From Actinomycetes bacterium (GTDB taxonomy: Bacteria; Actinomycetota; Acidimicrobiia; IMCC26256; PALSA-610): a stretch of DNA of 64,000 nt. The stretch lies in contig JANYBW010000054.1 of NCBI GenBank assembly GCA_025360585.1, forward strand, positions 25,847 to 89,846. Reading direction: 5' to 3'. The notes beneath the pieces are model-generated. The model did no database searches. It saw only the letters and a program-made list of their open reading frames with translations, and was not told the origin of the DNA. Positions 1 to 64,000 of this stretch are shown piece by piece. The position numbers were made by a program, and so were the translations under genes. Position 1 is the first letter of the stretch. The number at the start of each line of letters is the position of its first letter.

Positions 1-288
1 GTGACGGTTGTTCGAGGTCGGGCCGATGGACGGACGATGATTTTTGTTCCTGAGGTCAAAGGTGCGGTCAGCGTTGGGTTGAATCTGTTGCATGTGCAGT
101 TCCATGGTCATCTTGATGCCGAGACAGCCCGGCGGGTGTTGCAGGGCTATCGCGGCCGGTATGCGGCGATCCAAGACCAAGTCACCGAAACTGAACCCAG
201 CTTCGACGACGCGGTATTGAGTTCTCTCGATATGGTTGCTCTGTTGACGGAACCAGTTGCGCAACTTGCCGAACATTGGCGTCGCTAA
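1..288 (+). CDS. hypothetical protein, 3' end only (5' end lies outside the window)
   Basis: Open frame from the window edge to a TAA stop at 286-288, with ordinary amino-acid composition. I recognised no family motif. A competing minus-strand frame (ATG near 277, running off the left edge, not in the ORF track) cannot be excluded. Confidence 0.3.
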   Translation: MTVVRGRADGRTMIFVPEVKGAVSVGLNLLHVQFHGHLDAETARRVLQGYRGRYAAIQDQVTETEPSFDDAVLSSLDMVALLTEPVAQLAEHWRR

Positions 289-328
289 TTGTGCCGAGCT
301 CGCCCAGCCGATATTGGTACGACTGCTG

Positions 329-1837
329 ATGGAGCCAGTACTCACTCCCGCGGAAATGCGCCTGGCTGACCAACGTACGGTCGCGTTGGGAACTTCGTAC
401 GCCGAGCTGATCAATCGCGCTGGTGTCGCGGTGGCTTGGCACGCCCGACGAATGTTGGGTGGAATGTACGGCCGTCGGATCGTTGTCGTTTGTGGGAAGG
501 GCAATAATGGAAATGATGGCCGTGTTGCGGCCCGAGTCCTTGATGCCTGGGGCGCCGCAGTCGAAACTTTTGATGTCGAAAGCTTGATCGATCACGTTCG
601 TCTTTGTCGATCGCTCGAACGGTGTCACCTCGCAATCGATGCGATGTTCGGCATCGGCTTTCGCGGTGAGCTTGCCCACGCCGCCGCGACTATCGATGCC
701 GAACTCAACCGCGCTCCATTGATTTTGGCCGTGGATATTCCGAGTGGTGTCGATGGCACAACCGGCGAGATCCGTGGCGCGGGATTCATCGGGGGTGCCG
801 TGCTGGCCGACGAAACGATTACCTTTGGAGCCTTGAAACCTGGATTGTTGTTTGAACCCGGGCGTTTTCACTCGGGCCGAGTGACCGTTGAAGCGCTGGG
901 AATTGATGTCGGCTCGCCGACCACATCGATGTGGACGGCGCGCGATTGTCAAGCCGTTCCTCTGCACCGTTGGCCTCAGGACCACAAATGGTCGGCGGCG
1001 GTTGCGGTGGTTGGCGGCTCGGCTGGCATGCTCGGTGCTCCGACAATGGTTGGTATGGCCGCGCATCGGTGTGGCTCCGGCATGGTGACAGTGCTGACGC
1101 CAGCAGCGCCGCACGCATCACAGCCCGGTCTTGAACTTGTGTATCGGCGCTGCGATGCGGGGAATGGCGAGTGGGCCTCCGATGCTGGAACATCCATACA
1201 CGCGATCGCGAGGCGTTCGCAATGCGTTGTGATCGGGCCGGGGATTGGTACCAGCGAAGCAACGGGAGCATTGGTGCGATCACTGGTCGCGAACACGCAA
1301 ACTCCCATCGTCGTCGATGCCGACGCGTTGCGGTTACTGTCGTCAACCCATGACGAACTGCGGGCTCGAACGAAGTCCGGATATCCCTCGGCTATCGTGA
1401 CTCCACACGCAGGAGAATTTGGCGCGATGGCCGGCCATGAGATTGGCGCCGATCGCATTCAAGCGGCACGGGATTTGGCGGCGGAATCCGATTGCATTGT
1501 GTTGCTGAAAGGTCCTGGGACTGTCGTCGCGAGCCCAACCGGTCGTGCCACCATCGTCGCGAACGGTGGAAGCGAACTCGCGACCGCGGGTACCGGCGAT
1601 GCGCTTGCCGGTTGCATCGCCGCGTTCGTTGCGCGGTCGCACAGCCGAGCCGTCGATGATCTCTTCACGATGACTGCTGCCGCGGCTTGGATTCATGGTG
1701 ACGCAGCGAGCCGTACCAACATTGGTCCGAGTATGACCGCCACCGACCTCATCGCCGCGTTGCCCGCTACCCTGGATGATCTGCGCAATGGTTACGGTGC
1801 CGCGTCGTCGGAGAGCATTTTTGCGGGCGCGCAATGA
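329..1837 (+). CDS. nnr: bifunctional NAD(P)H-hydrate repair enzyme (YjeF_N epimerase plus ADP-dependent dehydratase)
   Basis: N-terminal motif VVVCGKGNNGNDG (YjeF_N). C-terminal carbohydrate-kinase motifs GPGIG, TPHAGEF, LLKGPGT and TAGTGDALAG. I prefer ATG 329 (MEPVLTPAEMR...) over the ORF-track TTG 257. The stop overlaps the alr start (ATGA). Confidence 0.85.
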   Translation: MEPVLTPAEMRLADQRTVALGTSYAELINRAGVAVAWHARRMLGGMYGRRIVVVCGKGNNGNDGRVAARVLDAWGAAVETFDVESLIDHVRLCRSLERCHLAIDAMFGIGFRGELAHAAATIDAELNRAPLILAVDIPSGVDGTTGEIRGAGFIGGAVLADETITFGALKPGLLFEPGRFHSGRVTVEALGIDVGSPTTSMWTARDCQAVPLHRWPQDHKWSAAVAVVGGSAGMLGAPTMVGMAAHRCGSGMVTVLTPAAPHASQPGLELVYRRCDAGNGEWASDAGTSIHAIARRSQCVVIGPGIGTSEATGALVRSLVANTQTPIVVDADALRLLSSTHDELRARTKSGYPSAIVTPHAGEFGAMAGHEIGADRIQAARDLAAESDCIVLLKGPGTVVASPTGRATIVANGGSELATAGTGDALAGCIAAFVARSHSRAVDDLFTMTAAAAWIHGDAASRTNIGPSMTATDLIAALPATLDDLRNGYGAASSESIFAGAQ

Positions 1838-2967
1838 AACCTTTGATGCGACCAGTCTGGGCTGAGATCGACCTCGAATGTGTGCGCGAAAACGTTGCTG
1901 CGTTGCAACAGATTGTTGGTCCGAGCGGAATTCTCTCGGTAGTGAAAGCCGACGCGTATGGCCATGGCGCCGTCCCCGTTGCTCGGGCCGCGATCGAAGC
2001 GGGAGCGGTCGGTCTTGGGGTAGCGCTGGTTGAAGAAGGAATCACGCTGCGCGAAGCCGGCGTGACTGCTGCGATATTGGTGTTGTCCGAGGCCGCGAGC
2101 GATGCGTTCGATGCCGTCGTCGAATACGGCTTGACCCCAACTGTCTATTCGGCGGAGGCACTGGGCGCGCTCGCGAACGCCGTTCGTCGGCATGGGCGCG
2201 CGGGCTATCCGGTGCAGCTGAAAATTGATACGGGGATGCGACGAGTGGGCTGCGATCCGGATACTGCAATCGTATTGGCGCGCGAGATCATCGCGACACC
2301 AGAGCTGAGTTTTGATGCCGCATTTACTCACTTCGCAGTGGCCGATGAATTGGACCACCCGTTCAACGCGGTTCAGCTCGACCGATTCCTATCAACGGCT
2401 GGGTCGATGCGCGAAGCCGGGTTATCGCCGCGAGTCCTGCACGCCGCGAATACTGCCGCGGCGCTTGCGCTTCCAGACGCTCGGCTCGACGTTGTTCGGT
2501 GTGGCATCGGCGTCTACGGATATGCGCCCGCGGCATGGATGGCCGGATTGGTCGCGCTGCGGCCAGCGATGAGCGTTGTGGCCGCAGTCTCGTTTGTGAA
2601 ACGAGTCGGAAGTGGTGAAGCGCTGAGCTACGGCCTGCGTTACGAGACGACCCGCGCGACCAATATCGCGACAATCCCGATTGGCTACGCCGACGGAGTT
2701 CCTCGCAAACTTGGTGAAACCGGTGGATGTGTGTTGGTCCGAGGCCAACGGCTGCCGATCGCAGGAACGGTGACAATGGATCAGATTCTCGTCGATGTCG
2801 GTGATCTGGCTGTTGCAGTCGGCGAGCCAGTGGTTCTGCTTGGCTCCCAGGGCCATGAAACGATCGATGCGCAAGAGTGGGCTGACCGGCTGGGTACGAT
2901 TGCTTACGAAATCGTGTGTGGAATCGGCCCGCGCGTACCTCGTAAATATGTGGGTGCTGCGCAATGA
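1834..2967 (+). CDS. alr: alanine racemase
   Basis: PLP-lysine motif VVKADAYGHGAV. The 377-aa length and the position upstream of tsaE match the actinobacterial order. Confidence 0.9.
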   Translation: MKPLMRPVWAEIDLECVRENVAALQQIVGPSGILSVVKADAYGHGAVPVARAAIEAGAVGLGVALVEEGITLREAGVTAAILVLSEAASDAFDAVVEYGLTPTVYSAEALGALANAVRRHGRAGYPVQLKIDTGMRRVGCDPDTAIVLAREIIATPELSFDAAFTHFAVADELDHPFNAVQLDRFLSTAGSMREAGLSPRVLHAANTAAALALPDARLDVVRCGIGVYGYAPAAWMAGLVALRPAMSVVAAVSFVKRVGSGEALSYGLRYETTRATNIATIPIGYADGVPRKLGETGGCVLVRGQRLPIAGTVTMDQILVDVGDLAVAVGEPVVLLGSQGHETIDAQEWADRLGTIAYEIVCGIGPRVPRKYVGAAQ

Positions 2968-3995
2968 GCCGGCTTCGAGCGCTCGCGAAAGGTGCCAGTG
3001 TCACGGGGGTGGCGTCGATCGCGTTGGGTGGCGTGGCCTACGGGATCGAGCGGCTGGTCGCGGCGCGCATTCGCCGCGGCTCCGACGACGATCTGGCCGG
3101 TATCGCCTCACCGTATCCGTATTCAAGCAACCACGTCGTGACGAGCGATGGATCCAAACTGACCTACATCGATACGGGAGGTAACCCAGACGAGCCAACG
3201 GTTGTGTTGTCGCACGGCGTCACGCTGAACATCCGTACTTGGGTTCGCCAAGTGAATTTCTTGCATGCCAACGGATGCCGAGTGATCGTCTTTAACCACC
3301 GTGGCCACGGCGACTCCACGCTCGGATCATCGGGTTTTGGCGTCGACCATATTGGCGACGACGTGTACGTGTTGTTGCATGAACTCGACCTTCACGACGT
3401 CGTGCTGGTCGGGCATTCCATGGGTGGAGTTGCCGTGCAGTCCTACCTTGCTCGTCATGCAAATGATGCTGCAGATCGTGTCGCGGGGATTGTGTTGTTG
3501 TCGACGTTGCCGTCTGCGTTGAGTGGGTCGCAAGCTGCGCGCATGGGTCAGATAGTTGAACGCGTGACGCGCCGAACGCCAGACTCGACGCGCTTGTGGG
3601 CGAATCCTCACCTCGGCTTGGTGCTCGCTCGTTTCGGTTTTGGTCGAGACCCGCGGCCCAGTGACGTTGAACTTGTTCGTCAGATGATGTTGGCGTGCGA
3701 TCCAACGACTCGCGTCGCGGGTCCGCGTTCGCTCATTGGATTCAACCTCGTCGAGGAGTTAGCGGCGATCGCATTGCCGACCCTGGTCATCGGAGGTACA
3801 GCGGACGTCATCACACCGGAACGTGACTCACGACGCATGCATGCGGCGATCGCGAATTCGAAGCTCGCTATTTTTGAGGGCGGCGGCCACATGCTGATGC
3901 TGGAACGCTTTGAACCGCTGAACGAAATGCTGCTCGCTTTTGTTCGGGAGCTGCAAGATTTTTCAGTTCCGGAAACGCTGTCACCTAATGCCTGA
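2964..3995 (+). CDS. alpha/beta-fold hydrolase
   Basis: Nucleophile elbow GHSMGG, an HGV oxyanion region and a C-terminal GGGH motif. ATGA overlap with the alr stop. Confidence 0.8.
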   Translation: MSRLRALAKGASVTGVASIALGGVAYGIERLVAARIRRGSDDDLAGIASPYPYSSNHVVTSDGSKLTYIDTGGNPDEPTVVLSHGVTLNIRTWVRQVNFLHANGCRVIVFNHRGHGDSTLGSSGFGVDHIGDDVYVLLHELDLHDVVLVGHSMGGVAVQSYLARHANDAADRVAGIVLLSTLPSALSGSQAARMGQIVERVTRRTPDSTRLWANPHLGLVLARFGFGRDPRPSDVELVRQMMLACDPTTRVAGPRSLIGFNLVEELAAIALPTLVIGGTADVITPERDSRRMHAAIANSKLAIFEGGGHMLMLERFEPLNEMLLAFVRELQDFSVPETLSPNA

Positions 3996-4605
3996 ATCCA
4001 TTGGTTTTTCTGGCCACCCCGCGCAAAGTGCGGGGGCTACTTTGGCGACGCTGCGCGCGGCCGCGCTTGAGTGCACCCGATGCCCACTGGCCGAAGGGAG
4101 AACCCAAGTTGTGTTCGGCAGTGGTCGTGCTGACGCTGATCTGATGTTTATCGGGGAGGGCCCGGGAGCCAACGAGGATGCTTCGGGCGTGCCGTTTGTT
4201 GGGAGAGCCGGTACCTTGCTGACGCAGCTCATCGAAGGCATCGAGCTGACTCGTGAGGATGTGTACATCGCGAATGTGGTCAAGTGCCGCCCGCCCAACA
4301 ATCGCGATCCATTGCCGTTGGAGATCGCGCAATGCGCGCCTTGGCTGGATCGTCAGTTACGACTTGTCGCACCAAAAGTGGTGGTGACGCTCGGCAACTT
4401 CGCGACGAAGTCGCTGCTCGAAACGACCGACGGAATCACGAAATTGCGGGGACGTGAGTTTCCGTTTCGGCGCGGTGGCGTCGACGCGATTCTCGTCCCG
4501 GTGCTGCATCCCTCCGCGATTTTGCGTAACGGTGGTAAAGCCCTTGCCGATGCCCGAGCCGATTTCGTACTGATCAAACACCGAGCCAGCAGCCTCGTGC
4601 CATGA
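3988..4605 (+). CDS. uracil-DNA glycosylase, family 4
   Basis: CTRCPL Fe-S cysteines, GEGPGANED motif A and a VKCRPP motif. ATG 3988 chosen inside ORF 3940-4605. Confidence 0.85.
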   Translation: MPESIGFSGHPAQSAGATLATLRAAALECTRCPLAEGRTQVVFGSGRADADLMFIGEGPGANEDASGVPFVGRAGTLLTQLIEGIELTREDVYIANVVKCRPPNNRDPLPLEIAQCAPWLDRQLRLVAPKVVVTLGNFATKSLLETTDGITKLRGREFPFRRGGVDAILVPVLHPSAILRNGGKALADARADFVLIKHRASSLVP

Positions 4606-5102
4606 AAGTGAAAATCCTGACCCACTCGCGCAGCGAGACGATTGCACTCGGCACAATTGTTGGCCGCGAGTTGTACCGCGGCGATGTTGTGTTGGTGAAT
4701 GGCGCGCTCGGTGCGGGAAAGACCGCCTTGATTACCGGAATGGTGCGCGGCACCGGAAGCGATGATTACGTTTCGAGCCCCACGTACGCGATCACGCAGC
4801 ACTATGAAGGACCCATGCCGCTCGTGCACGCCGATCTCTATCGCGTGACCCATCCTCGCGAGTTGGACGACATTGGATTCGAAGAAACCTTCGACGGCAT
4901 GAACATTGTGTTGATCGAATGGGCGGAGCGCGCGACCGAACTCGAAAGGCTGGCGGGTCTCGTTGTGCGCTGTTCATCTGGAGGCGCGCAAGATGATCGG
5001 ATCTTCGACATAGAGCGCCGCGGTTTGGACATCGATCGTTGGGTTGCGTTGTGCGCCGCGCTTGGCGACGCGGTAGTCCTCGACGCTGGTGTCGTTGTGT
5101 GA
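4602..5102 (+). CDS. tsaE: tRNA t6A37 threonylcarbamoyladenosine biosynthesis ATPase TsaE
   Basis: P-loop GALGAGKT, an SPTYAI motif and HADLYR. ATGA overlap with the preceding gene. Confidence 0.85.
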   Translation: MKVKILTHSRSETIALGTIVGRELYRGDVVLVNGALGAGKTALITGMVRGTGSDDYVSSPTYAITQHYEGPMPLVHADLYRVTHPRELDDIGFEETFDGMNIVLIEWAERATELERLAGLVVRCSSGGAQDDRIFDIERRGLDIDRWVALCAALGDAVVLDAGVVV

Positions 5103-5821
5103 TGAGGCTCCTCGCGATCGATTCATGCACTCGACGCATCAGTGTGGCCTTTGGTGATGATGGAGGAGTGCTCGGCGAGATGACGCTTGGCGCGAGTGCG
5201 CACGCCGGGCCCCCGCGTCACGTCGAACAGCTCAGCCCCGCGATCCAACATTTGAGCCAGCAGTGTGGCGTTGCGTTGCGCGAACTCGACGCGGTCGCTA
5301 TCACGATTGGACCCGGAATGTTCACCGGCTTGCGAGTTGGCCTGACCACCGCGAAGACCATCGCAAGCGCGCTTCGAATCCCGATCGTTGCGCTGACAAG
5401 CCTCGAGGTATTGGCGCAACCGTTCGACGATTTCGATGGAATGGTTGTTCCGGTGATCGATGCGCGCCGCGCCGAGGTGTACTACGCGAGATACGTCATC
5501 GAGGGTGGAACGCGGCGCCGAGTCGCGGAGTATTGCATCGATACGCCAGCAAAACTTGCTGAACAATTGCGCGACGAATTGAGTCCGATTCTGCTGTGCG
5601 GCGACGGTGCGTTGCGATTCCGCGAGGCTTTTTCGGTTATTGCTGGGCTCACGATCGCGAGCGACGCGTTGTGCAGCATGAGTATGACGCATTTTGTGGC
5701 GCTTGCGATGCAACGGTTCGTTGATGGAGGTGGCTCCGACCCTGCGGCCGTGCTGCCGTTGTACTTGCGCGACAGCGATGCGGTGGCCAACCCTGCGTTT
5801 GCAACTGGGCGGAGCACATGA
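5102..5821 (+). CDS. tsaB: tRNA t6A37 biosynthesis protein TsaB (YeaZ family)
   Basis: N-terminus MRLLAIDSC and an internal GPGMFTGLRVG motif. ATG 5102 overlaps the tsaE stop. The ORF-track start at 5039 would overlap tsaE by 64 nt. Confidence 0.85.
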   Translation: MRLLAIDSCTRRISVAFGDDGGVLGEMTLGASAHAGPPRHVEQLSPAIQHLSQQCGVALRELDAVAITIGPGMFTGLRVGLTTAKTIASALRIPIVALTSLEVLAQPFDDFDGMVVPVIDARRAEVYYARYVIEGGTRRRVAEYCIDTPAKLAEQLRDELSPILLCGDGALRFREAFSVIAGLTIASDALCSMSMTHFVALAMQRFVDGGGSDPAAVLPLYLRDSDAVANPAFATGRST

Positions 5822-6411
5822 CCGCTGACGCTGCGACATCCGAAGGCCGCTCGCCCGACGGTATTGCGATTACCCCGATGCGACGACGGCACGAAAAAGC
5901 GGTGTTGACCATCGAACGGTTGGTTAATCCGAAGCCATGGTCGGCGGAGGTGCTGCATAGCGAGCTGGTGCTTCGCGATACGCGGGCCTATTTCGTGGCG
6001 ATGCAGCGCAATGCTGTTGTTGGCTTCGCAGGGCTCATGATGGCCGTCGATGATGGTCACGTGACCAATATTGGAGTACACCCAGCGTTTCAACGTCGAC
6101 ACATCGCGTCGCGCTTGATGATTGTGCTGGCCGAATGCGCAATCGAACGTGGCGCGCATGCGCTCACACTCGAAGTTCGATTGTCGAACACTGCGGCGCA
6201 GGAGCTGTATCGACGTTTTGGCTTTGCTCCGGTTGGTGTGCGCAAGGGCTACTACCAACTCCCCGACGAAGACGCGTTGATCATGTGGTCCCACGATGTC
6301 GATGCTGATGCGTACCGTGAACTTCTCGATGGCCTGCGCCGCCGCTTGGTGAACCCGCTCGAATTTATCGCTGCCTCCGACCGTGTTGTTTCGACGCAAG
6401 ACGGTCTCTGA
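5818..6411 (+). CDS. rimI: ribosomal-protein-alanine N-acetyltransferase (GNAT)
   Basis: GNAT core (VHPAFQRRHIASRLM...LEVRLSNTAAQELYRRFGF). Sits in the conserved slot between tsaB and tsaD. Confidence 0.8.
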   Translation: MTADAATSEGRSPDGIAITPMRRRHEKAVLTIERLVNPKPWSAEVLHSELVLRDTRAYFVAMQRNAVVGFAGLMMAVDDGHVTNIGVHPAFQRRHIASRLMIVLAECAIERGAHALTLEVRLSNTAAQELYRRFGFAPVGVRKGYYQLPDEDALIMWSHDVDADAYRELLDGLRRRLVNPLEFIAASDRVVSTQDGL

Positions 6412-7403
6412 TGTTGGTCCTCGCAGTGGAATCCAGTTGCGACGAAACTGCGGCCGCGATCATCGAGGATGGCACAACGATTCGCAGTTCTGTTGTATCG
6501 AGCCACGTCGAATTGCACGCGCCGTTTGGTGGCGTCGTGCCCGAAATTGCGAGTCGGGCGCATCTCGAACGGATCCAGCCAGTCATTGACGAAGCGCTTG
6601 TTGACGCAGGCGTCTTGCTGGATGCAGTCGACGTCTTTGCCGCAACGCGTGGCCCTGGACTGGTCGGCGCCTTGATCGTTGGAGTAGCGGCAGCGAAGAG
6701 CTTGGCGTTGGTTTACGACAAGCCGTTTGTCGGGGTGAATCATCATGAGGGGCACTTGTTCGCAGCGCGGCTGCAAGCGCCGAATTTGGCGCCGCCGTTC
6801 ATGACCCTGATTGTGTCTGGTGGTCACACCATGATTGTCGCGACTGACGATTGGGGTGCTTACCGAGTGCTGGGACGCACAGTGGACGATGCGGCCGGCG
6901 AAGCATTCGACAAGGTCGCGCGCCACCTCGGGCTTGGGTATCCCGGTGGGCCAATTATCGATGAACTTGCCATGACTGGCGACCCCAAACGGGTGCAGCT
7001 TCCGCGGCCGATGCTCAACGATGGCAGCTACGACTTTTCGTTTTCCGGACTGAAAACGGCCGTGATTCGTTACGTCGCCGAGAATCCGGAAGTTGCAATG
7101 TGCGATGTTGCTGCAGGATTTCAAGCCGCGGCAGTTGAAGTACTGACGACGAAATTGCTGCGAGCAGCGCACCACGAATCTATGGATACGGTCGTGATTG
7201 GTGGCGGCGTGGCCGCGAACTCCGGGCTTCGGTTGCAGGTAGAGCTTGAGAGCGAACAACGCGGGCTGCACTGCGTTGTCCCGGCTCGGGCGCTCTGCAC
7301 GGACAATGCGGCGATGATCGGTGCTGCCGCCGCCGCACAATATGCGCGAAACGGTCAGGATTCATTGGGATTGTCGGTAGCTCCTGGGCTCCGGCTCGGT
7401 TAG
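6411..7403 (+). CDS. tsaD: tRNA N6-adenosine threonylcarbamoyltransferase TsaD
   Basis: LAVESSCDETAAAI N-terminus, HHEGH metal site and SGGHT motif, as in the Kae1/TsaD family. Confidence 0.92.
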   Translation: MLVLAVESSCDETAAAIIEDGTTIRSSVVSSHVELHAPFGGVVPEIASRAHLERIQPVIDEALVDAGVLLDAVDVFAATRGPGLVGALIVGVAAAKSLALVYDKPFVGVNHHEGHLFAARLQAPNLAPPFMTLIVSGGHTMIVATDDWGAYRVLGRTVDDAAGEAFDKVARHLGLGYPGGPIIDELAMTGDPKRVQLPRPMLNDGSYDFSFSGLKTAVIRYVAENPEVAMCDVAAGFQAAAVEVLTTKLLRAAHHESMDTVVIGGGVAANSGLRLQVELESEQRGLHCVVPARALCTDNAAMIGAAAAAQYARNGQDSLGLSVAPGLRLG

Positions 7404-7426
7404 CACTCTGGTGTTGAGAGTGCTAA
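7400..7426 (+). promoter_or_regulatory. CIRCE operator (HrcA binding site) upstream of groES
   Basis: TTAGCACTC-N9-GAGTGCTAA reads exactly as the CIRCE consensus inverted repeat. It overlaps the tsaD stop and lies 78 nt upstream of the groES ATG. Confidence 0.88.
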
Positions 7427-7503
7427 TGTCGGCGTTGCGTACCGCTCGTGCGGTGCCATTTTGTCCACATTCGCAATAACCGCACATCTCTGGAGATGCA
7501 TCG

Positions 7504-7812
7504 ATGAAGCTGCAGCCGTTGGAAGACCGCATCGTCGTCCGCACCGCCGAGGCCGAGGAAAAGACCGCAAGCGGTCTTGTAATCCCCGACACCGCCAAGG
7601 AAAAACCCCAACAGGGTGAAGTTCTGGCCGTGGGCCCCGGTCGTCGTTCGGACCAGACTGGCGAAATCATCCCGCTCGACATCAGCGTGGGCGACACTGT
7701 CGTCTACTCGAAGTACGGCGGCACTGAGATCAGCCACGAGGGTAATGATTACCTGATCCTGAACGCACGCGACGTTCTTGCCAAGATTGGCGCGGGCTCG
7801 AAAAAGAAGTAA
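7504..7812 (+). CDS. groES: co-chaperonin GroES
   Basis: [13 protein letters not shown]...[28 protein letters not shown] is a canonical Cpn10 sequence. Confidence 0.96.
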
Positions 7813-7816
7813 TGCC

Positions 7817-7879
7817 ATCGCGGGTTTCCGCGATATCAGATTTGCAAATGGCGGCCCGCCTGGGCCGCCATTTTCTTTC
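7817..7879 (+). terminator. tandem hairpins forming a rho-independent terminator after groES
   Basis: First hairpin: ATCGCGG-gttt-CCGCGAT (7817-7834). Second hairpin: an 11-bp perfect stem AATGGCGGCCC-gcct-GGGCCGCCATT (7847-7872), followed by TTCTTTC. Confidence 0.75.
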
Positions 7880-7942
7880 AACCGTTGATCAGCTCAGGAC
7901 GTTGGCCCCCACGCCGATGTTCCTTTGGGAGGTCTACGGGAG

Positions 7943-8482
7943 ATGGTGTCAACACCGAAGCATTCGGGGAAGTCCGCGCCGGTTTCGCAGCGGCGACTGT
8001 CTCGACGCCATGACCGTGGTGAATTGCTGCTCGAGCTCTTGATGACGACATCGATCGTCACGGTCTGTGTGATCGGGTTGGTGGGTGCGCTCGGCTCGAA
8101 TTTTCGTTTCAGTGCGGTGAGTCGAGAAATCAACAACGCGGATCAGCTCCTTGGCCGTTATGCAGAAGCGCTGAGTGCAGCCCCGTACGAGACTTGTTCG
8201 GTCAGCAGCGTGCCCTACCAAAAAGTTGGGGTGAGCGCGATTCCGAACAGTTCGTTGCCGAAAGATGTTGCGACAGGAGTTCCCGGAGCAGTTGTTGCCA
8301 ATTCCTTTTCCTTCGCGTTCGCAGTTGATGGAGTCCAGTACTGGAACAACGACGTAGCGCCGGCCACTTTTCGAAGCCAGTGCACTGGGCCCGACACCGG
8401 AATTCAGCAACTCGTACTCTCGGTCAGCGCGGGTGATGGTTCACTCGTGCGGCGAACCACAATCGTGAAGCGCGCACCATGA
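7943..8482 (+). CDS. pilin/pseudopilin-like protein (atypical prepilin-type N-terminus)
   Basis: Basic leader ending ...HDRG, followed by ELLLELLMTTSIVTVCVIGLVGALG (Glu at +5 and a hydrophobic helix). ATG 7943 sits behind GGGAG. The ORF track gives TTG 7925. The stop overlaps the next start. Confidence 0.5.
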   Translation: MVSTPKHSGKSAPVSQRRLSRRHDRGELLLELLMTTSIVTVCVIGLVGALGSNFRFSAVSREINNADQLLGRYAEALSAAPYETCSVSSVPYQKVGVSAIPNSSLPKDVATGVPGAVVANSFSFAFAVDGVQYWNNDVAPATFRSQCTGPDTGIQQLVLSVSAGDGSLVRRTTIVKRAP

Positions 8483-9048
8483 AACCGTTGGCATCGATCA
8501 GCCGATTTCTGACTGCACGGAAACACTGCGACAGTCGGCAATCCGATCAACACGGGATGACGCTCGTTGAAATGATCATCAGCATCAGCATGCTGACCGT
8601 GATCACGGTGCCGCTGACGAGCGCGGCGATGATGTTCGCGCAGCACGGTGCCGACGTCGACAAAAGTTTGAGCGACGACACGACAGTGCGCAGTATTGAG
8701 GCGAGTTTTGTAGCCGATGTGCAAAGCGCCACTTCGGTCGTTCTGAACGATGCTGCGGGTTGTGCCGGCACAACGGCCGCGATTGCAACCTTGCAATGGG
8801 GCGAGCCGGGCTTGCAAATACGAACGTCCTGGTACGCCGAAACTATCGCGGGAACCCTCACAATGGTCAGGCGGCGTTGTTCGAACGGCAGTTTGGTTTC
8901 GTACGAACGAGTCGGTGAAGTTGCATCGGCCCCGACCGTGGTGTGTGCGGTGACGTGCACGACGGATCGATTGACGTCGGTAACGATGACAGGCACCGCG
9001 ACCAATGGTGCGATCTTTGCGTTCACTGGAAACCGCAGGTCGCTATGA
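8479..9048 (+). CDS. prepilin-type N-terminal cleavage/methylation domain protein (minor pilin-like)
   Basis: Leader ...SDQHG, then MTLVEMIISISMLTVITVPL. This is the classic G|(F/M)TLxE motif followed by a hydrophobic helix. Confidence 0.65.
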   Translation: MKPLASISRFLTARKHCDSRQSDQHGMTLVEMIISISMLTVITVPLTSAAMMFAQHGADVDKSLSDDTTVRSIEASFVADVQSATSVVLNDAAGCAGTTAAIATLQWGEPGLQIRTSWYAETIAGTLTMVRRRCSNGSLVSYERVGEVASAPTVVCAVTCTTDRLTSVTMTGTATNGAIFAFTGNRRSL

Positions 9049-9557
9049 AGCAGTGGATTCTAAATCGCGTCGCTACTGGTCACAGTCGGCGCGGCCAGCC
9101 GCGCGACCAGCGCGGCGCCTCACTCATTTTGGCGTTGATGTTTACGACTTCGATCGCGTTCATGCTCGGAGTTTCCCTCGATTTCGCGGCGGCCTCATTT
9201 GGGCAGTCGAATGCTTCAACGAGTCTGCGCAATGGCCAGCACGCGGCTGAAGGCGCGATTCACATCATGATTCATTCGATGCGTCGCGATATCACGATTG
9301 GGCGCGAGGGCTTGACCTGTTCGTCGGTGACCCTTGCTGTTGGTGATGGCCGCACCGTGACAACCGCGTGCGTACCAGAGCCGGGAAGCGGCGCTTTGCT
9401 CAACCAAGGCTCGGGCGCGTATGCGAATCGTGCCGTGGCGATGACCAGTTCGATCGCTGGAGTTACCTATATCCGCGCCCGTGTCCTGTTCAACGACGCC
9501 GGCGGCGCGCAACCCGGCAAGCTTGTGCAAATCGTCGAGTGGAGCAACGCGATATGA
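9045..9557 (+). CDS. TadG/TadE-like pilus-assembly (pseudopilin-like) protein
   Basis: Leader ...RDQRG, then ASLILALMFTTSIAFMLGVSLDFAAASF, which resembles the Tad N-terminal segment. ATG 9045 overlaps the upstream stop (ATGA). Confidence 0.45.
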   Translation: MKQWILNRVATGHSRRGQPRDQRGASLILALMFTTSIAFMLGVSLDFAAASFGQSNASTSLRNGQHAAEGAIHIMIHSMRRDITIGREGLTCSSVTLAVGDGRTVTTACVPEPGSGALLNQGSGAYANRAVAMTSSIAGVTYIRARVLFNDAGGAQPGKLVQIVEWSNAI

Positions 9558-10642
9558 AGCGGGCCGACAAATTGGGTTTCACGCTCGTGGAACTCTTGCT
9601 CACAATTTCGATTATGGGGATCTTGGGTGCCGTCGTGGTTTATGGCGCGGGTGATTTTGGCACCGCGAGCGGTTGCAAAACCGACGCGAAACTGCTTCGT
9701 TCTGCTGAAGCATCGTTTTACGTCGCCAATGGGCGTTACGGCACCCAGCCCGAGCTGGTGACCTTCGGCGCGTTGCGTACGCCATCACAGCTGCACGACG
9801 TACAAGTAGCTGGCCTGAATTTCACCGTGACGGAGCTCGGAAAATGTCAGAACTCTGGGACGGCCGACGCTGCAACAATTCCAACCGTGATCGTGACTTC
9901 GCAACAGGGTGCCACCGCGTTCGCAACCGGTAGCGATGGCACACCAATTCCAGGCGTTGCATTTTCGACGAGTCCCTCGGGTGCAGGTTCGTGGACTGTC
10001 GCGGGAACCAGCGACGTCACCGGTACCGCAAAATTGAATGTGGCCGCGGCGACGTATGACATTGCCGCGACCTACCTGGGTGCGACTAATCGCTTGCTTG
10101 GCGTAGCCATCAAAAACGGAACGTTGGCGGTATTTCCAGTGGTGACTGCAACGACGCAATTTCGAAGTTCCGCGCTCGCGCCGATGGCAGGAGCGACCTT
10201 CGAAGTGCGTCAGGCTGGTACGACTTCGTGGAACATCATTGGCACTACCGACATCTCGGGCAATGTCATTGCGAAGCTTCTCCCCGCCGACTACGACATT
10301 CGGGTCACGTGGAATGGTGTCACGACAACCCGCCAAGCGATCCAAATCAAACAAGATGGCGATGTCCTGTTTCGCACAACGGTGCTCGCCACCAAGGTCA
10401 TGGACTCCAGTGGTGCCGCGATCTCCAAAGCTTCGGTCACCATCACTGCGGTCGGCATTGCGAATTCGGCAGTCGCCTTGACGACCGATGCGACGGGGTG
10501 GGCCCGTACTGAAGTGCTCCCCGGTAGCTATGACGACGCGGTTCGCTATATGCCGGCAGGTTCGAGCGTCGCGAACACCGCGACCATGAACGCGGTCCCG
10601 GTGGGCGCGACCACTGTCAACGTTGAAATCAGGGTGGCGTAA
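9554..10642 (+). CDS. type IV pilin-like protein with three beta-sandwich (CarboxypepD_reg-like) repeats
   Basis: Short leader MKRADKLG, then FTLVELLLTISIMGILGAVVVYG (canonical). Three modules follow with the pattern TD.(S/T)G.....L.P..YD. ATG 9554 overlaps the upstream stop (ATGA). Confidence 0.7.
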   Translation: MKRADKLGFTLVELLLTISIMGILGAVVVYGAGDFGTASGCKTDAKLLRSAEASFYVANGRYGTQPELVTFGALRTPSQLHDVQVAGLNFTVTELGKCQNSGTADAATIPTVIVTSQQGATAFATGSDGTPIPGVAFSTSPSGAGSWTVAGTSDVTGTAKLNVAAATYDIAATYLGATNRLLGVAIKNGTLAVFPVVTATTQFRSSALAPMAGATFEVRQAGTTSWNIIGTTDISGNVIAKLLPADYDIRVTWNGVTTTRQAIQIKQDGDVLFRTTVLATKVMDSSGAAISKASVTITAVGIANSAVALTTDATGWARTEVLPGSYDDAVRYMPAGSSVANTATMNAVPVGATTVNVEIRVA

Positions 10643-10643
10643 G

Positions 10644-13600
10644 GTGAAACGGTCGATTGTTCAACAGTTCTTGGCCGTATCCATCGTTGTGGGATCGGCG
10701 CTTGCGGCGACGTTGGTTCCTTCGCAACCCGCTTCCGGCGCCCCTGCCTATTCGACCCTGGTCGCGGCAGTGACTCCGTTAACATCCGGCACGGCTCCGT
10801 TCGATCTTGCCGCGAACTGTTCTCCCGCGCTGCAAGTCGGCGTGAGCGATGTCATTCCCGTGTCCGCGAATGTGACTGGTCAATCCCATTGCCCCAGCAT
10901 GGACATGAGCGGCGATCCAACCGTCGATCGAATCGTGCGGACCATGGACACGATCGATATACGTATCAATTGGTCGATCAGCAACGTGCCGGCGACCAGT
11001 GGGTATTCGATCGGTGGCGTGAACGCGGATACGAATGTCGTTGTGCAGTCGACGCTGCCGCTCGGCACGCAAGGATTGCCAGCTGCGGTTTGGCTTGCGA
11101 TTCCAACGGGGTGCTACACCTCATCGACCGGAACCCCCGCGGTGACGCCGTTGTCGAGCGTTAGTAACTCAAGCCGAACGCTGACGTGCAATTTGGGTCA
11201 TCGATCAACTGGCTCAATCGGCAATATCACCGCGACGCTCCAGACGCGCGGTAACGCGGGCGACGGTCAACAGTTGGACATCATCGCGACGATGTACTCC
11301 GCGACGACCAAGGCCGCCGTGGTGCCTGATGCCGCAAGCGCGCCGCAAACGTTTTGGAGCTCGGCCGCTCCGCGATACAATCTGAAGCTCGATTCGGCGA
11401 CGATGCAATCCAAATTCCCGGTGTACGGTCCGGCGCACGAATTGGGCCGGCTCATGATTTTGGGTGCGGTCGTGCCGTCGGCACGAGGTCAAGAAACCTT
11501 GTTGGCCAGTTCATGGGCCGGCGGGAATTCAGTACCGACCGGTACACCGCTCAGCCTTGATATCGATATGTCTGCGTTCAGTTCCGTCGCCGCGGCGGAT
11601 GGAAATGGCACCATCGGTGGTCGATCGGTGCTCTACACGTGGGGACGATCCGGCAACGGTTGCGGTTCCGCAGGTGGCGCGTCGGCCGCGCCAAACGCTG
11701 CACCGCTGCTGAATGACTTTTACTGGGGGGTGACAGGGGCCGGTGGCTCAAACGCGAAAGTGAAATGTGCGCAAGTGGGCGGAGCTGGGGGCAATATTCA
11801 TATCGATGCCTTCGGTGCGGACTCGTCGCTCTCTGGCGCGCCACCAGCGATCTGGGGAGGCTGGGTCGCGATTTGGATTCCGGTCGCGGCGATCCCGGCA
11901 ACCCCTCCTTCGGTACTGGCACGGGTCTCGCACTTCGATCCGCAATCGATGCCGAGTGCGAACTTTCCAAACGGTCAATCGAATTTCGGTGGATCAGGAG
12001 AATTGTGTTCACTCGTCGCCGTTGGTGGAAACAACCCTGTCAATTGTGAACCGGGGCTTGTCATTAGCGCCTCGCAGACCGCGCACACGGCCGCAAACGA
12101 CAACGAAGGCTATGGAAGCGTCGTGCTGGCGGCGGCTTCGAGCAGCCAAACTGGGATGTTCCTGTTGGATCAAGACGTTCGCGCCGGAAGCAACGTTGGT
12201 GTTTTGGCGACTGAACCCACGAGTCCCGGCACGACCGGTATCAGCTACGGCCATGGTTATAGCGATTCAAATTTGCAAGTTCGATCCGGAGAGACATTCC
12301 TTTCGTCCGTCAGCATCGGTAACAACGGTGGTGGCGTCAACAGCGCCGCAGCAACGTGCAATAAGTGGGACAACCGAACGCTGACGTTGACCGATTTCGG
12401 TGACCTGACGAATCCTGTGGCTGCAACCCAAGGCAACCCCTCATACACAGCGAGCACGTGGGCGGTCGTGAACACCAGCGGCACCTTGCCCGATGTCTGG
12501 CATCCGAAAAACGGTTGGAATCGAAGCGCGCCATTTAACGTAACGACGCCCCATAACTTGCAGGCCGACCCCGCGTATTACGCGCTGGAGTTTGGAGCCG
12601 GTGAATACGATCCGTACACTCCGGCTCCGACCGCGCCCGCTCAACTCGCAATGCGCAACGCAACTTGTCGGAATCAGGATTCCCCAGCTGGTTGGTTCAC
12701 GAATCCGTTGGACCCAGCGATCCAAGCCTGGATCGACGCAACCTATGGCGCTGGATCAGGTATCGCTCCCAAAGATGTGGTGAACAAAGCGCGAATTCGG
12801 TTACTCGACCCGCTTGGCCCCGATTCCTATGTCGATATGGCCGTGCGGTTGACGGCTCGTTCGACGTTTGGTCCGACGGCACCGATGCCCCTGAAGAACA
12901 CTGCGATCCCATACGGCACCCGACTTGCCGCGCAGGGCGCGTACACCGACTCGATTCTTGCCTCGCGTTCTGGTGCTCAATACATCAACGGTTGGTGGGT
13001 CGGAACCTACGACCCTGGGACCGACGGCGGAGCCGTCGGGGATCGCATGTCACTCAGTGGACTCGACACTCGTGAGCGCGTGTACTCGCTGTGGAACAGT
13101 CCGGTGGGGTTGAACGGAACGCCAACGGTGATCGCTGGTCAAGATGTTTGGTGGAGGGTCGACACGACGGCGTTTTCGTTGATCCAACGATTGCCCGCTG
13201 GACAGCCTGCATATCCGTTGCGCTCGGTCACCGTCGTTCCTGCATCATTGACGTATGTTCCGGGAACTGGCTGCAAAATCGCTCCGACGTATGTGCCGAC
13301 CACACCCTGTGCGACCCGGATGGATCCTGCATCGGTAATTGCGAACGCAGACGGCACGACGACATTGGTCTGGGACATCGGAAATGTCGTTGCGACGAAT
13401 GCGGGTCTGATGGTGTCGGTGATCTTCCGGACGACCACAGACCCACTCACGAACTCAGGAACGCTCGCGGCCGTGCAGTCGTTGAGCGAATCAGTGAACT
13501 CGAATGGCACGAGCAACGATCGCTATCCCGCGTGCCAAAACGCCACAGTCGCTAGGACCAATCGAGCTATCCCAATCACAGGGTACGGCCCAGCGGAAAC

Positions 13601-15167
13601 GCTGGCGATCCCGACGGTGCAGTGTGATACGGGCGCGTACAACTATCGGCTTGGGATGCAGCCTGTCACGATCAACAACGCAGCAAGCTACGCCGTTTCC
13701 GGTCGGGTTGCCGCGCAACAAATCGAGGTGAACGATGCCGACGACGGCACCGGTACCAAAGTGGCGTACACGATCACCGCGAAGAACTTTGACACCGCGG
13801 CGGTGCCTGATTCCGATGTGATCATGGTGTTGCCGTTTGTCGGCGACGCAAGAATTCCGTCGAGCGCGTTTTCAGGAACCCTTGGTTTGCAAGGCGTATC
13901 GACAACGGACGTCACCGCAGCCACTGCGAACCCACTACCGACAAGTAGCGGTGCCGTGCCGAACCAACCCGCCGGAACGACGTTCTACTTCACGTCGGCG
14001 CTGCCAAACACCATCAATGGAGACGCATGGACGAGCAGCAACCTCGCGAGTGGCGCAACGAAGTGGTGCTTGCAAAATCAGTTTGGCTCCAGTGGATGCC
14101 CAACAACCATGGCGAACGCGACTGCGGTACGCGCGATCTCCGGCTCGCTCGCCGGTGCTGGAACAACTCGTGCCTACACGTTGCGATTCGCCTCTACGAG
14201 CAACCGTTCGGGCGACATCTATACATTTCGGGCCGCCGTTCGGGCTTCCAAGTTCGTGTTGCTGAACACAATGCCGGATACATCGATGCAGGTCACTGAA
14301 TCGCAGATCGGCGACACGGTGTGGGAAGACACCAATGGCAACGGTGTCCTGGACTCCAACGAAACCGGGCGGTTTTCCGGTGTTCGGCTGCAGCTGCGCG
14401 ACGTTAAGGGTACCGTGATCGCGTCGACCGTTACCGATACGAACGGCGCCTACCTCTTTGCTGGATTGCACTCCGGTAGCTATTCGGTGCGCGTTGTGTT
14501 GAGCAATGGTGTTGACGGACTGAATGATCGGTATCCGGCGTATTCGCCGAGTTTCGACCTGGACAACGGCATCGCTGGTGGTGCCGATGGAGATCCAGAT
14601 GCTCAAACCGCGGTGGTGCTGGGGCGAGGCCAACCGCGCGGCGATGTTGATTTTGGATTTTTTGCGGGATCGATTGGCGGCGTGGCTTGGAACGATACAA
14701 ACAAGAACGGTCTGCGCGATAGCGCTGAAACTGTTGCCGCCAACGTGTCGATTGGTCTGTTTGGGATCGAAGTCGGTGGCGCAGTTTTGACGCGTTCGGT
14801 GTTGACCGCTGCCGATGGCTCCTACAGTTTTGTTGGTTTGCGGGCGGGGGCGTATGCACTGACTGCGGGTCCGTTGCCGCCGTCGAGCGCGGTCGGGGTG
14901 CTGGGATCCGGTTTCGGTTCAGTATCGGGGGCAACAGTGTCGTCGATCGCATTGGGCACCGGCGCAGCGCTCACCGGCTACAACTTTTCGATTCGTGGTC
15001 CGTCGATATCGGGCACGATCTATGTGGATATTGATGGTGATGGCAAACAGACGGCCGCGGATCAGGCGATCAGTTCAGTGAACGTTTCGCTTTCGGTGCC
15101 GGGTGGTGCGAACCCACCATCGATCACTACGACGCTGACCGACCCGGCGGGACGATTCAACTTCTAA
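10644..15167 (+). CDS. very large secreted surface protein (DUF11-like region plus C-terminal SdrD-B/Cna-B-like repeats)
   Basis: GTG 10644 lies one nt after the pilin stop. Sec-type signal MKRSIVQQFLAVSIVVGSALAATLVPSQPASGA. A TIGR01451-like segment KVAYTITAKNFDTAAVPDSDVIMVLP. C-terminal repeats of the form IGDTVWEDTNGNGVLDSNE...TDTNGAYLFAGLHSGSYSV. No LPXTG motif and no terminal transmembrane segment. Confidence 0.75.
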   Translation: MKRSIVQQFLAVSIVVGSALAATLVPSQPASGAPAYSTLVAAVTPLTSGTAPFDLAANCSPALQVGVSDVIPVSANVTGQSHCPSMDMSGDPTVDRIVRTMDTIDIRINWSISNVPATSGYSIGGVNADTNVVVQSTLPLGTQGLPAAVWLAIPTGCYTSSTGTPAVTPLSSVSNSSRTLTCNLGHRSTGSIGNITATLQTRGNAGDGQQLDIIATMYSATTKAAVVPDAASAPQTFWSSAAPRYNLKLDSATMQSKFPVYGPAHELGRLMILGAVVPSARGQETLLASSWAGGNSVPTGTPLSLDIDMSAFSSVAAADGNGTIGGRSVLYTWGRSGNGCGSAGGASAAPNAAPLLNDFYWGVTGAGGSNAKVKCAQVGGAGGNIHIDAFGADSSLSGAPPAIWGGWVAIWIPVAAIPATPPSVLARVSHFDPQSMPSANFPNGQSNFGGSGELCSLVAVGGNNPVNCEPGLVISASQTAHTAANDNEGYGSVVLAAASSSQTGMFLLDQDVRAGSNVGVLATEPTSPGTTGISYGHGYSDSNLQVRSGETFLSSVSIGNNGGGVNSAAATCNKWDNRTLTLTDFGDLTNPVAATQGNPSYTASTWAVVNTSGTLPDVWHPKNGWNRSAPFNVTTPHNLQADPAYYALEFGAGEYDPYTPAPTAPAQLAMRNATCRNQDSPAGWFTNPLDPAIQAWIDATYGAGSGIAPKDVVNKARIRLLDPLGPDSYVDMAVRLTARSTFGPTAPMPLKNTAIPYGTRLAAQGAYTDSILASRSGAQYINGWWVGTYDPGTDGGAVGDRMSLSGLDTRERVYSLWNSPVGLNGTPTVIAGQDVWWRVDTTAFSLIQRLPAGQPAYPLRSVTVVPASLTYVPGTGCKIAPTYVPTTPCATRMDPASVIANADGTTTLVWDIGNVVATNAGLMVSVIFRTTTDPLTNSGTLAAVQSLSESVNSNGTSNDRYPACQNATVARTNRAIPITGYGPAETLAIPTVQCDTGAYNYRLGMQPVTINNAASYAVSGRVAAQQIEVNDADDGTGTKVAYTITAKNFDTAAVPDSDVIMVLPFVGDARIPSSAFSGTLGLQGVSTTDVTAATANPLPTSSGAVPNQPAGTTFYFTSALPNTINGDAWTSSNLASGATKWCLQNQFGSSGCPTTMANATAVRAISGSLAGAGTTRAYTLRFASTSNRSGDIYTFRAAVRASKFVLLNTMPDTSMQVTESQIGDTVWEDTNGNGVLDSNETGRFSGVRLQLRDVKGTVIASTVTDTNGAYLFAGLHSGSYSVRVVLSNGVDGLNDRYPAYSPSFDLDNGIAGGADGDPDAQTAVVLGRGQPRGDVDFGFFAGSIGGVAWNDTNKNGLRDSAETVAANVSIGLFGIEVGGAVLTRSVLTAADGSYSFVGLRAGAYALTAGPLPPSSAVGVLGSGFGSVSGATVSSIALGTGAALTGYNFSIRGPSISGTIYVDIDGDGKQTAADQAISSVNVSLSVPGGANPPSITTTLTDPAGRFNF

Positions 15168-15199
15168 TGATTTGCGTTGCTTCGTCGCGTGATTGCTGG

Positions 15200-16891
15200 C
15201 TACACGACGAGTGCCTTGGCTGCTTTGTAGTCGGCTTTGCCGTTCGGCGCGCGCAAAATTTCGTCGGTGAACACCCAGCGCCTCGGGTGCTTATAGCGCG
15301 ATAACGCCCCGAGCGACGCTGCAATGTCGTCGCCGGATGCAGCGGTTGCGGGCATTCGGGTCACGACCGCAACGATGGTTTCGCCGAAGCGTTCATCGGG
15401 GACTCCGATCACCAAACAGTCGGCAACATCGTCGTGCAGTTTGATGGCCTCTTCCACCTCTTCCGGGTAGACCTTTTCTCCGCCGGTATTGATGCAATTG
15501 CTCCCGCGCCCGAGCAAGGTGATCGAACCGTCGGCTTCCACCGTTGCGTAGTCACCCGGAATCGACCAGCGTTTTCCTTGGATAACCTTGAAAGTTCCCG
15601 CCGATTTCGTTTCGTCTTTGTAGTAACCACTCGGGATGTAGCCGCCTACCGCGACCAAGCCGACGTCTCCGGAACCGGCGGCGACCTCGCGGCCGTCGTC
15701 GGTGAATACCTTCGCCGCCGCGCCGACGGCAAATTTTGCGGTGGGTTGTTCGATGCCCGGGCCACTCATCGACGACGCCATACCCACGGCTTCGCTCGAT
15801 CCCAACGAATCGAGGCAAAACGCGTTGATGCGATTGAGTAAATCAGACTTCACTTCTGCGGAGAACATCACGCCCGATGAAATCAGCAGGCTAAATGAAT
15901 CGGTGTTGTACGCACGGCCATCGGCTTCAGCGTCCTTCAACGCTTTCAACATCGGCTTCGCGAAGGCGTCGCCAACGATCGCCATTTGGGTAACACCATT
16001 GGTTTCGACTGCTCGCCACAGTTCGTGCGGATCAAACGTGCGGCCTTCCAACGTGACGATCGCACCGCCGCCCATCATCGATTGAAACGAAGTGAACATT
16101 CCGGTGCCGTGCATCAAGGGCGACGCTGGCATGTGCACTGGCGCCTTTCCTGTCGCGACGACTGCTGCGGCGAGCGGGCCGGCTTCATGCGATTGGTCGG
16201 GCATGGTTTGGCCGAACAGCGGGTAGAACGATTCTCCGAGCACGCCAAAGAGATCTTCATTGCGCCACATCACACCTTTGGGCATGCCGGTCGTGCCGCC
16301 GGTGTACAGGAGCAAGAGATCGTCGCCACTGCGGTCGATTCGCTCCATTGGAGCGTGACTGCTCAACAATGATTCGTACTCCGAGGCGCGGGTCAGCGTT
16401 GCTACGGAACCGTCATCGTTGATCTGTACCAACATCTTCAGCATCGGTGCACGGTCGATCACGTTGGCGACTCGCTCGGCCAGACTCGAATGAAACAGCA
16501 ATGCTTCCGCATCGGAGTTCTCGAGTAAATAGAGCAACTCATCTTCGAGGTAGCGGTAGTTCACGTTGACCGGAACTCCACGCATCTTGAACGTCGCGAA
16601 AAGCCCCTCGACGTATTCATTGGAGTTGTAGCAATACGAAGCGACCTTCGAGCCCGGCTGCAAGCCAGCGTTGGAAAACGCCGCGGCCAAGCGGGCGGAG
16701 CGCTGTTCGAAATCGACCCACGTAGTCCGGCGTCGGCCTTGGATCAATGCGGGTTGATCTGGCACTGCATCAGCTACCGATTCGAAGACGGTGGCGAAGT
16801 TCCAATCCACGGCTGTGCTCCTTTCGCGCGCGACGACTGTCGCGGTGATCATGGGTGTTGTTCGCGCCCGGCGTAGCCCGACCGGTTGCAT
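15200..16891 (-). CDS. acyl-CoA synthetase / AMP-dependent ligase (FadD-like)
   Basis: AMP-binding motif LLYTGGTTGMPKGVMW, then GDYATVEADGSITLLGR and a C-terminal NGKADY. The true start may be the internal M at 16852. Confidence 0.85.
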   Translation of the reverse strand: MQPVGLRRARTTPMITATVVARERSTAVDWNFATVFESVADAVPDQPALIQGRRRTTWVDFEQRSARLAAAFSNAGLQPGSKVASYCYNSNEYVEGLFATFKMRGVPVNVNYRYLEDELLYLLENSDAEALLFHSSLAERVANVIDRAPMLKMLVQINDDGSVATLTRASEYESLLSSHAPMERIDRSGDDLLLLYTGGTTGMPKGVMWRNEDLFGVLGESFYPLFGQTMPDQSHEAGPLAAAVVATGKAPVHMPASPLMHGTGMFTSFQSMMGGGAIVTLEGRTFDPHELWRAVETNGVTQMAIVGDAFAKPMLKALKDAEADGRAYNTDSFSLLISSGVMFSAEVKSDLLNRINAFCLDSLGSSEAVGMASSMSGPGIEQPTAKFAVGAAAKVFTDDGREVAAGSGDVGLVAVGGYIPSGYYKDETKSAGTFKVIQGKRWSIPGDYATVEADGSITLLGRGSNCINTGGEKVYPEEVEEAIKLHDDVADCLVIGVPDERFGETIVAVVTRMPATAASGDDIAASLGALSRYKHPRRWVFTDEILRAPNGKADYKAAKALVV

Positions 16892-16956
16892 TCAGCTCTC
16901 AGTATTGCTGCTGAAGCTCATCGGATGCGAGGTGAAGGGCTTTGTAGTGTGGGGCT

Positions 16957-17655
16957 GTGACGGAACGCGGCGGAACCCAACGAATCCCGCGGCCGGAAAA
17001 CGCATTTTCGGGGCCGGAGCCGAGCTGGGCGGGTATCGCTGCCGAGCGATTGCGATTTAGCCTCGATGACGTTCGAGCCGTGCTGGCCCTGCCTCGCCCG
17101 AGCGCGGCACCAATGCGCGGTACCGCATCGCGGGACGCCGCCGTTTTGGTGACCTTGTTCGAACGAGACGGCGAAACTCGGGTTGTGCTCACGAAACGTC
17201 CTGAGACCATGCCGTCGCATCAAGGCGAGATCGCGTTTCCCGGAGGCAAACACGACCCGATCCTCGATGATTCACTGGTCGCCACGGCACTGCGTGAAGC
17301 CCACGAAGAAGTCGGGCTCGATCCGAGTTCTGTAGAGATTATCGCTGAGCTCGACACGCTGAGTACGGTCGCCTCACAGTTCATCATCGTGCCGTTCGTT
17401 GGATTGTTGCGCTCTGAGCCACTGTTGGTCGCACACCCCCGCGAAGTTGTTCGCGTCTTTGATGTGGCGCTGAGCGAGCTCTTCGCCGCCGAAACCCATC
17501 GCAGTGAGGTGTGGCCGTTTCGGTCTGCGATTGGCGATCTCACGATTCATTTCTATGAGCTGATCGGCGAAACGGTCTGGGGAGCGACGGCTCGGATACT
17601 GACGCATTTGTTGACCTTGCTCGCCGACAGCATCGACGCCGTACACTCTGAATGA
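16957..17655 (+). CDS. NUDIX hydrolase (CoA pyrophosphatase-like)
   Basis: Nudix box FPGGKHDPILDDSLVATALREAHEEVGL. GTG start at 16957. An alternative ATG lies at 17113. Confidence 0.75.
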   Translation: MTERGGTQRIPRPENAFSGPEPSWAGIAAERLRFSLDDVRAVLALPRPSAAPMRGTASRDAAVLVTLFERDGETRVVLTKRPETMPSHQGEIAFPGGKHDPILDDSLVATALREAHEEVGLDPSSVEIIAELDTLSTVASQFIIVPFVGLLRSEPLLVAHPREVVRVFDVALSELFAAETHRSEVWPFRSAIGDLTIHFYELIGETVWGATARILTHLLTLLADSIDAVHSE

Positions 17656-17683
17656 AATCGCAACTTCGAAGGGAACTCTGAAC

Positions 17684-19081
17684 ATGAGCCGTCCAGCAAC
17701 GCTTGGTGAACTGCGCGCAAGCGGATGGGTTTCACGCCCCGTTAAAGACGAGTTGCGCGAACACGCGATCGAAGCGCTTGCCGCGGGAACTCCCCTGGTG
17801 GAGGGCGTGCTCGGCTATGAAGACACCGTGTTGCCACAGCTCGCGAATGCTGTGCTGGCCGGTCACGACGTGATTTTTCTGGGCGAACGCGGTCAGGCAA
17901 AAACTCGTACGATCCGTTCACTGGTGAACCTGCTGGATGAGTGGATGCCTGTCGTTGCGGGCTCCGAAATTAACGATGATCCGTACCATCCAAGTTCTGC
18001 GCACGCGCGTCATTTGATCGCGGATCGCGGCGATGAAACCCCAATCGAATGGGTGCACCGCAGTAAGCGTTACGGAGAAAAACTTGCGACGCCCGATACC
18101 TCGATCGCCGATCTCATTGGTGAAGTTGACCCGATCAAAGTTGCGGAAGGGCGCTATCTCTCGGATGAACTGACGCTCCATTACGGCATGGTGCCGCGCA
18201 CGAACCGAGGTATTTTCGCGATCAACGAACTTCCGGATCTTGCCGAGCGAATTCAGGTCGGGTTGTTGAACGTTCTGGAAGAGCGCGATATTCAAATCCG
18301 CGGCTACAAGATTCAACTTCCAATCGATATCGTGCTGTTCGCTTCCGCGAACCCCGAGGACTACACGAACCGCGGGCGAATCATCACGCCGCTCAAGGAC
18401 CGTTTCGGCGCACAAATTCGCACGCACTATCCGTTGGAAACCTCGATCGAGGTCGCGATCATTCAACAAGAAGCCCGGCCGATGGCGGCGGCTGGAGTCT
18501 CAGTCGTTGTACCAGAATTCATGCTCGAACTGATTGCCGAAATATCGCAACAGGCCCGCAGGTCTCCCCACGTCAACCAACGCTCCGGCGTCTCGGCCCG
18601 CATGTCGATTACGAACTACGAAACGCTGGTCGCGAACGCAACCCGTCGCGCGTTGATTGCCGGCGAACGCGAAGTGGCGCCGCGAATCAGCGACCTCGAT
18701 GCGATCATTGCCTCGACCGCGGGCAAGGTTGAAATCGAAACCGTTGAGGACGGTCGTGAAGAATACGTCCTGGATCGCATCATGAAATCAGCGGTGTTGG
18801 AAGTGTTCCGGGCGCGGGTGAAGCCTGAGCACCTTGGAGCGGTCGTCGCGGGATTCGAGGGCGGCTATATGGTGAACACCGGCGAAGATATTCCGACCAA
18901 GGAGTACGTCGAGTCGCTGGAGAAACTCGCGATGGGTCCGATTCTTGCAGATCTTGGTGTCGGCGAGCAGGCCGCCGCGGTCGCGAGTGCGGTCGAGTTC
19001 GTGCTGGAGGGGATGCACCTCACCAAGCGCTTGAACAAGGACGAATTACGCGGGCGAGCGACGTATCGGGGCCGGGGCTAA
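17684..19081 (+). CDS. AAA+ ATPase, Mg-chelatase ChlI/BchI-like
   Basis: Walker A GERGQAKT and Walker B-like GIFAINELPDL. The segment LLNVLEERDIQIRGYKIQLPIDIVLFASANPEDY is typical of ChlI-type ATPases. Confidence 0.75.
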   Translation: MSRPATLGELRASGWVSRPVKDELREHAIEALAAGTPLVEGVLGYEDTVLPQLANAVLAGHDVIFLGERGQAKTRTIRSLVNLLDEWMPVVAGSEINDDPYHPSSAHARHLIADRGDETPIEWVHRSKRYGEKLATPDTSIADLIGEVDPIKVAEGRYLSDELTLHYGMVPRTNRGIFAINELPDLAERIQVGLLNVLEERDIQIRGYKIQLPIDIVLFASANPEDYTNRGRIITPLKDRFGAQIRTHYPLETSIEVAIIQQEARPMAAAGVSVVVPEFMLELIAEISQQARRSPHVNQRSGVSARMSITNYETLVANATRRALIAGEREVAPRISDLDAIIASTAGKVEIETVEDGREEYVLDRIMKSAVLEVFRARVKPEHLGAVVAGFEGGYMVNTGEDIPTKEYVESLEKLAMGPILADLGVGEQAAAVASAVEFVLEGMHLTKRLNKDELRGRATYRGRG

Positions 19082-19204
19082 TTAAATTAAGCGCAAATCT
19101 CTGAGTATCCTCGACAAGCTTGCTGGTTTGTGGCAAGAATTGGGCTTCCTATTACCGCTTGGTAACCCCGGGGGGAGCCAAGCACAAACCAATGGAGGCA
19201 ATGC

Positions 19205-20020
19205 ATGCAGGGGGACACCACACCCAAGCGGCTTCGACGAGTCCTATTTGCAACCGTCAGTGCAGCTGCGATCGGTGCAGCAACGTTCGCTGCGCCCGCA
19301 CACGCGTTTACGGGCGTGCGCACGCGACCGGTACTGCTGGTCCACGGCTACAACCCGACCTCCAACTCGACCGATTGCTCGGCCGATTTCGCGCAGATGA
19401 TTACCCAGATGCAATCCGAAGGTTTCACGGGACCATTTATCAAGGTCGGTTACTACTCTGGCGACGTCAACTGCACTGTGAACCTGCGCAACTACGGAAG
19501 TTTCAGTGATTCGTCGTCCTGGAAGGCAATAGCCAAGGCCTTCTCCACGTACGTGTACAACACGTACACGTCGGCCGGTCAGACCGTAGACGTCGTTGGT
19601 TACTCCATGGGCGGCCTCATTGCTCGCGGTGCTGTGTACGGATCTTCGAATGGCCAAAGTGGATTTTCCGCGCCGATCAAAGTTGAAGACGGTGTCACGC
19701 TCGGCGCTCCCCACAACGGTGCGGCTTGGTATTCGAACCTGTGCCTTTGGGGGCAGTGCACCTCGCTGAAGCCCGGAGCGAGCGACATCAGTTGGCTCAA
19801 CGGCAATGGCAACCCCCAAGGCGTTGGTGGAACTGATTGGACCACCATTGGGTCCATAGATGATTGGGTTGTGCCTTCAGCCTCGGCTGCGAACATGACG
19901 CTTCCGGCGACCAACAAAACGACGTATTCCGGAGTGAGCCATACCGGGAGTACGAACTACATGCATCAAGGCGTCGTGGTCACACGCGCGGATGAAGCGT
20001 TGGCCAACGCAGGTCAATAA
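19205..20020 (+). CDS. secreted lipase/esterase (alpha/beta hydrolase, class-2-lipase-like)
   Basis: Signal peptide RRVLFATVSAAAIGAATFAAPAHA. VLLVHGYNPTS oxyanion region and GYSMGG nucleophile elbow. Confidence 0.7.
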   Translation: MQGDTTPKRLRRVLFATVSAAAIGAATFAAPAHAFTGVRTRPVLLVHGYNPTSNSTDCSADFAQMITQMQSEGFTGPFIKVGYYSGDVNCTVNLRNYGSFSDSSSWKAIAKAFSTYVYNTYTSAGQTVDVVGYSMGGLIARGAVYGSSNGQSGFSAPIKVEDGVTLGAPHNGAAWYSNLCLWGQCTSLKPGASDISWLNGNGNPQGVGGTDWTTIGSIDDWVVPSASAANMTLPATNKTTYSGVSHTGSTNYMHQGVVVTRADEALANAGQ

Positions 20021-20042
20021 CCCGCGTTCGAAAGTGGTTCCA

Positions 20043-20088
20043 AGCTGGGCGGTTGTGCGCGTTTCGCGAACGGCCGCCCAGCTTTTTT
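20043..20088 (+). terminator. rho-independent terminator after the lipase gene
   Basis: A 10-bp perfect stem AGCTGGGCGG...CCGCCCAGCT enclosing an inner CGCG-ttt-CGCG hairpin, followed by a T run ending at 20088. Confidence 0.8.
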
Positions 20089-20099
20089 AGGAAATCGCT

Positions 20100-21317
20100 T
20101 TACGTCACTCGGCGGGCTCGGATGATCTCGGCAACCGATTCCGCGGACCGCCGAGGCTGACGGTTTCGGTCGAAGAGCCCGAAGTTCACGTTGTAGCCGT
20201 GAGTCCATTCGTAGTTGTCGACCCCAGTCCAAAAGAACACTCCCCGAACGTCGATGCCATCGCCCAGAGCGTCTTCCACGAACCCCAACGACTCTCGGAG
20301 GTAGCTCTCGCGACGATCGTCGTCATCGTTGTCGCGTGGAGTTCCCAAACCAAGCTCACACACCAGCAGCGGACGGTCGGGCAACTCGTCGGCTAATCGG
20401 CGAATTGTGAGCGCGAGCCCTTCGGCCCACGGCGCGTAGCCGAGCGGCCCCACTGTCGCGTTGTTCGGAAACGGTTTGAAGGTCATGTCGCGATCGACCG
20501 CCGTCGCGTTATAGTACGAAAAGCCAATAAAATCAGCGCATTCTCTCAGATCGGGTATCTCGACTGCGCCTCGGCCGGGGATCGCCAATACGCCGTCGCG
20601 GTCCGCCCGAATCCAGGCGTTCCACATCAATTCGTCGACCGTCGCAGTGTTCTTTTCGGCCGGCAGCGAATCGTCGATGGGAAACAGCGGTGAGAGATTG
20701 TGCACCGTCGCGACTGGTTGCGCGCCGCCGCGTAATTCGCGCCACGCGTCTCGTTGCGCGAGCAGCATGCCTCGATACGCGTCGAGGAACTTCGCGGGAT
20801 CGAGCAGGCCGGGTGGGTACTCACCGAGTAGATAGCTCGCTGCCGAGTACGCGAATGGTTCGTTGATGGGCTGCCAACCTGCGACCAAATCGCCGAAAGT
20901 TTCTGCGCAAAACGCGACGTGGCGCGGCCAGTAGTAGCCGCGAGCCTTGTCATCGATGAAGCCGTGTTCATCGCTGAACCAGCCCGGAAGCGTGAAGTGA
21001 TGCAAACAGAGCCACGGATCGATTCCTGCTTCGTGTGCCGCGGTCAGTATCTCTCGGTAACGATCGATCGCCGCGTCGTCGCGCCGCCCCATCTCGGGCT
21101 CGATACGCGCCCAATCGATCCCCAGCCGATGATTTCGCAACCCGTGATCTGCGTACAGCGCGAAATCTTCGGCGAAGTGAGTCGCGAACCCGTTTCCCGA
21201 ACCCGATTGCGGCGCGCGTCCTTGTTCTTCCCAACGTAGCCAGTCGGAATTGCGAGCCGCTCCTTCGGTTTGAGTCGCGGATGTCGCGGTACCCCAGAGA
21301 AACGATTCAGGAAACAT
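20100..21317 (-). CDS. glycoside hydrolase family 1 beta-glucosidase
   Basis: N-terminus FPESFLWGTATSATQTEGA and the acid/base motif PINEPF. A C-terminal FFWTGVDNYEWTHGY motif. Confidence 0.9.
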   Translation of the reverse strand: MFPESFLWGTATSATQTEGAARNSDWLRWEEQGRAPQSGSGNGFATHFAEDFALYADHGLRNHRLGIDWARIEPEMGRRDDAAIDRYREILTAAHEAGIDPWLCLHHFTLPGWFSDEHGFIDDKARGYYWPRHVAFCAETFGDLVAGWQPINEPFAYSAASYLLGEYPPGLLDPAKFLDAYRGMLLAQRDAWRELRGGAQPVATVHNLSPLFPIDDSLPAEKNTATVDELMWNAWIRADRDGVLAIPGRGAVEIPDLRECADFIGFSYYNATAVDRDMTFKPFPNNATVGPLGYAPWAEGLALTIRRLADELPDRPLLVCELGLGTPRDNDDDDRRESYLRESLGFVEDALGDGIDVRGVFFWTGVDNYEWTHGYNVNFGLFDRNRQPRRSAESVAEIIRARRVT

Positions 21318-21390
21318 GTCGGCAACCCTACGGGGCGAACGCTCGGCGCTACCCCGTGGCCCGATCAGAGCGACGAGCTACCCTTGGCGA

Positions 21391-23388
21391 ATGGCGCGAT
21401 TTCGGTATTCACGATGGGACGGATCACAAGTTGGCTTCGATCTGGATGCGGATTCGTTGCTCTCAGAAATGACCGACGATCTGCTCTATCACGGCGATCT
21501 GAATGCCGCGATGCGCCGGATGATGCAACAAGGATTTCAAGATCGTGAAGGCCGCGACGTTCAAGGCCTGCGCGAGATGATGCAGAAGCTACGCGAACGC
21601 CGTCAGGAAATGCTTGATCAATACGATCCTGGCGGCATCTTCGAAGACGTCGCGAATCAACTCGAAGAAATCCTCGATCAAGAGCGCGACGGCATCGAAC
21701 GGCGGCGCGCCGAGGCGCGCGAATCCGGCGATCAGCGCCGCGAGGAAATCGTCAACGATCTCGCGCGCCAACGCCGCGAACAGCTCGATCAAATGCCGCC
21801 CGATCTCGCGGGTCGAGTCACCGAACTCCAGAACTACGACTGGATGGACGACGACGCCCGCGACAAGTTCGAGGCGTTGATGGAAGACCTCAAAAAACAA
21901 CTTCTCGACAATATGTTCAACCAAATGTCGAAGGGGCTCGCCGAAATGAGCCCTGAGGAATTGCAACGGACCAAAGACATGATGGCGGAGCTAAACCAGA
22001 TGCTGCGCGAACGTGAAGACGGAAACGAGCCTGATTTTGATGGCTTTATGGACCGCTACGGCGACATGTTCCCGAGCAACCCTCAAAGCCTCGATGAACT
22101 CTTGCAGTCGATGGCCGCTTCGATGGCCGCGATGCAACGAATGCTGAATTCAATGAGCCCCGAACAGCGAGCACAGCTGATGGAGCTCTCCAACGCGCTC
22201 CTCGACGACATGGATCTCAAGTGGCAGGTCGATGAACTCGGACGCAATCTACAGAACGCGTTTCCGCGCATGGGCTGGGGCCAAGGCGAAGGGTTCCGCG
22301 GCGATGAGCCCATCCCGCTGAACTCAATGGGCAGCATGCTCGATCAGATCGCAGATCTCGACACGCTCGAACAAATGATGCAAAACGCGACCGAGCCGGG
22401 CAAACTCGCGGAGGTCGATCCAGAACAACTCCGCGACCTCCTCGGAGAAGACGCCGCGAACTCACTCGCAGAATTGCAAAAGCTTGCGAAACAACTAGAA
22501 GAAGCTGGCCTCATCGAACAAACCGACGGTCGCTATGAGCTCACACCGAAAGCAATCCGAAAAATTGGCCAGAACGCGCTCGGCGATTTGTTCAAACGGA
22601 TGTTGCAAGACCGTGCGGGTAAGCACAAAATCGAACGCGCGGGCGCGGGCCACGAACGCGCCGATGAAACCAAACCCTACGAATTTGGTGATCCGTTCCA
22701 TCTCGATGTTGCGCGCACGCTCCGCAACGCGGTCTATCGCCAAGGCACGGGAACCCCGGTTCGGCTGACGCCCCAAGATTTCGAAGTCGAACGCACAGAG
22801 CTCGTCACCCGATCAGCAACGGTGTTGCTCCTCGATGTCTCGATGTCGATGGAAATGCGCGGACGATTCCTCGCCGCGAAAAAAGTCGCGATGGCGCTGC
22901 ACTCACTTATCAGCTCGCAATTCCCGCGCGACTATCTCGGACTCGTGAGCTTCGGGCGCGTTGCGAGAGAAGTTCCTGCCAACAAACTCCCGGAAGTCAC
23001 CTGGGATTTTGAATGGGGCACGAACATGCAACACGCAATGATGTTGGCGCGCAACATGCTGAACAAGCAGCATGGGCAAAAACAAATCATCATGATCACC
23101 GACGGCGAACCAACCGCGCACATCGTCCCCGGAGGCGGGACATTCTTCGACTATCCACCGGATCCGGTCACGATCGAACAAACCCTGCGCGAAGTCATGC
23201 GCTGTACGAAAGACAAAATTCGCATCAACACATTCTGTCTCGAAGAGAGTTTCTATCTACGCGAGTTCGTCGAGCGCATGATGCAAATGAACCGGGGTCG
23301 GGCATTCTTCACGACCCCCGAAAACCTCGGCGACTACGTACTCGTCGACTTCCTCGACCAAAAAAAGCAACACCGAAGAGCTGGTTGA
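21391..23388 (+). CDS. VWA-domain protein (ChlD-like partner of the AAA ATPase)
   Basis: N-terminus MARFRYSRWDGSQ, a long acidic coiled middle region, and a C-terminal VWA domain with MIDAS LLLDVSMSM and IIMITDGEPT. ATG 21391 chosen inside ORF 21316-23388. Confidence 0.8.
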   Translation: MARFRYSRWDGSQVGFDLDADSLLSEMTDDLLYHGDLNAAMRRMMQQGFQDREGRDVQGLREMMQKLRERRQEMLDQYDPGGIFEDVANQLEEILDQERDGIERRRAEARESGDQRREEIVNDLARQRREQLDQMPPDLAGRVTELQNYDWMDDDARDKFEALMEDLKKQLLDNMFNQMSKGLAEMSPEELQRTKDMMAELNQMLREREDGNEPDFDGFMDRYGDMFPSNPQSLDELLQSMAASMAAMQRMLNSMSPEQRAQLMELSNALLDDMDLKWQVDELGRNLQNAFPRMGWGQGEGFRGDEPIPLNSMGSMLDQIADLDTLEQMMQNATEPGKLAEVDPEQLRDLLGEDAANSLAELQKLAKQLEEAGLIEQTDGRYELTPKAIRKIGQNALGDLFKRMLQDRAGKHKIERAGAGHERADETKPYEFGDPFHLDVARTLRNAVYRQGTGTPVRLTPQDFEVERTELVTRSATVLLLDVSMSMEMRGRFLAAKKVAMALHSLISSQFPRDYLGLVSFGRVAREVPANKLPEVTWDFEWGTNMQHAMMLARNMLNKQHGQKQIIMITDGEPTAHIVPGGGTFFDYPPDPVTIEQTLREVMRCTKDKIRINTFCLEESFYLREFVERMMQMNRGRAFFTTPENLGDYVLVDFLDQKKQHRRAG

Positions 23389-23457
23389 ATTATCGGCCTA
23401 ACTTTATGGATATCGATGAGATTGAGGGTCACACACCGACGACCAGGAGTGCCGAAG

Positions 23458-23874
23458 ATGGCGAAGGACCGAACGAACGCGCAGTTGCCGCAGAGTGAAG
23501 ATGATTGGAGCGCGCAACTTACGCCCGAACAATTTTCTGTCGCGCGTCAAGCCGGCACAGAACGCGCCTTTACTGGTGAGTACTGGGACTGTCATCAAGA
23601 CGGTGACTACAACTGCGTGTGCTGCGGCGCGGCGTTGTTCAGCTCACAACACAAATATGAATCAGGAAGTGGTTGGCCAAGTTTCTGGCAACCGGCTGAT
23701 GGTGCCACGATCGATGAAATTTCGGATCGCACGCACGGCATGGTGCGCACCGAAGTTCGATGTTCCAATTGCGATGCCCATCTTGGCCACCTTTTCGATG
23801 ACGGACCGCGCCCAACAGGCATGCGGTACTGCATTAACTCTGCGTCGTTGAAGCTCGAAGAACGCGACGCGTAA
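23458..23874 (+). CDS. msrB: peptide-methionine (R)-S-oxide reductase
   Basis: CVCCG...GWPSF...[16 protein letters not shown]...RYCINS matches the SelR/MsrB signature with its zinc cysteines. Confidence 0.92.
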
Positions 23875-24099
23875 GCCCTGATCTGCTGGCGCGTTTCTAT
23901 GACGGCGAGCCATCGAAACCCGATAAAGCGGACATTTCGCGCAGCAATCAATGGCTATTTCATAAAAAAATGAAAAAAACCCCATAAAACGGGGGCTTCC
24001 ACTTGCGATCCGGCCCGATTCAGGCCAGTATGACAGAGTTGTAATTCCATCGGCGGCATTTACGTCGAACTGTCGCACAACCAGCAGGGGATCCGGCCG

Positions 24100-24384
24100 A
24101 TGCGCGAACTCATGGCACAAGCATTAGATGAAGATAACGAAGACCGTCGGTGGCAAGAGCGCGCCAACTGTCTTGGTGTCGACCCCGATTTGTTCTTCCC
24201 GGAACGCGGCGCGTCGACCAAAGAAGCTAAAGGTGTCTGCAATAGTTGCGAGGTCCGCATGGACTGTCTCGAATATGCACTCCGCCACGGCGAGAAGTTC
24301 GGTATTTGGGGCGGCATGTCGGAACGCGAACGTCGTCGCCTTCGCCGGCAGCGGGCGCTTGCTCGTCGCAGCGCCACTGCCTAG
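24100..24384 (+). CDS. WhiB-family transcriptional regulator
   Basis: Four Cys residues (C-x22-C-x2-C-x5-C), then GIWGGMSERERRRL. Confidence 0.9.
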   Translation: MRELMAQALDEDNEDRRWQERANCLGVDPDLFFPERGASTKEAKGVCNSCEVRMDCLEYALRHGEKFGIWGGMSERERRRLRRQRALARRSATA

Positions 24385-24400
24385 CTGGGCCCAGCAACAG

Positions 24401-25291
24401 TCACTGATCGTCAGCGGTTTCGCGAGCCTTTCGTTCAATTCGGGCTTCGATCGTCTGTTCAGAATCGATGTCGCTCCAGCGTAGGAAATCCGCTGAACAC
24501 CGGTTGAGCTCAGCGCCAGGAAGGAGCCCAACCACTTCGACTTCGCTGACCTCCGTGCGTTCTTGTGCCGCGAGGCCGCGTACGTGCTGTACCGCCTCCT
24601 CCAGGCCAGTCTGTTCGAGATCAACGAGGTTCATCGAGACTTGCGTGCGCTCGCTGTGTGGGAGCTCGAAGCCCAACGCTCGGACTCCCGCAAGACCGCC
24701 AGAGGTTTCGCGGGTTGCCCGGGCAATTCGAAACGCCACTTCGACATCGCGAGCCAACAGCACGCAGTTCACGGCGATAAGCGGTCGCCGCATGCTGATC
24801 GCCGTGGCCCCCAATATCGGGTGGGGCTCCGAGGGCCCGTAATCGGGCGCCAGTAGCCGGAAGGCCTTGCGTCGCACTTCCGGTAAGGGGCGGTTGCCCT
24901 CGTGCGCTTCGTCGTACATGAAGCACGGCACGCCAAAGGCCTCCGACCACCAGCGGGCAAACGAATGCGCGGCTTCGCGGGCTCGATGTCGTTCCGCGGT
25001 CGTAGGCCCGAGTGGCACGAAGGGTACGACGTCGAGTGCGCCGAGGCGTGGGTGTACGCCGTCGTGATCGGCAATGCTCACGTGGGCTGCGACCGCGCGC
25101 GCCAGTTGGCGTACCGCTCCTTCTGCGTCGCGGGGGCCAGGGCCGGCCAGTGTGAACACGCTGCGGTTGTGGTCGATGTCTTCGTGGCGATCCAACAAGG
25201 AGCGGCCACAGGCGATGCTCAGCAGATCGAGCGTCTCGGTGTCGCGGCCTTGGGAAACATTCGGCACGGCTTCCAACATTGCACTGAGCAT
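24401..25291 (-). CDS. glutamate formimidoyltransferase (FT domain only)
   Basis: N-terminus MLEAVPNVSQGRD resembles the ECVPNFSEGR motif. The roughly 296-aa length fits a stand-alone formiminotransferase domain. Confidence 0.75.
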   Translation of the reverse strand: MLSAMLEAVPNVSQGRDTETLDLLSIACGRSLLDRHEDIDHNRSVFTLAGPGPRDAEGAVRQLARAVAAHVSIADHDGVHPRLGALDVVPFVPLGPTTAERHRAREAAHSFARWWSEAFGVPCFMYDEAHEGNRPLPEVRRKAFRLLAPDYGPSEPHPILGATAISMRRPLIAVNCVLLARDVEVAFRIARATRETSGGLAGVRALGFELPHSERTQVSMNLVDLEQTGLEEAVQHVRGLAAQERTEVSEVEVVGLLPGAELNRCSADFLRWSDIDSEQTIEARIERKARETADDQ

Positions 25292-25304
25292 AAGGTGCGC
25301 AGCG

Positions 25305-26339
25305 ATGCGAATTGGGTTGGCCCTGCCTCATTACGACTGTTCGATCGCTGGAGAAAACCCATTGCGGTTCGAAACCGTTCTGCATTACGCGAGTGAAGCC
25401 GAACTCCTCGGGTTCGATTCAGTGTGGGTTTCGGATCATCTGACGTGGGATCTCGAAAAGTACGGCGGTGGAATGGCCCGCTACGGCGTCTTCGAAGCGA
25501 TGGCGACGCTGGCCGCGCTGGCTCGATCGACTTCTACGGTGCGGATCGGTTCGCTCGTTTTGTGTGAGGCGCTGCGGGCTCCTGGCTTGCTCGCCAAGGC
25601 GATTGCCGCGATCGATCAGCTCAGCGGGGGCCGACTCGATATTGGCGTTGGTGCAGGGTGGTACGCACCCGATTACGACGCGATTGGCTCGACGATGGCG
25701 AGTCCGGGTGAGCGCCTCGCTCGACTTGATGATTACCTCACGATTCTTCGAGGTCTCTTGCATACGGGAGATGCGATAACCCACCTTGGCAGGCATTATC
25801 AAGTGCAAGCGATGACCAATGAGCCGCGACCTCACCAACCACGGGTGCCATTGTTCGTAGGGGGCAAGGGCGACCGGATGCTGGCACTCATCGCCCGCCA
25901 CGGGGTCGGCTGGAATACCTGCTGGAACGTGACCTTTGATAATTATCGCGAACGGCTGAGCGTGTTGGAACGGGCTTGTGAGGCTTCGAATCGAGACCCA
26001 GCAACCATCTGGCGCTCGCTTGGCCTCTATACGCTTTGCGGCGATGGCGAACGCGATCTGCAACAACGTTTTGATCACATGGTTGCGGTGTCTCCCAATG
26101 GGGTGCTGGATGGCATGACGCTCACCGAGTGGCGTAAGGGGCGTTTAGTCGGGACGGTTCAGCAAATCACCGAACAAGCCGAAGAATGGGTGAGCCTCGG
26201 TGTCGAAACCATCGTCTGTGGAGTTGGAGCCGTGCCGTTTCAAACGACGGGTCTCGACGACATTGCCAGTATTGCCGAGGCATTGCGAGGCTTGGCCTCT
26301 TACGGGGCCCGAAACACGAATTGCAAAACGGAGGGCTAG
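25305..26339 (+). CDS. LLM-class (luciferase-like) F420-dependent oxidoreductase
   Basis: MRIGLALPHY...GFDSVWVSDHL...RLDIGVGAGW is the typical LLM pattern. ATG 25305 chosen because the 5' part of ORF 25074-26339 is antisense to the formimidoyltransferase gene. Confidence 0.8.
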   Translation: MRIGLALPHYDCSIAGENPLRFETVLHYASEAELLGFDSVWVSDHLTWDLEKYGGGMARYGVFEAMATLAALARSTSTVRIGSLVLCEALRAPGLLAKAIAAIDQLSGGRLDIGVGAGWYAPDYDAIGSTMASPGERLARLDDYLTILRGLLHTGDAITHLGRHYQVQAMTNEPRPHQPRVPLFVGGKGDRMLALIARHGVGWNTCWNVTFDNYRERLSVLERACEASNRDPATIWRSLGLYTLCGDGERDLQQRFDHMVAVSPNGVLDGMTLTEWRKGRLVGTVQQITEQAEEWVSLGVETIVCGVGAVPFQTTGLDDIASIAEALRGLASYGARNTNCKTEG

Positions 26340-26372
26340 CCTCTTCGATATCGAACGATGAGGAGTAAGCCC

Positions 26373-26555
26373 ATGGGTCCAGAATGGTTTATTGTTGCCG
26401 GCGTAATCGTCTTGCTGTTCGGCGGGTCGCAACTGCCAAAATTGGCGAAGTCACTTGGCCAGGCGCAAAACGAGTTCAAATCAGGGCTCGCTGAGGGCGC
26501 GAAAAACGACGATAAAAAAGCCGATAAAAAAGCTGACGAAGCGACCAATAATTAG
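26373..26555 (+). CDS. tatA: twin-arginine translocase TatA/E family subunit
   Basis: MGPEWFIVAGVIVLLFGGSQLPKLAKSLGQAQNEFKSG. A GAGGAG ribosome-binding site lies 7 nt upstream. Confidence 0.88.
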   Translation: MGPEWFIVAGVIVLLFGGSQLPKLAKSLGQAQNEFKSGLAEGAKNDDKKADKKADEATNN

Positions 26556-26589
26556 CGGGTCTCGCCAGCTGTGAGACCGCGTCTATAGA

Positions 26590-26865
26590 TCAGGCGCGGA
26601 CGAGCTGCCGGCGAGCTCGGAGTATCCGGCGGCGTTCACGTTCGGATGCTCCGCCCCACACGCCGTGTTCAATCCGAGCGTCGAGTGCGTACTCGAGGCA
26701 TTCGACGCGCACCGGGCATCCGGCGCAAACGCGTTGGGCTCGGTCGACTCCGCTGCCATCGGATGGAAAGAACTCTGCTGGATCGACTCCGCGACACTTT
26801 GCGGAAAGCATCCAAACGTGTTGGGCCTCAGGAAGCGTCGCTTCTGTGTTCACTTGGGTTTCCAT
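26590..26865 (-). CDS. WhiB-family transcriptional regulator
   Basis: C-x24-C-x2-C-x5-C, then GVWGGASERERRRI. Start taken at METQVN (26865). The ORF track extends to 26937. Confidence 0.85.
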   Translation of the reverse strand: METQVNTEATLPEAQHVWMLSAKCRGVDPAEFFPSDGSGVDRAQRVCAGCPVRVECLEYALDARIEHGVWGGASERERRRILRARRQLVRA

Positions 26866-27024
26866 AGTGCCTCTTCTAACGCTTGAACGCGGGTTTTGGT
26901 TCCCCAAGACCGCAAGGTTTCCTGTGAATTCATGCAACTGTTCAGAGAACTCTCAGTGGAACTATCCGAAAAATCGCGTTCTATGCCGTATTTCTGTTGG
27001 GGCCAACCGATCGAGGAAATCATC

Positions 27025-28395
27025 ATGAATGAATACGGCGACTCTTCCGCACAGCCCGAAACGCCCGAGCTTCCTGACGCTCCGCAAGAGCCGAGTAGTG
27101 ATGCATGGGCGGTATCGGCGCCCTACATCGCTGCGGCGCCGCTCCAAACGGAGCCCTCAGCAGTAACAACGCAACCTCAGGCACCGGCACCGCCACCGGC
27201 GCCTTGGTGGTCAACTCCTGTCGCTCCTTCAACGAGCACAGTGAACCCGATGTTCGCGAACACCGTGCCGGGTACGAAGCCGAAATCGGCGCGGCCAATT
27301 CTTATGGGAGCGATTGTGGGCGCTCTCGTAGGCTCGTTGGTGACGGGCGGGCTCTTCATAGCGTTTCGCGATGACGCTCCTCAGTCAACGAATACGCAAA
27401 GCTCGCTGGTTGATTTGACCAACGTAACGACGGGTACGAAGGCTGATTCGGGCGCCGTGGCCCCGACGAAAACTGGCGGGATCGATCTGCATGCAGTGAT
27501 CAACCGGATTCGTCCGGCAGTGGTGACGATCAAGGTACAAACGGCTTCGGGCCAAGCCGGAGGCACTGGATTCATCGTGGAATCCGACGGCACCATCGTC
27601 ACCAACGCGCACGTCGTGAACGGAGCGCAAGGGATCAAGATCACGCTGTCCGACGGCGATGTTGTCGATGCAACGGTGCGTGGCACCGACGTGGGCCACG
27701 ATCTTGCGGTTATCAAAATTGATCGCAGTGGCCTTCCGACTGCATTTCTTGGCGACTCGGATCGCATGAGTGCAGGCGACCCCGTGGTTGCGGTTGGCAA
27801 CGCTCTCGGCCTCGGAGTCTCAGTGACCCAAGGGATCGTCTCCGCGGTCGATCGCGACATCCACGAACCGAACAGCGTGATCATTTTGGGCGCGCTGCAG
27901 ACCGATGCCGCGATTAATCCAGGCAACTCTGGCGGTCCGCTTGTGAATGCCAAAGGCGAAGTGATCGGTATCAACACCGCAATCGCGTCGCCAACGGAAT
28001 CCAACAATGTCGGATTCGCAATCTCAGTGTCGTCGGCCGCGCTTGTGATCGATGCCTTGGCGGCGGGTCGCACCCCCAAGGATGCGTTCTTGGGGGTCAA
28101 GACCGACGACGTCACGCCGTCGCTCGCGAGAGACAAGAATTTGAAGGCAACAGTGGGCGCCTATATCAATGGCTTTTCGCCGGGTGGCAGCCCGGCGCAG
28201 TCCGCAGGGTTGGCAATCGGTGACGTCGTCGTGAAGGTGGCGGGAACCGCGGTGACGGGCCGCGAGCAGATGCGGAGGCTGATTCGTCGGCACCCTGCGA
28301 ACTCCGCGGTCGAGTTCGTGATTGTCACCGCAGCTGGCGTTACCAAGACGTTGACCATCAAATTGGGTGAAGCCCCGCCGGTCGTCCAAAACTGA
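27025..28395 (+). CDS. htrA: membrane-anchored HtrA/DegP-type serine protease with PDZ domain
   Basis: Catalytic triad context is intact: TNAHVV, HDLAVIK and NPGNSGGPLV. A C-terminal PDZ domain (GLAIGDVVVKVAG) and an N-terminal transmembrane helix. Confidence 0.88.
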   Translation: MNEYGDSSAQPETPELPDAPQEPSSDAWAVSAPYIAAAPLQTEPSAVTTQPQAPAPPPAPWWSTPVAPSTSTVNPMFANTVPGTKPKSARPILMGAIVGALVGSLVTGGLFIAFRDDAPQSTNTQSSLVDLTNVTTGTKADSGAVAPTKTGGIDLHAVINRIRPAVVTIKVQTASGQAGGTGFIVESDGTIVTNAHVVNGAQGIKITLSDGDVVDATVRGTDVGHDLAVIKIDRSGLPTAFLGDSDRMSAGDPVVAVGNALGLGVSVTQGIVSAVDRDIHEPNSVIILGALQTDAAINPGNSGGPLVNAKGEVIGINTAIASPTESNNVGFAISVSSAALVIDALAAGRTPKDAFLGVKTDDVTPSLARDKNLKATVGAYINGFSPGGSPAQSAGLAIGDVVVKVAGTAVTGREQMRRLIRRHPANSAVEFVIVTAAGVTKTLTIKLGEAPPVVQN

Positions 28396-28479
28396 GGCCG
28401 CGGCGGTAGCCTGGCAGCGGTTTGAACCGGAGTGGTCGCGTGGCTCCTCAGGGAGTCGCCCAAAAGGAGTCAATTCGTC

Positions 28480-28746
28480 ATGGCAATGGAACCCGAAGTT
28501 CAAGATCTGCCGCTACAAGGTCATGTGCGGATCGTGTATCTGGGCGCGGTCGCTCCGCACTGGGACGTACAGCGCGTCTTCGGCGACCATGGCGTGATCG
28601 ATGAGTTCCGGACCCGAGTCACCGCGCGGCTCCAACTGCTTCCGCCCCACGACCCGCAATTTCGCCGTAACCGCGAACGAGTAGCGCGCGATGCCGAACG
28701 GGAACGCCTCGAACTCGAATGGGACCTCGGCTACGACGAGGACTAA
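28480..28746 (+). CDS. small conserved-looking hypothetical protein
   Basis: An AAGGAG ribosome-binding site 10 nt upstream of ATG 28480. The 88-aa product has an arginine- and glutamate-rich C-terminus. No family recognised. Confidence 0.5.
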   Translation: MAMEPEVQDLPLQGHVRIVYLGAVAPHWDVQRVFGDHGVIDEFRTRVTARLQLLPPHDPQFRRNRERVARDAERERLELEWDLGYDED

Positions 28747-28802
28747 CTCGCAATCGGCTGGCGTTCAATTCAAGCCACGCACGAGTGCGGTGGCGTTTTC
28801 GG

Positions 28803-29690
28803 CTAGCTCTGGCGGATTTTCGAAAAGCGCGCCGCGACTATGCGGCCCGCGATTGAAAAGAGCATCACGATCAAGATCAGCGTGAGTGCAGCGCCCCACG
28901 CGCGTTCTTGTGGCGCGGGAAACGGCCCCGCGGTTGCGTTTGCGTAGATCTGCGAGGGCAACGCCGTATTCGGCCCGTTGAACAAATCGAAGTTAGTCCG
29001 GTACACCAAACCAATTGTGAACAGCAATGGCGCGGTCTCTCCTGCTGCTCGTGCGACTGCGAGCATTGCTCCGCTGATAACCCCTGGCGCGGCGGCGGGC
29101 AAGATGACAGTGAGTACTGTGCGCCACTGCGGGCAGCCCAGAGCGAGGCTGGCCTGCCGGAGCTCGTTGGGAACCAATTTCAGCATCTCTTCACTAGTAC
29201 GGATTACTAACGGCAGCATCAAGCAGCCCAATGCCATCGCTCCGCCGAAGCCGGAAAAGCCACTGTTCACGGTATAAATCGTGAAGATAAACAGCCCCAT
29301 CACAATTGATGGCACGCCGCTCATCACCAGTGCGAAGAACCGCAACGCTCGAGCGAGGCGTTGATTCTTGCCGTATTCATTGAGATAAATCGCGGCCATG
29401 ATGCCGAGTGGGATCGCCATCGCTGCCGCAGTGCCCGTCATCAACAATGTACCCATGATCGCCGGACGCATCCCACCACCGGCCTCGGTCGTTACGGTGG
29501 GCAGCGCGTCGTTCCAGAAATGCGGAAAGTTGCGGACAATGACCGCGTAGCCCTTGTTGACGACGTAACCGATGAGGAACAACAACGGAATGAACGCAAC
29601 GATCACTGATCCGAGCATCCACATCAACGCCGCCATATTCCGAGCCTTGCGGGCCCCGGAAACCTTGGAGGTCGCGAGCGTTGCTCTCAC
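28803..29690 (-). CDS. pstA: phosphate ABC transporter permease PstA
   Basis: Multi-transmembrane protein with the EAA-loop region LRQASLALGCPQWRTVLTVILP. Its start overlaps the pstC stop. Confidence 0.9.
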   Translation of the reverse strand: MRATLATSKVSGARKARNMAALMWMLGSVIVAFIPLLFLIGYVVNKGYAVIVRNFPHFWNDALPTVTTEAGGGMRPAIMGTLLMTGTAAAMAIPLGIMAAIYLNEYGKNQRLARALRFFALVMSGVPSIVMGLFIFTIYTVNSGFSGFGGAMALGCLMLPLVIRTSEEMLKLVPNELRQASLALGCPQWRTVLTVILPAAAPGVISGAMLAVARAAGETAPLLFTIGLVYRTNFDLFNGPNTALPSQIYANATAGPFPAPQERAWGAALTLILIVMLFSIAGRIVAARFSKIRQS

Positions 29691-30646
29691 GACGCCAGCT
29701 TTCGATCAGAGCGGGCGACGATGAATCGCGCGCTGCTGTTGATCGCGATCGTGAAGATAAATAACACAACACCCAAACCAACCAGGGCAGCTTGGTGAAT
29801 ACCTGATGCTTCACCCCACTGGCTGGCGACGGTTCCGGCCATCGTTGCTGCGGGGCTGAAAATATGAAGGGTGATTTGCGCGCTCGAACCAATGACCATG
29901 GCCACTGCGATCGTTTCGCCCATTGCTCGGCCCAAGCCGAGCAATACTGCGGCAGTAAGCCCCCCGCGTGCTTTGGGAAATACGGCGACGCGGATTGCTT
30001 CCCACTGGGTCGCGCCCAATGCGAGGGCGCCGGCTTTGTCGCTCTCGGGCACGGTAGCGAGGGCTTCACGAGATAGCGATGTGATGATCGGCGTGATCAT
30101 GATTGCCAACACGATGCTGGCGGTCATCAGGCTGTAGCCCTGAGATTGCCCGCCGAACAATGAATTCAGGACCGGAATCGATGCGGTGGCCGAATGCAAG
30201 GCCTTGTAGAGCCCTTGCACATTGGGTGCCAGTGCGAGCGTGGCCCAAAGCCCGTAGACCACCGACGGCACTGCGGCGAGGAGATCGATGAGTGAAGTAA
30301 CGAGCTTGGCGACTTTCGGTGAGGCGAATTCGGTCACGAAGAGTGCGATGCCAAAGCTCACAGGCACCGAAAGCAAGAGCGCGAGCACTGCGCTCATCGC
30401 GGTTCCGTATATCAATGCCAACGCACCGAAATGGTTTTCGTTTGGAACCCACCGATTGGTGGTGACGAAGCCCAAGCCCTCGTGGCTGAAGGCCGGCCAC
30501 GCCTTGTTGGTGCTGGTGAACGCGATCAGCCCGAGGATCACAAATACCGCGAGGCCACACGCAAGAGCGACCGAGCGAAACGCTCGGTCGCCCCAATTGC
30601 GAGTGCCATTTCCGGTGAGCTGTCGCACCTCCGGAATTGATTGCAT
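29687..30646 (-). CDS. pstC: phosphate ABC transporter permease PstC
   Basis: Multi-transmembrane protein with DKAGALALGATQWEAIRVAVFP. Start taken at MQSIPE (30646), which avoids overlap with pstS. The ORF track extends to 30703. Confidence 0.9.
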   Translation of the reverse strand: MQSIPEVRQLTGNGTRNWGDRAFRSVALACGLAVFVILGLIAFTSTNKAWPAFSHEGLGFVTTNRWVPNENHFGALALIYGTAMSAVLALLLSVPVSFGIALFVTEFASPKVAKLVTSLIDLLAAVPSVVYGLWATLALAPNVQGLYKALHSATASIPVLNSLFGGQSQGYSLMTASIVLAIMITPIITSLSREALATVPESDKAGALALGATQWEAIRVAVFPKARGGLTAAVLLGLGRAMGETIAVAMVIGSSAQITLHIFSPAATMAGTVASQWGEASGIHQAALVGLGVVLFIFTIAINSSARFIVARSDRKLAS

Positions 30647-30656
30647 GTTCCCTCGT

Positions 30657-31730
30657 TCAGCCGATTTGCAGTTTGTCGAGTTGCTTGATGGCCTTGGCGG
30701 CAAGCTCCGCTGGCAGCGCAGCGTAATTGACGGTCGGTGCCAATGTCTGGCCTTCGGTGAGAAGGTAGTTGAGGTACGCCTTCAGCGCGGTGCCCTTCGC
30801 CTTGTCGGTTTGTTTCGCGTAGACGAGGACCCATGTTGGTGCGGTGATCGGGTACACGCCCGCGCCCGATGCATCGGCAGCTGCGAAGGTGAGGTCATCT
30901 TTAACTGCAACGTTTTTCAACGCTGCTGCCGCGCCATCGAGTGACGGAACGGACCACTCACTGGCCTTGTTTTTGATCGCGGCCATTTGCATACCGGCCT
31001 TTTTGGCATCGGCAAAATCGACGTACCCAATCGCGCCCTCGGTCTGGCTGACTGAGTTAGCGACACCGGTGTTTTTTTCTGCGCCAACAGAATTCGCCGG
31101 CCAGTTCACGGTGTCACCCTTGTCGAGTTTCCACGAAGGCGCCGCGGCGACCAGGAACTTAGTAAAGTTGCTCGTGGTGCCGGAACCGTCGGAGCGGTGC
31201 ACGATCGTGATCTTGGTCGACGGAAGGTTTACTCCCGCGTTGTCGGCTTTGATGGCAGCGTCGTTCCATGTGGTGATCTTGGCTTGGAAGATTCCGGCGA
31301 TCGTCTCGGCGCTGAGTTGCAGCTTGTCGACGCCAGCAAGTTTGTATGTGACGGCGATCGGGGCTGCGGCAATCGGAAAGTACAAGAGATCGCCTTTGAA
31401 GTTGCCTTTATCGGCATCTTTCACTGGGCTGTCGGTGCCCGCGAAGTCGACGAGTTTCGCCGCAAGATCAGTCTTTCCCTTCGCGGAGCCGCCGCCAGCG
31501 TACGCGATTTCAGTTTTTGGGTTCTTGGCGTTGAATGCTTTTGCAGCTGTTTCTTCGAGGTTCTTTTGGAACGAACTTCCCGAAGCGTTCAGCGTGACGG
31601 TGGAGCCGCCGCCGCTGTTTGGCGTTTTAGTGGTGCTGCCGTCGCTGCCACAGGCGCTGAGGCCGAGCGCAACGATAATGGCGGTTGCCGCGGTTTGGGT
31701 TGCCCGGCGGGTGTGAATCCGTGTGATCAC
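30657..31730 (-). CDS. pstS: phosphate-binding lipoprotein PstS
   Basis: Lipobox LSACGS, SGSSFQ, and the phosphate-binding motif VHRSDGSGTT. Confidence 0.92.
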   Translation of the reverse strand: MITRIHTRRATQTAATAIIVALGLSACGSDGSTTKTPNSGGGSTVTLNASGSSFQKNLEETAAKAFNAKNPKTEIAYAGGGSAKGKTDLAAKLVDFAGTDSPVKDADKGNFKGDLLYFPIAAAPIAVTYKLAGVDKLQLSAETIAGIFQAKITTWNDAAIKADNAGVNLPSTKITIVHRSDGSGTTSNFTKFLVAAAPSWKLDKGDTVNWPANSVGAEKNTGVANSVSQTEGAIGYVDFADAKKAGMQMAAIKNKASEWSVPSLDGAAAALKNVAVKDDLTFAAADASGAGVYPITAPTWVLVYAKQTDKAKGTALKAYLNYLLTEGQTLAPTVNYAALPAELAAKAIKQLDKLQIG

Positions 31731-31780
31731 GAGTCCCCTTTCGAGGGTTTCATAGGTTGTGGTTGGTCACAGCAAAACCT

Positions 31781-31793
31781 ACGAAACGTGAAT
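31781..31793 (-). promoter_or_regulatory. candidate PHO-box half-site upstream of pstS
   Basis: The minus strand reads ATTCACGTTTCGT, 51-63 nt upstream of the pstS start. It is a 12/13 match to the site at 32680-32692. An additional GTTCATCTTGA lies at 31819-31809. Confidence 0.35.
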
Positions 31794-31897
31794 GTACAAA
31801 CCCTTGCTTCAAGATGAACAACGAATGAATGAAATGGAAATAGTCACTGTTTATTCATCTACCGGGCCAGCCGCCAGTTCAGCGATTGGGTTGTCGC

Positions 31898-32563
31898 CTA
31901 ATCGTGTTCGTGACCCGGCAGGATTCCCGTGGCGATGAAGTGCACCCACCGGGCGATGGTCACCGCGTGATCAGCGGCGCGTTCGTAGTCTCGGCCGACG
32001 AACGTCGTTTGCACTGCTTGTTGGAGCGCGCTTTCGTCTGGGGCGCCCTCGGCAAAAATTGCCCGGAACAAGTCCTTTTGCAAATCATCCATGACGTCGT
32101 CCATATCGGGTAGCGCAGACGCTGCGGAGGCGTCGTTGTCCGCAAAAGCGTCGATCGCAATGTGAATCTGCGTGCCGGCTTGGTTGCCCATGCGTTCCAA
32201 AATGCCGCGGATCCTTGGAGTGAGCTCGCGCGGGTAAAGCCGGCGCGTTGCGCGTGCGACGTTGCGCATCAAACCTGCGGTGAGCTCGAGTTCGTGCAGG
32301 ATCCGCAGTACGGCGAGGAGCACCCGTAAGTCGATAGCGATCGGCTGTTGCAGCGCAAAAATACTGTAGGCGCGCTGTTCGATTTCACGGTTGAGCTGGC
32401 CGATACGCCCGTGTTCTGCGTATACCGTGTCGACCGCTACTAGGTCGCCGTCGAGAATTGACTGGGTTGAGCGAGCCACTTGTTCGCCGACGAGCGCGGC
32501 GAGCTTGATGACATCGGCTTTGGCTTCGTCGAGTTGCTCGTCGAAACTCTTTCGTTCGGTCAT
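31898..32563 (-). CDS. phoU: phosphate signalling regulator PhoU
   Basis: Two PhoU repeats (E..RAYSIFALQQP and DDL...F... segments). Start taken at MTERKSFDEQLD (32563). The ORF track extends to 32659. Confidence 0.85.
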   Translation of the reverse strand: MTERKSFDEQLDEAKADVIKLAALVGEQVARSTQSILDGDLVAVDTVYAEHGRIGQLNREIEQRAYSIFALQQPIAIDLRVLLAVLRILHELELTAGLMRNVARATRRLYPRELTPRIRGILERMGNQAGTQIHIAIDAFADNDASAASALPDMDDVMDDLQKDLFRAIFAEGAPDESALQQAVQTTFVGRDYERAADHAVTIARWVHFIATGILPGHEHD

Positions 32564-32679
32564 GGTTGGTTCCGTTGTGGTTGGGAATGAGGTGTGGCCG
32601 ATCGGTTTGGTCGAGATTGCGAGCCCAGCCAACGCGGCTTGCACCTCAGTTTGGCGCAAATCTGGGCGCGAAGACGACC

Positions 32680-32701
32680 ATTCACCTTTCGTTCACCAAT
32701 T
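32680..32701 (+). promoter_or_regulatory. candidate PHO box (two 11-nt direct repeats) in the phoU/pstB divergent region
   Basis: ATTCACCTTTC followed directly by GTTCACCAATT. Both units carry the (G/A)TTCAC core of actinobacterial PhoP/RegX3-type direct-repeat units. Confidence 0.45.
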
Positions 32702-32836
32702 GGCAAGCTGATATCTGGTTGTTGTTGTGCCGGGGTCCGTACCTTTGCTCCCTAGCCGCCGCGGAATCTGGCGAGAAGTGTTGGCCTGGTCTCGTGTGAC
32801 AAGCTTGGGCAACTCGACCCGCACCCGGAGCTGAAC

Positions 32837-33697
32837 GTGACCCAACCAACTGGTGATTCGATGCAAACGACGCTGCCAAAACCTGAGATCAGCGCCAGCC
32901 CACGAGCTTTCGGTGGCGCGGGCAACACGGTATTTGACGTGACGCGCCTCGAAGTTTCCTACGGCGATGCGGTTGCGGTCCGTGATGTGAATCTCACGAT
33001 CGGGGAGCACGAAATCACCGCGATGATCGGGCCATCGGGGTGCGGCAAAAGCACGGTATTGCGTTGCCTTAATCGGATGAACGATTTGGTGGCTGGCGCG
33101 GTCGTGAATGGCTCGGTGTTCTATTACGGCGAAGATCTTTATGATCGCTCGGTCGATCCGGTCGAGGTACGGCGGCGTATCGGCATGGTGTTCCAACGAC
33201 CGAATCCATTTCCGAAATCGATCTTCGACAATATTGCGTTCGGGCCCCGTGTGAACGGACGTCGCAAAGGGCTCGATGATGTGGTGGAGCAAGCATTGAC
33301 CCAAGCCGCGCTCTGGGATGAAGTCAAAGACAAACTCAACAAGAGTGCGTATGCGCTATCGGGTGGTCAACAGCAGCGACTGTGCATCGCAAGGGCGTTG
33401 GCCGTTGAGCCCGATGTGATTTTGATGGACGAACCATGCTCGGCGCTTGATCCGATTGCCACGGCGCGTATAGAAGACCTGATGGTGGAACTCAAAGCGC
33501 GCTACACGATTGTGATTGTGACCCACAACATGCAGCAAGCGGCTCGGGTCTCGGACCGAACCGCATTTCTGACTGCTGAAGTCGACGACGATGGTCACCG
33601 AGTGGGCCGGTTGGTGGAATTCGACGACACTCGAACCATGTTCACGAACCCTAGCGATCCGCGTACCGAGGGTTATATCACTGGTCGGTTTGGCTAA
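32837..33697 (+). CDS. pstB: phosphate ABC transporter ATP-binding protein PstB
   Basis: [35 protein letters not shown] and [15 protein letters not shown] start at 32837. An alternative ATG lies at 32861. Confidence 0.92.
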
Positions 33698-33724
33698 CTC
33701 CATGAGTCGACGGATGCCGCAACG

Positions 33725-34870
33725 ATGGTGATTGTGGGGGCGCTTGTCGTCATGATCGCGATTGGTACCGCGGCTGCGCTCTGGGTGACAATCATGCGTT
33801 TGCGGGCTTCGATGCAAGCCCTGCGGGTTGCTGCGGAACTCGATGCCGATCGAACCCGAACGATGGCGGTGGAGCTTGATCGGCTTCGCTATGCACTCGA
33901 CGCACTCGACGATGGTGTTGTGATCGCCACTACGGAACGCGAGCTGTTTCGAAATCGTGCTGCGCAACGGTTCTCGGGGGCTCGTCATAGCGACGCGATC
34001 GTTGAAGCCGCGATTGCGCAAGTGGCGCGTACCGCGCTTTTGGGTGCTTCGGCGCAGCAAGAACACGCGGTCTTTGGGCCGCCGTCGCAGGTCTATTTAC
34101 TGCGGTCGGAACCGATCGGTGGATCGGTTGACCGATCAGGAGTGGTCGTGTGGATTCGCGACATTTCTGATGCCCGTCGTCTGGACGACGTGCGTCGTGA
34201 TTTTGTCGCGAATGTGAGCCATGAATTACGCACACCGGTCGGTGCGTTGACGTTGCTCGCAGAAACGATGGTCGATGAACCCAGCATTGAGATCGTGCAA
34301 CAATTTGCGCAACGCATGGTGCGCGAAACCGAACGGTTGGCCCGCACCGTTGATGATCTCTTGGATCTCAGCGTGATCGAAGCCAATCCGGCCGCGCAGC
34401 CCATTGTGCTCGAAGTCCGCGACGTTGTAGATGCTGCCGTCGATCAAATTGCCAACGCCGCGCTGGTCGCGGATATCCCGATTCAGATCGACGGTGATAT
34501 CGACGCTGCTGTGCTCGGGGACCGGAGACAACTCGTTTCTGCCCTGTTCAATCTGTTGGAAAACGCGGTGAAATATTCGACGGCTGGTGATCCGATTGCG
34601 ATTGGTATCGCCAGGGAGGGCGAATCGGTGCTGATCCGGATTCATGATCATGGCATTGGCATCCCGACGCGCGATCTCGAACGGATCTTCGAACGCTTCT
34701 ACCGTGTCGACCGTGCTAGGAGCCGCGACAGTGGAGGGACGGGTCTCGGGCTCTCGATCGTGCGCCACGTTGCGGCCGCGCACTCAGGATCTGTGTGCGT
34801 TAGTTCGCACGAGGGCGAAGGCTCAGTATTCACAATGAAACTTCCTATCCACCACGCGGACCGAACGTAG
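33725..34870 (+). CDS. senX3: phosphate-responsive sensor histidine kinase (SenX3/PhoR-like)
   Basis: H-box FVANVSHELRTP, an N-box LLENAVKYS, and G-boxes DHGIGI and GGTGLGLSIV. Confidence 0.85.
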   Translation: MVIVGALVVMIAIGTAAALWVTIMRLRASMQALRVAAELDADRTRTMAVELDRLRYALDALDDGVVIATTERELFRNRAAQRFSGARHSDAIVEAAIAQVARTALLGASAQQEHAVFGPPSQVYLLRSEPIGGSVDRSGVVVWIRDISDARRLDDVRRDFVANVSHELRTPVGALTLLAETMVDEPSIEIVQQFAQRMVRETERLARTVDDLLDLSVIEANPAAQPIVLEVRDVVDAAVDQIANAALVADIPIQIDGDIDAAVLGDRRQLVSALFNLLENAVKYSTAGDPIAIGIAREGESVLIRIHDHGIGIPTRDLERIFERFYRVDRARSRDSGGTGLGLSIVRHVAAAHSGSVCVSSHEGEGSVFTMKLPIHHADRT

Positions 34871-34873
34871 GCC

Positions 34874-35596
34874 ATGGCAGAAGCTCCTCTCATTCTTGTT
34901 GTCGATGATGAACAGTCCTACCGCGACGCGTTGTCGGTCGCGCTGCAACGCGAAGGGTTTCTCGTCGTCACCGCCGCGGATGGAGTGGAGGCAATTGATC
35001 GCTTCAATGCCACGAAGCCCGCGCTTGTGTTGCTTGATGTGATGCTGCCGAAGATGTCGGGGATCGATGTGTGTCGAGAAATCCGCAGCCGGTCGCGAGT
35101 CCCGATCATCATGGTGACGGCACGGAACTCCGAAATCGATGCAGTCGTGGGTCTTGAAGTCGGAGCGGACGACTACGTATCGAAGCCGTTCCGGCTCCGC
35201 GAATTGATTGCGCGAGTGCGCGCGTCGTTGCGACGGGTTCCTTCAGACGATGATGCCGCAGACGATCGTCCGGACATGATTGAGGTGGGCGGGATACAAA
35301 TCGATACTGCTCGCCACGAAGTGTTTGTGCGTGGCGAGGCCGTCGCGTTACCGCTCAAAGAGTTTGAATTGCTCGAAATTTTGTTGCTGAACGCTGGCCG
35401 CGTCCTGACGCGTGATGTGCTGATCGATCGTGTATGGGGGCCAAACTATTTCGGTGATACCAAGACGCTCGATGTGCACATCAAGCGCCTTCGCGCCAAA
35501 GTCGAAGCCGATCCGGCAAATCCATTGCAACTAGTGACAGTACGCGGCGTCGGTTACCGCTTCGAGCGCCCCCGCGACCACGCACGCTCCGATTGA
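34874..35596 (+). CDS. regX3: OmpR-family response regulator (RegX3/PhoP-like)
   Basis: Receiver domain (LVVDDE...LLDVMLPKMSG) plus a winged-helix output domain (LTRDVLIDRVWG...TLDVHIKRLRAKVE). Confidence 0.9.
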   Translation: MAEAPLILVVDDEQSYRDALSVALQREGFLVVTAADGVEAIDRFNATKPALVLLDVMLPKMSGIDVCREIRSRSRVPIIMVTARNSEIDAVVGLEVGADDYVSKPFRLRELIARVRASLRRVPSDDDAADDRPDMIEVGGIQIDTARHEVFVRGEAVALPLKEFELLEILLLNAGRVLTRDVLIDRVWGPNYFGDTKTLDVHIKRLRAKVEADPANPLQLVTVRGVGYRFERPRDHARSD

Positions 35597-36090
35597 GGCT
35601 TGGCCGGTTTGCGCGACGTACGTGGGATCAGATCGTCGTCGCAAGTTTTCAGCACACTCGGTGAGGCCAGTTCCTCGATCATCACCGGCAAGACTTCCAC
35701 GACCTGGCTCGGCTCGGCCTCGGGCGTGGCGTGGTTTGGCTGTTCGACGATGAGCGCGTCGACCGCGGCCTGCAACCGACCGAGGTCCTCGATTGGTTCT
35801 TTTGCGAGCGGCACGCGATCTGCGGTCGCGGGTTCGGTAGAACCCGGCGGAACCGACAGTGGCCGTGCAGCATCGACGCGTGGCGCACCAAAAAGTTCAG
35901 CGAATGCTGACACATCTCGTGCTTCGGGAAATGGCGTACCGAGCACGTGTTGATGCGGCGCGGTTGGTTCCGCTACCCGTGTAACGAGTCGTTCGTCGGG
36001 TACGGGTTCGGAGACCACAACGTTGCGGAGCGGCTCTGGAAGCGAAGCAACTTCAGTCTCTTGGAGAAAATCGGCAAAGCGCACGATCAT
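35554..36090 (-). CDS. hypothetical protein (Pro/Glu/Ala-rich)
   Basis: ORF 35554-36249, trimmed to ATG 36090 so that it does not overlap the upstream phosphatase gene. No motif recognised. Its 3' end overlaps regX3 convergently by 43 nt. Confidence 0.35.
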   Translation of the reverse strand: MIVRFADFLQETEVASLPEPLRNVVVSEPVPDERLVTRVAEPTAPHQHVLGTPFPEARDVSAFAELFGAPRVDAARPLSVPPGSTEPATADRVPLAKEPIEDLGRLQAAVDALIVEQPNHATPEAEPSQVVEVLPVMIEELASPSVLKTCDDDLIPRTSRKPAKPQSERAWSRGRSKR

Positions 36091-36158
36091 TCCTTTCGTC
36101 GCTGGAAGTGATCGGCGAAACGGGTGCAACTCTTGATTCGTGGGGCCCTGGTGTGACC

Positions 36159-36629
36159 TCAGCGCGGAATCGGTGGAGGCCAGTACGTGGCGGTCATCGT
36201 TGGGCCGAGCACATTGCCTTCCAGAACCCATACGCATCCCTTTTCGCAACGGGGGTGTGGGCCGAGATCAACGCCGAGCGCTGCGAGTCCTTCGAGCAAG
36301 ATCGGAATAATGTCGCCGTGGCTGCACAAGACCGCGCCCTCGTCGAGACATTCTTCGAACAGTTGCAGCGTGGATTTTGGCGTGGCGCCTTCGGCAAGAG
36401 CATCGTGCGGTGAGACGGCAAGGCCGTGATGCGACGCGAGGGGAACAACAGTTTCCATACAACGAACGTACGGGCTCGCGAATATGCGCGCGAATTTCGA
36501 ATCGGTGAACGACCGCAACAACTCCCGCGCTTGCGCCTGCCCGGGTGTCGTGAGCGGCCGCAGCCAATCCGGACCATTGAAATCCGATCGGCTCCCGGCT
36601 TTTGCGTGACGTACGAGATACACAGTCAT
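36159..36629 (-). CDS. histidine-phosphatase-superfamily protein (SixA-like)
   Basis: N-terminal catalytic motif VYLVRHAKAG (RHG-type), with a downstream SHGD. The 156-aa length fits a SixA-size protein. Confidence 0.75.
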   Translation of the reverse strand: MTVYLVRHAKAGSRSDFNGPDWLRPLTTPGQAQARELLRSFTDSKFARIFASPYVRCMETVVPLASHHGLAVSPHDALAEGATPKSTLQLFEECLDEGAVLCSHGDIIPILLEGLAALGVDLGPHPRCEKGCVWVLEGNVLGPTMTATYWPPPIPR

Positions 36630-36632
36630 CGC

Positions 36633-37034
36633 TCAGGCCACCGAAATCTGGGCGAGCACGGCCCGTTCGCGCTCGTAACTCAGGAGGCCTTCGGCTTCTT
36701 CGACTGGAACCCAACGAACTTCATCGACTTCATCGTTGGCAACAAACTCGGTGTGGGTGACCGCTTCCATTCGGTACCACCGGACTCGCTTCGGGCGACC
36801 TTTGCGATCCACGTAATGACTCGTCGCGATCTCACCGATCAATCGACACGCATAGCCGGTTTCTTCGAGCACTTCTCGACAAGCGGTGTCTTCGTCGCTT
36901 TCGTCGCCGTCGGCTTTGCCTTTTGGCAAACTCCAATCGTCGTAGCGAGGACGGTGAATCATCAACACTCGCGGCCCCTCGATGGTGTCGTCGATGAGTA
37001 TTCCTCCGGCGGCGCGTATCAACAGGTCGCTCAC
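36633..37034 (-). CDS. NUDIX hydrolase (MutT1 N-domain-like)
   Basis: Nudix box LPKGKADGDESDEDTACREVLEETGY. GTG 37034 overlaps the CHAD stop (GTGA). The ORF-track start at 37187 would overlap the CHAD gene by 157 nt. Confidence 0.72.
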   Translation of the reverse strand: MSDLLIRAAGGILIDDTIEGPRVLMIHRPRYDDWSLPKGKADGDESDEDTACREVLEETGYACRLIGEIATSHYVDRKGRPKRVRWYRMEAVTHTEFVANDEVDEVRWVPVEEAEGLLSYERERAVLAQISVA

Positions 37035-37978
37035 ATCCAGGCCCGAAGTTTCGGCCGGGATGCCTTGCGCCAAACTTCGGGGAATTCCCGGGCGGCCTGT
37101 TGCGATGCTTGGCGCAAAATCCCCGCAACCATTCCGGCCGAGAAGCTCACCGCCGGGGCTTCGTGCAGCGCTCGGTCTCGGACCCAATGATGCGCAACGA
37201 CCGCATCGTGTTGTGTTCCCAGCACGGCTTGCAGATTAGCCATCGCCTTTGCGTGTTTTCGAGCCGGCGTCCCAAAGAGGGGGATCGCGGCTTCGCTGGC
37301 GAAACGCGCGCGCTTCGCTCGGAGGCGCACAAAATGCAACGCTGCGTCGGTGGGCGTGGGACCCAAACGATTGATCGCCTTGTCGAGCGCGTTTCGGGAA
37401 CGCTGCGCGGTTTCGCGTGCGTAGGGAACTGCAGGGCTCGAGCCGTCGACGATGAGGGGTGGCTTCTTGGCCGCGCTCGCGAGTGAGGCCAACAGCTCGG
37501 TGTAGCGCTCGCTATCGAATCCGGCGCGTAATGCCTCACGTGCTGTGTTTCGTTCCGAAGTAGCAATGGCGAACAGTGGCTCGAGGTGTTGGACATCATT
37601 CGCGAGCAATGAAGCGGCACAGGCCGACAAGACGTCGCGCATCACCTCGAGATCGCGCACGGCACCCAGCGTGGTTGCCAACCAACGCAGCTCAACCATG
37701 GTGACCTGATACCAATCGGGGTCGATGAACGCGTTGTAGTGACGAAGATGACATCGCAATCGGCGGCTCGCCGCACGGACTTGGTGTACGCCATCGGGGT
37801 CTACGCCAACTCGCGCGACCTGTTCGTGGCTCACGATGCTGTGGAGCTCTGCACCAATGAGCCAACCAATAAAGTCATCAATCGTTGGAGCATCCGTAGA
37901 CAGCTGTGGTTTTGCAACTCCGGCGGCGGGAGGAGCGAACGTGGCCGCTGGTTGTGATTGAACCGATCGAACCGTCAT
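37031..37978 (-). CDS. CHAD-domain protein
   Basis: HQVRAASRRLRCHLRHY...LGAVRDLEV...LHFVRLRAKRARF is the conserved-histidine alpha-helical pattern. The start overlaps the ppk1 stop (ATGA). Confidence 0.75.
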   Translation of the reverse strand: MTVRSVQSQPAATFAPPAAGVAKPQLSTDAPTIDDFIGWLIGAELHSIVSHEQVARVGVDPDGVHQVRAASRRLRCHLRHYNAFIDPDWYQVTMVELRWLATTLGAVRDLEVMRDVLSACAASLLANDVQHLEPLFAIATSERNTAREALRAGFDSERYTELLASLASAAKKPPLIVDGSSPAVPYARETAQRSRNALDKAINRLGPTPTDAALHFVRLRAKRARFASEAAIPLFGTPARKHAKAMANLQAVLGTQHDAVVAHHWVRDRALHEAPAVSFSAGMVAGILRQASQQAAREFPEVWRKASRPKLRAWM

Positions 37979-40029
37979 TTTTCGTTCGCCATCCGGGATC
38001 GATCGATGGCCAGACGCTCAAAGATCTGGTGGGAGTCGTTGGGTGCTTGATTGGTGGTCCACGTGCCGTTCGCGGCGAGGATCCAAGCCGTCGTATCGGG
38101 CGCGATACCTATGTTGAGCACCAGTTCGATGCGGTTTCGTTCGGAAGCTCCGTCGATGCGCGTGAGCACTTCTACCCGGCGGTCCAGGTTGCGCGGCATC
38201 AAATCTGCGGACCCAATAAAAATATCTGAAGTTGCTCCCGCGCCGAAGACGTAGATACGGGAATGTTCGAGATTCTTGCCGAGAATCGATCGGACGTTGA
38301 TGGTTTCTGACAGTCCCGGTACCCCCGGGCGGAGGCAACAAACTCCGCGCACGATGAGATCTATGTGCGCGCCGGCTTGGGATGCTGCGTAGAGCGCGTC
38401 GACCATTTCGAGATCTACGAGCGCATTCATCTTCATGATGATGCGACCCTGCGGATGGGCTTGGTTGCCAATGCGTTCGAGGATGTCGTTGCGTAGCGCT
38501 CCAGGGGCAACGATGAAACGGCGATAGTCGCGCGGGCGGCTGAAGCCCGTGAGGTAGTTGAAGAGTTCTGCAACGTCCGCGCTGAGGTCAGGCTCTGCGC
38601 TGAACAAACCGATATCCTCATAGATCTGTGCCGTTTTAGGGTTGTAGTTCCCGGTACCGACATGGCAGTAGCGGCGTAAGCCGTCGGCTTCGCGGCGCAC
38701 GACCAACAGAATTTTGGCGTGGGTCTTCAGACCGACGATGCCGTACACGACGTGCACGCCGGCTTCTTCAAGCATTCGCGCTCGCTCGACGTTTCGTTGC
38801 TCATCGCCGCGCGCGGTGATCTCGACCAACACCACGACCTGTTTGCCCGCGAGTGCGGCCTGGGCGAGTGAGGCTGCGATTCCCTCTTCATCGCCGCCGG
38901 TTCGGTACAGCGTTTGTTTAATGGCCAAGACGTCGGGGTCGCGGGCTGCATGGTCGACGAATGCCTCGACGGTTGTTGCGAACGCGTCGTATGGGTGCTG
39001 CACCAAAATGTCGTGATCGCGCAGCTCGGCGAAAAACCCATTGGCGCTTTTGGAGAACTCCGGGGGTGTCTGCGGCCGGTAGGTAGGAAACTTCAGCTCG
39101 GGTCGGTCAAGATCGTGGAGTTCTGTGAGTGCGGCGAGATCGAGCGGACCCTGGATGCGATAGCAATCGCGTTCGGAGAGCTCGAGTTCATCGAGCACGA
39201 GTTGCACGATCGGGGCTGGGGTCCGCTCGTCGATTTCGAGCCGCACGGCGCGGCCGAATTTGGTCTGGCGTTGCAAGATGAGTTCGACTGCTTCGAGCAA
39301 GTCTTCGGAATCATCCGAGAGGTCGATTTCGACGTCGCGGGTCACGCGGAACGCGTGGCTCGCAATGATTTCCATTCCGGGAAATAACGTATCGAGGTTG
39401 CCTGAAATCACTTCTTCGATCGTGACGAAACGCGCTCCGCTATCGATGGAAATGAATCGGGGCAATGACGGCGGAACCTTGACTCGCGCGAATCGTTCCT
39501 CTCCGGAACTTGGATTGCGAACCATGACTCCGAGGTTGAGCGAAACGTTGCTCACATAGGGAAATGGATGCGAAGGATCGACGGCGAGCGGTGTGAGGAC
39601 GGGGTAGATCTCGTCATCGAATGTCGCGCAGAGAATTTCTCGATCGGTTGTTTCGAGTTCGTGCCACTGCGCAAACCCGATTCCAGCCCCGGCTAACGCC
39701 GGAACGATCGCTTGCGCGAACACTTTCGTTTGGTGATCGACTAGCTCCGCGGCCCGAACGCGTATCGCGGCAAGTTGTTTGCGAATGCTCGACGCGCTCG
39801 CGCCCGGCACGTCGGCGCGTTCTTTGAGTGCGGCAACCCTCGTCTGGAAATACTCATCAAGGTTGGAGGCGAAGATCGCGAGAAACTTCGCTCGCTCCAG
39901 CGTCGGGGTCTCAGCAGATTCGCAGAGTGCGAGTACCCGGGCATCGAAATCCAACCAGGAGAGCTCCCGATCGATGTACCGATCGTCGTCGGGAATGGGG
40001 TTTCCAACGGTTGTCGCCAAAACGGTCAT
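37975..40029 (-). CDS. ppk1: polyphosphate kinase 1
   Basis: YIDRELSWLDFDARVL N-terminus, autophosphorylation region KTHAKILLVVRRE, and two PLD-like C-terminal domains. Start taken at MTVLATT (40029). The ORF track extends to 40194. Confidence 0.92.
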   Translation of the reverse strand: MTVLATTVGNPIPDDDRYIDRELSWLDFDARVLALCESAETPTLERAKFLAIFASNLDEYFQTRVAALKERADVPGASASSIRKQLAAIRVRAAELVDHQTKVFAQAIVPALAGAGIGFAQWHELETTDREILCATFDDEIYPVLTPLAVDPSHPFPYVSNVSLNLGVMVRNPSSGEERFARVKVPPSLPRFISIDSGARFVTIEEVISGNLDTLFPGMEIIASHAFRVTRDVEIDLSDDSEDLLEAVELILQRQTKFGRAVRLEIDERTPAPIVQLVLDELELSERDCYRIQGPLDLAALTELHDLDRPELKFPTYRPQTPPEFSKSANGFFAELRDHDILVQHPYDAFATTVEAFVDHAARDPDVLAIKQTLYRTGGDEEGIAASLAQAALAGKQVVVLVEITARGDEQRNVERARMLEEAGVHVVYGIVGLKTHAKILLVVRREADGLRRYCHVGTGNYNPKTAQIYEDIGLFSAEPDLSADVAELFNYLTGFSRPRDYRRFIVAPGALRNDILERIGNQAHPQGRIIMKMNALVDLEMVDALYAASQAGAHIDLIVRGVCCLRPGVPGLSETINVRSILGKNLEHSRIYVFGAGATSDIFIGSADLMPRNLDRRVEVLTRIDGASERNRIELVLNIGIAPDTTAWILAANGTWTTNQAPNDSHQIFERLAIDRSRMANEK

Positions 40030-40181
40030 CGCCCCATCGTAATTGGTAGTTCGCCGCGGCCGATACGAGTAACGGTTCGACGGTAACCTGGAACGCAACG
40101 GGCCGGCTGACCGAGGCGCGGTTCCGATGAAGCAATCCGTCTGTCTGAGGAATCCCCACGAAGAAGTATCAGTATCCGAAG

Positions 40182-41516
40182 TTGGCCAAAGCACCGAAGG
40201 GCGCCGCGGTCACGACTCCGTTTTCGCGGCTTGCGCTCACGCACGCGGTAACCGCCTGTGGTGATGTGTTTTTCACGGTGGCGTTGGCTGATTCGCTGTT
40301 TTTTTCGGCGGCCAAGGGCGCAAAAGACAAAGTGCTGCTCTACCTGTTGCTGACGATGGTGCCGTTCGCTGTCATCGCTCCATTGATGGGGCCAGTGCTG
40401 GATCGATCTCGGGGTGGTCGGCGCTTCATCATGATCGGAATCAGCGTCGCTCGGGCCGGCGTATGTTTTTTGTTAGCCGGTCACATCAAAGATTTGGCGT
40501 TGTATCCCTTGGCCTTGAGCTCGATGGTGCTCGCCAAGGCGCAAGGCATCACCAAGAGCTCCTTAGTGCCGTCATTGGTGAACGACCGATCTGAGCTCGT
40601 GCAAGCAAACTCGCGGCTCGCGCTCTTGGGGATTCTCGCCGGTATCGCCGGCGCGCCGTTCGCGGGTGGAATCCTTAAATTGTTCGGCGGCGATTGGGTA
40701 TTGCGGGTCGGTGCAATTGCGTACCTCGTTGCCGCGATATTCGCGATCCGGCTCCCGCGCGTCACGGTTATCGCGGACCAAGAAACCCGCGACCAACGGG
40801 CATCACTACACATACCGTCGATTACCGCCGCGGGCAACGCGATGGGTTTCGTTCGCGCCGTGGTCGGGTTCATGACTTTTTTCGGCGCCTTCATATTAAA
40901 AGCAGAGCATCGCAACGCGGGCGTGTTCGGGTTGTTGATCGGTGCGAGCGCGCTGGGAAATGGCATCGGCACACTCATCGCGACTCCTTTGCGGCGGCGG
41001 TTCCGTGAAGAACGGATATTGGGGGCATCAATCACGCTTCCTGCGATACTGATGATTTTCGTCGCTCGGTGGTACGGGGTGCCGTCGTTGCTGATTGCAG
41101 GTGCGATGATTGCGGGCTCGGCGGCGTGCGCTCGACTTGCGTTCGACAGCATCTTGCAGCGCGACGCATCGGAGTCGGTTCGCGGTCGTGCGATTGCTCG
41201 ATTCGAAACGCACTTCCAACTGTTGTGGGTTGCGGGAGGCGTGGTTGCCGTCGCCTTGCCTTTTGGAAACAACATTTCCGGCAAAGGTGGCCTGTTTCTC
41301 GTCGCGATCGTGATGTTGTTCGCGGGCTTCGCGTATCTCGGTGCTGTCGTTCGGCTCGATCAGGCAAGCCGCGATCAAGTGAGCGGCGACCAGGTGGTTC
41401 GTAACCAGGTGAGTCGCGACCAGGCAAGCCGTGATCAAGTGAGCGGCGACCAGGTGAGTCGCGAACGGGAAGCCGAGCCCGTTCGGCATCGGCCGGTTAC
41501 TGATCGTCGAGATTGA
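40182..41516 (+). CDS. MFS transporter with a repetitive C-terminal tail
   Basis: About 12 hydrophobic segments and a loop motif GPVLDRSRGGRR between TM2 and TM3. TTG start. The C-terminal tail is (Q/D)(A/V)SRDQVSGDQV repeats. Confidence 0.72.
   Translation: MAKAPKGAAVTTPFSRLALTHAVTACGDVFFTVALADSLFFSAAKGAKDKVLLYLLLTMVPFAVIAPLMGPVLDRSRGGRRFIMIGISVARAGVCFLLAGHIKDLALYPLALSSMVLAKAQGITKSSLVPSLVNDRSELVQANSRLALLGILAGIAGAPFAGGILKLFGGDWVLRVGAIAYLVAAIFAIRLPRVTVIADQETRDQRASLHIPSITAAGNAMGFVRAVVGFMTFFGAFILKAEHRNAGVFGLLIGASALGNGIGTLIATPLRRRFREERILGASITLPAILMIFVARWYGVPSLLIAGAMIAGSAACARLAFDSILQRDASESVRGRAIARFETHFQLLWVAGGVVAVALPFGNNISGKGGLFLVAIVMLFAGFAYLGAVVRLDQASRDQVSGDQVVRNQVSRDQASRDQVSGDQVSREREAEPVRHRPVTDRRD
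41361..41466. repeat. in-frame tandem duplication (60-nt period built from 12-15-nt subrepeats) in the MFS tail
   Basis: caggcaagccg(c/t)gatcaagtgagcggcgaccaggtg occurs at 41361 and again at 41421. GACCAGGTGAG-type subunits lie between the two copies. Confidence 0.8.
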
Positions 41517-42843
41517 GTTCGAGGCGGGCGAGCCACAATCCTGGAGCTTCAAATTCAGCTGGCGTCGGTAGGTGGGTTTCGCGTTCCCACAGGCGATTGA
41601 GCGCATCGATACCGGCGCGCTCAATGACACCTGCGCAAAACGCGTGACCGCGTTCGTAGTCCTCGCGGCCGAGTTGCAAACCCAACATGAGATCGACGAA
41701 ATCGGCCGCGGCGCCCCGCTCTACTCGATGCCTCCGCAAGGCTTCTTCGATACGGCTCTGGTTCGGCCCAGAATGCCCGCTGACGGTGTCGATGATCGCG
41801 TCGGCGTACCCCTCAAGGATTGCGCCAAACCGTTGGAGTAACTCGAGCACTGGTCCCTGGCGTTCGGTGCGCATCCCAGCGAGCAGCTCGGTGGGCTCGA
41901 TCTGCAAACCCGGAAGCTCGCCTGATTGCATTTTTTCGATCAGTTCGAACGGATTGAATTCGCCGTTGCCAGCATCGAGCTCGGTGAATTCCTCGGGTAG
42001 CTGCGCTTCGAACGCCTCCACTCGGAGCTCATAACCGTCCACATATTCGGTGGCCAAGCGGACGAGTCGTTCTCTGACCCACGGCACGGACCGCTGGGCT
42101 GCGTGCACCGTCTCGCGCACGACGAGCGCGTAACTCAATTCGTCGAACGGCAACGACCAATCATGGGCGAATTGCTCAATGTTTGAAACCACAAACGCGA
42201 GTTGGGGCGTGGCCGCCAACGGTAACGGCAAATCGTATTGACCGAGCGCGTGATGCGACAACAATCCGGCAAGCGAGCCGGCTTGAAACCCAAACAACAT
42301 CGGTGTGATCGACCCGAGGATTTGACCCATCATTTCTGCGTTTTCGTCGCCGCCGAAACCATCAGGCATTGATGCAACGCCCATGTTGGTGCTCATGCGG
42401 CCCGCCAATGATTCCAATACCGGCTTCAGACCATCGAGCGTGACGATGGTCCAGTCGTGCCTGGTCACCGAGCGGGTTGGGACGCTGGTGCTTTCGGCGA
42501 GGCCGGTGGTCGCCGCAACGTTCGCCTGCGCGGCGAGTACCAGCGCGTCGATGTACGCGGCGCGTTGCGGATCAACCGCAGGATCGGGACGCTGATGTTG
42601 CGCGTTGGGGTCGTTGACCGCGAGTTGCATACCGTCACTGTCACGAAATTCATCGGGGTCTTGCGTGCATATCTGGGCGGCGATTTGGCGGGCCGCATCC
42701 CAGTTCACCGGCCCCGTCGATTGCGACTGCAGCATCGCAAACAGGGCATTGAGGTCGAGGCCCTCGGGGCCTCCATTGGCATCTCCACTGGCATCTCCAC
42801 TGGGGCCAAAATTGGGGCCAAACGGCCAATTTTCGTCGTCCAT
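41497..42843 (-). CDS. DUF2342-type zincin-like protein (putative metalloprotease family)
   Basis: N-terminus MDDENWPFGPNFGP...VNWDAARQIA and the overall layout recall the actinobacterial DUF2342/TIGR03624 family. ATG 42843 chosen. The 5' part of ORF 41497-43236 is antisense to the epimerase gene. Confidence 0.65.
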   Translation of the reverse strand: MDDENWPFGPNFGPSGDASGDANGGPEGLDLNALFAMLQSQSTGPVNWDAARQIAAQICTQDPDEFRDSDGMQLAVNDPNAQHQRPDPAVDPQRAAYIDALVLAAQANVAATTGLAESTSVPTRSVTRHDWTIVTLDGLKPVLESLAGRMSTNMGVASMPDGFGGDENAEMMGQILGSITPMLFGFQAGSLAGLLSHHALGQYDLPLPLAATPQLAFVVSNIEQFAHDWSLPFDELSYALVVRETVHAAQRSVPWVRERLVRLATEYVDGYELRVEAFEAQLPEEFTELDAGNGEFNPFELIEKMQSGELPGLQIEPTELLAGMRTERQGPVLELLQRFGAILEGYADAIIDTVSGHSGPNQSRIEEALRRHRVERGAAADFVDLMLGLQLGREDYERGHAFCAGVIERAGIDALNRLWERETHLPTPAEFEAPGLWLARLELNLDDQ

Positions 42844-42880
42844 TTGGTTTTCACTGCTCACGGAATCCACTCTATGGGGC

Positions 42881-43945
42881 ATGGAACCCGAAATTGCTTC
42901 GCTCAAACCACAACCCGTGTCACCCACAACGGTGGTGATCACCGGCGTTTCGGGCCTCATCGGCCAGCGGCTGCTGCCGTCGGTCGAAGCCGTTGTCGGC
43001 ATCGAACACATCGTCGGGCTCGATACTCGCGAACCACAGCGCCGAGTAAAAGCGCTCGAAGTGCATTTGGTCGATCTTGTGACGGCAGACATCGCAGCAC
43101 TATTGAAGGGCGCCGATGTTGTCGTGCACCTCGGCGGGATCGTGGGCCCTGCGAGCGATGCGGAACTCGCGCGGCGCGTGAACATCGACGGGACCCGTGC
43201 ACTGTTGACCGCAATGAATGAAGCCGGCGTGCACAAGATCGTTCGGCCTTCGAGCGCCGCGGTCTACGGCGCTTGGCTGAATAATGCTTTGCCACTCACC
43301 GAAGACGCTCAGATTCGTCCGAACGGTGGGTACCAACCCGCGCTGCTCGACGCCGAGTGTGAACGATGCATTGCTGACTGGGCTGCAAGCGACTCTGCGA
43401 ATATCGCCACGATCTTGCGCCTGGCGCCGGTCGTTGGCTCTGGTGCTCGTTCAGTCTTCGCTCGAGCCGCGGTCGGGCGCCCGCCGGCAGTGGTGCGGGG
43501 GAGCAAAATACCCACTCAAGTTGTGCACGTCGACGATGTCGCGAGCGCAATCACCTACGCCATCGAACACGACCTTCGTGGGGTCTACAACGTGGCCGCG
43601 GATGGCTGGCTTGATCACGACGACGCAGCTGCCGTTGCTCCGCACCGCCTTCCACCGGCCGTGCCCCAAGACGTAGCTCACACCGCGCTGAACGCAATGT
43701 GGTCGAGCGGGATTGGCGATGCGCCGCCGGAAGTTATGCCGTATTTGATGCACGCGTGGGTTATCAGCAATGAAAAACTCAAAGCCGCGGGTTGGGCTCC
43801 GAAACACACGAATGAAGAAGCGATCCTGCTTGCCGGAGATCCCGATGCGCGGCGTCGGCCGCTGCCGTGGATAGCCGCGGTCGGTGCGGTGCTCGGTGGA
43901 GCGGGTGGGGCTACGTGGTGGCTAACGCGCCGTCGTCAACGCTGA
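42881..43945 (+). CDS. NAD-dependent epimerase/dehydratase (SDR) with a C-terminal transmembrane anchor
   Basis: Rossmann motif VVITGVSGLIGQRL, with SSAAVYG and a Y...K region. C-terminal hydrophobic tail PLPWIAAVGAVLGGAGGATWWLTRRR. Confidence 0.8.
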   Translation: MEPEIASLKPQPVSPTTVVITGVSGLIGQRLLPSVEAVVGIEHIVGLDTREPQRRVKALEVHLVDLVTADIAALLKGADVVVHLGGIVGPASDAELARRVNIDGTRALLTAMNEAGVHKIVRPSSAAVYGAWLNNALPLTEDAQIRPNGGYQPALLDAECERCIADWAASDSANIATILRLAPVVGSGARSVFARAAVGRPPAVVRGSKIPTQVVHVDDVASAITYAIEHDLRGVYNVAADGWLDHDDAAAVAPHRLPPAVPQDVAHTALNAMWSSGIGDAPPEVMPYLMHAWVISNEKLKAAGWAPKHTNEEAILLAGDPDARRRPLPWIAAVGAVLGGAGGATWWLTRRRQR

Positions 43946-45007
43946 GCCCGCCGCGCTCAGGACTTCGGCGTTTGCGGATTTCCATTCGCTCCACTCGGGC
44001 GTGAAATAACGCAGCCGAACCTTTTTGTATTCTTTAATCGACCACAACAGCGCGTACTCCGAAACGCCGGTTTCGGTGCTGATCGCATCGATGGTTGCCT
44101 CGCAATCGCGAGCACTCCGGCCGTGCACCATAGTGAAGACGGAATAGGGCCAATCGTCGTAGGTTGGGCGTCGGTAACAGTGTGATACTGCGGCAAATCC
44201 CGCCATATATGGCCCAATTTCATTGAGCTTTTCGTCGGGAACGGCCCATACGCCCATGGCATTCGCTTTGAAACCCGCGGTACGGTGATTCATGACTGCG
44301 GCGAAACGGCGCATCCATTTTTTGTCTTTGAAATGTTGGAGCATTGCAAGCATCTGTTCGCCATCGAAGCCAACCTCGGCGCCGTACGTGGCGAATGGTT
44401 CGTTGCACAGCGGGAGGTCTTCTTGCGCGATGCGAATGACGTCCGTTTCGATTTGTGTGAGCTCCGGCACTTCCATATCCGCACGACGCTCGGGGGTTTC
44501 GTGGGCAAGAACTTCGGCCTTCGCATTTGCTGCAGTTTGGCCAGTCATGTCGAGTTTCACGCCGATTTTGTACAGTGTGATCGTCGGGAGCTTGCGGGTG
44601 ACGGTCGCCCGTGAATTGCGGTGGAGTACCTCAAGATGGGTGTCAAAATCTTCACCGGGCGGAACGGCGAGCGTGTACCAAAGGTTGTAGTCGTGGTTGC
44701 GTTTGTAGTTGTGCGACACGCCGGGATGCTCACTGACGAGCGCGGCGCCGTCATCAATATCTTCGGCCGCGATCTTGGCTGCGATGAGCGCGGATTGGTA
44801 GCCCAGAGCGCGCGTGTCGAAGATCGCGGAAAGTTGACGCAAAATGCCGAGTTCCTTGACACGGGTGCAACGGTCAATAGTTTCGGATTCCGAAATCCCC
44901 AATCGTTCGCCAATGTGCGCGAACGGTCGGGTGGTGAGCGGAAAGTCCCATTGCAATGCGTTGAGGAGTTCCCGGTCAACGTCGTTCAGTTCCGAATCAG
45001 ACATCAC
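43922..45007 (-). CDS. fused AsnC-type siroheme decarboxylase homolog (AhbA/AhbB, NirD/L-like)
   Basis: Two tandem halves. The first has LDRELLNALQWDFPL..RPF and EHPGVSHNYKRNHDYNLWYTL. The second has DVIRIAQEDLPL and AVSHCYRRPTYDDWPYSVFTMVHG. Confidence 0.75.
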   Translation of the reverse strand: MMSDSELNDVDRELLNALQWDFPLTTRPFAHIGERLGISESETIDRCTRVKELGILRQLSAIFDTRALGYQSALIAAKIAAEDIDDGAALVSEHPGVSHNYKRNHDYNLWYTLAVPPGEDFDTHLEVLHRNSRATVTRKLPTITLYKIGVKLDMTGQTAANAKAEVLAHETPERRADMEVPELTQIETDVIRIAQEDLPLCNEPFATYGAEVGFDGEQMLAMLQHFKDKKWMRRFAAVMNHRTAGFKANAMGVWAVPDEKLNEIGPYMAGFAAVSHCYRRPTYDDWPYSVFTMVHGRSARDCEATIDAISTETGVSEYALLWSIKEYKKVRLRYFTPEWSEWKSANAEVLSAAGSALTTAR

Positions 45008-45043
45008 CCATGCTCGCGCACGAACCCTGGCCGCCGCCGATTC

Positions 45044-46336
45044 TCAACGCAATGGCGTTGGTGAAGATACCGTCGTCGTGGCGTTGATCGTGGCGCTCGT
45101 TGGTGGGTTTGCTGTTGGCGAGGTATTGGCGTTGCTTGTGGGCGAGGTTGTTGCCGGTTTGGGCGGCGGAGTCGTGAGGCTGGCAGGGCCAGTTGGTGAC
45201 GTAACCGCCGTCATGGTCAGCTTCAAGGAAAGTTCGCCTCGCTGCACGACGATGTCGATTTTGTCCAGTGCCCAGCGCCACCGAACGAGCGCCTGAACGT
45301 CGGCGACGGAGTACACGTTCCGGCCGTTGATGGAACGGATGAGATCACCGCGCACCATCCCAGCGATGAATGCCGGGCTCGATGCATCAACCTTGTGCAC
45401 GACTGGCCCGGCGGCTGAGTTGCCGCTGCGGAGACCGATCCAGGCATGGTCGGTCATCGGCGTTGCTCGTAACTGCGTGAGCACCTCGCGTGCATAGTCG
45501 ATCGGTATTGCTCCGGCGGCTCCCGCGAGCACAACGCCGGCAACCCGGCCTTGACCGTCAACGAGTGCAGAGCCTGGCTCGGCATAGCTCTGGAGCGCGT
45601 TCGTGACCAGCAAGTTCGGCACCGCAACCCCGTTGCCGTCGACCAACACGGACTTCGTAACGTTTACAATGCCTTCGCCAATGGCGTTTCCCGGACCGAC
45701 AACAATCACTGAGTTGCTGGGCGACGGCGCGGTCTTGGCCAAACTTGCGGCGGGAATATCAAGATTCGCGGTGATGAACGCGAGCCCGCTGATGGTGTCG
45801 CTTCCGAGCAGCGTTGCGGGAACCTCGTCGCCTTTGGCGTCGGTGATCGTGATGGTGCCGATATTGCTTGCCACGAGCGAGGTCGTTACGAACACGCCAC
45901 CGTGTTCGATCGCTATCGCCGCTGCACGCGAGGGCCCGGTGGTCGTCGGATACGTCACTTCAACGATCGAAGGGCGAACCGCCGCTGCAGCATCGGTACG
46001 TGCAGCATCTTTGGCGACGGCCAACAGCCGGTCTCTGACGGTGGGCTTTGCCTTTCCGGACAACAATCCGGAAAATCCGAGGATGCCAACGGTGAGGATG
46101 GATCCAACCATCGCGCTGGTGAGCGCTAACGCTGTGAGTCTGCCCCACCCCAAATTGCCGGCCTCGCGAGCCCGATGGTGGACGGAATTTCGGCCCGGAA
46201 GTTCGGCGGGGTGGCGCCACTCCCGATCGAGTGGATCTGGGCGCTGCGACTTGGGTGAAGCCGGTCGTGGCGACTTGGGTGAAGATCGCCCGCTGGTCTC
46301 ACCGGGCGCTGGGATATCGGCAGCGTCGTCGGTCAT
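45044..46336 (-). CDS. HtrA-like trypsin-fold plus PDZ protein with a degenerate catalytic triad
   Basis: Aligns without gaps to the htrA paralog at 27025. His is replaced by Leu (TTSLVA vs TNAHVV), Asp by Gly (SGLAF vs HDLAV), and the Ser loop is shortened (PGSALV vs PGNSGGPLV). A PDZ domain and a transmembrane helix are present. ATG 46336 chosen to avoid overlap with moaE. Confidence 0.65.
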   Translation of the reverse strand: MTDDAADIPAPGETSGRSSPKSPRPASPKSQRPDPLDREWRHPAELPGRNSVHHRAREAGNLGWGRLTALALTSAMVGSILTVGILGFSGLLSGKAKPTVRDRLLAVAKDAARTDAAAAVRPSIVEVTYPTTTGPSRAAAIAIEHGGVFVTTSLVASNIGTITITDAKGDEVPATLLGSDTISGLAFITANLDIPAASLAKTAPSPSNSVIVVGPGNAIGEGIVNVTKSVLVDGNGVAVPNLLVTNALQSYAEPGSALVDGQGRVAGVVLAGAAGAIPIDYAREVLTQLRATPMTDHAWIGLRSGNSAAGPVVHKVDASSPAFIAGMVRGDLIRSINGRNVYSVADVQALVRWRWALDKIDIVVQRGELSLKLTMTAVTSPTGPASLTTPPPKPATTSPTSNANTSPTANPPTSATINATTTVSSPTPLR

Positions 46337-46448
46337 GGCGAAATTCGGAACCACTGCGGCGAGATCACATGAAGGAGTGTAGAGAGCAGATGATGCTCGG
46401 GTAGGGCGCGACCGGGACAATCTCCGTCTAGCTTCATACACTGAACCT

Positions 46449-46979
46449 GTGTCGCTTTCGCCTCCCAACGATTCGCCTCTCAACGATTCGCCTCCCAACG
46501 ATTCGCCTCCCAACGATTCAGGCGATTGGATCTCGCTGACCACCGAACCGCTGCCGCTCATGGCCGCAATCGTTTGGTGCACAACTCCAGATTGCGGCGC
46601 GGTGGTTTCGTTCAGCGGTGTCGTGCGCGACCATGCCGAAGGGCGCCATGATGTTGTTGCGATGACGTACGAAGCCTATGAAGCACCCGCGCTACAGCGG
46701 CTGGCCGAAATTCTTAGCGAGACCCGCAATCGCTGGCCCGACGTCGGCCGGTTGGCGTTGCTGCACCGGCTTGGTGAGCTCGAACTGGGTGAAGCATCGG
46801 TCGTGGTAGTTGCGGCGAGCCCGCATCGCGACGTTGCGTTCGATGCCGGCCGGTTTGCGATCGATACTTTGAAGACTTCCGTACCGATCTGGAAAAAAGA
46901 ACACTTCTCTGGGCAATCAGAGTGGGCACTGCGCTCGAATGATGTGCAATCGGTCCCGACGTCGAGCGTTGGCGACTAA
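46449..46979 (+). CDS. moaE: molybdopterin synthase catalytic subunit MoaE with a repeat-bearing N-terminus
   Basis: GAVVSFSGVVRDH...LLHRLGELELGEASVVVVAASPHR..AF.A.RFAIDTLKTSVPIWKKE. GTG 46449 is the only in-frame canonical start upstream of the conserved ISLTTEPL segment. Confidence 0.8.
   Translation: MSLSPPNDSPLNDSPPNDSPPNDSGDWISLTTEPLPLMAAIVWCTTPDCGAVVSFSGVVRDHAEGRHDVVAMTYEAYEAPALQRLAEILSETRNRWPDVGRLALLHRLGELELGEASVVVVAASPHRDVAFDAGRFAIDTLKTSVPIWKKEHFSGQSEWALRSNDVQSVPTSSVGD
46461..46520. repeat. 4 x 15-bp tandem repeat
   Basis: cctc(c/t)caacgattc(g/a) occurs four times head to tail. It encodes (PPNDS)n in the moaE frame and (ESLGG)n on the opposite strand. Confidence 0.9.
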
Positions 46980-47155
46980 TGGCCTATTTACTGTTTGTGA
47001 TGGTCGCCTGTGCCGTCGGTATCTCATTGGTGGTCTGGCGGAATCGCCCCAAGACCTCAACCGAAGACGGAATTCGCGCGTTTGGCCGCAACCTTGATGC
47101 ACTCGCTCCTCCCGATGGAAGCACGCGTGGCTCGCGTCCTTCGCCGAAGGGATAG
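46979..47155 (+). CDS. small membrane protein (58 aa, below the ORF-track cutoff)
   Basis: My own translation gives MAYLLFVMVACAVGISLVVWRNRPKTSTEDGIRAFGRNLDALAPPDGSTRGSRPSPKG. The ATG overlaps the moaE stop (TAATG). It has one N-terminal transmembrane helix and ends 3 nt before mreB. Confidence 0.35.
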   Translation: MAYLLFVMVACAVGISLVVWRNRPKTSTEDGIRAFGRNLDALAPPDGSTRGSRPSPKG

Positions 47156-47158
47156 CGC

Positions 47159-48181
47159 GTGGCTCGGGATTTAGCGATCGATTTGGGCACCGCGAACACG
47201 CTGGTCTTCGCGCGGAACCAGGGCATCGTCTTGAACGAACCAACAGTCATCGCGCTCAACAGTCGTACCCAAGAAGTGTTGGCGATGGGTCAAGACGCTT
47301 GGCAGATGATTGGTCGTACTCCTGGCTATATCGTCGCGGTTCGACCATTGCGCGGCGGCGCGATCACTGATTTCGACATTACGCAGCGCATGATCCGATT
47401 GTTGTTTCAGCGCGTCGGTGTGCATCGTTTCCATCGAGCGCGAGTTTTGATATGTGTGCCTTCCGCAATTACCGCGGTGGAGCAGCGCGCGGTCCGCGAC
47501 GCGGCTCGGGCCGCAGGTGCCGCCGAGACCAACCTGTTGCCGCAACCTATGGCCGCCGCGATCGGCGCGTCTTTACCGATCCACGAACCAATGGGCAACA
47601 TGGTCATCGACATCGGCGGTGGCACCACCGAAGTCGCCGTGATCTCGCTCGGTGGCATTGTGGCGCTCGAAGCCGTACGAGTAGGTAGTTTCGATATCGA
47701 CGCGGCAATTCAGGCCTATGTTCGCAGGGAATACGGCATCGCAATCGGTGAACGCACTGCTGAAGAAATCAAGCTCGCGATCGGTTCTGCGTATCCAGTC
47801 GCCGAAGAATGGAAAGCTGAAGTTCGGGGCCGCGACCTCATGAGCGGCCTACCGAAAACGGTGATGCTCGCTCCGGTCGAAGTGCGCGGTGCGATCGAGG
47901 AACAAGTCCGCGCGATCTGCGATGCGGTCGTCGCATGCCTGGCTCGCACACCACCGGAACTTGCCCAAGACCTGATCGCGAACGGTATTCATCTTGTGGG
48001 CGGCGGCGGCATGCTCAAAGGGCTCGACAAACGAGTGGCGGAAGAAACGAAATTGCCCGTTCACCTTGTCGATGCTCCGCTTGAGTGTGTCGTGCTCGGT
48101 GCCGGGCGTTGCCTCGCCAACTTCGATTCACTGCGCGACATGTTCATTACCCGCAACGCCGATCAACGCAGCAGCAGATAA
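47159..48181 (+). CDS. mreB: rod-shape-determining actin homolog MreB
   Basis: DLAIDLGTANTLVF, DIGGGTTEVAVISLGG and GIHLVGGGGMLKGLD match the MreB/actin phosphate and adenosine motifs. Confidence 0.92.
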   Translation: MARDLAIDLGTANTLVFARNQGIVLNEPTVIALNSRTQEVLAMGQDAWQMIGRTPGYIVAVRPLRGGAITDFDITQRMIRLLFQRVGVHRFHRARVLICVPSAITAVEQRAVRDAARAAGAAETNLLPQPMAAAIGASLPIHEPMGNMVIDIGGGTTEVAVISLGGIVALEAVRVGSFDIDAAIQAYVRREYGIAIGERTAEEIKLAIGSAYPVAEEWKAEVRGRDLMSGLPKTVMLAPVEVRGAIEEQVRAICDAVVACLARTPPELAQDLIANGIHLVGGGGMLKGLDKRVAEETKLPVHLVDAPLECVVLGAGRCLANFDSLRDMFITRNADQRSSR

Positions 48182-48215
48182 TCGCTCGTATCGGTCGAGG
48201 CTCTGGGCCGCGTGA

Positions 48216-48986
48216 TCAGCGGTCGTCGGAGAGATCCTCGGCCGCTTGGCGTACCTGCCAATCACTGTCGGTGAGCGCTTTGGATACGGCCGCGTCCACT
48301 TCAGGTCCGTAGTAGTTCGCGAGCGCGAGGACGGCGCGCCGGCGCACTGCAGGTTTGTCTTGGCAGGCAGCGAGAATGATCGGCAGCGACGTTTCGTGGC
48401 CGATCGAACCGAGCGCGGCAACGGCGGCTTCGCGTACTAACGCGTCGGCATGGTGTTCAGCAATTGCCTCCAACTCCCCGGCGATGCTCGCACTTTCATT
48501 GTGTAGCGCCGCGTCGGCTGGTTCATTGTGTAGCGCCGTGTCGGCACTTTCATTGCATAGCGCCGTTTCGGCGGGGAGTGCCGGTTCTCCCGTGGAGTCC
48601 CCGCCCCGTTCGCCGAGGGCGAAACATGCCGCTTCGGCCACGTAGCCATTGTCATCGTGGGCCAACGAAAAGAGTTCGTCGGCGGCGAGTGTGGCGGAGA
48701 TCTTCGGTGCCAAGCGGGCTGCGGCGAGCCGGACCGGTGGTTCGGGGTCTCCTGCGGCCCGGCGCCAGAGATTCGTGGCCTTCGCCGGGCTGGCTTTGCG
48801 AATTGCTGCGCTGAGCGCCGCGGCCCGGGCCGCCGGTTCGGGGTCGTCGATCACCATGGCTGCGATGGTCGCGAGCGTTCCTGCCGGCCAGCGTTGGGAA
48901 ATTTGGCCCAAGATCGTTGCCGCCGTGGCTCGGGTGCGGGGATTGGGCGATGTGAGGTCCGCGACTGCCTCGTGCACCAATGCCAT
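48216..48986 (-). CDS. HEAT-repeat protein
   Basis: Repeated D(P/S)..VR.AA..ALG helices (NPRTRATAATILG, DPEPAARAAAL, DALVREAAVAALG, DKPAVRRRAVLAL, DSDWQVRQAA). Start taken at MALVHEA (48986). Confidence 0.65.
   Translation of the reverse strand: MALVHEAVADLTSPNPRTRATAATILGQISQRWPAGTLATIAAMVIDDPEPAARAAALSAAIRKASPAKATNLWRRAAGDPEPPVRLAAARLAPKISATLAADELFSLAHDDNGYVAEAACFALGERGGDSTGEPALPAETALCNESADTALHNEPADAALHNESASIAGELEAIAEHHADALVREAAVAALGSIGHETSLPIILAACQDKPAVRRRAVLALANYYGPEVDAAVSKALTDSDWQVRQAAEDLSDDR
48491..48571. repeat. 3 x 27-bp in-frame tandem repeat inside the HEAT-repeat gene
   Basis: c(a/t)(c/g)(t/g)ttcattg(t/c)(g/a)tagcgccg(c/t)(g/t)tcgg occurs three times. It encodes ...TALCNESAD/TALHNEPAD/AALHNESAS. 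Confidence 0.85.
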
Positions 48987-49030
48987 TAGGAGAATCCTAC
49001 AAGGTGGGCTGATGTGTCCGATAGGACAGC

Positions 49031-49792
49031 ATGAAGCGGGCCGGAGTAGCACGAGCCGTCGCGAGCGCCGTTGTCGGTCTGCTCGCGACGGCTTCGCTGA
49101 TTCAGGCCTCAAGCCCCGATTCGTTGCCGGCATTCGGCCGCGCCCAGCGGAAGAATCGCCCGGTCAGTTCAGTTGCAGCAGTAGCGCCCCTCACAACGGC
49201 TGCGATTGGCGCTGCCGGTGGGTCAAGTGAAAAGAGCACCGTCTCGGTGCCCGCGTCGATGCCCACGACTGCGGTTCCCACGATGCCTACCAGTCGTCGT
49301 AAGAAGATGCGCCAAGCGGATCCGCAAGCGAATCGCGAAGTGTTGATCCCGGCTGAGGTACCCGGATCGAACTTCTCGGTTCCGTTGGTTGCCCATGATC
49401 GAATGATCATCGCGAAATTGGGCCTCGATCGCCCCGTATTCGAGGGCATTGCGCAAAACGTCATCGATGCTGGAGTGGCCCATTGGCCCGGCACCGCGAC
49501 CCCTGGCGGTATCGGCAATGTCGTCATCGCTGGTCATCGCAGTACGTACTCGAGGCCGTTCCACGACATCGCGAAGTTGGCGGCTGGAGACACGATTGTT
49601 TTCGAAACCGAGACTCACTGGCGCTACACCTACACAGTCGAGCGTCAGTTCGTGGTTTCGCAAAATGCGTTGTGGATTAGCGATCAGACTGCTGGTCGCC
49701 ACGTAACGATCTTTACGTGTCATCCGATCGGCTCTTCGCGCCAGCGGCTCGTGACTGTGGGTGTTCTTACGAAAACGCAACGGCTCCGCTAG
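49031..49792 (+). CDS. sortase (actinobacterial class E/F-like)
   Basis: Signal/anchor MKRAGVARAVASAVVGLLATASL. Catalytic His (VVIAGHRSTY), Cys (VTIFTCHP) and Arg (RLVTVG) are present. Confidence 0.8.
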   Translation: MKRAGVARAVASAVVGLLATASLIQASSPDSLPAFGRAQRKNRPVSSVAAVAPLTTAAIGAAGGSSEKSTVSVPASMPTTAVPTMPTSRRKKMRQADPQANREVLIPAEVPGSNFSVPLVAHDRMIIAKLGLDRPVFEGIAQNVIDAGVAHWPGTATPGGIGNVVIAGHRSTYSRPFHDIAKLAAGDTIVFETETHWRYTYTVERQFVVSQNALWISDQTAGRHVTIFTCHPIGSSRQRLVTVGVLTKTQRLR

Positions 49793-49870
49793 GCAAACGA
49801 CTCCGGCGCGTGCAAGGCTGTCGTGTGCAGAACAACCTAGTTGCAGACACAAAAGTTGCGATGAGTTCTC

Positions 49871-50992
49871 GTGACTGACCCGCCGGATGTTCTCGTGCCG
49901 GAATTTGTTCACGATGCTGAAGACGGTCGGTCCACCGTCACGCGGGTTTTGCGCGGAATCGGCATTGCGGCATTGCTGGCGTTGATTGGCGTGGTGATTT
50001 GGGGGTTTGTGTATCACCCTGGATACGACGAGGTAATCCCCGGTTCAACCCAGCCGATCCCGGCCAAAATTTCAGTTACTGGCGTGAAGCAATTCTCGCC
50101 AAAAGGCAACTTCTATTTGGTGTTTGTGCGTGAGCGGACCGATGTGAACTACTGGGAATACGTGCGCGCGCAATGGTTTGACGATCACGCCCAAATCAAC
50201 AAGATCGAAAAGGGCGCGCCGGCCCCGGTGCCCCATCAGGATTTTTGTTTCATGCAGGATTCTCAGGCCACCGCGAAACAAGTGGCCCTACGTAAACTCG
50301 GCTACAAACTGAACGTGAAGCCGGGTGTGTTGATCGTTGGGATCAGTGAAGCGAACACGCCAGTTTCCAAAGTCCTGACCTGTGGCGACACGATTCGTTC
50401 GGTCGCGGGCGTGAAAACCGATTCCCAAAAAGAACTCAGCGCCGTCATTGGCCAGCATCGTCCAGGCGATGCGGTCGAGGTTGTGTTCGATCGCGCCGCG
50501 AAGCAACAAACCCAACGGATCCGCCTGATCCGCGATCGCGAAGGCAAAACTCGATTGGGAGTCCTGGCCACACCGACCGTGCAATATCCATTTCAGCTTT
50601 CGATCGATACGGGCGAAATCGGTGGTCCCTCAGCGGGGCTCGCGATGACACTGACGTTGCTCGACGAACTCACCCCCGGTGAACTCACTGGGAATCAAAA
50701 AGTTGCCGCTACGGGCACGATCGAACCCGACGGAACCGTCGGCGAAATTGGCGCGATCGATTTGAAAGCAATCGCGGTACAACAACGACACGCCAAAATA
50801 TTCCTGGTGCCGGCTTGTCAAGAAGACCCCAAGCAATACCCCAAAGAGCTCGCGAGTTGCCAAGAGGGAATTCGGCTGGCTCGCAAGAACGCGCCAAGTG
50901 TTTTGGTGATTCCGGTGCGCAATCTCGACGATGCGTTGCGAGCACTGCGCGAGCACGGTGGCGAACCGTTGCCCGCAATCGCGAGCAAATAG
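49871..50992 (+). CDS. PDZ-domain protein with a Lon-protease (S16) C-terminal domain
   Basis: N-terminal transmembrane helix, a PDZ domain (GDTIRSVAGV), and Lon_C with GPSAGLAMTLTLLDEL and a Lys region ATGTI...G.VG.IG. Adjacent to a UPF0182 gene, as in mycobacteria. Confidence 0.8.
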   Translation: MTDPPDVLVPEFVHDAEDGRSTVTRVLRGIGIAALLALIGVVIWGFVYHPGYDEVIPGSTQPIPAKISVTGVKQFSPKGNFYLVFVRERTDVNYWEYVRAQWFDDHAQINKIEKGAPAPVPHQDFCFMQDSQATAKQVALRKLGYKLNVKPGVLIVGISEANTPVSKVLTCGDTIRSVAGVKTDSQKELSAVIGQHRPGDAVEVVFDRAAKQQTQRIRLIRDREGKTRLGVLATPTVQYPFQLSIDTGEIGGPSAGLAMTLTLLDELTPGELTGNQKVAATGTIEPDGTVGEIGAIDLKAIAVQQRHAKIFLVPACQEDPKQYPKELASCQEGIRLARKNAPSVLVIPVRNLDDALRALREHGGEPLPAIASK

Positions 50993-51089
50993 ACCAGAAT
51001 TTGTTCAGCGCTCCTGGTGCGGTGCCCAGCGTGCAACTACGATTCACTCCCGTAACTTCTGCAACAACAACAACAGATTTGGGATCGTG

Positions 51090-53036
51090 ATGGAAGACGA
51101 AGTTCGTACGGCCGTGCCCAGTGCGCCGCGGCTCGCCCCTGAAGACATCGCCACCCGTTCGTTTTCAAATTCGTTTCGCGGATTGTCGGAGTCTGAGGTT
51201 CGGAGTTTCCTGAAACGCATCGCCGAAGAGATGACATCGGCGCAGATTCGGGAACGCGAGTTACGCGAATCGCTGACGGCCTCGGAAGTACGCGCCAATC
51301 ATCGTGAGCCCCTCGACGAATCGCAGCTCCTTGAAGCACTCGGTGAAGAAACGGCCAAGCTCCTGCGATCGGCCCGCGAGGCTGCAAACGACATTCGCAC
51401 AAAGGCCGAAGTGAACGGGACACGGACGCGCGCGGAAGCTACAGAAGCGGCTGCGGCGGTTCGTGAAGAAGCCGCGAACTTGTTGGATACGCGCCGGGCG
51501 GAAGCTGATCGTGAAATCGCTGAACTGCGCGCCCGAATCGACGCAGAACTCACGGCCCAGCGCGCCGAAGCCGAAGCTGCGACCGTGTTGCTCCAGACCA
51601 ATGCCGCCGCCAATTCCGAACGAGTTCTTGAACAGGCGAAGGTCACCGGCCGGTCCATGGTGGAAGAAGCCAAAGCCCTACGCGACCGTGTACTTGCGGA
51701 TCTTGGCCATCGCCGAGGCTTGCTGCAGTCACAAATCACTGAGTTGAAGACCGGTCGTGAACAGTTGCTCGATGCCTACCGCATCGTCAAGCGAACGTTT
51801 CTTGAAGCAACCGAAGCACTTGGGCAAGCCGAATCGCGTGCATCGCAGAGCCGTCCGCCGAGTGTTGGCGATGTTGAAATCGCCGCGGCCTACGACGCCG
51901 CGATTGTTGACGACGCGGCTGTGGAGCTCGGCGCACATCTCCACGCAGAAGACGTGTTGGATCCGGACGTCGTGGCAGCGCCGGATGCAGAAATCTCCGA
52001 CGCAGACGCAACTGAGCTTGCTCTTACCTCGAGCGCGTTGGATTCGGTCATTGGCGAACTGCCGACTGGCGGTGATCTACCGCAAGGCGTTGCGACGAGC
52101 TCAGTCGAGGGCGCGGGCGAAGAAGGCTCGGAAGCAGTTGATTCGCCTTCTGCGTCAGAAATCCCCGAAGTAGAAGATCTTTTTGCTCGTATCCGTGCAC
52201 AGTCCGCGGCCCGCGATTCGGGCACCGCCGTTGCTGAGCCAGCGCCGCCGGAGGTTGCGCCGCCGGAGGTTGCGCCCGCAAGCGATGCCCTCGTATCAGA
52301 GACTGTGGTCTCGGGCTCGCACTCCGGTGTCGTTGCCGATGTCGCAGGCTCAGCAGCGAACACAACGACCGGCGACGAGGCAGGCGCGGCGCCGGCTGAG
52401 GTTGAAGAAATCAACTCCGCAATTGCGGTGGTATTGACGCCAACAGTGCGCGAAACTGTGAGCGCGTTGGTGTCGTCGGTCATCAAAAAAGCAAAGCGGA
52501 CGTCCCAAGACGAGCAAAACGAACTGCTCGACGCGATTCGGCGGCAAAAGCGGCGCGCGGTCGCGGCTGAAGTATTGCCGCAGTCCGAAGAACAGACTGG
52601 AATCTGGGCGGTCGCGTTGGCCTCGTCGGTCGGAGCGGCGTTCTCCGCGAGCTCGGCTGACGAGTCGTTGATGCCCGAATCGTTGGGTCGCGAAGTCGCT
52701 CGTGATCTGATCGCTGGCTTGCGGGCTCGCCTCGTTGATGCGATCGATAACGGTGACATCGAAGGCATGAGTGATCGCGTGAACGCGCGCTTTCGCGAAT
52801 GGAAAACCCAAGATCTCGAAGACTTGCTCCACGATGCGCTGCATGCGAGTTTCGTTTCCGGACAATTCGCCGCGGTGGCGAGCGGAACCGAACTCCGGTG
52901 GGTCATGAGCGAGGTGTGTTGTGCAGATTGTGCCGATAACGCACTCGAATTGGTGTTGAAAGGTGCGGAGTTTCCGACGGGTCACGTGCTGCCGCCAGCT
53001 CATGGCGGGTGTCGTTGCGTGCTTGAACCCGCGTAA
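51090..53036 (+). CDS. DivIVA-domain protein with a long coiled-coil/acidic region and a Cys-rich MuF-like C-terminus
   Basis: DivIVA motif LAPEDIATRSFSNSFRGLSESEVRSFLKRIAEE. The C-terminus reads CCADCADN...GAEFPTGHVLPPAHGGCRCVLEP. ATG 51090 chosen inside ORF 50931-53036. Confidence 0.75.
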   Translation: MEDEVRTAVPSAPRLAPEDIATRSFSNSFRGLSESEVRSFLKRIAEEMTSAQIRERELRESLTASEVRANHREPLDESQLLEALGEETAKLLRSAREAANDIRTKAEVNGTRTRAEATEAAAAVREEAANLLDTRRAEADREIAELRARIDAELTAQRAEAEAATVLLQTNAAANSERVLEQAKVTGRSMVEEAKALRDRVLADLGHRRGLLQSQITELKTGREQLLDAYRIVKRTFLEATEALGQAESRASQSRPPSVGDVEIAAAYDAAIVDDAAVELGAHLHAEDVLDPDVVAAPDAEISDADATELALTSSALDSVIGELPTGGDLPQGVATSSVEGAGEEGSEAVDSPSASEIPEVEDLFARIRAQSAARDSGTAVAEPAPPEVAPPEVAPASDALVSETVVSGSHSGVVADVAGSAANTTTGDEAGAAPAEVEEINSAIAVVLTPTVRETVSALVSSVIKKAKRTSQDEQNELLDAIRRQKRRAVAAEVLPQSEEQTGIWAVALASSVGAAFSASSADESLMPESLGREVARDLIAGLRARLVDAIDNGDIEGMSDRVNARFREWKTQDLEDLLHDALHASFVSGQFAAVASGTELRWVMSEVCCADCADNALELVLKGAEFPTGHVLPPAHGGCRCVLEPA

Positions 53037-53076
53037 TTGCTCGCGTTGTGGCAACGGTTCGTGACCCGAACCCAAC

Positions 53077-56000
53077 GTGGCTGGCTGGCGCACCTACGAT
53101 CGGTCTATGCACGTACCCCCTTTGAGTGAAGAGATCCGACCACGGCGACGTTATGGGCCGCGAGTTTTGCTCGGGATTGTGGTTGCGGTGCTGTTTGTTT
53201 TGTTTGCCAGCGCGAAGGCGCTCGCCGGGTTTTACACCGACAAACTCTGGTTCGATGATCTTGGTTTTGGCAAGGTCTTCAGCACGCTCATCTGGGCGCG
53301 AATCGCGCCGGCAGTGATCTTTAGCTTCGTGATGTTTGTGGTGTTACTCGTCAATTTGGTACTTGCGGGCCGGTTGGCGCCTGAGTATCGAACTGCGGGA
53401 GTAGAAGACGAAGTCATTGATCGTTACGTCGGGTACGTCACTCCGTACATGGGTCGAGTGCGAGTTTTGGTTTCGTTGGCGATCGGTGCGCTGGTTGGTT
53501 TCGGCGCGTCATCGCAGTGGCGTGAGTGGATCATGTACCAGAATCGCGTTACCTGGGGTATCAAAGACGCGCAGTTCCATAAAGACATCGGCTTTTATGT
53601 CTTTGAGTTGCCGTTTTTGAAGTTCATCGCCGAGTGGTCGTTCGTGGTGTTCTTCGTATCGTTGTTCATCACTGCTGTGTTTCATTACATCAACGGAGGG
53701 ATTCGCGTTCAGGCAGGATTCCAGCGGGTGACTCCGCAAGTGAAAGCCCACCTTTCGGTGCTACTTGCTGCGATGGCGATCACCAAGACCGCGCAGTATT
53801 GGTTGGGTCGCTACGACTTGGTGTATTCACACCGCGGCAAAGTCGATGGCGCAACGTTCACGGATATTCATGCGCAACTTCCCGCGCTGGAGTTCCTTGC
53901 GCTCATTTCCGTGGTTGGTGCGATCCTCTTCGTGGTCAATATTTGGCGGCGAGGCTGGACGCTGCCAATTATCGCGGCGGGCTTGTGGGCCTTTATCTCG
54001 ATCATCGTTGGCACGGCGTATCCCGCCTGGATGCAACGGTTCCAAGTGCAACCGGCCGAGCAGAGTAAGGAACAGCCGTATATCGAGCGCAATATCGCGG
54101 CCACGAGAGCCGCGTACGGTCTCGATAAATTTGGGGTGCAGATCTACAAGGGAAACGGGAAACTCGACGCGCAGGCGGTAAAGGAATCGAGCGCGGCCAA
54201 GACGCTGAGCAACGTTCGCTTGTGGGATCCAGACGCCTTGCAGACCGCCATCGCGAAGCAAAATGTTAAGGGCTATTACCAGCTCGGCGTTCCGTCGATT
54301 GACCGTTACACCGTCGGCGCGGTGAATAAGCAGCTCGCGATGGTTTCGGTGCGCGGATTGAACTCGGCGGAGTTACCTTCCGATACCTGGACGAACCGTC
54401 ACCTCGCGTACACGCACGGCCAAGCCGCCGTTGTGGTCCAAGCCAACGCGACCTCGGTTTCCGCATCCCAGGACCCGAGCTACCTGGTATCGGGAATCCC
54501 CGCGGCGGGCGAAACCGACATCAAAATCAGCCAACCGGATGTGTACTACGCGCCATCCATGTCGGATTACGTCATTGGGGCGACGAAAGAAAAAGAAGTG
54601 GAGGTCGACGGCTCGGGCAACGAAGCTCGCGATCAGTACCGCGATACAAAACGCGGAATTTCGCTATCAAGCTTGCTGCGCAAAGCCGCGTTTGCAACTC
54701 GGTTCAGCGATTTCAATTTGTTGATTTCCGATCGTTTGCAATCGCAGTCAAAGATGTTGTTCGTACGGGATCCTGCGGAGCGCGTGCGGAAAGCCGCGCC
54801 GTTCCTTTCGACGGATTCTGAGGCCTATCCGGTTGTGTTGCCCGATGGCACCATGCAATGGGTAGTTGATGCCTATACGTCCACGGACAAGTACCCGTAC
54901 AGCCAAGAAATTCGTCCCGGCGATGTGAGCGGTCAGCAAATTGCTGGTAATTACAACTACGCCCGCAACTCGGTGAAAGCCGTAGTGGATGCCTACAACG
55001 GTTCGGTGTCGCTGTACATCGTGGATCCAACTGATCCGCTAATTCGGGCCTACAGCAAGGCGTTTCCTTCGTTGTTTCAGCCTGCGTCCGCGATGCCGAA
55101 CGGGTTGGCGGAGCACTTGCGCGCACCGACCGATCTCTTCAAAGCGCAAATGCGGATGTTGGAGCAATATCACGTGTTACCGACCCAGGCTGGCGCGTTT
55201 TACGGCGGGACGCAACGCTGGAGAATCGCTCCGCAACCATCAGTCGGAACGTCCGGAACCGCCGATACCACGCCAACAACGTCTGCGTCTGCTGGCAATG
55301 ACGGAGGGCGCAACGGCCAAAACCAAAACGACAGTCAGCGCGTCGAGCCGCAGTACCAAATGTTGCAACTGCCCGATGGCACCCAACAAGAGTTTGTGCT
55401 GACCACTTCATTTGTGCCCGCGAGCAAAAACGACACATCGCCGAACATTCTCAGTGCGTTCGTCGCTGCTCGCAACGACGGGTTCGGAACGTCGAACTTC
55501 GGTAGGACGACGGTGTTCGACTCCAGTTCCGGATCCGGATTGAGCTCGGAAGTGTTTGCGGCTGCCCAAATTCAAAAAGATACGCTTATTTCGCAACGAA
55601 TATCGCTGCTTGGTCAAGGAGGATCCTCGATCACGCCCGGTGCCGTCCAGCTCTTGCCCATTGGCGATTCGATTCTTTACGCGCAGCCGTTCTTTATCAA
55701 TAGCGATAACAAAGGCGCTGTCCCCGGACTTGCATTTGTAGCCCTCGACGACGGTAAGCGGGCGGTGTTCGCAAACTCGGTTGCCGAGGCGTTGAAGCTG
55801 TTGTACGGCGACACGGTGGCACCACCTGACAATGGCAACGGCGGCCCGCCCGCGACCATCACCGATGCCGAACGGTTGAAAAAGATCAAGGCCGCGCTCG
55901 ACGAATACCAAAGCAAGACGAAGTCGGGCGAGTTCGAAGCTGCCGGCAAGGCGTTAAGGACCCTCGGCGATTTGGTCAACGGGGTGACGACCCCAACGAG

Positions 56001-56166
56001 CACGACCCCAACGACGCCAACCCCGGGCACCGCGACCACAACCAACCCACGGAGCAATGGCTCAGGGAGCGGCACTCCAACGCCCGGCAGCGCGGGCGGG
56101 TCCCCGCCGACCACGATGTCGCCGACGCCATCGGGCTCGACGACCACGACAATTCCTGGAACCTGA
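53077..56166 (+). CDS. UPF0182-family large membrane protein
   Basis: FYTDKLWFDDLGFGKVF after the first transmembrane segment, about 7 N-terminal transmembrane helices and a large extracytoplasmic domain. The tail is Thr/Pro-rich. An alternative ATG lies at 53107. Confidence 0.85.
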   Translation: MAGWRTYDRSMHVPPLSEEIRPRRRYGPRVLLGIVVAVLFVLFASAKALAGFYTDKLWFDDLGFGKVFSTLIWARIAPAVIFSFVMFVVLLVNLVLAGRLAPEYRTAGVEDEVIDRYVGYVTPYMGRVRVLVSLAIGALVGFGASSQWREWIMYQNRVTWGIKDAQFHKDIGFYVFELPFLKFIAEWSFVVFFVSLFITAVFHYINGGIRVQAGFQRVTPQVKAHLSVLLAAMAITKTAQYWLGRYDLVYSHRGKVDGATFTDIHAQLPALEFLALISVVGAILFVVNIWRRGWTLPIIAAGLWAFISIIVGTAYPAWMQRFQVQPAEQSKEQPYIERNIAATRAAYGLDKFGVQIYKGNGKLDAQAVKESSAAKTLSNVRLWDPDALQTAIAKQNVKGYYQLGVPSIDRYTVGAVNKQLAMVSVRGLNSAELPSDTWTNRHLAYTHGQAAVVVQANATSVSASQDPSYLVSGIPAAGETDIKISQPDVYYAPSMSDYVIGATKEKEVEVDGSGNEARDQYRDTKRGISLSSLLRKAAFATRFSDFNLLISDRLQSQSKMLFVRDPAERVRKAAPFLSTDSEAYPVVLPDGTMQWVVDAYTSTDKYPYSQEIRPGDVSGQQIAGNYNYARNSVKAVVDAYNGSVSLYIVDPTDPLIRAYSKAFPSLFQPASAMPNGLAEHLRAPTDLFKAQMRMLEQYHVLPTQAGAFYGGTQRWRIAPQPSVGTSGTADTTPTTSASAGNDGGRNGQNQNDSQRVEPQYQMLQLPDGTQQEFVLTTSFVPASKNDTSPNILSAFVAARNDGFGTSNFGRTTVFDSSSGSGLSSEVFAAAQIQKDTLISQRISLLGQGGSSITPGAVQLLPIGDSILYAQPFFINSDNKGAVPGLAFVALDDGKRAVFANSVAEALKLLYGDTVAPPDNGNGGPPATITDAERLKKIKAALDEYQSKTKSGEFEAAGKALRTLGDLVNGVTTPTSTTPTTPTPGTATTTNPRSNGSGSGTPTPGSAGGSPPTTMSPTPSGSTTTTIPGT

Positions 56167-56200
56167 GCGGGTAGGGATGCCGGTTGGGGCGGGGCTGCGG

Positions 56201-56230
56201 TAATTGTTACTATGGCGGTAGTGATAATTA
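56201..56230. promoter_or_regulatory. AT-rich imperfect inverted repeat upstream of sufB (candidate operator)
   Basis: TAATTGTTACTA-TGGCGG-TAGTGATAATTA, with 10 of 12 arm positions complementary. It lies 49 nt upstream of the sufB ATG. Confidence 0.4.
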
Positions 56231-56278
56231 TTTCGGGCCGCTAGCCGGTGGGCCGAAGGTGCTGCGGAAGGAATTGCG

Positions 56279-57679
<1,401 letters not shown>

Positions 57680-57717
57680 CTCCCGTCGGGCCGCACACAT
57701 CGCCAGGAAGCAAACGA

Positions 57718-59013
57718 ATGCAACAGTTCAGTGTTGATGCCGCGCGAGCGCTCGGTGGTCCGGATTGGTTGGTGGCGCGTCGTGTGGCCGCTGCCGAGGC
57801 AATCACGACGGCAGAACTCCCAACCACGGTCGAAGAAGTGTGGCGTTATAGCCGCATCGGCGAACTCGATCTGAATCGATTTCGGCCCGTTCCGGTTGAG
57901 GAATTGAACGAACCGGGCGACGAACGCGCACCCGGTGGCGGGCCCTGGGCATTAGAAGTTGGCGCGCATGCAGGAATGCTCGTTGTTCGTGATGGCCGAG
58001 TGGTGCGCCACGAACTCGATCCTTCGCTTGAAGCGCAAGGTGTGCGGGTCTGCGATATCGCGACGTGTGGCGTCGATGCCGATGTACAGGCCGCGTTTGG
58101 TTCGGTGGTTGCCGACGGTGCCGACTATTTCACCGATCTCAACGATGCGTTCACACCCGGCGGCGCGCTGATTTGGATTCCTGACAACGTCGTGATTGCA
58201 GATCCGATCGTCGTATTGCACTGGTGTGAAGGCGACGGCGAGGTTTCCTTTCCGCGCACACTGGTAAGGATGGGCCGAAACTCAGAGGCCACGGTGTTGG
58301 AGCGATTTGGATCACCGAGCACGGATCACCTTGTTGATGCGGTGGCCGAACTGATCGTCGGCGACAACGCGCAGCTGCGCTACCTGTCGATTCAAGAACA
58401 CGGTTCGAAAACTTGGCACATCGGATTGCAGCGCGCCCACCTCGGTCGCGACGCACATCTGAAAACTGCTGCCGTCGCGCTCGGTGGCGATTATGCACGC
58501 CTGCGCGCCGAAGCGCGCCTCGATGCTCCTGGTGCCGAAAGTGAAATGGTCGCGGTCTACTTCGGTGACCAGAATCAGATGCTCGATTTCCGCACCCTGC
58601 AAGATCACGTGGCGCCCCGCACGCGCAGCGATTTGTTGTTTAAGGGTGCCGTCGAAGACACCGCGACGTCGGTGTATTCGGGAATGATCCGCCTGCGCGA
58701 AGACGCGCAAAAAGCCGAGGCGTACCAAACGAACCGCAACTTGGTACTGACCAAGGGCGCGAGCGCGGAATCGATTCCGAACCTCGAGATTTTGGCCAAC
58801 GACGTGAAGTGTTCGCACGGTTCCACGGTTGGCCCGATCGACGACGAGCAGCGTTACTACTTGGAATCCCGTGGTATTGCGCCCCAGGATGCCGAACGCC
58901 TCATTGTGTTGGGCTTTTTCGACGATGTGTTCGCTCGGCTTCCGCACGGCGGGCTGGTTGGTCGGTTGCGCAAGACAGTGATCGACAAGATCGATCGTGG
59001 GGTTGGCGTATGA
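57718..59013 (+). CDS. sufD: Fe-S cluster assembly protein SufD
   Basis: SufB/D beta-helix C-terminal region with LEILANDVKCSHGSTVGPIDDEQRYYLESRGI. Confidence 0.9.
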   Translation: MQQFSVDAARALGGPDWLVARRVAAAEAITTAELPTTVEEVWRYSRIGELDLNRFRPVPVEELNEPGDERAPGGGPWALEVGAHAGMLVVRDGRVVRHELDPSLEAQGVRVCDIATCGVDADVQAAFGSVVADGADYFTDLNDAFTPGGALIWIPDNVVIADPIVVLHWCEGDGEVSFPRTLVRMGRNSEATVLERFGSPSTDHLVDAVAELIVGDNAQLRYLSIQEHGSKTWHIGLQRAHLGRDAHLKTAAVALGGDYARLRAEARLDAPGAESEMVAVYFGDQNQMLDFRTLQDHVAPRTRSDLLFKGAVEDTATSVYSGMIRLREDAQKAEAYQTNRNLVLTKGASAESIPNLEILANDVKCSHGSTVGPIDDEQRYYLESRGIAPQDAERLIVLGFFDDVFARLPHGGLVGRLRKTVIDKIDRGVGV

Positions 59014-59321
59014 ATGGCGCCCGCGTCTGTGCGACCACCGAAGTTCGAGATGGCTCGGCGCTGCGGTTCGACGTTGCCGGCACCGCAGTGTGTGTTGCTC
59101 GCGTTGGGGATGAATGGTTTGCGATCGGCGATGTCTGCTCGCACGCGGATTTTTCGTTGGCCGACGGTGAAGTTTGGGCGGACGATTTTGAAATCGAGTG
59201 CCCGAAACACGGCGCGCTGTTTTCGTTGCGCACTGGCGAGCCCCAAACCCTGCCCGCGACGATCGCGGTGCCGGTGTTCAAGATCGCGATTCTGGGTGAA
59301 GATGTGATGGTGGAAATCTGA
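59010..59321 (+). CDS. Rieske [2Fe-2S] ferredoxin (suf-operon associated)
   Basis: CSH...(x17)...CPKHG Rieske ligands. ATG 59010 overlaps the sufD stop (ATGA). The position between sufD and sufC is the same as in Streptomyces-type suf operons. Confidence 0.85.
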   Translation: MNGARVCATTEVRDGSALRFDVAGTAVCVARVGDEWFAIGDVCSHADFSLADGEVWADDFEIECPKHGALFSLRTGEPQTLPATIAVPVFKIAILGEDVMVEI

Positions 59322-60151
59322 TGACAAACCAATCGCAATTCGAAATCCGAGGCGTCCACGCGACGGTCGCGGGATTCGAAATTCTGCGCGGCGTCGACCT
59401 CACGCTTGGCGGCGGCGAAGTCCACGCGGTGATGGGGCCGAACGGCTGCGGCAAGAGCACCTTGTCGCACACGCTGATGGGTCGCCCTGATTACACCGTA
59501 ACTGCCGGCTCGGCGACGATCGATGGCGTTGAGCTGCTCGGAACTCCTACCTACCGACGCGCACAAGCCGGCCTGTTTCTCGCGATGCAGTACCCGGTTG
59601 AGATCCCTGGCGTCCGTGTCGGCGACCTCGTTGCCGCGGCGCTGACGGCGCGCGGCAGTGAACCGTCAGAAACTCGCCTCAACCTCGAAGCCGAGCGGCT
59701 CGCTGTGCGCGACGAATTCTTGACTCGCGGGGTGAACGACGAGTTTTCGGGGGGCGAAAAGAAACGCGTCGAGACGTTGCAACTCGCGATGTTGCAGCCG
59801 AAGTTCGCGATACTCGATGAAATCGATTCCGGCCTAGACGTTGATGCGTTGCGTGATGTCGCGCGGCGGGTTGTAGCGATGACTCAAGAAGATGGCCTCG
59901 GCGTTTTAGCGATTACGCACTACGCCCGGCTGCTCGAAGAACTCAAACCTGATTTCATTCACGTGATGATGGCTGGTCGTATCGTGGCGAGTGGCGGCCC
60001 AGAAATCGCCGACCGCCTCGAAGCTGTCGGTTACGAAGGGCTCGCGAAAGAACTCGGCGTGACTGAGCTCACCGTGAATAAGCCGGTTGCTTCTGGAAAA
60101 TTTGAAGATCCGACCATCGCTGCCAATCCGTTTGCGGATCCGTTCGCATAG
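59321..60151 (+). CDS. sufC: Fe-S cluster assembly ATPase SufC
   Basis: GPNGCGKSTL, FSGGEKKR and ILDEIDSGLDVDAL. Confidence 0.95.
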   Translation: MTNQSQFEIRGVHATVAGFEILRGVDLTLGGGEVHAVMGPNGCGKSTLSHTLMGRPDYTVTAGSATIDGVELLGTPTYRRAQAGLFLAMQYPVEIPGVRVGDLVAAALTARGSEPSETRLNLEAERLAVRDEFLTRGVNDEFSGGEKKRVETLQLAMLQPKFAILDEIDSGLDVDALRDVARRVVAMTQEDGLGVLAITHYARLLEELKPDFIHVMMAGRIVASGGPEIADRLEAVGYEGLAKELGVTELTVNKPVASGKFEDPTIAANPFADPFA

Positions 60152-60160
60152 TTTGTCGGC

Positions 60161-60688
60161 ATGCGGGGGGTGATCTCGACCAGCGAACGCGTGGCTTTGT
60201 GTTCGGTATCGAATCGCGATCGTGACGAATTTTTAAGCGCCGTGGCGCGCAGCGGTGGGGTACATCGACCTTGGGTATTCGCCCCAACGACTCGGGCGCA
60301 GTGGGCTGCATATTCCCGCAAAGCTCATGCAGATGATGCGCGCGCAATGTTGATCCGCCGCCGCGAAGACGGCGCACTTGCGGGCGTGATCAACCTCAAC
60401 AACATCATCGGCGGTGGACTACAACAAGCCTTCGTGGGTTACTACGCGCTCGATCCATTCTTCGGCCACGGTTATATGAGCGAAGGCCTGCGCTTGGTGA
60501 TTGAACACGCCTTCGTCGATCTTCGTTTACACCGGCTTGAAGCGAACATTCAACCCGGCAACGAGCCATCAAAACGCCTCGCCGCGGCGGTTGGGTTTCG
60601 TTGCGAGGGCTTCTCGCCCCGGTATCTCCAAGTGGGCGGAGAATGGCGCGATCACGAACGTTGGGCCCGCATCAGCGACGATACCTGA
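60161..60688 (+). CDS. GNAT-family N-acetyltransferase (RimJ/RimL-like)
   Basis: GHGYMSEGLRLVIEHAF..L.LHRLEANIQPGNEPSKRLAAAVGFRCEG. Confidence 0.8.
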   Translation: MRGVISTSERVALCSVSNRDRDEFLSAVARSGGVHRPWVFAPTTRAQWAAYSRKAHADDARAMLIRRREDGALAGVINLNNIIGGGLQQAFVGYYALDPFFGHGYMSEGLRLVIEHAFVDLRLHRLEANIQPGNEPSKRLAAAVGFRCEGFSPRYLQVGGEWRDHERWARISDDT

Positions 60689-60710
60689 GTTGCTCGTCTT
60701 GGCGTGCCGC

Positions 60711-60780
60711 TCTTGACAGGTGGTTCTTGACAGGTAGTTCTTGACAGGTAGTTCTTGACGAGTAGTTCTTGACAGGTAGT
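60711..60780. repeat. 5 x 14-bp tandem repeat, each unit containing TTGACA
   Basis: TCTTGACAGGTGGT, TCTTGACAGGTAGT twice, TCTTGACGAGTAGT, TCTTGACAGGTAGT, arranged head to tail. Confidence 0.92.
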
Positions 60781-60803
60781 TACTGAGTATATATACTGAG
60801 TAA
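60769..60803 (+). promoter_or_regulatory. predicted padR promoter (TTGACA-N17-TATACT) with an overlapping palindrome; probable leaderless transcript
   Basis: -35 TTGACA at 60769-60774 and -10 TATACT at 60792-60797. The padR ATG A (60804) is 7 nt after the -10 and has no Shine-Dalgarno sequence. A 12-bp perfect palindrome AGTATATATACT lies at 60787-60798, inside the direct repeat TACTGAGTA-TATA-TACTGAGTA. Confidence 0.55.
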
Positions 60804-61409
60804 ATGGCAGTGCGTGAAGGGTTGTTAGCCCTGCTCAACCGGGGTCCGGCTCACGGATTTCAGTTGAAGCATGATTTCGAGGCGGCAACGGGTCAAGCCT
60901 GGCCGTTGAACGTTGGGCAGGTGTACACGACCCTCGATCGGCTCGAACGCGATGCGTTGGTGACGGTCGGCGGCGACCCTGAAACCGACGGACGGAGCCA
61001 GCCCGGCCAGAAGCTGTATGAACTCACCGCGGCCGGGCGCGAAGCGCTCAGTGCCTGGTGGAACGAGCTCCCAGCCGACGATCCTCCGCCGCGCGACGAG
61101 CTGATGCTCAAACTCCTATTTGCTATCGACGCCGGGCGCGAACACGCGCTGCGAGTCATCACGGAACATCGAAGCGCGATGTTTTCAGTCCTCCAAGCGC
61201 GGCGACGGGCCGCGACCCCGACCGACATCGCCAGTCACCTTGTCCACGACGCCTTGATCGTGCGCGCTGAAGCCGATCTGCGTTGGCTCGACATGTGCGA
61301 GGCCCGAATGCTGCGCGTCGCACCGTCGTCAACGAACGCGACCACGAACCACACGTCTCGTGAATCGTCCAACCCATCGTCCAACGCACCGTCCAATCGG
61401 GGAGATTGA
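60804..61409 (+). CDS. PadR-family transcriptional regulator
   Basis: LLALLNRGPAHGFQLKHDF...WPLNVGQVYTTLDRLERDALV is a PadR winged helix. Confidence 0.87.
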   Translation: MAVREGLLALLNRGPAHGFQLKHDFEAATGQAWPLNVGQVYTTLDRLERDALVTVGGDPETDGRSQPGQKLYELTAAGREALSAWWNELPADDPPPRDELMLKLLFAIDAGREHALRVITEHRSAMFSVLQARRRAATPTDIASHLVHDALIVRAEADLRWLDMCEARMLRVAPSSTNATTNHTSRESSNPSSNAPSNRGD

Positions 61410-61415
61410 GATTCC

Positions 61416-62159
61416 ATGAACGCAATTCTTGAATTTGATGACGTGGTGAAGAGCTACGGCTCAGGGCCCTCGGAAGTACGGGCGCTGAAAGGTGTGTCGC
61501 TATGCGTCGAACCCGGCGAGTTCATCGCGATCATGGGTCCGAGCGGCTGCGGCAAGAGCACCGTGCTGCACCTCGGTGGCGCGCTCGAGGAACCGAGTGC
61601 AGGACGCGTACTGGTCGACGGCCGCAACATCGGTTCGCTCGGCGCGGCCGAGCGCAGTCTGTTGCGGCGCCGCGACGTTGGTTACGTGTTTCAACGGTTG
61701 AATCTGATCCCTGCGTTGAGCGCGCTCGAAAACGTGATGCTGCCGCTCGAAATTGATGGCGTGCGGACGCGTGATGCCAAGCACCGTGCCATGGAAGCAT
61801 TGGCTCGCGTGGGTCTAGAACAACGAATTGATCGCTATCCCGACGATTTCTCCGGCGGTCAACAACAGCGCATCGCGATTGCCCGAGCGATTGTTGGAAA
61901 GCGACGGTTGCTACTCGCCGACGAACCGACGGGCGCACTCGACACGCTGAGCAGCGATGAAATCATTGAAGTTTTGAGTTTGTTGCCCAAAGACACAGGA
62001 ACTGCGGTAGTTCTCGTCACGCACGAACCGCGATTCGCGAGCTGGGCTGATCGCGTGGTGTTCTTGCGCGACGGCCGCGTGGTCGGTGAGTCGGGAGCAA
62101 CCTCCGGATCGACCAGCGCCTCGGCGGGCGCGACTCTCGCGCCGGGTGTGGTGGCCTGA
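61416..62159 (+). CDS. ABC transporter ATP-binding protein (MacB/LolD/FtsE-like)
   Basis: [23 protein letters not shown] and LLLADEPTGALD. Confidence 0.9.
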   Translation: MNAILEFDDVVKSYGSGPSEVRALKGVSLCVEPGEFIAIMGPSGCGKSTVLHLGGALEEPSAGRVLVDGRNIGSLGAAERSLLRRRDVGYVFQRLNLIPALSALENVMLPLEIDGVRTRDAKHRAMEALARVGLEQRIDRYPDDFSGGQQQRIAIARAIVGKRRLLLADEPTGALDTLSSDEIIEVLSLLPKDTGTAVVLVTHEPRFASWADRVVFLRDGRVVGESGATSGSTSASAGATLAPGVVA

Positions 62160-62161
62160 TC

Positions 62162-64000
62162 ATGATGAGCCAATGGAGATTTGCTTCGCGGCTCGCTCGT
62201 CGTGAAGTGCAACGGAGACCAGGGCGCACCGTCTTGGTCATGCTGCTCATTGCTCTGCCAATTGCCGCAATGGTTTTTGCATCAGTGTCCTATCGCACCA
62301 GCCAAGACGGCGCGAGCGAAAAATTCACCCGCCGCTTCGGGGCTGCCGACTATGCAATCGAAAACGCGGCGACACCGACGGATATTGCAACGTTTCCTAC
62401 CGGAACTCGGGTGTTGCGCAGCGCCGAGGTGACCGTTGGCGTGCTGCCCACCGACTCGCTTCCGGCGGGCTGGACGATGGTGTCGAATTTGGATCTCGGC
62501 GATCCGATGACGCGCGGGATGTTTCGCATGGATTCGGGCCGTGCGCCACGCGCGGCTGGCGAAATCGTGTTGACTCGTACCCTCGCCCGGGCGTGGCACG
62601 CGCAGCCAGGCACGAAGCTCCAGTGGCGTCGCCCACAGGGCGCGTTCACCGTCGTGGGTGTCGGTGTTGCGGTCGATAATTTCCGAAGCGAAATCGTGTT
62701 TGTTGCGGGTGCAGTCGAGCAAGTTGTGGCTGCGAGCGATGAGCGCCCCGGCGCAATATCAGTGAATTACACCGATCGCATCGATGTGCCCGGTGTTCCG
62801 ACGAGCGCCGACGCGTTGCGACAGTTCGCACATCACACCGCGGGTGCGTTGCAATACAGCGATCGGTACGGCCATCCGGGAAGCACCAAGGTGAAAGTCG
62901 CGGCGATCGCGTGGGGTTGGGTTGTCGGTGCGCTGTTGCTTGGAATTGTCGGCATCATTGTCTCCGCTGCGTTTGCGACGAGCGCACGCCGTCAACTTGT
63001 CACGCTCGGGCAACTGGCTGCGAATGGATCTCCGGAACGGCTCATGCGTAGGACCATGGTCTTGCAGGGGGCATGGAGCGGGGTGTACGGCAGCGGCTTG
63101 GGCCTCGTCGCTGGTGCAGCACTCTTGATCAGCGGCCGAGATCAAATTGAATCGTTGACCCGCCACGAGATTGGCCCGTACCAATGGGGGCCAGCACTGT
63201 TGGCGATCATCGTCGTGACCGGAGTGATTGCGGCAATGACTGCCGCCTGGTTTCCGGCCCGCAGCGCCGCGAAAGTCTCGGTGCTCAGCGCGCTCGCCGG
63301 ACGGCGCCCGATGAAATCGGTGCCGAAACGAATGGTGCCAATTGGCGCCGGGCTTTTTGGCTCCGGGATCTTGATCCTCGCCCTCGTAGCCGCTGCGGCG
63401 AAGAGCGGGAGCGGCAACGCCGCCGCCGCCGCCGCCGTGCTTGGTGGTGTGTTGGTGTTGGCGGGTGCTTGTTGCGTGAGTCCGGCCATCGTGTCGATAC
63501 TCGAACCCCTCGCCGCTCGAATCGGCGGCGCGGCTCGGGTGGCGGCGCGCAGCGTTGGCCGGGCGCGCGCTCGGAGCGCGGCGGTCGTCACCGCGTTGGC
63601 CGTTGCGAGTGCGATCGCGGTGGCCTCGGGAACGGTCGTGGCTTCGCGCTGGCCCGATGAAAAAAACCAACTTCCGTATTTGCCGCGCAACGTCGTTGAA
63701 ATTCAGCACTTTTTGTCGCCGGCAACGGAACCGTCTTCGGAATTACGCAGCTCCGAGCAGTTTGGCGCCGTTCCGGCTTCAGTGTGGTCGCGGTTCGCCG
63801 CTGTTCTTCCCGCGGCGAAGTGGGTGCCGCAGCATCACGCAGAAGTTTCGCCCAAGTCGATTGATCCCGGACGAGTTGGAACTCGGGCTGAGTCTGATTT
63901 GATCCAGAACGGTTATGTCTTGGTCGCCGACTCACGTGTACTTGCGGCACTGCACATCTCGGCGCGCGATCAGGCTGCACTGCAAACCGTTGGTGTCATG
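62162..64000 (+). CDS. FtsX-family ABC transporter permease (3' end lies outside the window)
   Basis: Absent from the ORF track because it has no stop in the window. I translated it from ATG 62162 and the frame stays open for all 613 codons to position 64000. It begins MMSQWRFASRLARREVQRRPGRTVLVMLLIALPIAAMVF and contains the FtsX motif region WFPARSAAKVSVLSALAGR. Confidence 0.8.
   Translation, partial: MMSQWRFASRLARREVQRRPGRTVLVMLLIALPIAAMVFASVSYRTSQDGASEKFTRRFGAADYAIENAATPTDIATFPTGTRVLRSAEVTVGVLPTDSLPAGWTMVSNLDLGDPMTRGMFRMDSGRAPRAAGEIVLTRTLARAWHAQPGTKLQWRRPQGAFTVVGVGVAVDNFRSEIVFVAGAVEQVVAASDERPGAISVNYTDRIDVPGVPTSADALRQFAHHTAGALQYSDRYGHPGSTKVKVAAIAWGWVVGALLLGIVGIIVSAAFATSARRQLVTLGQLAANGSPERLMRRTMVLQGAWSGVYGSGLGLVAGAALLISGRDQIESLTRHEIGPYQWGPALLAIIVVTGVIAAMTAAWFPARSAAKVSVLSALAGRRPMKSVPKRMVPIGAGLFGSGILILALVAAAAKSGSGNAAAAAAVLGGVLVLAGACCVSPAIVSILEPLAARIGGAARVAARSVGRARARSAAVVTALAVASAIAVASGTVVASRWPDEKNQLPYLPRNVVEIQHFLSPATEPSSELRSSEQFGAVPASVWSRFAAVLPAAKWVPQHHAEVSPKSIDPGRVGTRAESDLIQNGYVLVADSRVLAALHISARDQAALQTVGVM

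Follow-up and report, generated by a model that had tools for sequence, protein, structure and literature searches.

A type IV pilin module fused to three tandem Ig-like domains, encoded last in a conserved unit of four pilin-like genes

Where on a type IV pilus would a pilin sit that carries three Ig-like beta-sandwiches behind its N-terminal helix, and what might it do there? The question is raised by ORF4, a protein encoded in the window analyzed here, a 64-kb stretch of DNA from an Acidimicrobiia-like monoderm actinobacterium whose genome we assume to encode pilus machinery. Pilins of this general kind have been named modular pilins (Raynaud et al. 2021, PMC8179133), a class in which a pilin module is joined to a domain that is not specific to pili. 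Their presence at the tips of filaments largely explains how simple type IV filaments gain many functions, and only two of them have been characterized, both from Streptococcus sanguinis. An earlier note, made from the sequence alone, had described ORF4 as a canonical type IV pilin N terminus followed by three Ig-like modules of the CarboxypepD_reg type and had placed it on a fiber. We confirmed the architecture and then considered the gene context, the relatives, and the alternatives for its role. The features of the locus are collected in Table 1.

Table 1. Features of the pilin-like gene cassette and its flanks (coordinates in the window)
Feature	Coordinates	Strand	Description and evidence
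GC-rich hairpin (GGCGGCCC-GCCT-GGGCCGCC), then ATTTTCTTT, downstream of groES	7850..7879	+	seen by eye; RNAfold
ORF1, pilin-like, first gene of the unit	7943..8482	+	179 aa; G|ELLLE then hydrophobic helix; motif, orthologs
ORF2, pilin-like	8479..9048	+	189 aa; canonical G|MTLVE; N_methyl 22.4 bits (cut-off 21.2), TIGR02532
ORF3, pilin-like, without Glu5	9045..9557	+	170 aa; G|ASLILALMF; motif in sequence, conserved in orthologs
ORF4, modular type IV pilin gene, fourth in the cassette	9554..10642	+	362 aa
Prepilin leader MKRADKLG, class III	9554..9577	+	cleavage predicted after Gly8; G(-1), F(+1), E(+5) visible in sequence
Short pilin module, residues 9 to ~112	9578..9889	+	AlphaFold2 model, profile matches
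Ig-like module A, residues 118-195	9905..10138	+	AlphaFold2 strands with pLDDT ~82-96, similarity to module B
Ig-like module B, residues 197-274	10142..10375	+	AlphaFold2 model, repeat statistics
Ig-like module C, residues 276-360	10379..10633	+	Pfam, AlphaFold2, repeat statistics
ORF5, with Sec-type signal peptide	10644..15167	+	1,507 aa; Pfam SdrD_B E = 6.7e-35

Architecture of ORF4

The ATG of ORF4 overlaps the stop codon of the upstream gene (ATGA), and the leaders of its orthologs are likewise short and basic, so a longer reading frame beginning at GTG 9368 was rejected as the real gene. From the N to the C terminus, the protein consists of an 8-aa class III leader, a short pilin module of ~100 aa with two cysteines, and three Ig-like beta-sandwiches of ~80 aa each. 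Scores exceeded the cut-offs for Pfam N_methyl (PF07963; 25.4 bits; cut-off, 21.2), TIGR02532 (22.6 bits; cut-off, 16.3), and Pfam CarboxypepD_reg (PF13620; 37.3 bits; cut-off, 32.3), the last in three stretches beyond the pilin module, the best of which covered residues 281 to 341 in module C. The AlphaFold2 model built from 124 sequences had a mean pLDDT of 90.1; an initial run with 4 sequences had given a pLDDT below 50 for the pilin head. The strings quoted in the earlier note, namely, the leader followed by FTLVELLLTISIMGILG and the repeat motifs TSDVTGTAKLNVAAATYDIAATY, TTDISGNVIAKLLPADYDIRVTW, and TTDATGWARTEVLPGSYDDAVRY, are all present in the translation, and the HMM matches, the repeat statistics, and the structure model together exclude the outcome that the note had set against its own reading, a single ordinary pilin globular domain.

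The N terminus, MKRADKLG|FTLVELLLTISIMGILGAVVV, is a class III signal, with Gly at -1, Phe at +1, Glu at +5, and ~20 hydrophobic residues, and an alignment of 23 pilin modules showed G8, F9, L11, and E13 to be invariant. In the model, helix alpha1 spans residues 11 to 30 and 38 to 59, interrupted at GAGDFG, and is followed by a head made of a short helix (65-71) and a beta-hairpin (81-86/89-94), which together give the “lollipop” pilin fold with a minimal, two-stranded head. ORF4 contains exactly two cysteines, C41 and C98, both in the pilin-like head as the earlier note had stated; they are kept in at least 90% of the 124 sequences and probably form a disulfide staple. A profile of the module matched solved pilins at E values of 3.5e-14 to 1e-6, including Geobacter PilA-N (3.5e-14), Myxococcus xanthus PilA (2e-12), S. 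sanguinis PilE1 (5e-10), and GspG (6e-10), with alignment over 88 positions for Thermus PilA4 and over alpha1 for the other solved pilins.

The same profile matched 1254 pilins, and the 120 matches listed are 100 to 175 aa long. The module is homologous to pilins of ~110 to 120 aa encoded beside PilB, PilC, and PilT in related Acidimicrobiia genomes, where these short pilins sit in PilB-PilC-PilA-PilT loci, and the ORF4 head is more like major pilins than any known minor pilin. Among orthologs, which are 38 to 48% identical to ORF4, the pilin module is much better conserved (54 to 63%) than the Ig modules (28 to 47%). The same pilin module was also seen fused to ABC solute-binding proteins of the SBP_bac_5 family (P0126 and P0147), and one of these fusion genes has an ABC permease gene next in line. 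These fusions give the module the look of a general-purpose display or anchoring device within the lineage.

The three Ig modules resemble each other well above chance. Pairwise blastp comparisons among them gave E values of 9e-13, 2.5e-8, and 2.5e-5, and Smith-Waterman z scores were 13.5, 6.3, and 4.5, with 0, 0, and 1 of 1000 shuffles reaching the observed score; modules A and B are the closest pair (E = 9e-13, z = 13.5). The pilin head compared with each Ig module gave z ~0. The model resolves the modules into three separate sandwiches of seven strands each, which, with the score above the gathering cut-off, assigns them to CarboxypepD_reg, a family of the transthyretin-like clan. Foldseek matched them to CnaB/SdrD_B/SpaA-type domains; at E values of 1e-12 to 1e-6, the best matches were tandem Ig stalks found on the surface proteins of Gram-positive bacteria, namely, TIE, BcpA, SpaA/SpaC, and the B domains of SdrD. 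Most of the residues in positions 113 to 362 that do not vary among the four closest orthologs are G, T, Y-D, W, or P. Lys and Asn are absent from this invariant set, which rules out an isopeptide triad, and hence cross-links, of the CnaB type. ORF4 has no LPXTG sorting signal, its C terminus being ...VNVEIRVA, and no ligand-binding site was identifiable in it.

The fusion of a pilin to tandem beta-sandwiches thus stood, but the earlier note's description of such pilins as unusual was overstated. ORF4 belongs to an already catalogued class, and finding it here is no surprise: the combination of N_methyl with PF13620 (IPR012902-PF13620) was the third most frequent modular-pilin architecture in 2021, with 66 InterPro proteins (Dataset S1 in PMC8179133). 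Extreme rarity had been suggested by a word-indexed search that returned 4 relatives, and the idea was dropped when an exhaustive search returned 1058 matches. Pilin and Ig modules occurred together in 23 of 154 proteins examined, a set comprising the best 150 of the 1058 matches plus the relatives from the word-indexed search. A scan of genome contigs found one relative only, in an Acidimicrobiia metagenome-assembled genome. The number of Ig modules per relative varies from 3 to about 11, the proteins with 10 or 11 modules reaching about 930 aa.

A coupled unit of four pilin-like genes

ORF4 is the last of four pilin-like genes that are chained by three ATGA start/stop overlaps and are translationally coupled. 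The unit is conserved in seven loci: orthologs of ORF1 to ORF3 were found in L002, L003, L009, L013, L014, and L015, and in each case the next gene encodes an Ig-repeat pilin. ORF1 has orthologs at 42 to 60% identity in L002, L003, and L009, and those in L013 and L015 carry a G|E-x-L-x-E motif; it had no Pfam or NCBIfam match and a marginal PDB profile match, and the motif and the context suggest that it is a pilin. Orthologs of ORF2 are 35 to 43% identical, and its matches to solved pilins were weak (E = 0.004). The family of ORF3 comprises 68 clusters, none with a Pfam domain and all of the source-named ones called “hypothetical protein”; ORF3 itself had no Pfam, NCBIfam, or PDB sequence match. 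Its motif and context point to a pilin, and the missing Glu5 suggests that it may be a cap pilin of the GspK/PilK type. We did not take ORF1, ORF2, and ORF3 to be homologs of solved minor pilins, since the searches returned at most marginal matches to the N-terminal helix. ORF4 is the only member of the unit with a major-pilin-like head.

Upstream of the unit, the hairpin downstream of groES resembles a terminator and would part groES from the pilin cassette. A promoter and terminator consensus scan of the window gave counts not above those in shuffled sequences and did not list this hairpin, and an Rfam scan of the window gave no match. No PilB, PilC, PilD, PilT, PilM, or short major pilin is encoded in the 64 kb, and Pfam searches of 30 further open reading frames of the window returned housekeeping genes only. 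Two other loci are informative about the machinery. In L009, the four-gene unit directly follows PilB and PilC, with no separate short pilin within 10 kb, and its PilB is 59% identical to the PilB of L007, which adjoins a short pilin. In L006, PilC is separated from three short pilins by large modular pilins (with VWA and Big_12 domains) and a Glu5-less pilin.

Directly downstream of the pilin is ORF5, an arrangement found in the clade with three Ig modules (four loci: L001, L002, L003/L004, and L013). ORF5 has an N-terminal region of 1,200 aa assigned to no family (residues 1 to 1219 had no Pfam match), three SdrD_B domains, and a C-terminal half-domain ending in ...TDPAGRFNF. The half-domain is conserved, and the strand motif TDxxGxFx[FIL] ends three of four orthologs. 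The Pfam matches of ORF5 were of the SdrD_B type only, with none to PilY1 or Neisseria_PilC, and thus gave no sign of the PilC/PilY1 beta-propeller (IPR008707). A candidate placement of ORF5 in the Ig subfamily of ORF4 was rejected when hmmsearch with an Ig-module HMM returned nothing significant. ORF5 is the candidate partner adhesin.

Probable placement of ORF4 on a filament

We consider it probable that ORF4 is a modular minor type IV pilin of a tip or priming complex, in which it would display an Ig stalk or adhesin. The ATGA coupling, the constant position of ORF1 to ORF3 ahead of the Ig-repeat pilin, and the adjacency of the unit to PilB-PilC in L009 argue for this role, as do the large modular pilins beside three short pilins in L006 and the stronger conservation of a pilin module attached to Ig modules of varying copy number. 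The model supposes that prepilin peptidase would cut ORF4 after Gly8 and that the products of ORF1 to ORF4 would assemble in the membrane as a priming complex, finally capping a pilus whose shaft would consist of a short major pilin from another genomic locus. Helix alpha1 of ORF4 would pack inside the filament core, and the Ig array would extend about 10 nm outward from the tip, serving as a stalk or an adhesive surface. In this clade, the tip complex would hold ORF5, its likely partner or cargo adhesin. The earlier note had placed adhesin-like folds along or at the tip of a fiber. Display on a fiber is consistent with the homology to PilB-PilC-PilT-linked pilins, the matches to solved pilins, and the four-gene set; between the two positions, the gene context favors the tip, as expected of a minor pilin.

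The main competing interpretation is that ORF4 is the major repeating subunit, with three Ig domains per subunit forming an Ig-decorated “bottle-brush” fiber. The pilin module shares 34 to 45% identity with short pilins of the type found in the major-pilin position after PilC, Glu5 is kept, no other member of the unit has such a head, and the L009 operon, PilB-PilC-ORF1-3-Ig pilin, offers no other candidate major pilin. The major-pilin-like head and the lack of a short pilin within 10 kb in L009 are the reasons that we give this role some weight, but we judge it unlikely: arrays of 10 or 11 Ig modules in relatives would be hard to fit into a type IV filament that rises by ~1 nm per subunit, the large modular pilins of L006 share one locus with three short pilins, and ORF4 ends a coupled, minor-pilin-like operon that in this genome is not beside PilC. 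Modeling of S. sanguinis PilB, moreover, favors the tip for bulky modules (PMC8179133).

Two further readings dispense with an ordinary pilus. ORF4 might not polymerize at all. Its pilin module would then supply only a class III signal and an anchor in the membrane, keeping the Ig array at the surface or in the wall much like the archaeal bindosome. In archaea, sugar-binding proteins are anchored in this manner by class III signals (PMC3047682). The occurrence of the same module on SBP_bac_5 proteins, which must act near the membrane, one of them preceding an ABC permease gene, speaks for an anchor. Against it, ORF4 retains Glu5, a full alpha1, and a head typical of polymerizing pilins. In all seven loci it shares an operon with three pilin-like genes, and in one of them with PilB-PilC as well; these features make a purely anchoring role quite unlikely. 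We regard as more improbable still a short pseudopilus of the type II secretion kind, built from ORF1 to ORF4 and pushing or escorting ORF5 through the thick wall with the Ig modules as a cargo adaptor. ORF5 always follows the pilin in the three-Ig clade, it combines a Sec signal with a C terminus devoid of sortase or wall-anchor motifs, the source names of short homologs include “GspG,” and type IVb tip pilins with beta-rich modules export cargo, CofB binding CofJ and TcpB binding TcpF. Relatives with 6 to 11 Ig modules, however, have no ORF5, which implies that cargo export is not the conserved function of the unit, and a PilT-like ATPase beside a short pilin indicates a retractile pilus.

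Relation to known systems

Among described proteins, the modular pilins are closest to the tip-located minor pilin that we propose. Like S. sanguinis PilB (pilin plus vWA) and PilC (pilin plus lectin), the two characterized members, ORF4 has a small class III N-terminal pilin module with a nonpilus module joined C-terminally; like theirs, its gene lies among those of minor pilins, in a monoderm host. A tip position is predicted for modular pilins (PMC8179133). ORF4 departs from them in having three tandem PF13620-type modules (3 to 11 in relatives) rather than one effector, with no distinct terminal binding domain, in its Acidimicrobiia lineage, and in belonging to a four-pilin unit that has a Glu5-less member and, in this clade, a giant nonpilin protein. 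Our literature search on PF13620 pilins found nothing beyond the 2021 catalogue and no experimental study of the class. The locus is a clean, conserved example of a modular pilin from an uncultured actinobacterial class, with a minimal pilin carrier, an Ig stalk of variable copy number (3 to 11), and defined, co-encoded partners as useful features. It would be a manageable system in which to ask how PF13620-type modules function on pili and whether monoderm pili also present large nonpilin adhesins.

The Ig modules themselves recall the CnaB/SpaA-type domains of sortase pilins (BcpA, SpaA, and SpaC), the SdrD B repeats, and Bacillus anthracis TIE, which are likewise tandem seven-stranded sandwiches of the transthyretin/prealbumin-like clan. 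Unlike those stalks, to which its sequence identity is only 9 to 16%, ORF4 has neither a sortase signal nor an isopeptide triad, and it would polymerize by way of its pilin alpha1 helix instead of by covalent bonds made by a sortase. Its order of a pilin domain followed by beta-rich domains resembles that of CofB of enterotoxigenic Escherichia coli and TcpB of Vibrio cholerae, tip-located type IVb minor pilins that initiate assembly and serve as adaptors for a secreted partner encoded nearby. Profile and structure searches gave no sequence relationship of ORF4 to either, and those proteins form homotrimeric tips of diderm type IVb pili with beta-repeat and lectin-like domains, whereas a heteromeric four-pilin set is indicated here.

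In diderm type IVa pili, a priming complex of PilHIJK with PilC/PilY1 becomes the adhesive tip (PMC7541494; preprint). The present locus resembles this system in its single operon of four pilin-like genes, of which one has no Glu5, in the very large Sec-dependent nonpilin protein that this clade encodes next to them, and, under our model, in its functional logic. ORF5, however, lacks the PilY1 beta-propeller by Pfam, and ORF1 to ORF3 have no detectable homology to PilI, PilJ, or PilK, nor to any known H, I, J, or K protein. We raise as a speculative and rather unlikely extension that the five-gene cassette, ORF1 to ORF5, is a monoderm, nonhomologous counterpart of the PilHIJK-PilY1 tip complex in which ORF5 docks by its end strand. 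The sequence of ORF5 stops partway through an Ig domain, its last strand being ...TDxxGxFx[F/I/L]-COOH, and this strand could dock onto ORF3 or onto the Ig modules of ORF4 by beta-strand complementation. Such docking would be a parallel to the PilY1 “plug,” for which binding to PilK was recently demonstrated. Monoderm type IVa pili are currently described as lacking PilY1 (preprint), and such a counterpart, if real, would contradict the view that they rely on modular pilins alone and would combine both strategies of tip functionalization in one system.

The ORF4 protein and its predicted fold

The earlier note's observation that ORF4 joins a type IV pilin N-terminus to three Ig-like modules is confirmed: every string it quoted is found in the 362-aa translation, and the two cysteines it placed in the head, C41 and C98, are the only two in the whole protein. 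We place the start at ATG 9554 and reject the longer ORF beginning at GTG-9368 as the true gene, because ATG 9554 overlaps the preceding gene's stop in an ATGA and the leaders of ORF4 orthologues are likewise short and basic. The protein scores 25.4 bits against Pfam N_methyl (cut-off, 21.2), matches NCBIfam TIGR02532 above its cut-off, and scores 37.3 bits against CarboxypepD_reg PF13620 (cut-off, 32.3) in three stretches, bearing out the claimed combination of domains. The three ~80-aa modules are mutually homologous, judged by aligning them to each other (pairwise blastp E values of 9e-13, 2.5e-8, and 2.5e-5; Smith-Waterman z scores over 1000 shuffles of 13.5, 6.3, and 4.5); by Smith-Waterman alignment the pilin head has no similarity to any Ig module (z ~0).

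Given four sequences alone, AlphaFold2 produced a good model of the three sandwiches and a poor one of the head. A second run, using a 124-sequence alignment that included short pilin homologues, gave a mean pLDDT of 90.1 and a pTM of 0.70. In this model, alpha1 (residues 11-30 and 38-59) is interrupted at GAGDFG and followed by a short helix (65-71), a beta-hairpin (81-86/89-94), and, in answer to the structure prediction proposed in the earlier note, three separate 7-stranded beta-sandwiches (118-195, 197-274, and 276-360). In the PDB, Foldseek found the best likeness among Gram-positive surface proteins, in their tandem Ig stalks (B. anthracis TIE, BcpA, SpaA/SpaC, and SdrD B domains; E = 1e-12 to 1e-6). 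Isopeptide-linked sortase-pilin domains were rejected as the identity of these modules, because the Ig region has no invariant Lys or Asn across the four closest orthologues and ORF4 has no LPXTG.

The pilin module and the Ig-repeat family

The ~105-aa N-terminal module of ORF4 is a complete short pilin. Its profile matched the solved type IV pilins Geobacter PilA-N (3.5e-14), M. xanthus PilA (2e-12), S. sanguinis PilE1 (5e-10), GspG (6e-10), and Thermus PilA4 (7.5e-9) and retrieved 1254 proteins; the 120 matches listed are all pilins of 100-175 aa, with source names of "type IV pilin" or "GspG" and few organism names, all Acidimicrobiia or other Actinobacteria. C41 and C98 are kept in at least 90% of 124 aligned sequences, and we infer a Cys41-Cys98 disulfide stapling the module end to alpha1. 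Genomic context, read for two short pilin homologues, places one in a PilB-PilC-pilin-PilT locus (L007/L008) and the other in a related Acidimicrobiia-type locus (L006), where PilB and PilC precede modular pilins and then three short pilins. After PilC, this second locus (L006:5256-9807) encodes a 409-aa pilin with a VWA domain, the same architecture as S. sanguinis PilB, then a 167-aa pilin-like protein without Glu5, a 940-aa pilin with Big_12, and the three short pilin paralogues; two sortase-pilin-like VWA/SpaA_4 proteins are encoded nearby on the opposite strand.

Fusions of the same pilin module to SBP_bac_5, FG-GAP, and 2x CBM_2 suggest that it is a general carrier module in the lineage. 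In the related proteins P0126, P0147, and P0149, encoded outside the window, the partner is the ABC solute-binding domain SBP_bac_5 (E = 1e-46 to 1e-49), and in L011 the fusion gene (697-3027) is directly followed by an ABC permease gene (BPD_transp_1_N). These fusions recall the "bindosome" of archaea, whose sugar-binding proteins bear class III signal peptides; the available part of the 2021 modular-pilin dataset text (Raynaud et al.) does not contain IPR000914.

A word-indexed search brought up only four relatives, an exhaustive one 1058 matches. The pilin module and this Ig module occur together in 23 of the 154 proteins inspected (the best 150 of the 1058 matches plus the word-search relatives). 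These 23 carry 1 to 10 Ig copies, most commonly 3, and one further locus has 11. Orthologues share 54-63% identity in the pilin module versus 28-47% in the Ig modules. In the long relatives (P0006, P0008, P0010, P0014, and L014:10559-13592; 654-929 aa with 6-11 Ig modules), ~83-aa repeats occur in runs, and their near identity is a sign of recent tandem expansion; the last module of these proteins is distinct from the rest. The L014 gene is in two pieces (80 + 910 aa), probably split by a frameshift in a long-read assembly.

The four-pilin unit and its neighbours

Features of the cassette and elsewhere in the window
Feature	Position	Strand	Description
Hairpin + T-tract	7850-7879		just 3' of groES; perfect 8-bp GC stem, then ATTTTCTTT
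ORF1	7943-8482	+	G|ELLLE motif
ORF2	8479-9048	+	G|MTLVE; N_methyl above cut-off
ORF3	9045-9557	+	G|ASLIL, no Glu5
ORF4	9554-10642	+	modular pilin; ORF translation, 362 aa
ORF5	10644-15167	+	Sec signal; 1,200 aa without family assignment, then SdrD_B repeats
AAA_5 ATPase	17684-19081		MoxR-like, 465 aa
VWA_2 protein	21316-23388		690 aa, C-terminal VWA_2 domain
ORF	24621-25385	-	no Pfam match at E <= 1e-5
ORF	62759-63709	-	no Pfam match at E <= 1e-5

The gene order is groES, hairpin, and ORF1 through ORF5, with ATGA overlaps at the first three junctions of the cassette. The hairpin and T-tract imply that the cassette may be transcribed apart from groES; a consensus terminator scan of the window did not pick them up, and no Rfam family scores at or above its gathering threshold in window positions 1-64000.

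Orthologues of ORF1 to ORF3 occur in six other loci (L002, L003, L009, L013, L014, and L015; identity where measured, 42-60%, 35-43%, and 41-54%, respectively), and an Ig-repeat pilin follows them in all six. The closest genome bearing a name is a MAG labelled "Acidimicrobiia bacterium." No pilus machinery genes were found within the 64-kb window; in L009 the unit lies directly 3' of PilB-PilC, and its PilB shares 59% identity with the one adjoining a short pilin in L007. The ORF1 motif, G|E-x-L-x-E-L/I-L, has Glu at +1, where Phe or Met is usual, as well as at +5; ORF1 has no match in Pfam or NCBIfam, and its class III-like motif is kept in the orthologues of L002, L003, L009, L013, and L015. 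The compact ORF3 family comprises 144-197-aa proteins in 68 clusters, none with a Pfam domain and all those with a source name called "hypothetical protein"; its gene is third in the pilin unit wherever checked, and the family is a candidate basis for a new minor-pilin family definition.

ORF5 (1,507 aa) is confined, among the loci, to the 3-Ig clade (four loci) and has no sortase or wall-anchor motif. Its C-terminus (about 15000-15167) stops midway in a fourth SdrD_B-like domain, at ...TTLTDPAGRFNF. All three orthologues (L002, L003, and L013) stop inside the last domain, two with the same terminal strand (...TDATGNFNI and ...TDALGDFSL), and TDxxGxFx[FIL] is the C-terminal end in three of the four ORF5 proteins. 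Because this half-domain end is conserved, we suggest that it may be completed by a partner strand.

The AAA_5 ATPase and VWA_2 protein genes, a few kilobases downstream of the cassette, have a GH1 glycosidase between them; AAA-VWA pairs commonly act together.

ORF4 as a probable modular minor pilin

The earlier note's interpretation of ORF4 as a pilin carrying Ig-like modules is supported, and the best-supported reading is that ORF4 is a modular minor pilin. Its pilin module would insert into a type IV pilus that has a short major pilin, encoded elsewhere, as its shaft; with ORF1 to ORF3 it would form a priming or tip complex, and its Ig array would serve as a stalk or adhesive surface. Peptidase cleavage, tip location, and partnership with ORF5 are, like the disulfide, what we infer for ORF4. 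It might instead be the major subunit of an Ig-decorated fibre or, like the proteins of the archaeal bindosome, an anchor that does not polymerise, or the four pilins might constitute a secretion pseudopilus for ORF5. Each of these agrees less well than a modular minor pilin with the conserved four-pilin unit and with the variation in Ig number.

Modular pilins were defined by Raynaud et al. in 2021 (PMC8179133), who rank IPR012902-PF13620, with 66 proteins, third in frequency among the architectures, so the earlier note's term "unusual" was overstated. Carbohydrate binding was proposed for this class (PMC8179133), and our literature search found no experimental study of IPR012902-PF13620 pilins. 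Monoderm type IVa pili are currently described as lacking PilY1 and relying on modular pilins. The conserved mid-Ig C-terminus of ORF5, with its strand TDxxGxFx[FIL] in three of the four orthologues, is the basis of a more novel and more speculative reading in which it would dock like PilY1, whose 12-residue C-terminal strand docks on PilK according to a preprint. Beside its modular pilin, the ORF4 cassette encodes this giant Sec-dependent protein, ORF5.

Follow-up and report, generated by a model that had tools for sequence, protein, structure and literature searches.

The locus studied here raises the question of what a protein that joins a polar-scaffold (DivIVA) domain to a Cys-rich, phage-like C-terminus is doing between two conserved envelope genes. 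In the window, by which we mean the whole 64,000-nucleotide stretch of DNA that was analysed, an earlier note made from the sequence alone had placed an open reading frame (ORF) at 51090-53036 on the forward strand; this ORF is genuine, and its sequence matches the quotation exactly. The start supported by the orthologs is the ATG at 51090, with 57 full-length orthologs aligning from residue 1 (occupancy 0.99). An upstream ATG at 50931 was rejected, since translation from there would run into the 3' end of PDZ-Lon and since the aligned orthologs set in near residue 1 of the protein read from 51090. An identical protein had already been recorded, without a name, on a 129-kb NCBI contig. The gene product is a soluble, acidic, cytoplasmic protein in three parts. 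Residues 1-254 form a DivIVA membrane-binding head on a single long coiled-coil stalk; an acidic, disordered linker of some 180 aa follows, with one conserved short motif; and the C-terminus folds into a module of about 210 aa, divergently homologous to the phage MuF / SPP1 gp7 minor head protein domain, with the CxxC-type MuFs of actinobacteriophages as its nearest relatives. The features of the locus are as follows.

49031-49792: sortase (PF04203)
49871-50992, + strand: membrane-anchored PDZ-Lon (S16) protease, upstream neighbour, 97 bp away (PF13180 and PF05362)
51090-53036, + strand: complete ORF of 648 aa plus stop, with DivIVA head, coiled coil, acidic linker and MuF-like module
51135-51494, + strand: DivIVA domain, residues 16-135 (PF05103 and TIGR03544)
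51318-51851, + strand: single long helix or coiled-coil stalk, residues 77-254 (full-length AlphaFold model)
51852-52391, + strand: acidic, disordered, poorly conserved linker, residues 255-434, pI 4.05 (model, conservation and charge)
52170-52199, + strand: conserved short linear motif V-E-D-L-F-A-R-I-R-A, residues 361-370 (alignment and model)
52242-52276, + strand: exact 15-bp tandem repeat, 2.3 copies, encoding APPEV-APPEV-AP in the linker
52392-53033, + strand: MuF-like module, residues 435-648, a long-helix bundle followed by a small beta-rich Cys/His knuckle (AlphaFold and Foldseek)
52767-53033, + strand: core homologous at the sequence level to PF04233 MuFs, residues 560-648 (hhalign and BLASTP)
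52899-53018, + strand: putative metal-binding knuckle from W604 to C643, with candidate ligands C611, (C614), H638, C641 and C643
53077-56166, + strand: UPF0182 polytopic membrane protein, downstream neighbour, 40 bp away (PF03699, E = 3.6e-233)

The N-terminal DivIVA domain proposed from the sequence was confirmed by hmmscan, in which PF05103 matched significantly (E = 6.4e-12, 46 bits against a cutoff of 28) and TIGR03544 matched residues 15-48 (28.5 bits against a cutoff of 22). The domain carries the head motif F25-x4-R30-G31...E-x-E-V37-R38-x-F-L41, and its F25, G31, V37, R38 and L41 were invariant in all 58 sequences compared (the window protein and its 57 orthologs). F17 and R18 of B. 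subtilis DivIVA reportedly form the loop-tip hydrophobic/basic pair for membrane binding; the window protein has F29-R30, equated with that pair by eye from the motif alignment, and among the same 58 sequences position 29 was F in 31, K in 11 and R in 9, with position 30 being R in 51 and K in 5. The stalk helix was predicted with pLDDT >90 over most of its length and holds a second conserved block (residues 181-245, with a conservation of 0.69-0.72 for residues 181-240). Because the Wag31 equivalog model NF050102 scored 20.1 bits, far below its cutoff of 260, the window protein is a DivIVA-domain paralog and not Wag31. It shares with DivIVA / Wag31, GpsB and SepIVA the N-terminal F-x4-R-G...E-V-R-x-F-L head followed by a coiled coil, and with GpsB the principle of linking a membrane-binding head of the DivIVA type to a client-binding part of another kind. 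Unlike all of these proteins, it continues into a 180-aa acidic linker and a 210-aa MuF-like module, and its gene lies outside any division gene cluster.

Most of the linker had pLDDT <50, and both its conservation and its occupancy were low, so that the earlier description of acidic, low-complexity sequence holds for an acidic disordered stretch, the length of which is about 180 aa (residues 255-434) and not the proposed 250 aa. The residues directly after it (435-648) were well conserved and confidently folded, with pLDDT >90. The string APPEVAPPEVAP singled out in that description is present and corresponds to the exact 15-bp repeat of 2.3 copies listed above. The short linear motif has the family consensus V-D-x-L-F-A-R-L-R-A, with F365 kept in 44 and R369 in 41 of 46 sequences, and was predicted as an isolated helix (residues 360-376, pLDDT ~82); the same LFARLR motif forms the extreme N-terminus of homologs that have no DivIVA domain.

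The architecture is that of a large, unannotated, class-wide Acidimicrobiia family and not a singleton, and the family is under purifying selection. Its profile recovered at least 1,236 clusters at 50% identity (E <= 1e-30), and about 2,000 further proteins fell between E = 1e-10 and 1e-3 in an exhaustive profile search, the best 150 matches of which were looked at. Members occurred in at least 420 species-level genomes, and the 80 examined were nearly all from Acidimicrobiia. DivIVA was fused in one ORF in 57 loci, and in about seven loci the protein is short (321-476 aa) and its gene is directly preceded by PDZ-Lon, which leaves no space for a DivIVA domain. What stays constant across the family is the stretch from the LFARLR motif through the linker to the MuF-like module; DivIVA with its coiled coil is an N-terminal addition in most members, not all. 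Literature searches on DivIVA with MuF, on DivIVA with Acidimicrobiia and on PF04233 found no earlier description.

The PDZ-Lon / UPF0182 neighbourhood recognised in the earlier note was borne out by the domain matches of both flanking genes and proved nearly constant, with UPF0182 directly downstream of the family gene in 81/81 loci and PDZ-Lon immediately upstream in 72/81 (of the remainder, eight were cut at a contig end and one had no detectable match). No terminator-like site was found on the + strand between PDZ-Lon, the family gene and UPF0182, and PADLOC defence-system models did not match the family gene or its operon neighbours. The wider flanks encode MreB, HtrA and Suf proteins. 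The flanking genes are the same two, in the same order and orientation, as in the PDZ-Lon / UPF0182 pair of Actinobacteria, which in M. tuberculosis we take to be Rv3194c / Rv3193c, and MSMEG1959 is UPF0182. The mycobacterial pair is presumably directly adjacent, whereas the Acidimicrobiia loci examined have an extra gene, that of the MuF-like family, inserted between the two.

The C-terminal string reported earlier, WVMSEVCCADCADNALELVLKGAEFPTGHVLPPAHGGCRCVLEPA, is present in the protein, and the proposed resemblance of this end to MuF / SPP1 gp7 was supported by profile-profile alignments, BLASTP and structure matches, not by the PF04233 scan that the earlier note had suggested. The latter gave no match at E <= 10 for the whole protein, its last 178 aa or its last 88 aa, and scanning the full-length sequence and the same C-terminal fragments with Pfam and NCBIfam models returned nothing for the C-terminus. 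Among relatives, PF04233 was matched below threshold, by 10/67 members at E <= 0.1; the best of them (P0072, E = 1.2e-5) scored 26.4 bits, and no family member attained the Pfam gathering cutoff of 29.6 bits. Besides DivIVA, PF04233 was nevertheless the only family matched repeatedly by members, and PHROGs gave weak matches to head-and-packaging families (E = 0.006-0.3). In hhalign comparisons, the family aligned with four genuine MuFs at a probability of 93.5% (E = 2.3e-7), a further comparison with MuFs gave E = 7.7e-10, and an alignment of 224 family domains with 11 CxxC-type MuFs reached a probability of 97.6% (E = 4.3e-12, 92 columns). BLASTP of the window module against L089, a phage MuF from an IMG/VR viral contig, gave E = 6e-9, and hhalign of A2 against the same MuF gave E = 2.7e-10; L089 itself scores 39.7 bits on PF04233, above the cutoff, and lies just downstream of a Mu-type portal. 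Alignments with a single SPP1 gp7 sequence (E = 0.075) and with an SPP1-like-only profile were not significant. The link to MuF passes via the CxxC-type proteins and not via the SPP1 subtype. By its profile-profile and pairwise homology to proteins that pass PF04233, the standard by which Jamet et al. admitted MuF3 and MuF4, the family would belong to the MuF superfamily.

This sequence-level homology covers the last ~90 residues only, where the core consists of the A-R-F-R-E-W helix, the W604 strand, C611-x2-C614, F628-P-T-G and P635-P-A-H638-G-G-C641-R-C643. The MuF C-terminal signature, W ... (D-x-R-T-R-x-x-H or C-x-x-C) ... G/F ... P-P-x-H-x-x-C-R-C, is present in the window protein, is conserved across the 224 family domains and aligns with genuine MuFs. 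The MuF A-R-T-E motif, in the helix before the Trp strand, faces non-conserved columns of the family and reads L-L-H-D-A in the window protein. The family's invariant A-R-Y-R-E was considered as its counterpart and rejected, as it aligns with the phage A-R-Y-R-D one helix turn earlier.

AlphaFold predicted residues 441-648 with a pLDDT of 94.4 and a pTM of 0.89, and the module has no transmembrane segment. The earlier note had treated the last ~45 residues as the MuF-like unit, in place of which the model shows a folded unit of ~210 aa. Foldseek searches of BFVD returned named top matches that were nearly all MuF-type (probability ~1.0), with TM-scores on the query of 0.5-0.72 and ~245 aligned columns spanning the whole module; the E-values were modest (1e-4 to 1e-2), and the helical part is tied to MuF by fold similarity alone. 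The PDB yielded only generic helical bundles in Foldseek (best E = 0.36) and no recognisable MuF structure, so the fold comparison is one between predicted models; a sequence search of PDB chains gave antibody light chains and other noise.

Within the putative knuckle, conservation across the 224 family domains was 211 for C611, 169 for C614, 219 for H638, 223 for C641 and 223 for C643. The Cys/His pattern that the earlier note had asked to see conserved therefore stands for C611, H638, C641 and C643 (94-99.6%), stands in part for C614 (75%) and fails for C610 (5/67). The ligand combinations were CCHCC in 157 domains, CAHCC in 53, SCHCC in 6 and others in 8, with at least four candidate metal ligands retained in 217/224. 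The pattern suggests a zinc knuckle, in which the Cys3-His set (C611, H638, C641 and C643, with C614 as a spare) may hold a structural zinc ion that stabilises the fold. The outcome that the earlier note had named as refuting the MuF proposal, no profile match together with an unconserved Cys/His pattern, was not observed.

MuF is among the commonest head proteins of tailed phages, occurring in about one third of those sequenced and in many toxin fusions, and to our knowledge its biochemical function is still described as unknown. Compared with phage MuF / SPP1 gp7 proteins (PF04233; MuF1 of Jamet et al. 2017), of which Microbacterium phage ValentiniPuff gp6, Streptomyces phage Wentworth gp12 and L089 are CxxC-type examples, the family shares with the CxxC type the pattern W ... 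C-x-x-C ... F-P-(T/N)-G ... P-P-x-H-P-x-C-R-C and the preceding A-R-Y-R-(E/D) helix, and with phage MuFs generally the predicted fold of a helical bundle and a small knuckle. It differs in falling below the PF04233 gathering cutoff, in not conserving A-R-T-E and in having no portal encoded nearby to bind. The MuF-like part is C-terminal and the extra domain (DivIVA) N-terminal, whereas the extensions of phage MuFs (toxins and proteases) are C-terminal. Whereas the family gene sits in the chromosomal core between PDZ-Lon and UPF0182, phage muf lies just downstream of the portal gene, and 85-96% of muf genes are found in the head-assembly module of phages or prophages, adjoining portal or terminase genes (PMC5576092).

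Taken together, the best explanation, to which we assign a probability of roughly 0.6, is that the window protein represents a DivIVA-tethered, MuF-like chromosomal family that serves as an adaptor for the neighbouring envelope quality-control proteins. We infer the likeliest function, that of a membrane-anchored adaptor, entirely from synteny and analogy. In this proposal, DivIVA would tether the MuF-like module to the cytoplasmic face of the curved membrane at poles or septa, and the module would act as a protein-docking adaptor like phage MuF, on a cellular partner instead of a portal. A tether combined with a docking module would let the protein position or regulate the neighbouring quality-control machinery, namely PDZ-Lon, UPF0182 and possibly the UPF0182-linked FtsH system. 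As the catalytic part of PDZ-Lon and the large domain of UPF0182 are typically extracytoplasmic, a cytoplasmic protein could reach only their tails or loops, or a third partner. UPF0182 has recently been tied to FtsH/YccA membrane-protein quality control (bioRxiv 10.1101/2025.11.14.688347), and SPP1 gp7 reaches the procapsid through a strong interaction with the portal oligomer (PMC6316719).

Less probable, and in our judgement unlikely, is a polar or septal recruitment hub for division or growth that is unrelated to the neighbouring genes, in which the LFARLR motif and the MuF-like module would recruit division or elongation proteins in the manner of GpsB, Wag31 or SepIVA. Such a hub would suit the strongly constrained DivIVA head, the conserved linear motif within a disordered linker, which is typical of hubs, and the MreB gene 3 kb upstream, and GpsB is an established precedent for DivIVA-family proteins that end in a client domain of another kind. 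However, it is the MuF-like module and not DivIVA that stays constant in the family, the short DivIVA-less forms hold the same position, and essentially every locus has the gene fixed between PDZ-Lon and UPF0182 and not in a division (dcw) cluster.

Considerably further down we place a pole-anchored tether for DNA or the nucleoid, with the MuF-like module binding DNA and DivIVA fixing it to the pole, as in RacA-DivIVA or ParB-Wag31. DivIVA proteins do anchor chromosome origins in other bacteria, and SPP1 gp7 is described as DNA-binding (Stiege et al. 2003, cited in PMC6316719). The idea is weakened by charge, given that the module is strongly acidic (pI 4.8, 33 D+E versus 21 K+R), as is the knuckle (pI 4.7), and the adjoining linker is more acidic still. 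No par or segregation genes were found nearby, and the synteny favours envelope proteins, leaving this tether improbable.

It is likewise quite improbable that the MuF resemblance reflects convergence, or chance sharing of a short metal-binding motif (PPxHxxCRC), on an otherwise unrelated helical domain. This explanation could draw on the lack of a direct PF04233 match, the missing A-R-T-E, the concentration of the strongest sequence signal in the knuckle and the many weak Foldseek matches that helical bundles yield. Yet the 92-column hhalign match extends past the Cys/His motif into the preceding helix (A-R-Y-R-E against the phage A-R-Y-R-D), and reversed-alignment controls gave only E ~0.1. 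The Foldseek results, noise in the PDB, were almost exclusively MuF-type among viral models and aligned over the whole module. In addition, all 19 of 19 tblastn matches in 50,697 phage records fell in head-assembly genes (MuF-like or minor capsid, maturation protease, portal) or in unnamed genes at the equivalent position in related phages.

A decaying prophage remnant or a phage-derived toxin-delivery (MuF polymorphic toxin) gene might be expected, given that ~96% of the muf genes of bacteria lie in prophages or their remnants (PMC5576092), but it is effectively refuted by the synteny, the three-gene order being kept in 72 loci from different species, and runs against the lack of portal, terminase, capsid, toxin or other phage genes in the neighbourhood, a GC content that is uniform across the region, the size and purifying selection of a family without a single full-length match among 2.9 million viral contigs, and a C-terminal MuF-like part without a toxin extension. 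The gene is chromosomal, not prophage-borne.

Returning to the adaptor for envelope quality control, a bolder version of it, which we offer tentatively and consider doubtful, is that a MuF was taken over class-wide as the working end of a DivIVA scaffold, where it would dock a ring- or dome-shaped quality-control machine (UPF0182, FtsH or PDZ-Lon) and place it at poles or septa; alternatively, the cellular family may be the ancestor of phage MuFs. If either were true, the family would offer the first non-viral, genetically tractable handle on the function of the MuF fold and would give the enigmatic UPF0182 / PDZ-Lon pair a cytoplasmic partner that it has so far lacked.

A muf gene in a bacterial genome is read as the mark of a prophage, and here a large, conserved MuF-like family is a core chromosomal gene, usually fused to DivIVA. 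PDZ-Lon and UPF0182 are actinobacterial envelope proteins whose connection with FtsH-dependent membrane-protein quality control is only now emerging. Should the adaptor reading hold, the family would provide a cellular model for MuF function and a clear instance of domains being exchanged between the virion proteins of phages and the cytoskeletal scaffolds of their hosts, as well as a candidate cytoplasmic organiser of the PDZ-Lon / UPF0182 system in Acidimicrobiia. It would also correct annotation practice, in that the ~210-aa module, which has no annotation in Pfam or NCBIfam, merits a model of its own, and PF04233-like matches in Acidimicrobiia should not be counted as prophage evidence.

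The sequence that the earlier note quoted for 51090-53036 exactly matched a real 648-codon ORF, and the N-terminal DivIVA domain it proposed was recovered by both PF05103 (Pfam DivIVA; residues 16-135, E = 6.4e-12, scoring 46 bits where the cutoff is 28) and TIGR03544 (residues 15-48, 28.5 bits against a cutoff of 22). Translation likely starts at ATG 51090, because 57 full-length orthologs align from residue 1; an upstream alternative, ATG 50931, was rejected since it would run into the preceding gene, and identity as a Wag31 equivalog was rejected at 20 bits against a cutoff of 260. The head residues F25, G31, V37, R38 and L41 are invariant in this protein and its orthologs, and at the loop tip (F29/R30) the first position stays hydrophobic or basic and the second Arg or Lys. 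A conservation map of the 57 orthologs and a full-length AlphaFold model agreed on the layout of the protein.

51090-53036, + strand: DivIVA/MuF-like protein gene, ORF of 648 codons
Residues 77-254: long single helix after the DivIVA head (AlphaFold, pLDDT above 90 for most)
Residues 181-245: second conserved block, inside the long helix (ortholog conservation)
Residues 255-434: linker, acidic, disordered, weakly conserved, pI 4.05 (conservation map and AlphaFold)
52170-52199, + strand (residues 361-370): conserved island V-D-x-L-F-A-R-(L/I)-R-A (ortholog conservation)
52242-52276: exact tandem repeat, 15 bp x 2.3 copies, encoding APPEVAPPEVAP in the linker
Residues 435-648: MuF-like module, strongly conserved, pLDDT above 90 (conservation map and AlphaFold)

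The low-complexity linker described earlier stands, at about 180 rather than 250 aa, while the supposed 45-residue terminal motif gives way to a folded domain spanning roughly 210 aa. When predicted on its own with 67 homologs, this module reached a pLDDT of 94.4 and a pTM of 0.89; its long helices lead into a small beta-rich knuckle. No TM segment was found in the protein, which is acidic throughout (module pI 4.8, knuckle pI 4.7). In sum, this soluble cytoplasmic protein carries a DivIVA head under constraint, then a rigid stalk and a flexible, acidic tether that ends in the MuF-like domain, and its gene lies within an envelope operon. The one conserved island in the otherwise variable acidic linker, where F365 is kept by 44 of 46 sequences and R369 by 41 of 46, is modelled as a stand-alone helix of raised confidence (pLDDT) and loosely resembles the FtsZ C-terminal peptide D-V-D-V-P-x-F-(L/M)-R-R. 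The APPEVAPPEVAP stretch was also confirmed, its DNA (GCGCCGCCGGAGGTT) encoding APPEV repeats, and is likely to differ in length from strain to strain.

The PF04233 (Pfam MuF) search proposed for the C-terminus failed, with no match to the protein even at E <= 10, and no NCBIfam model matched this region; by Pfam's own cutoff the module lies outside PF04233. PHROGs matches were weak (E = 0.006-0.3) and nearly all to head-and-packaging families. Among members of the family sharing the module, PF04233 was the sole recurrent Pfam match besides DivIVA, matching 10/67 at E <= 0.1 and most strongly P0072 (E = 1.2e-5, 26.4 bits, profile positions 32-111 of 112). A tblastn search of the module against 50,697 phage genomes gave 19 weak matches, every one to a head-assembly gene (MuF-like minor capsid, minor capsid, capsid maturation protease or portal) or to an unnamed gene equally placed in related phages. 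Profile-profile comparison of the family by hhalign gave the following.

Eleven CxxC-type MuFs: probability 97.6%, E = 4.3e-12, 92 columns (residues 560-648)
Five actinophage MuFs: probability 96.5%, E = 7.7e-10, 72 columns
SPP1 gp7, Mu F, ValentiniPuff gp6 and Wentworth gp12: 93.5%, E = 2.3e-7, 35 columns
Reversed alignments (null): probability <1%, E ~ 0.1

An SPP1-like-only profile gave no significant match, so the link to MuF runs via the CxxC subtype. No full-length family member was found in 2.9 million viral contigs, and these yielded 365-aa phage proteins with P-C-D-V-C...F-P-T-G-H-x-M-P-P-A-H-P-H-C-R-C. One of them, L089:5215-6309, scores above the PF04233 cutoff (39.7 bits) and sits between two genes, one for a Mu-type portal directly before it (PF06074, E = 1e-35) and one for an ADP-ribosyltransferase protein after it. 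BLASTP matches it to the window module (E = 6e-9, 35% identity over 71 aa), and hhalign to the family profile (probability 96.8%, E = 2.7e-10). Foldseek with the module model (pLDDT 94) returned from BFVD named top matches that were nearly all MuF-type proteins, among them MuFs known to be fused to zeta toxin, to ADP-ribosyltransferase, to portal or to protease (probability ~1.0, TM-score on query up to 0.72, ~245 columns aligned); against the PDB it returned helical-bundle noise only. The MuF A-R-T-E motif is absent from the module. The MuF-like reading rests on the convergence of five independent lines (Pfam recurrence, tblastn, hhalign, viral contigs and Foldseek), and the earlier claim of MuF-likeness is borne out by hhalign, BLASTP and Foldseek, with PF04233 itself giving no match to this protein. 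We conclude from profile-profile homology, the criterion by which Jamet et al. place MuF3 and MuF4 in the superfamily (PMC5576092), that the module is a divergent MuF-superfamily member in their sense. Overall, we put at roughly 85% the probability that the protein joins DivIVA to a divergent MuF-like module within a conserved cellular family.

The phage head module of L089 (IMG/VR contig IMGVR_UViG_3300042355_000243, 3719-10923) runs from Mu-type portal through CxxC-type MuF and a 781-aa ADP-ribosyltransferase-domain protein to a protein whose catalytic core is of the eukaryotic topoisomerase IB type (PF01028, E = 1e-16); these may be virion-packaged effectors.

The Cys/His pattern was conserved in part across 224 family domains: C641 (223), C643 (223), H638 (219) and C611 (211) held, C614 was present in 169, and C610 was not conserved. 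The combinations were CCHCC in 157, CAHCC in 53, SCHCC in 6 and others in 8, with at least four candidate ligands retained in 217/224. This pattern fits a putative structural zinc site of Cys3-His (or Cys4) type in which one Cys is spare; neither zinc nor cysteine was found as a term in the MuF paper (Jamet et al. 2017, PMC5576092).

The family comprised 89 proteins by word-indexed search and 3,972 representatives by exhaustive profile search at E <= 1e-3 (1,236 at E <= 1e-30). At least 420 matches came from species-representative genomes, the best 80 of which were nearly all Acidimicrobiia MAGs. In databases these proteins go under 'DivIVA domain-containing protein' or 'hypothetical protein', and the module has no annotation of its own. 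UPF0182 lies downstream in 81/81 loci, PDZ-Lon upstream in 72/81 (all but one reaching far enough upstream), and a sortase farther upstream in about 30. Domain matches confirmed the same neighbourhood here.

49031-49792, + strand: sortase
49871-50992, + strand: PDZ-Lon, upstream neighbour
53077-56166, + strand: UPF0182, downstream neighbour (E = 3.6e-233)

The intergenic gaps of 97 bp and 40 bp, with no terminator-like site found between the genes, are consistent with co-transcription. Farther neighbours encode an HtrA-like protease, MreB, a HEAT-repeat protein and SufB/D/C; GC content is even across the region, no phage-like genes were found nearby, and PADLOC defence-system models matched neither the gene nor its operon neighbours. 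DivIVA, coiled coil and module share one ORF in 57 loci. In about seven (L001, L026, L045, L052, L056, L063, L076) short forms of 321-476 aa occur, and PDZ-Lon ends just before them, leaving no room for DivIVA. Since these DivIVA-less homologs start at LFARLR, their very N-terminus, the constant unit is motif, linker and MuF-like module, and DivIVA is an N-terminal addition to it. In seven MFD long-read MAG loci (L009, L014, L018, L048, L051, L057, L075) the DivIVA part and module are contiguous in different frames or ORFs, most likely through long-read frameshift errors and not real gene splits.

The full-length MreB gene (47159-48181, + strand; PF06723, E = 2.7e-128) lies 3 kb upstream of the DivIVA/MuF-like gene, so the organism would have both MreB-type and DivIVA-type morphogenetic scaffolds, an unusual pair in Actinomycetota, many of which lack MreB-guided wall growth. 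As listed, the HEAT-repeat ORF (48216-49133, - strand) and the divergent sortase ORF share about 100 bp at the 5' ends, a likely longest-ORF artefact, because the true start of the HEAT protein is probably a Met farther downstream (around MALVHEAV...); its weak match to the PADLOC HEAT-ARM model (E = 1e-7) probably reflects repeats only. The UPF0182 Pfam domain ends near residue 845 of 1029, and the remaining ~180 aa (55600-56166) form a long Pro/Thr/Ser/Gly-rich low-complexity tail. An ARAGORN tRNA-Thr(TGT) at 13490-13582 (- strand) is 93 nt long, far above normal class I length, and may hold an insertion or intron or be a mis-call.

SPP1 gp7 reaches the procapsid through strong interaction with the portal oligomer (PMC6316719), and phages also use MuF as a carrier of fused cargo (PMC5576092; PMC5512222). 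By analogy with gp7, the module might tentatively serve as a docking adaptor whose partner, judging from synteny, would belong to the PDZ-Lon / UPF0182 system, with DivIVA anchoring the assembly on the curved membrane of poles or septa. Somewhat less probable is the main rival, a hub at poles or septa that recruits for division or growth independently of the neighbouring genes. The acidic charge of the protein speaks against a DNA tether, and the 92-column alignment and the fold matches speak against pure convergence with MuF; the conserved synteny excludes a prophage remnant.

Known muf genes are ~96% prophage-associated, adjoin portal genes and carry extra domains at the C-terminus (PMC5576092), whereas this family departs from them on all three counts; the DivIVA paralogs Wag31, GpsB and SepIVA are not known to carry a MuF-like module. 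Our literature search found no paper naming DivIVA together with MuF or Acidimicrobiia, and the PF04233 mentions it returned all concerned phages or prophages. We regard the family as a divergent subfamily of MuF that is cellular and syntenic and, in most members, fused to DivIVA; its parts are familiar, and its function we infer. A class-wide non-viral MuF homolog fixed in a PDZ-Lon / UPF0182 operon was unexpected, and the family offers a concrete route to MuF function and to what the UPF0182 system does on its cytoplasmic side.

Follow-up and report, generated by a model that had tools for sequence, protein, structure and literature searches.

Introduction

Classical phase-variable promoters change the spacing between the -35 and -10 hexamers, or the distance or phase of a regulator site. 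In Haemophilus and Neisseria, TA repeats lie between the -35 and -10 of hifA/hifB, poly-G or poly-C tracts occupy the spacer of porA/opc, and TAAA repeats lie upstream of nadA. In Mycobacterium tuberculosis, promoter repeats have been described as VNTR3690 (lpdA), as QUB15 (cysG-efpA) and as a duplication of the dop promoter, and their copy number varies by slippage both within and between strains (PMC12817950). The M. tuberculosis units are 54-58 bp long and are described as whole promoters, of which extra copies can add activity (PMC12817950).

Here we analyse a tandem array of 14-bp units that precedes a padR gene in high-GC Acidimicrobiia DNA, within a stretch of 64,000 nucleotides (hereafter the window). 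Judged by architecture, the promoter tandem repeats of M. tuberculosis are the nearest analogue of this array: both are actinobacterial, and the M. tuberculosis repeats also sit head to tail immediately upstream of leaderless genes, one of which is efflux-linked. Unlike the M. tuberculosis repeats, the unit in the window is 14 bp long and holds a -35 only, the extra copies come without a -10, and variation in copy number is deduced indirectly. With the Haemophilus and Neisseria promoters the locus shares slippage-prone short repeats within or beside a promoter; unlike them, each unit takes in the -35 and the repeat stops at the operator, the spacing stays constant, and there is no conserved upstream partner site.

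The second component of the locus, a PadR regulator with a predicted operator, has precedents. PadR repressors autoregulate and control ABC pumps, as in LmrR-lmrCD (PMC4534193). The operator of Bacillus subtilis PadR at padC reads CNTGNA-N6-TNCANG (PMC5728393), and the half-sites of B. subtilis PadR and LmrR differ from TACT/AGTA. Gel-shift assays showed binding of C. difficile PadR1 (cdPadR1) to inverted TACT/AGTA repeats whose centre is A+T-rich (PMC5050560). The predicted operator in the window has the same half-sites. In common with LmrR, cdPadR1 and B. subtilis PadR, the locus combines a winged-helix PadR, a predicted palindromic operator over its own promoter and linkage to an ABC exporter. 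Unlike the known PadR systems, it has a tandem pair of 11-bp palindromes at a 13-bp distance, which also serve as the -10, and a predicted leaderless mRNA; unlike LmrR-lmrCD, its pump is of the MacB/FtsX type and not of the LmrCD type. We class the regulator-operator pair as a usual PadR autorepression arrangement whose half-site departs from the canonical one but has a precedent. In leaderless mRNAs of Actinomycetota, the -10 lies 6-7 nt upstream of the ATG and no Shine-Dalgarno sequence is present; the arrangement at padR is the same and has nothing unusual about it. Leaderless actinobacterial mRNAs are also mentioned in PMC12817950.

Results

A 14-bp unit carrying a -35 hexamer is repeated five times upstream of padR

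Tandem Repeats Finder reports a repeat at 60711-60781 with a period of 14, 5.1 copies, 91% matches and a score of 121, and ranks it as the top-scoring repeat of the 64-kb window (Table 1). The five tandem TTGACA-containing units of the preliminary description are thus recovered. The two single-base variants that it had also listed have to be corrected, as there are three base differences spread over units 1 and 4. Relative to the predicted start, the TTGAC cores of the five units lie at -91, -77, -63, -49 and -35. A search for the unit with up to three mismatches returned the five head-to-tail matches and one match elsewhere in the window (at 48358, with 3 mismatches), and six or more matches were obtained in 0 of 100 shuffles. 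The single outlying match is at chance level, and a dispersed repeat family was discarded.

Because three substitutions have accumulated between the units, the array is not brand-new. Retention of TTGAC in all five units is not significant: with 20 core positions among 56, all three hits would spare the core by chance with a probability of about 0.27. We also considered a sixth, degenerate unit at 60697-60710, which matches the unit at 8 of 14 positions. We treated it as flank, the region opening with GTTGCTCGT as it does in the single-copy relative L002, and it is probably ancestral flank.

Table 1. Positions of the array, promoter, predicted operator and genes in the window, and of the Logan contig boundaries that fall within the array.
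Feature	Position	Strand	Details	Basis
Tandem array	60711..60780	+	five head-to-tail 14-bp units, TCTTGACAGGTAGT	Tandem Repeats Finder, Logan contigs
Array unit 1	60711..60724		GGTGGT variant (one substitution, GGTAGT to GGTGGT)	
Array unit 2	60725..60738		consensus	
Array unit 3	60739..60752		consensus	
Array unit 4	60753..60766		CGAG variant (two adjacent substitutions, CAGG to CGAG)	
Array unit 5	60767..60780		consensus; holds the predicted functional -35	
Predicted functional -35	60769..60774	+	TTGACA, within unit 5; 17-nt spacer to -10	
-10 hexamer	60792..60797	+	TATACT; first half of predicted operator site 2	promoter scan
Predicted PadR operator site 1	60780..60790	.	TTACTGAGTAT; 11-bp palindrome N-TAC-N3-GTA-N; 14.9-15.5 bits	
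Predicted PadR operator site 2	60793..60803	.	ATACTGAGTAA; 15.0-15.5 bits; overlaps -10, abuts start codon	
GNAT acetyltransferase	60161..60688	+	outside the module; left edge of the 115-bp intergenic region	
padR	60804..61409	+	201 aa, two-domain PadR	Pfam PF03551, PF10400
ABC ATPase	61416..62159	+	MacB/LolD type; 6 nt after padR	
FtsX-domain permease	62162..64000	+	runs off the window; 868 aa in identical contig L001	
Contig boundaries, SRR23617308	60735 (end), 60730 (start)			
Contig boundary, SRR20627846	60773 (end)			
Contig boundary, SRR23617167	60752 (end)			

The other strong repeats of the window are coding and in frame, and a genome-wide habit of non-coding repeats was accordingly set aside. 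One of them, at 46457-46519 (15 bp, 4.2 copies, 95% matches), is found at the 5' end of a MoaE ORF (46449-46979), where it codes for (SPPND)x4; the MoaE domain follows from residue 31. The other, at 48490-48572 (27 bp, 3.1 copies), lies in a gene for a HEAT-repeat protein on the minus strand (48216-49133). Within the array itself, the unit 4 variant yields GAGTAG, resembling GAGTAT of the operator, and its minus strand reads GAAC-N18-CGTC, loosely like an ECF-sigma promoter; both resemblances are probably due to chance. A minus-strand ORF of 89 aa (60569-60838) spans the array and overlaps the ends of two conserved genes, and was treated as spurious.

The last unit supplies the -35 of a near-consensus promoter with a predicted leaderless start

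A promoter scan of 59800-62000 found one strong sigma-70-type site, TTGACA-17-TATACT, with 11 of 12 matches. Among the five units, only the last TTGACA sits 17 bp from TATACT, as the preliminary description had stated of a near-consensus promoter with a single correctly spaced copy. Six nucleotides separate the -10 from the padR ATG (60804-60806), the A being the seventh base after the -10, and no Shine-Dalgarno sequence precedes it.

This arrangement recurs in the orthologs. Of 80 loci, 45 have the start codon at most 2 nt from the end of operator site 2. A leader of 7-51 nt is present in the remaining 35, with a GGAG-like Shine-Dalgarno sequence in 25 of them, and in the leadered orthologs the Shine-Dalgarno sequence precedes the codon homologous to the window ATG. 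Both the split between leaderless and leadered loci and the placement of the Shine-Dalgarno sequence favour 60804 as the genuine start ATG and a leaderless mRNA. The A of this ATG as predicted transcription start, and with it the leaderless padR mRNA proposed earlier, is therefore supported at the level of sequence. In the 45 leaderless loci (the window counted), the homologous -10 is CATACT in 36 and TATACT in 7, and relatives have TTGAC at the homologous -35 place, 28 of the 45 matching the hexamer in at least five of six positions at a spacing of 16-18 nt.

Automatic gene calls for padR and its relatives place the start at a GTG two codons past the conserved ATG (window 60804-60812; L001 position 81; L002 position 3001). 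A leaderless start without a ribosome-binding site is the likely cause. Database PadR proteins are consequently 2 aa short, and for this reason an exact-sequence look-up of the 201-aa product found nothing.

TATACT can also be read on the minus strand at 60786-60791, because the operator is palindromic. Transcription from that hexamer would cross the array in antisense direction and reach the 3' end of the GNAT gene. As a divergent promoter the mirrored TATACT was rejected, since it has no -35 partner.

Two palindromes over the promoter form a predicted PadR operator

The promoter is overlapped by two palindromic sites that start 13 bp apart and together overlap the spacer and the -10. With an operator motif model built from 161 sites (maximum score 19.7 bits), scores above 14 bits occur in the whole 64 kb at 60780 and 60793 only. 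The 12-bp perfect palindrome AGTATATATACT (60786-60797) and the direct repeat TACTGAGTA-TATA-TACTGAGTA (60781-60802) are present as first described, and the 24-bp stretch 60780-60803 as a whole is a 92% inverted repeat over spacer, -10 and start. The regulator's own promoter is thus overlapped by a palindromic operator candidate.

Sites of the form A-TAC-N3-GTA-T were found in 79 orthologous loci, from Acidimicrobiia to Streptomyces, with exactly two sites in 65 of the 79, and the modal start-to-start spacing in the relatives is 13 bp (46 spacings), as in the window. The canonical operator ATGT-N8-10-ACAT was also searched for, and neither ATGT nor ACAT occurs anywhere in 60689-60803; the half-sites read TAC/GTA and come nearest to TACT/AGTA of cdPadR1. 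Together with the half-sites of cdPadR1 (PMC5050560), the two-site motif of the 79 loci supports the earlier suggestion that TACTGAGTA-TATA-TACTGAGTA is a PadR operator, and the two palindromes are well supported as its predicted sites. A text search for the operator motif strings found no relevant paper.

The promoter belongs to a conserved padR-ABC-FtsX module

The padR product has an N-terminal winged-helix PadR domain (PF03551, 60.1 bits, cut-off 27) and a C-terminal dimerisation domain (PF10400, 29.8 bits, cut-off 22.4), which place it in the PadR family, subfamily 1. Its closest solved structures are AphA, VanR-like proteins and B. subtilis PadR. Among 82 related loci, the ABC ATPase lies directly downstream of padR in 79 and a homologous FtsX-type permease is found downstream in 42 (E<=1e-10). 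On the upstream side, the GNAT gene closes a SufB-SufD-Rieske-SufC cluster and is a neighbour common only to the window and L002. The downstream ABC/FtsX genes being conserved and GNAT kept only in L002, the module travels with its own promoter. The best PadR relatives come from Ilumatobacteraceae, Microthrixaceae and Acidimicrobiales MAGs.

The array is private to one strain

Relatives were collected as nearest homologs via a protein database and contigs, and as 80 loci from a species-representative genome collection, none of the latter closer than 66% identity. By PadR identity, the nearest are L002 (79%, with the same Suf-GNAT synteny) and L004 (75%). The upstream region of L002 reads cTTGACTttacttACTCAGTATATATACTGAGTAtATG, with a single TTGACT; that of L004 is similar, also with a single TTGACT. 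In L009, the single-copy string TTGACAGGTGGTTACTGAGTAT is exactly unit 1 joined to the operator. The design shared by the relatives is one TTGAC-type -35 followed by two 11-bp palindromes.

The array is absent from 81 of 81 relatives, L002 and L004 included. None of them has more than two TTGAC in 150 nt, compared with five in the window, and Tandem Repeats Finder detected in the 81 upstream regions only duplication of the operator and no repeat that includes the -35. The intergenic gap measures 115 bp in the window and about 44 bp in the syntenic L002, mostly because the four extra units amount to 56 bp. In JGI metagenomes the operator was matched 12 times, and a close relative was not among the matches. 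On these sequence comparisons, we regard the promoter/operator core as old and conserved across Actinomycetota, and the array as private to one strain and recent. Since the array is found in one strain only, its neutrality is not something that evolutionary persistence can be used to judge.

Contig ends suggest that copy number varies

Logan contigs L001, L097, L098 and L099, from three sequencing runs, match the array at 100% identity. L098 spans units 1-4 and part of unit 5, L001 begins within unit 2 and continues across unit 5 and the operator, and contigs of different runs overlap by 44 nt and jointly cover the whole array at 100% identity. All four contig ends at the locus lie within the 70-bp array (Table 1), and the flanks are contiguous for 1-8 kb.

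We compared these ends with a k=31 de Bruijn simulation, in which the window haplotype alone assembles straight through; it does so cleanly because the unit variants make every 30-mer unique. With g for the unit-1 variant, c for the consensus and d for the unit-4 variant, the window reads g-c-c-d-c. The simulated haplotype g-c-c-c-d-c gives ends at 60752 and 60730; mixed with the window haplotype, g-g-c-c-c-d-c gives 60735 and 60730, and g-c-c-d-d-c gives 60773. The observed ends were reproduced only with variant haplotypes, including ones that are one or two units longer, and same-length variants explain some of the ends. Part of the pattern could also stem from library artefacts or from a co-occurring strain that differs by point variants. 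The pattern suggests that the array is polymorphic in nature, an indirect reading taken from contig ends. No second strain with a copy-number variant was found in the genome collection (80 loci), in JGI metagenomes or in the Logan look-ups, which returned same-strain contigs only, 100% identical to the window.

Consequences of extra units for the promoter

TTGACA-17-TATACT is kept at any copy number, because each unit brings its own -35 and the array runs right up to the operator. The array had been proposed to be a slippage-prone element that changes promoter geometry. The contig ends and the simulation lend indirect support to the first part; the second part fails, the same geometry always being restored. 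Compared with VNTR and contingency loci, the array shares the location of the repeats in the promoter region; altered spacing and added complete promoters are absent. Beyond two units, a change in copy number affects only sequence farther upstream than about -63.

None of the four upstream hexamers is followed at 15-20 nt by a -10 partner, the best candidate matching 3 of 6 positions and none fitting TANNNT, and without such a partner the upstream units were ruled out as extra promoters. PadR binding to the array was rejected as well, as the operator motif model gives nothing of at least 2 bits in 60690-60779. The upstream units do put DNA of 57% A+T in place of the GC-rich flank at -40 to -60, where the alpha subunits of polymerase bind, and may thereby have a moderate effect on promoter strength.

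The RNA fold of the region is unremarkable relative to shuffles (z = -1.14). An RNA element in a read-through transcript was dismissed on this value and on a sole Rfam hit, mir-205, that scores 22.5 bits against a gathering threshold of 55 and that we attribute to chance.

Discussion

We hold it to be probable, with moderate confidence, that a -35-bearing 14-bp piece was multiplied by slippage in front of a conserved, self-repressed, leaderless padR-ABC-FtsX operon, and that the locus is not a new regulatory device. The array would then be a recent promoter VNTR, probably an unstable product of slippage. From spacing and conservation, RNA polymerase with the principal sigma factor would use TTGACA (60769) and TATACT (60792) and start at A60804. 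PadR dimers on both palindromes (60780-60790 and 60793-60803) would prevent initiation by covering the spacer, the -10 and the start, and a ligand, presumably a substrate of the pump, would release PadR; for both steps we draw on family behaviour and motif conservation. The four upstream units would be passengers, with neither a -10 partner nor a PadR site. In-register gain or loss of units would regenerate the same core promoter, which follows directly from the sequence, and because of this the array would be tolerated and free to drift in copy number. We expect the extra units to influence expression little, if at all.

An adaptive role for the array is possible, although we consider it unlikely. 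The extra -35 boxes or the A+T-richer DNA would recruit or trap polymerase in cis, and the array would be a contingency locus that generates subpopulations. There are indirect signs of copy-number heterogeneity in three sequencing runs, and four of the twelve TTGACA hexamers that the window has on both strands lie in the array. In addition, the M. tuberculosis promoter repeats at lpdA and cysG-efpA vary and are proposed to alter promoter strength (PMC12817950). Against such tuning, the -35 to -10 spacing is intact and changes fall mostly beyond -63; the upstream units are without -10 partners, unlike the whole-promoter repeats of M. tuberculosis; and the absence of the array from all 81 relatives gives no sign of long-term selection. 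A sink for sigma factor, as first proposed, is also unlikely: with 12 TTGACA in the window alone, four more cannot titrate sigma in trans. A more specific version, to which we give a rather low probability, is that slippage varies the number of non-initiating spare -35 boxes around a constant core, and that trapping or handover of polymerase in cis grades pump expression in subpopulations; the array would then be a promoter contingency element of a new kind.

It is still less probable that the repeats bind another regulator, such as a response regulator or another activator that recognises direct repeats, and provide a second input to the padR promoter. The near identity of the units would fit such a role, as would their position, direct repeats upstream of and overlapping the -35 being the usual place of a class II activator. 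Several results speak against it. The 14-bp period sets neighbouring units about 120 degrees apart on the helix; activator platforms and iterons have a phasing of about 10.5 or 21 bp and are conserved in orthologs, and here the period is off the helical repeat and the sites are conserved in none of the 81 relatives, though the module is conserved across the phylum. The multi-site activator platform suggested in the preliminary description is unlikely for these reasons. Moreover, the unit is absent elsewhere in the 64 kb save for the chance-level match with 3 mismatches, and a promoter that is already 11/12 consensus should need no activator. An assembly artefact, in the array or in its copy number, is very improbable: the short-read assemblies of three runs do all break inside it, but the 70-bp array is shorter than typical reads, its 30-mers are all unique so that the window haplotype assembles cleanly in simulation, and the overlapping contigs of different runs reproduce it at 100% identity.

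Seen as a slippage product, the array illustrates that a short tandem repeat can expand inside a promoter that stays unbroken, because the unit carries the -35 along. If copy number does affect expression, the locus would be a case of promoter phase variation that does not depend on spacing, in an uncultured actinobacterial lineage from the environment. The comparison across loci yields the firmer result: a phylum-wide cis-design of padR-ABC-FtsX loci, in which the palindromes supply the -10 and about half of the loci are leaderless. This design offers a ready operator model for the large uncharacterised group of actinobacterial PadR proteins and may outweigh the array in usefulness.

The cis-module was observed before padR-ABC(-FtsX) from Acidimicrobiia to Streptomyces and Nocardioides (L002-L084), for example at 2930-3003 of L012 and 2940-3003 of L065, the counterpart in the window being 60780-60803. 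One Mycobacteriales MAG (L038, 2906-2958) has the 13-bp operator unit in four tandem copies and not in two, so units of 13-14 bp have been tandemly duplicated more than once within this promoter family. In low-GC contigs from JGI metagenomes (L085-L088 and L092), a near-identical operator, TATACTCAGTATATATACTGAGTATA, adjoins TTGACA, and in several of them it lies just upstream of an ORF that starts with MLPY, which we read as a putative PadR-like N-terminus. From these sequences, the TACT/AGTA type of operator appears to be shared by bacteria well outside Actinomycetota.
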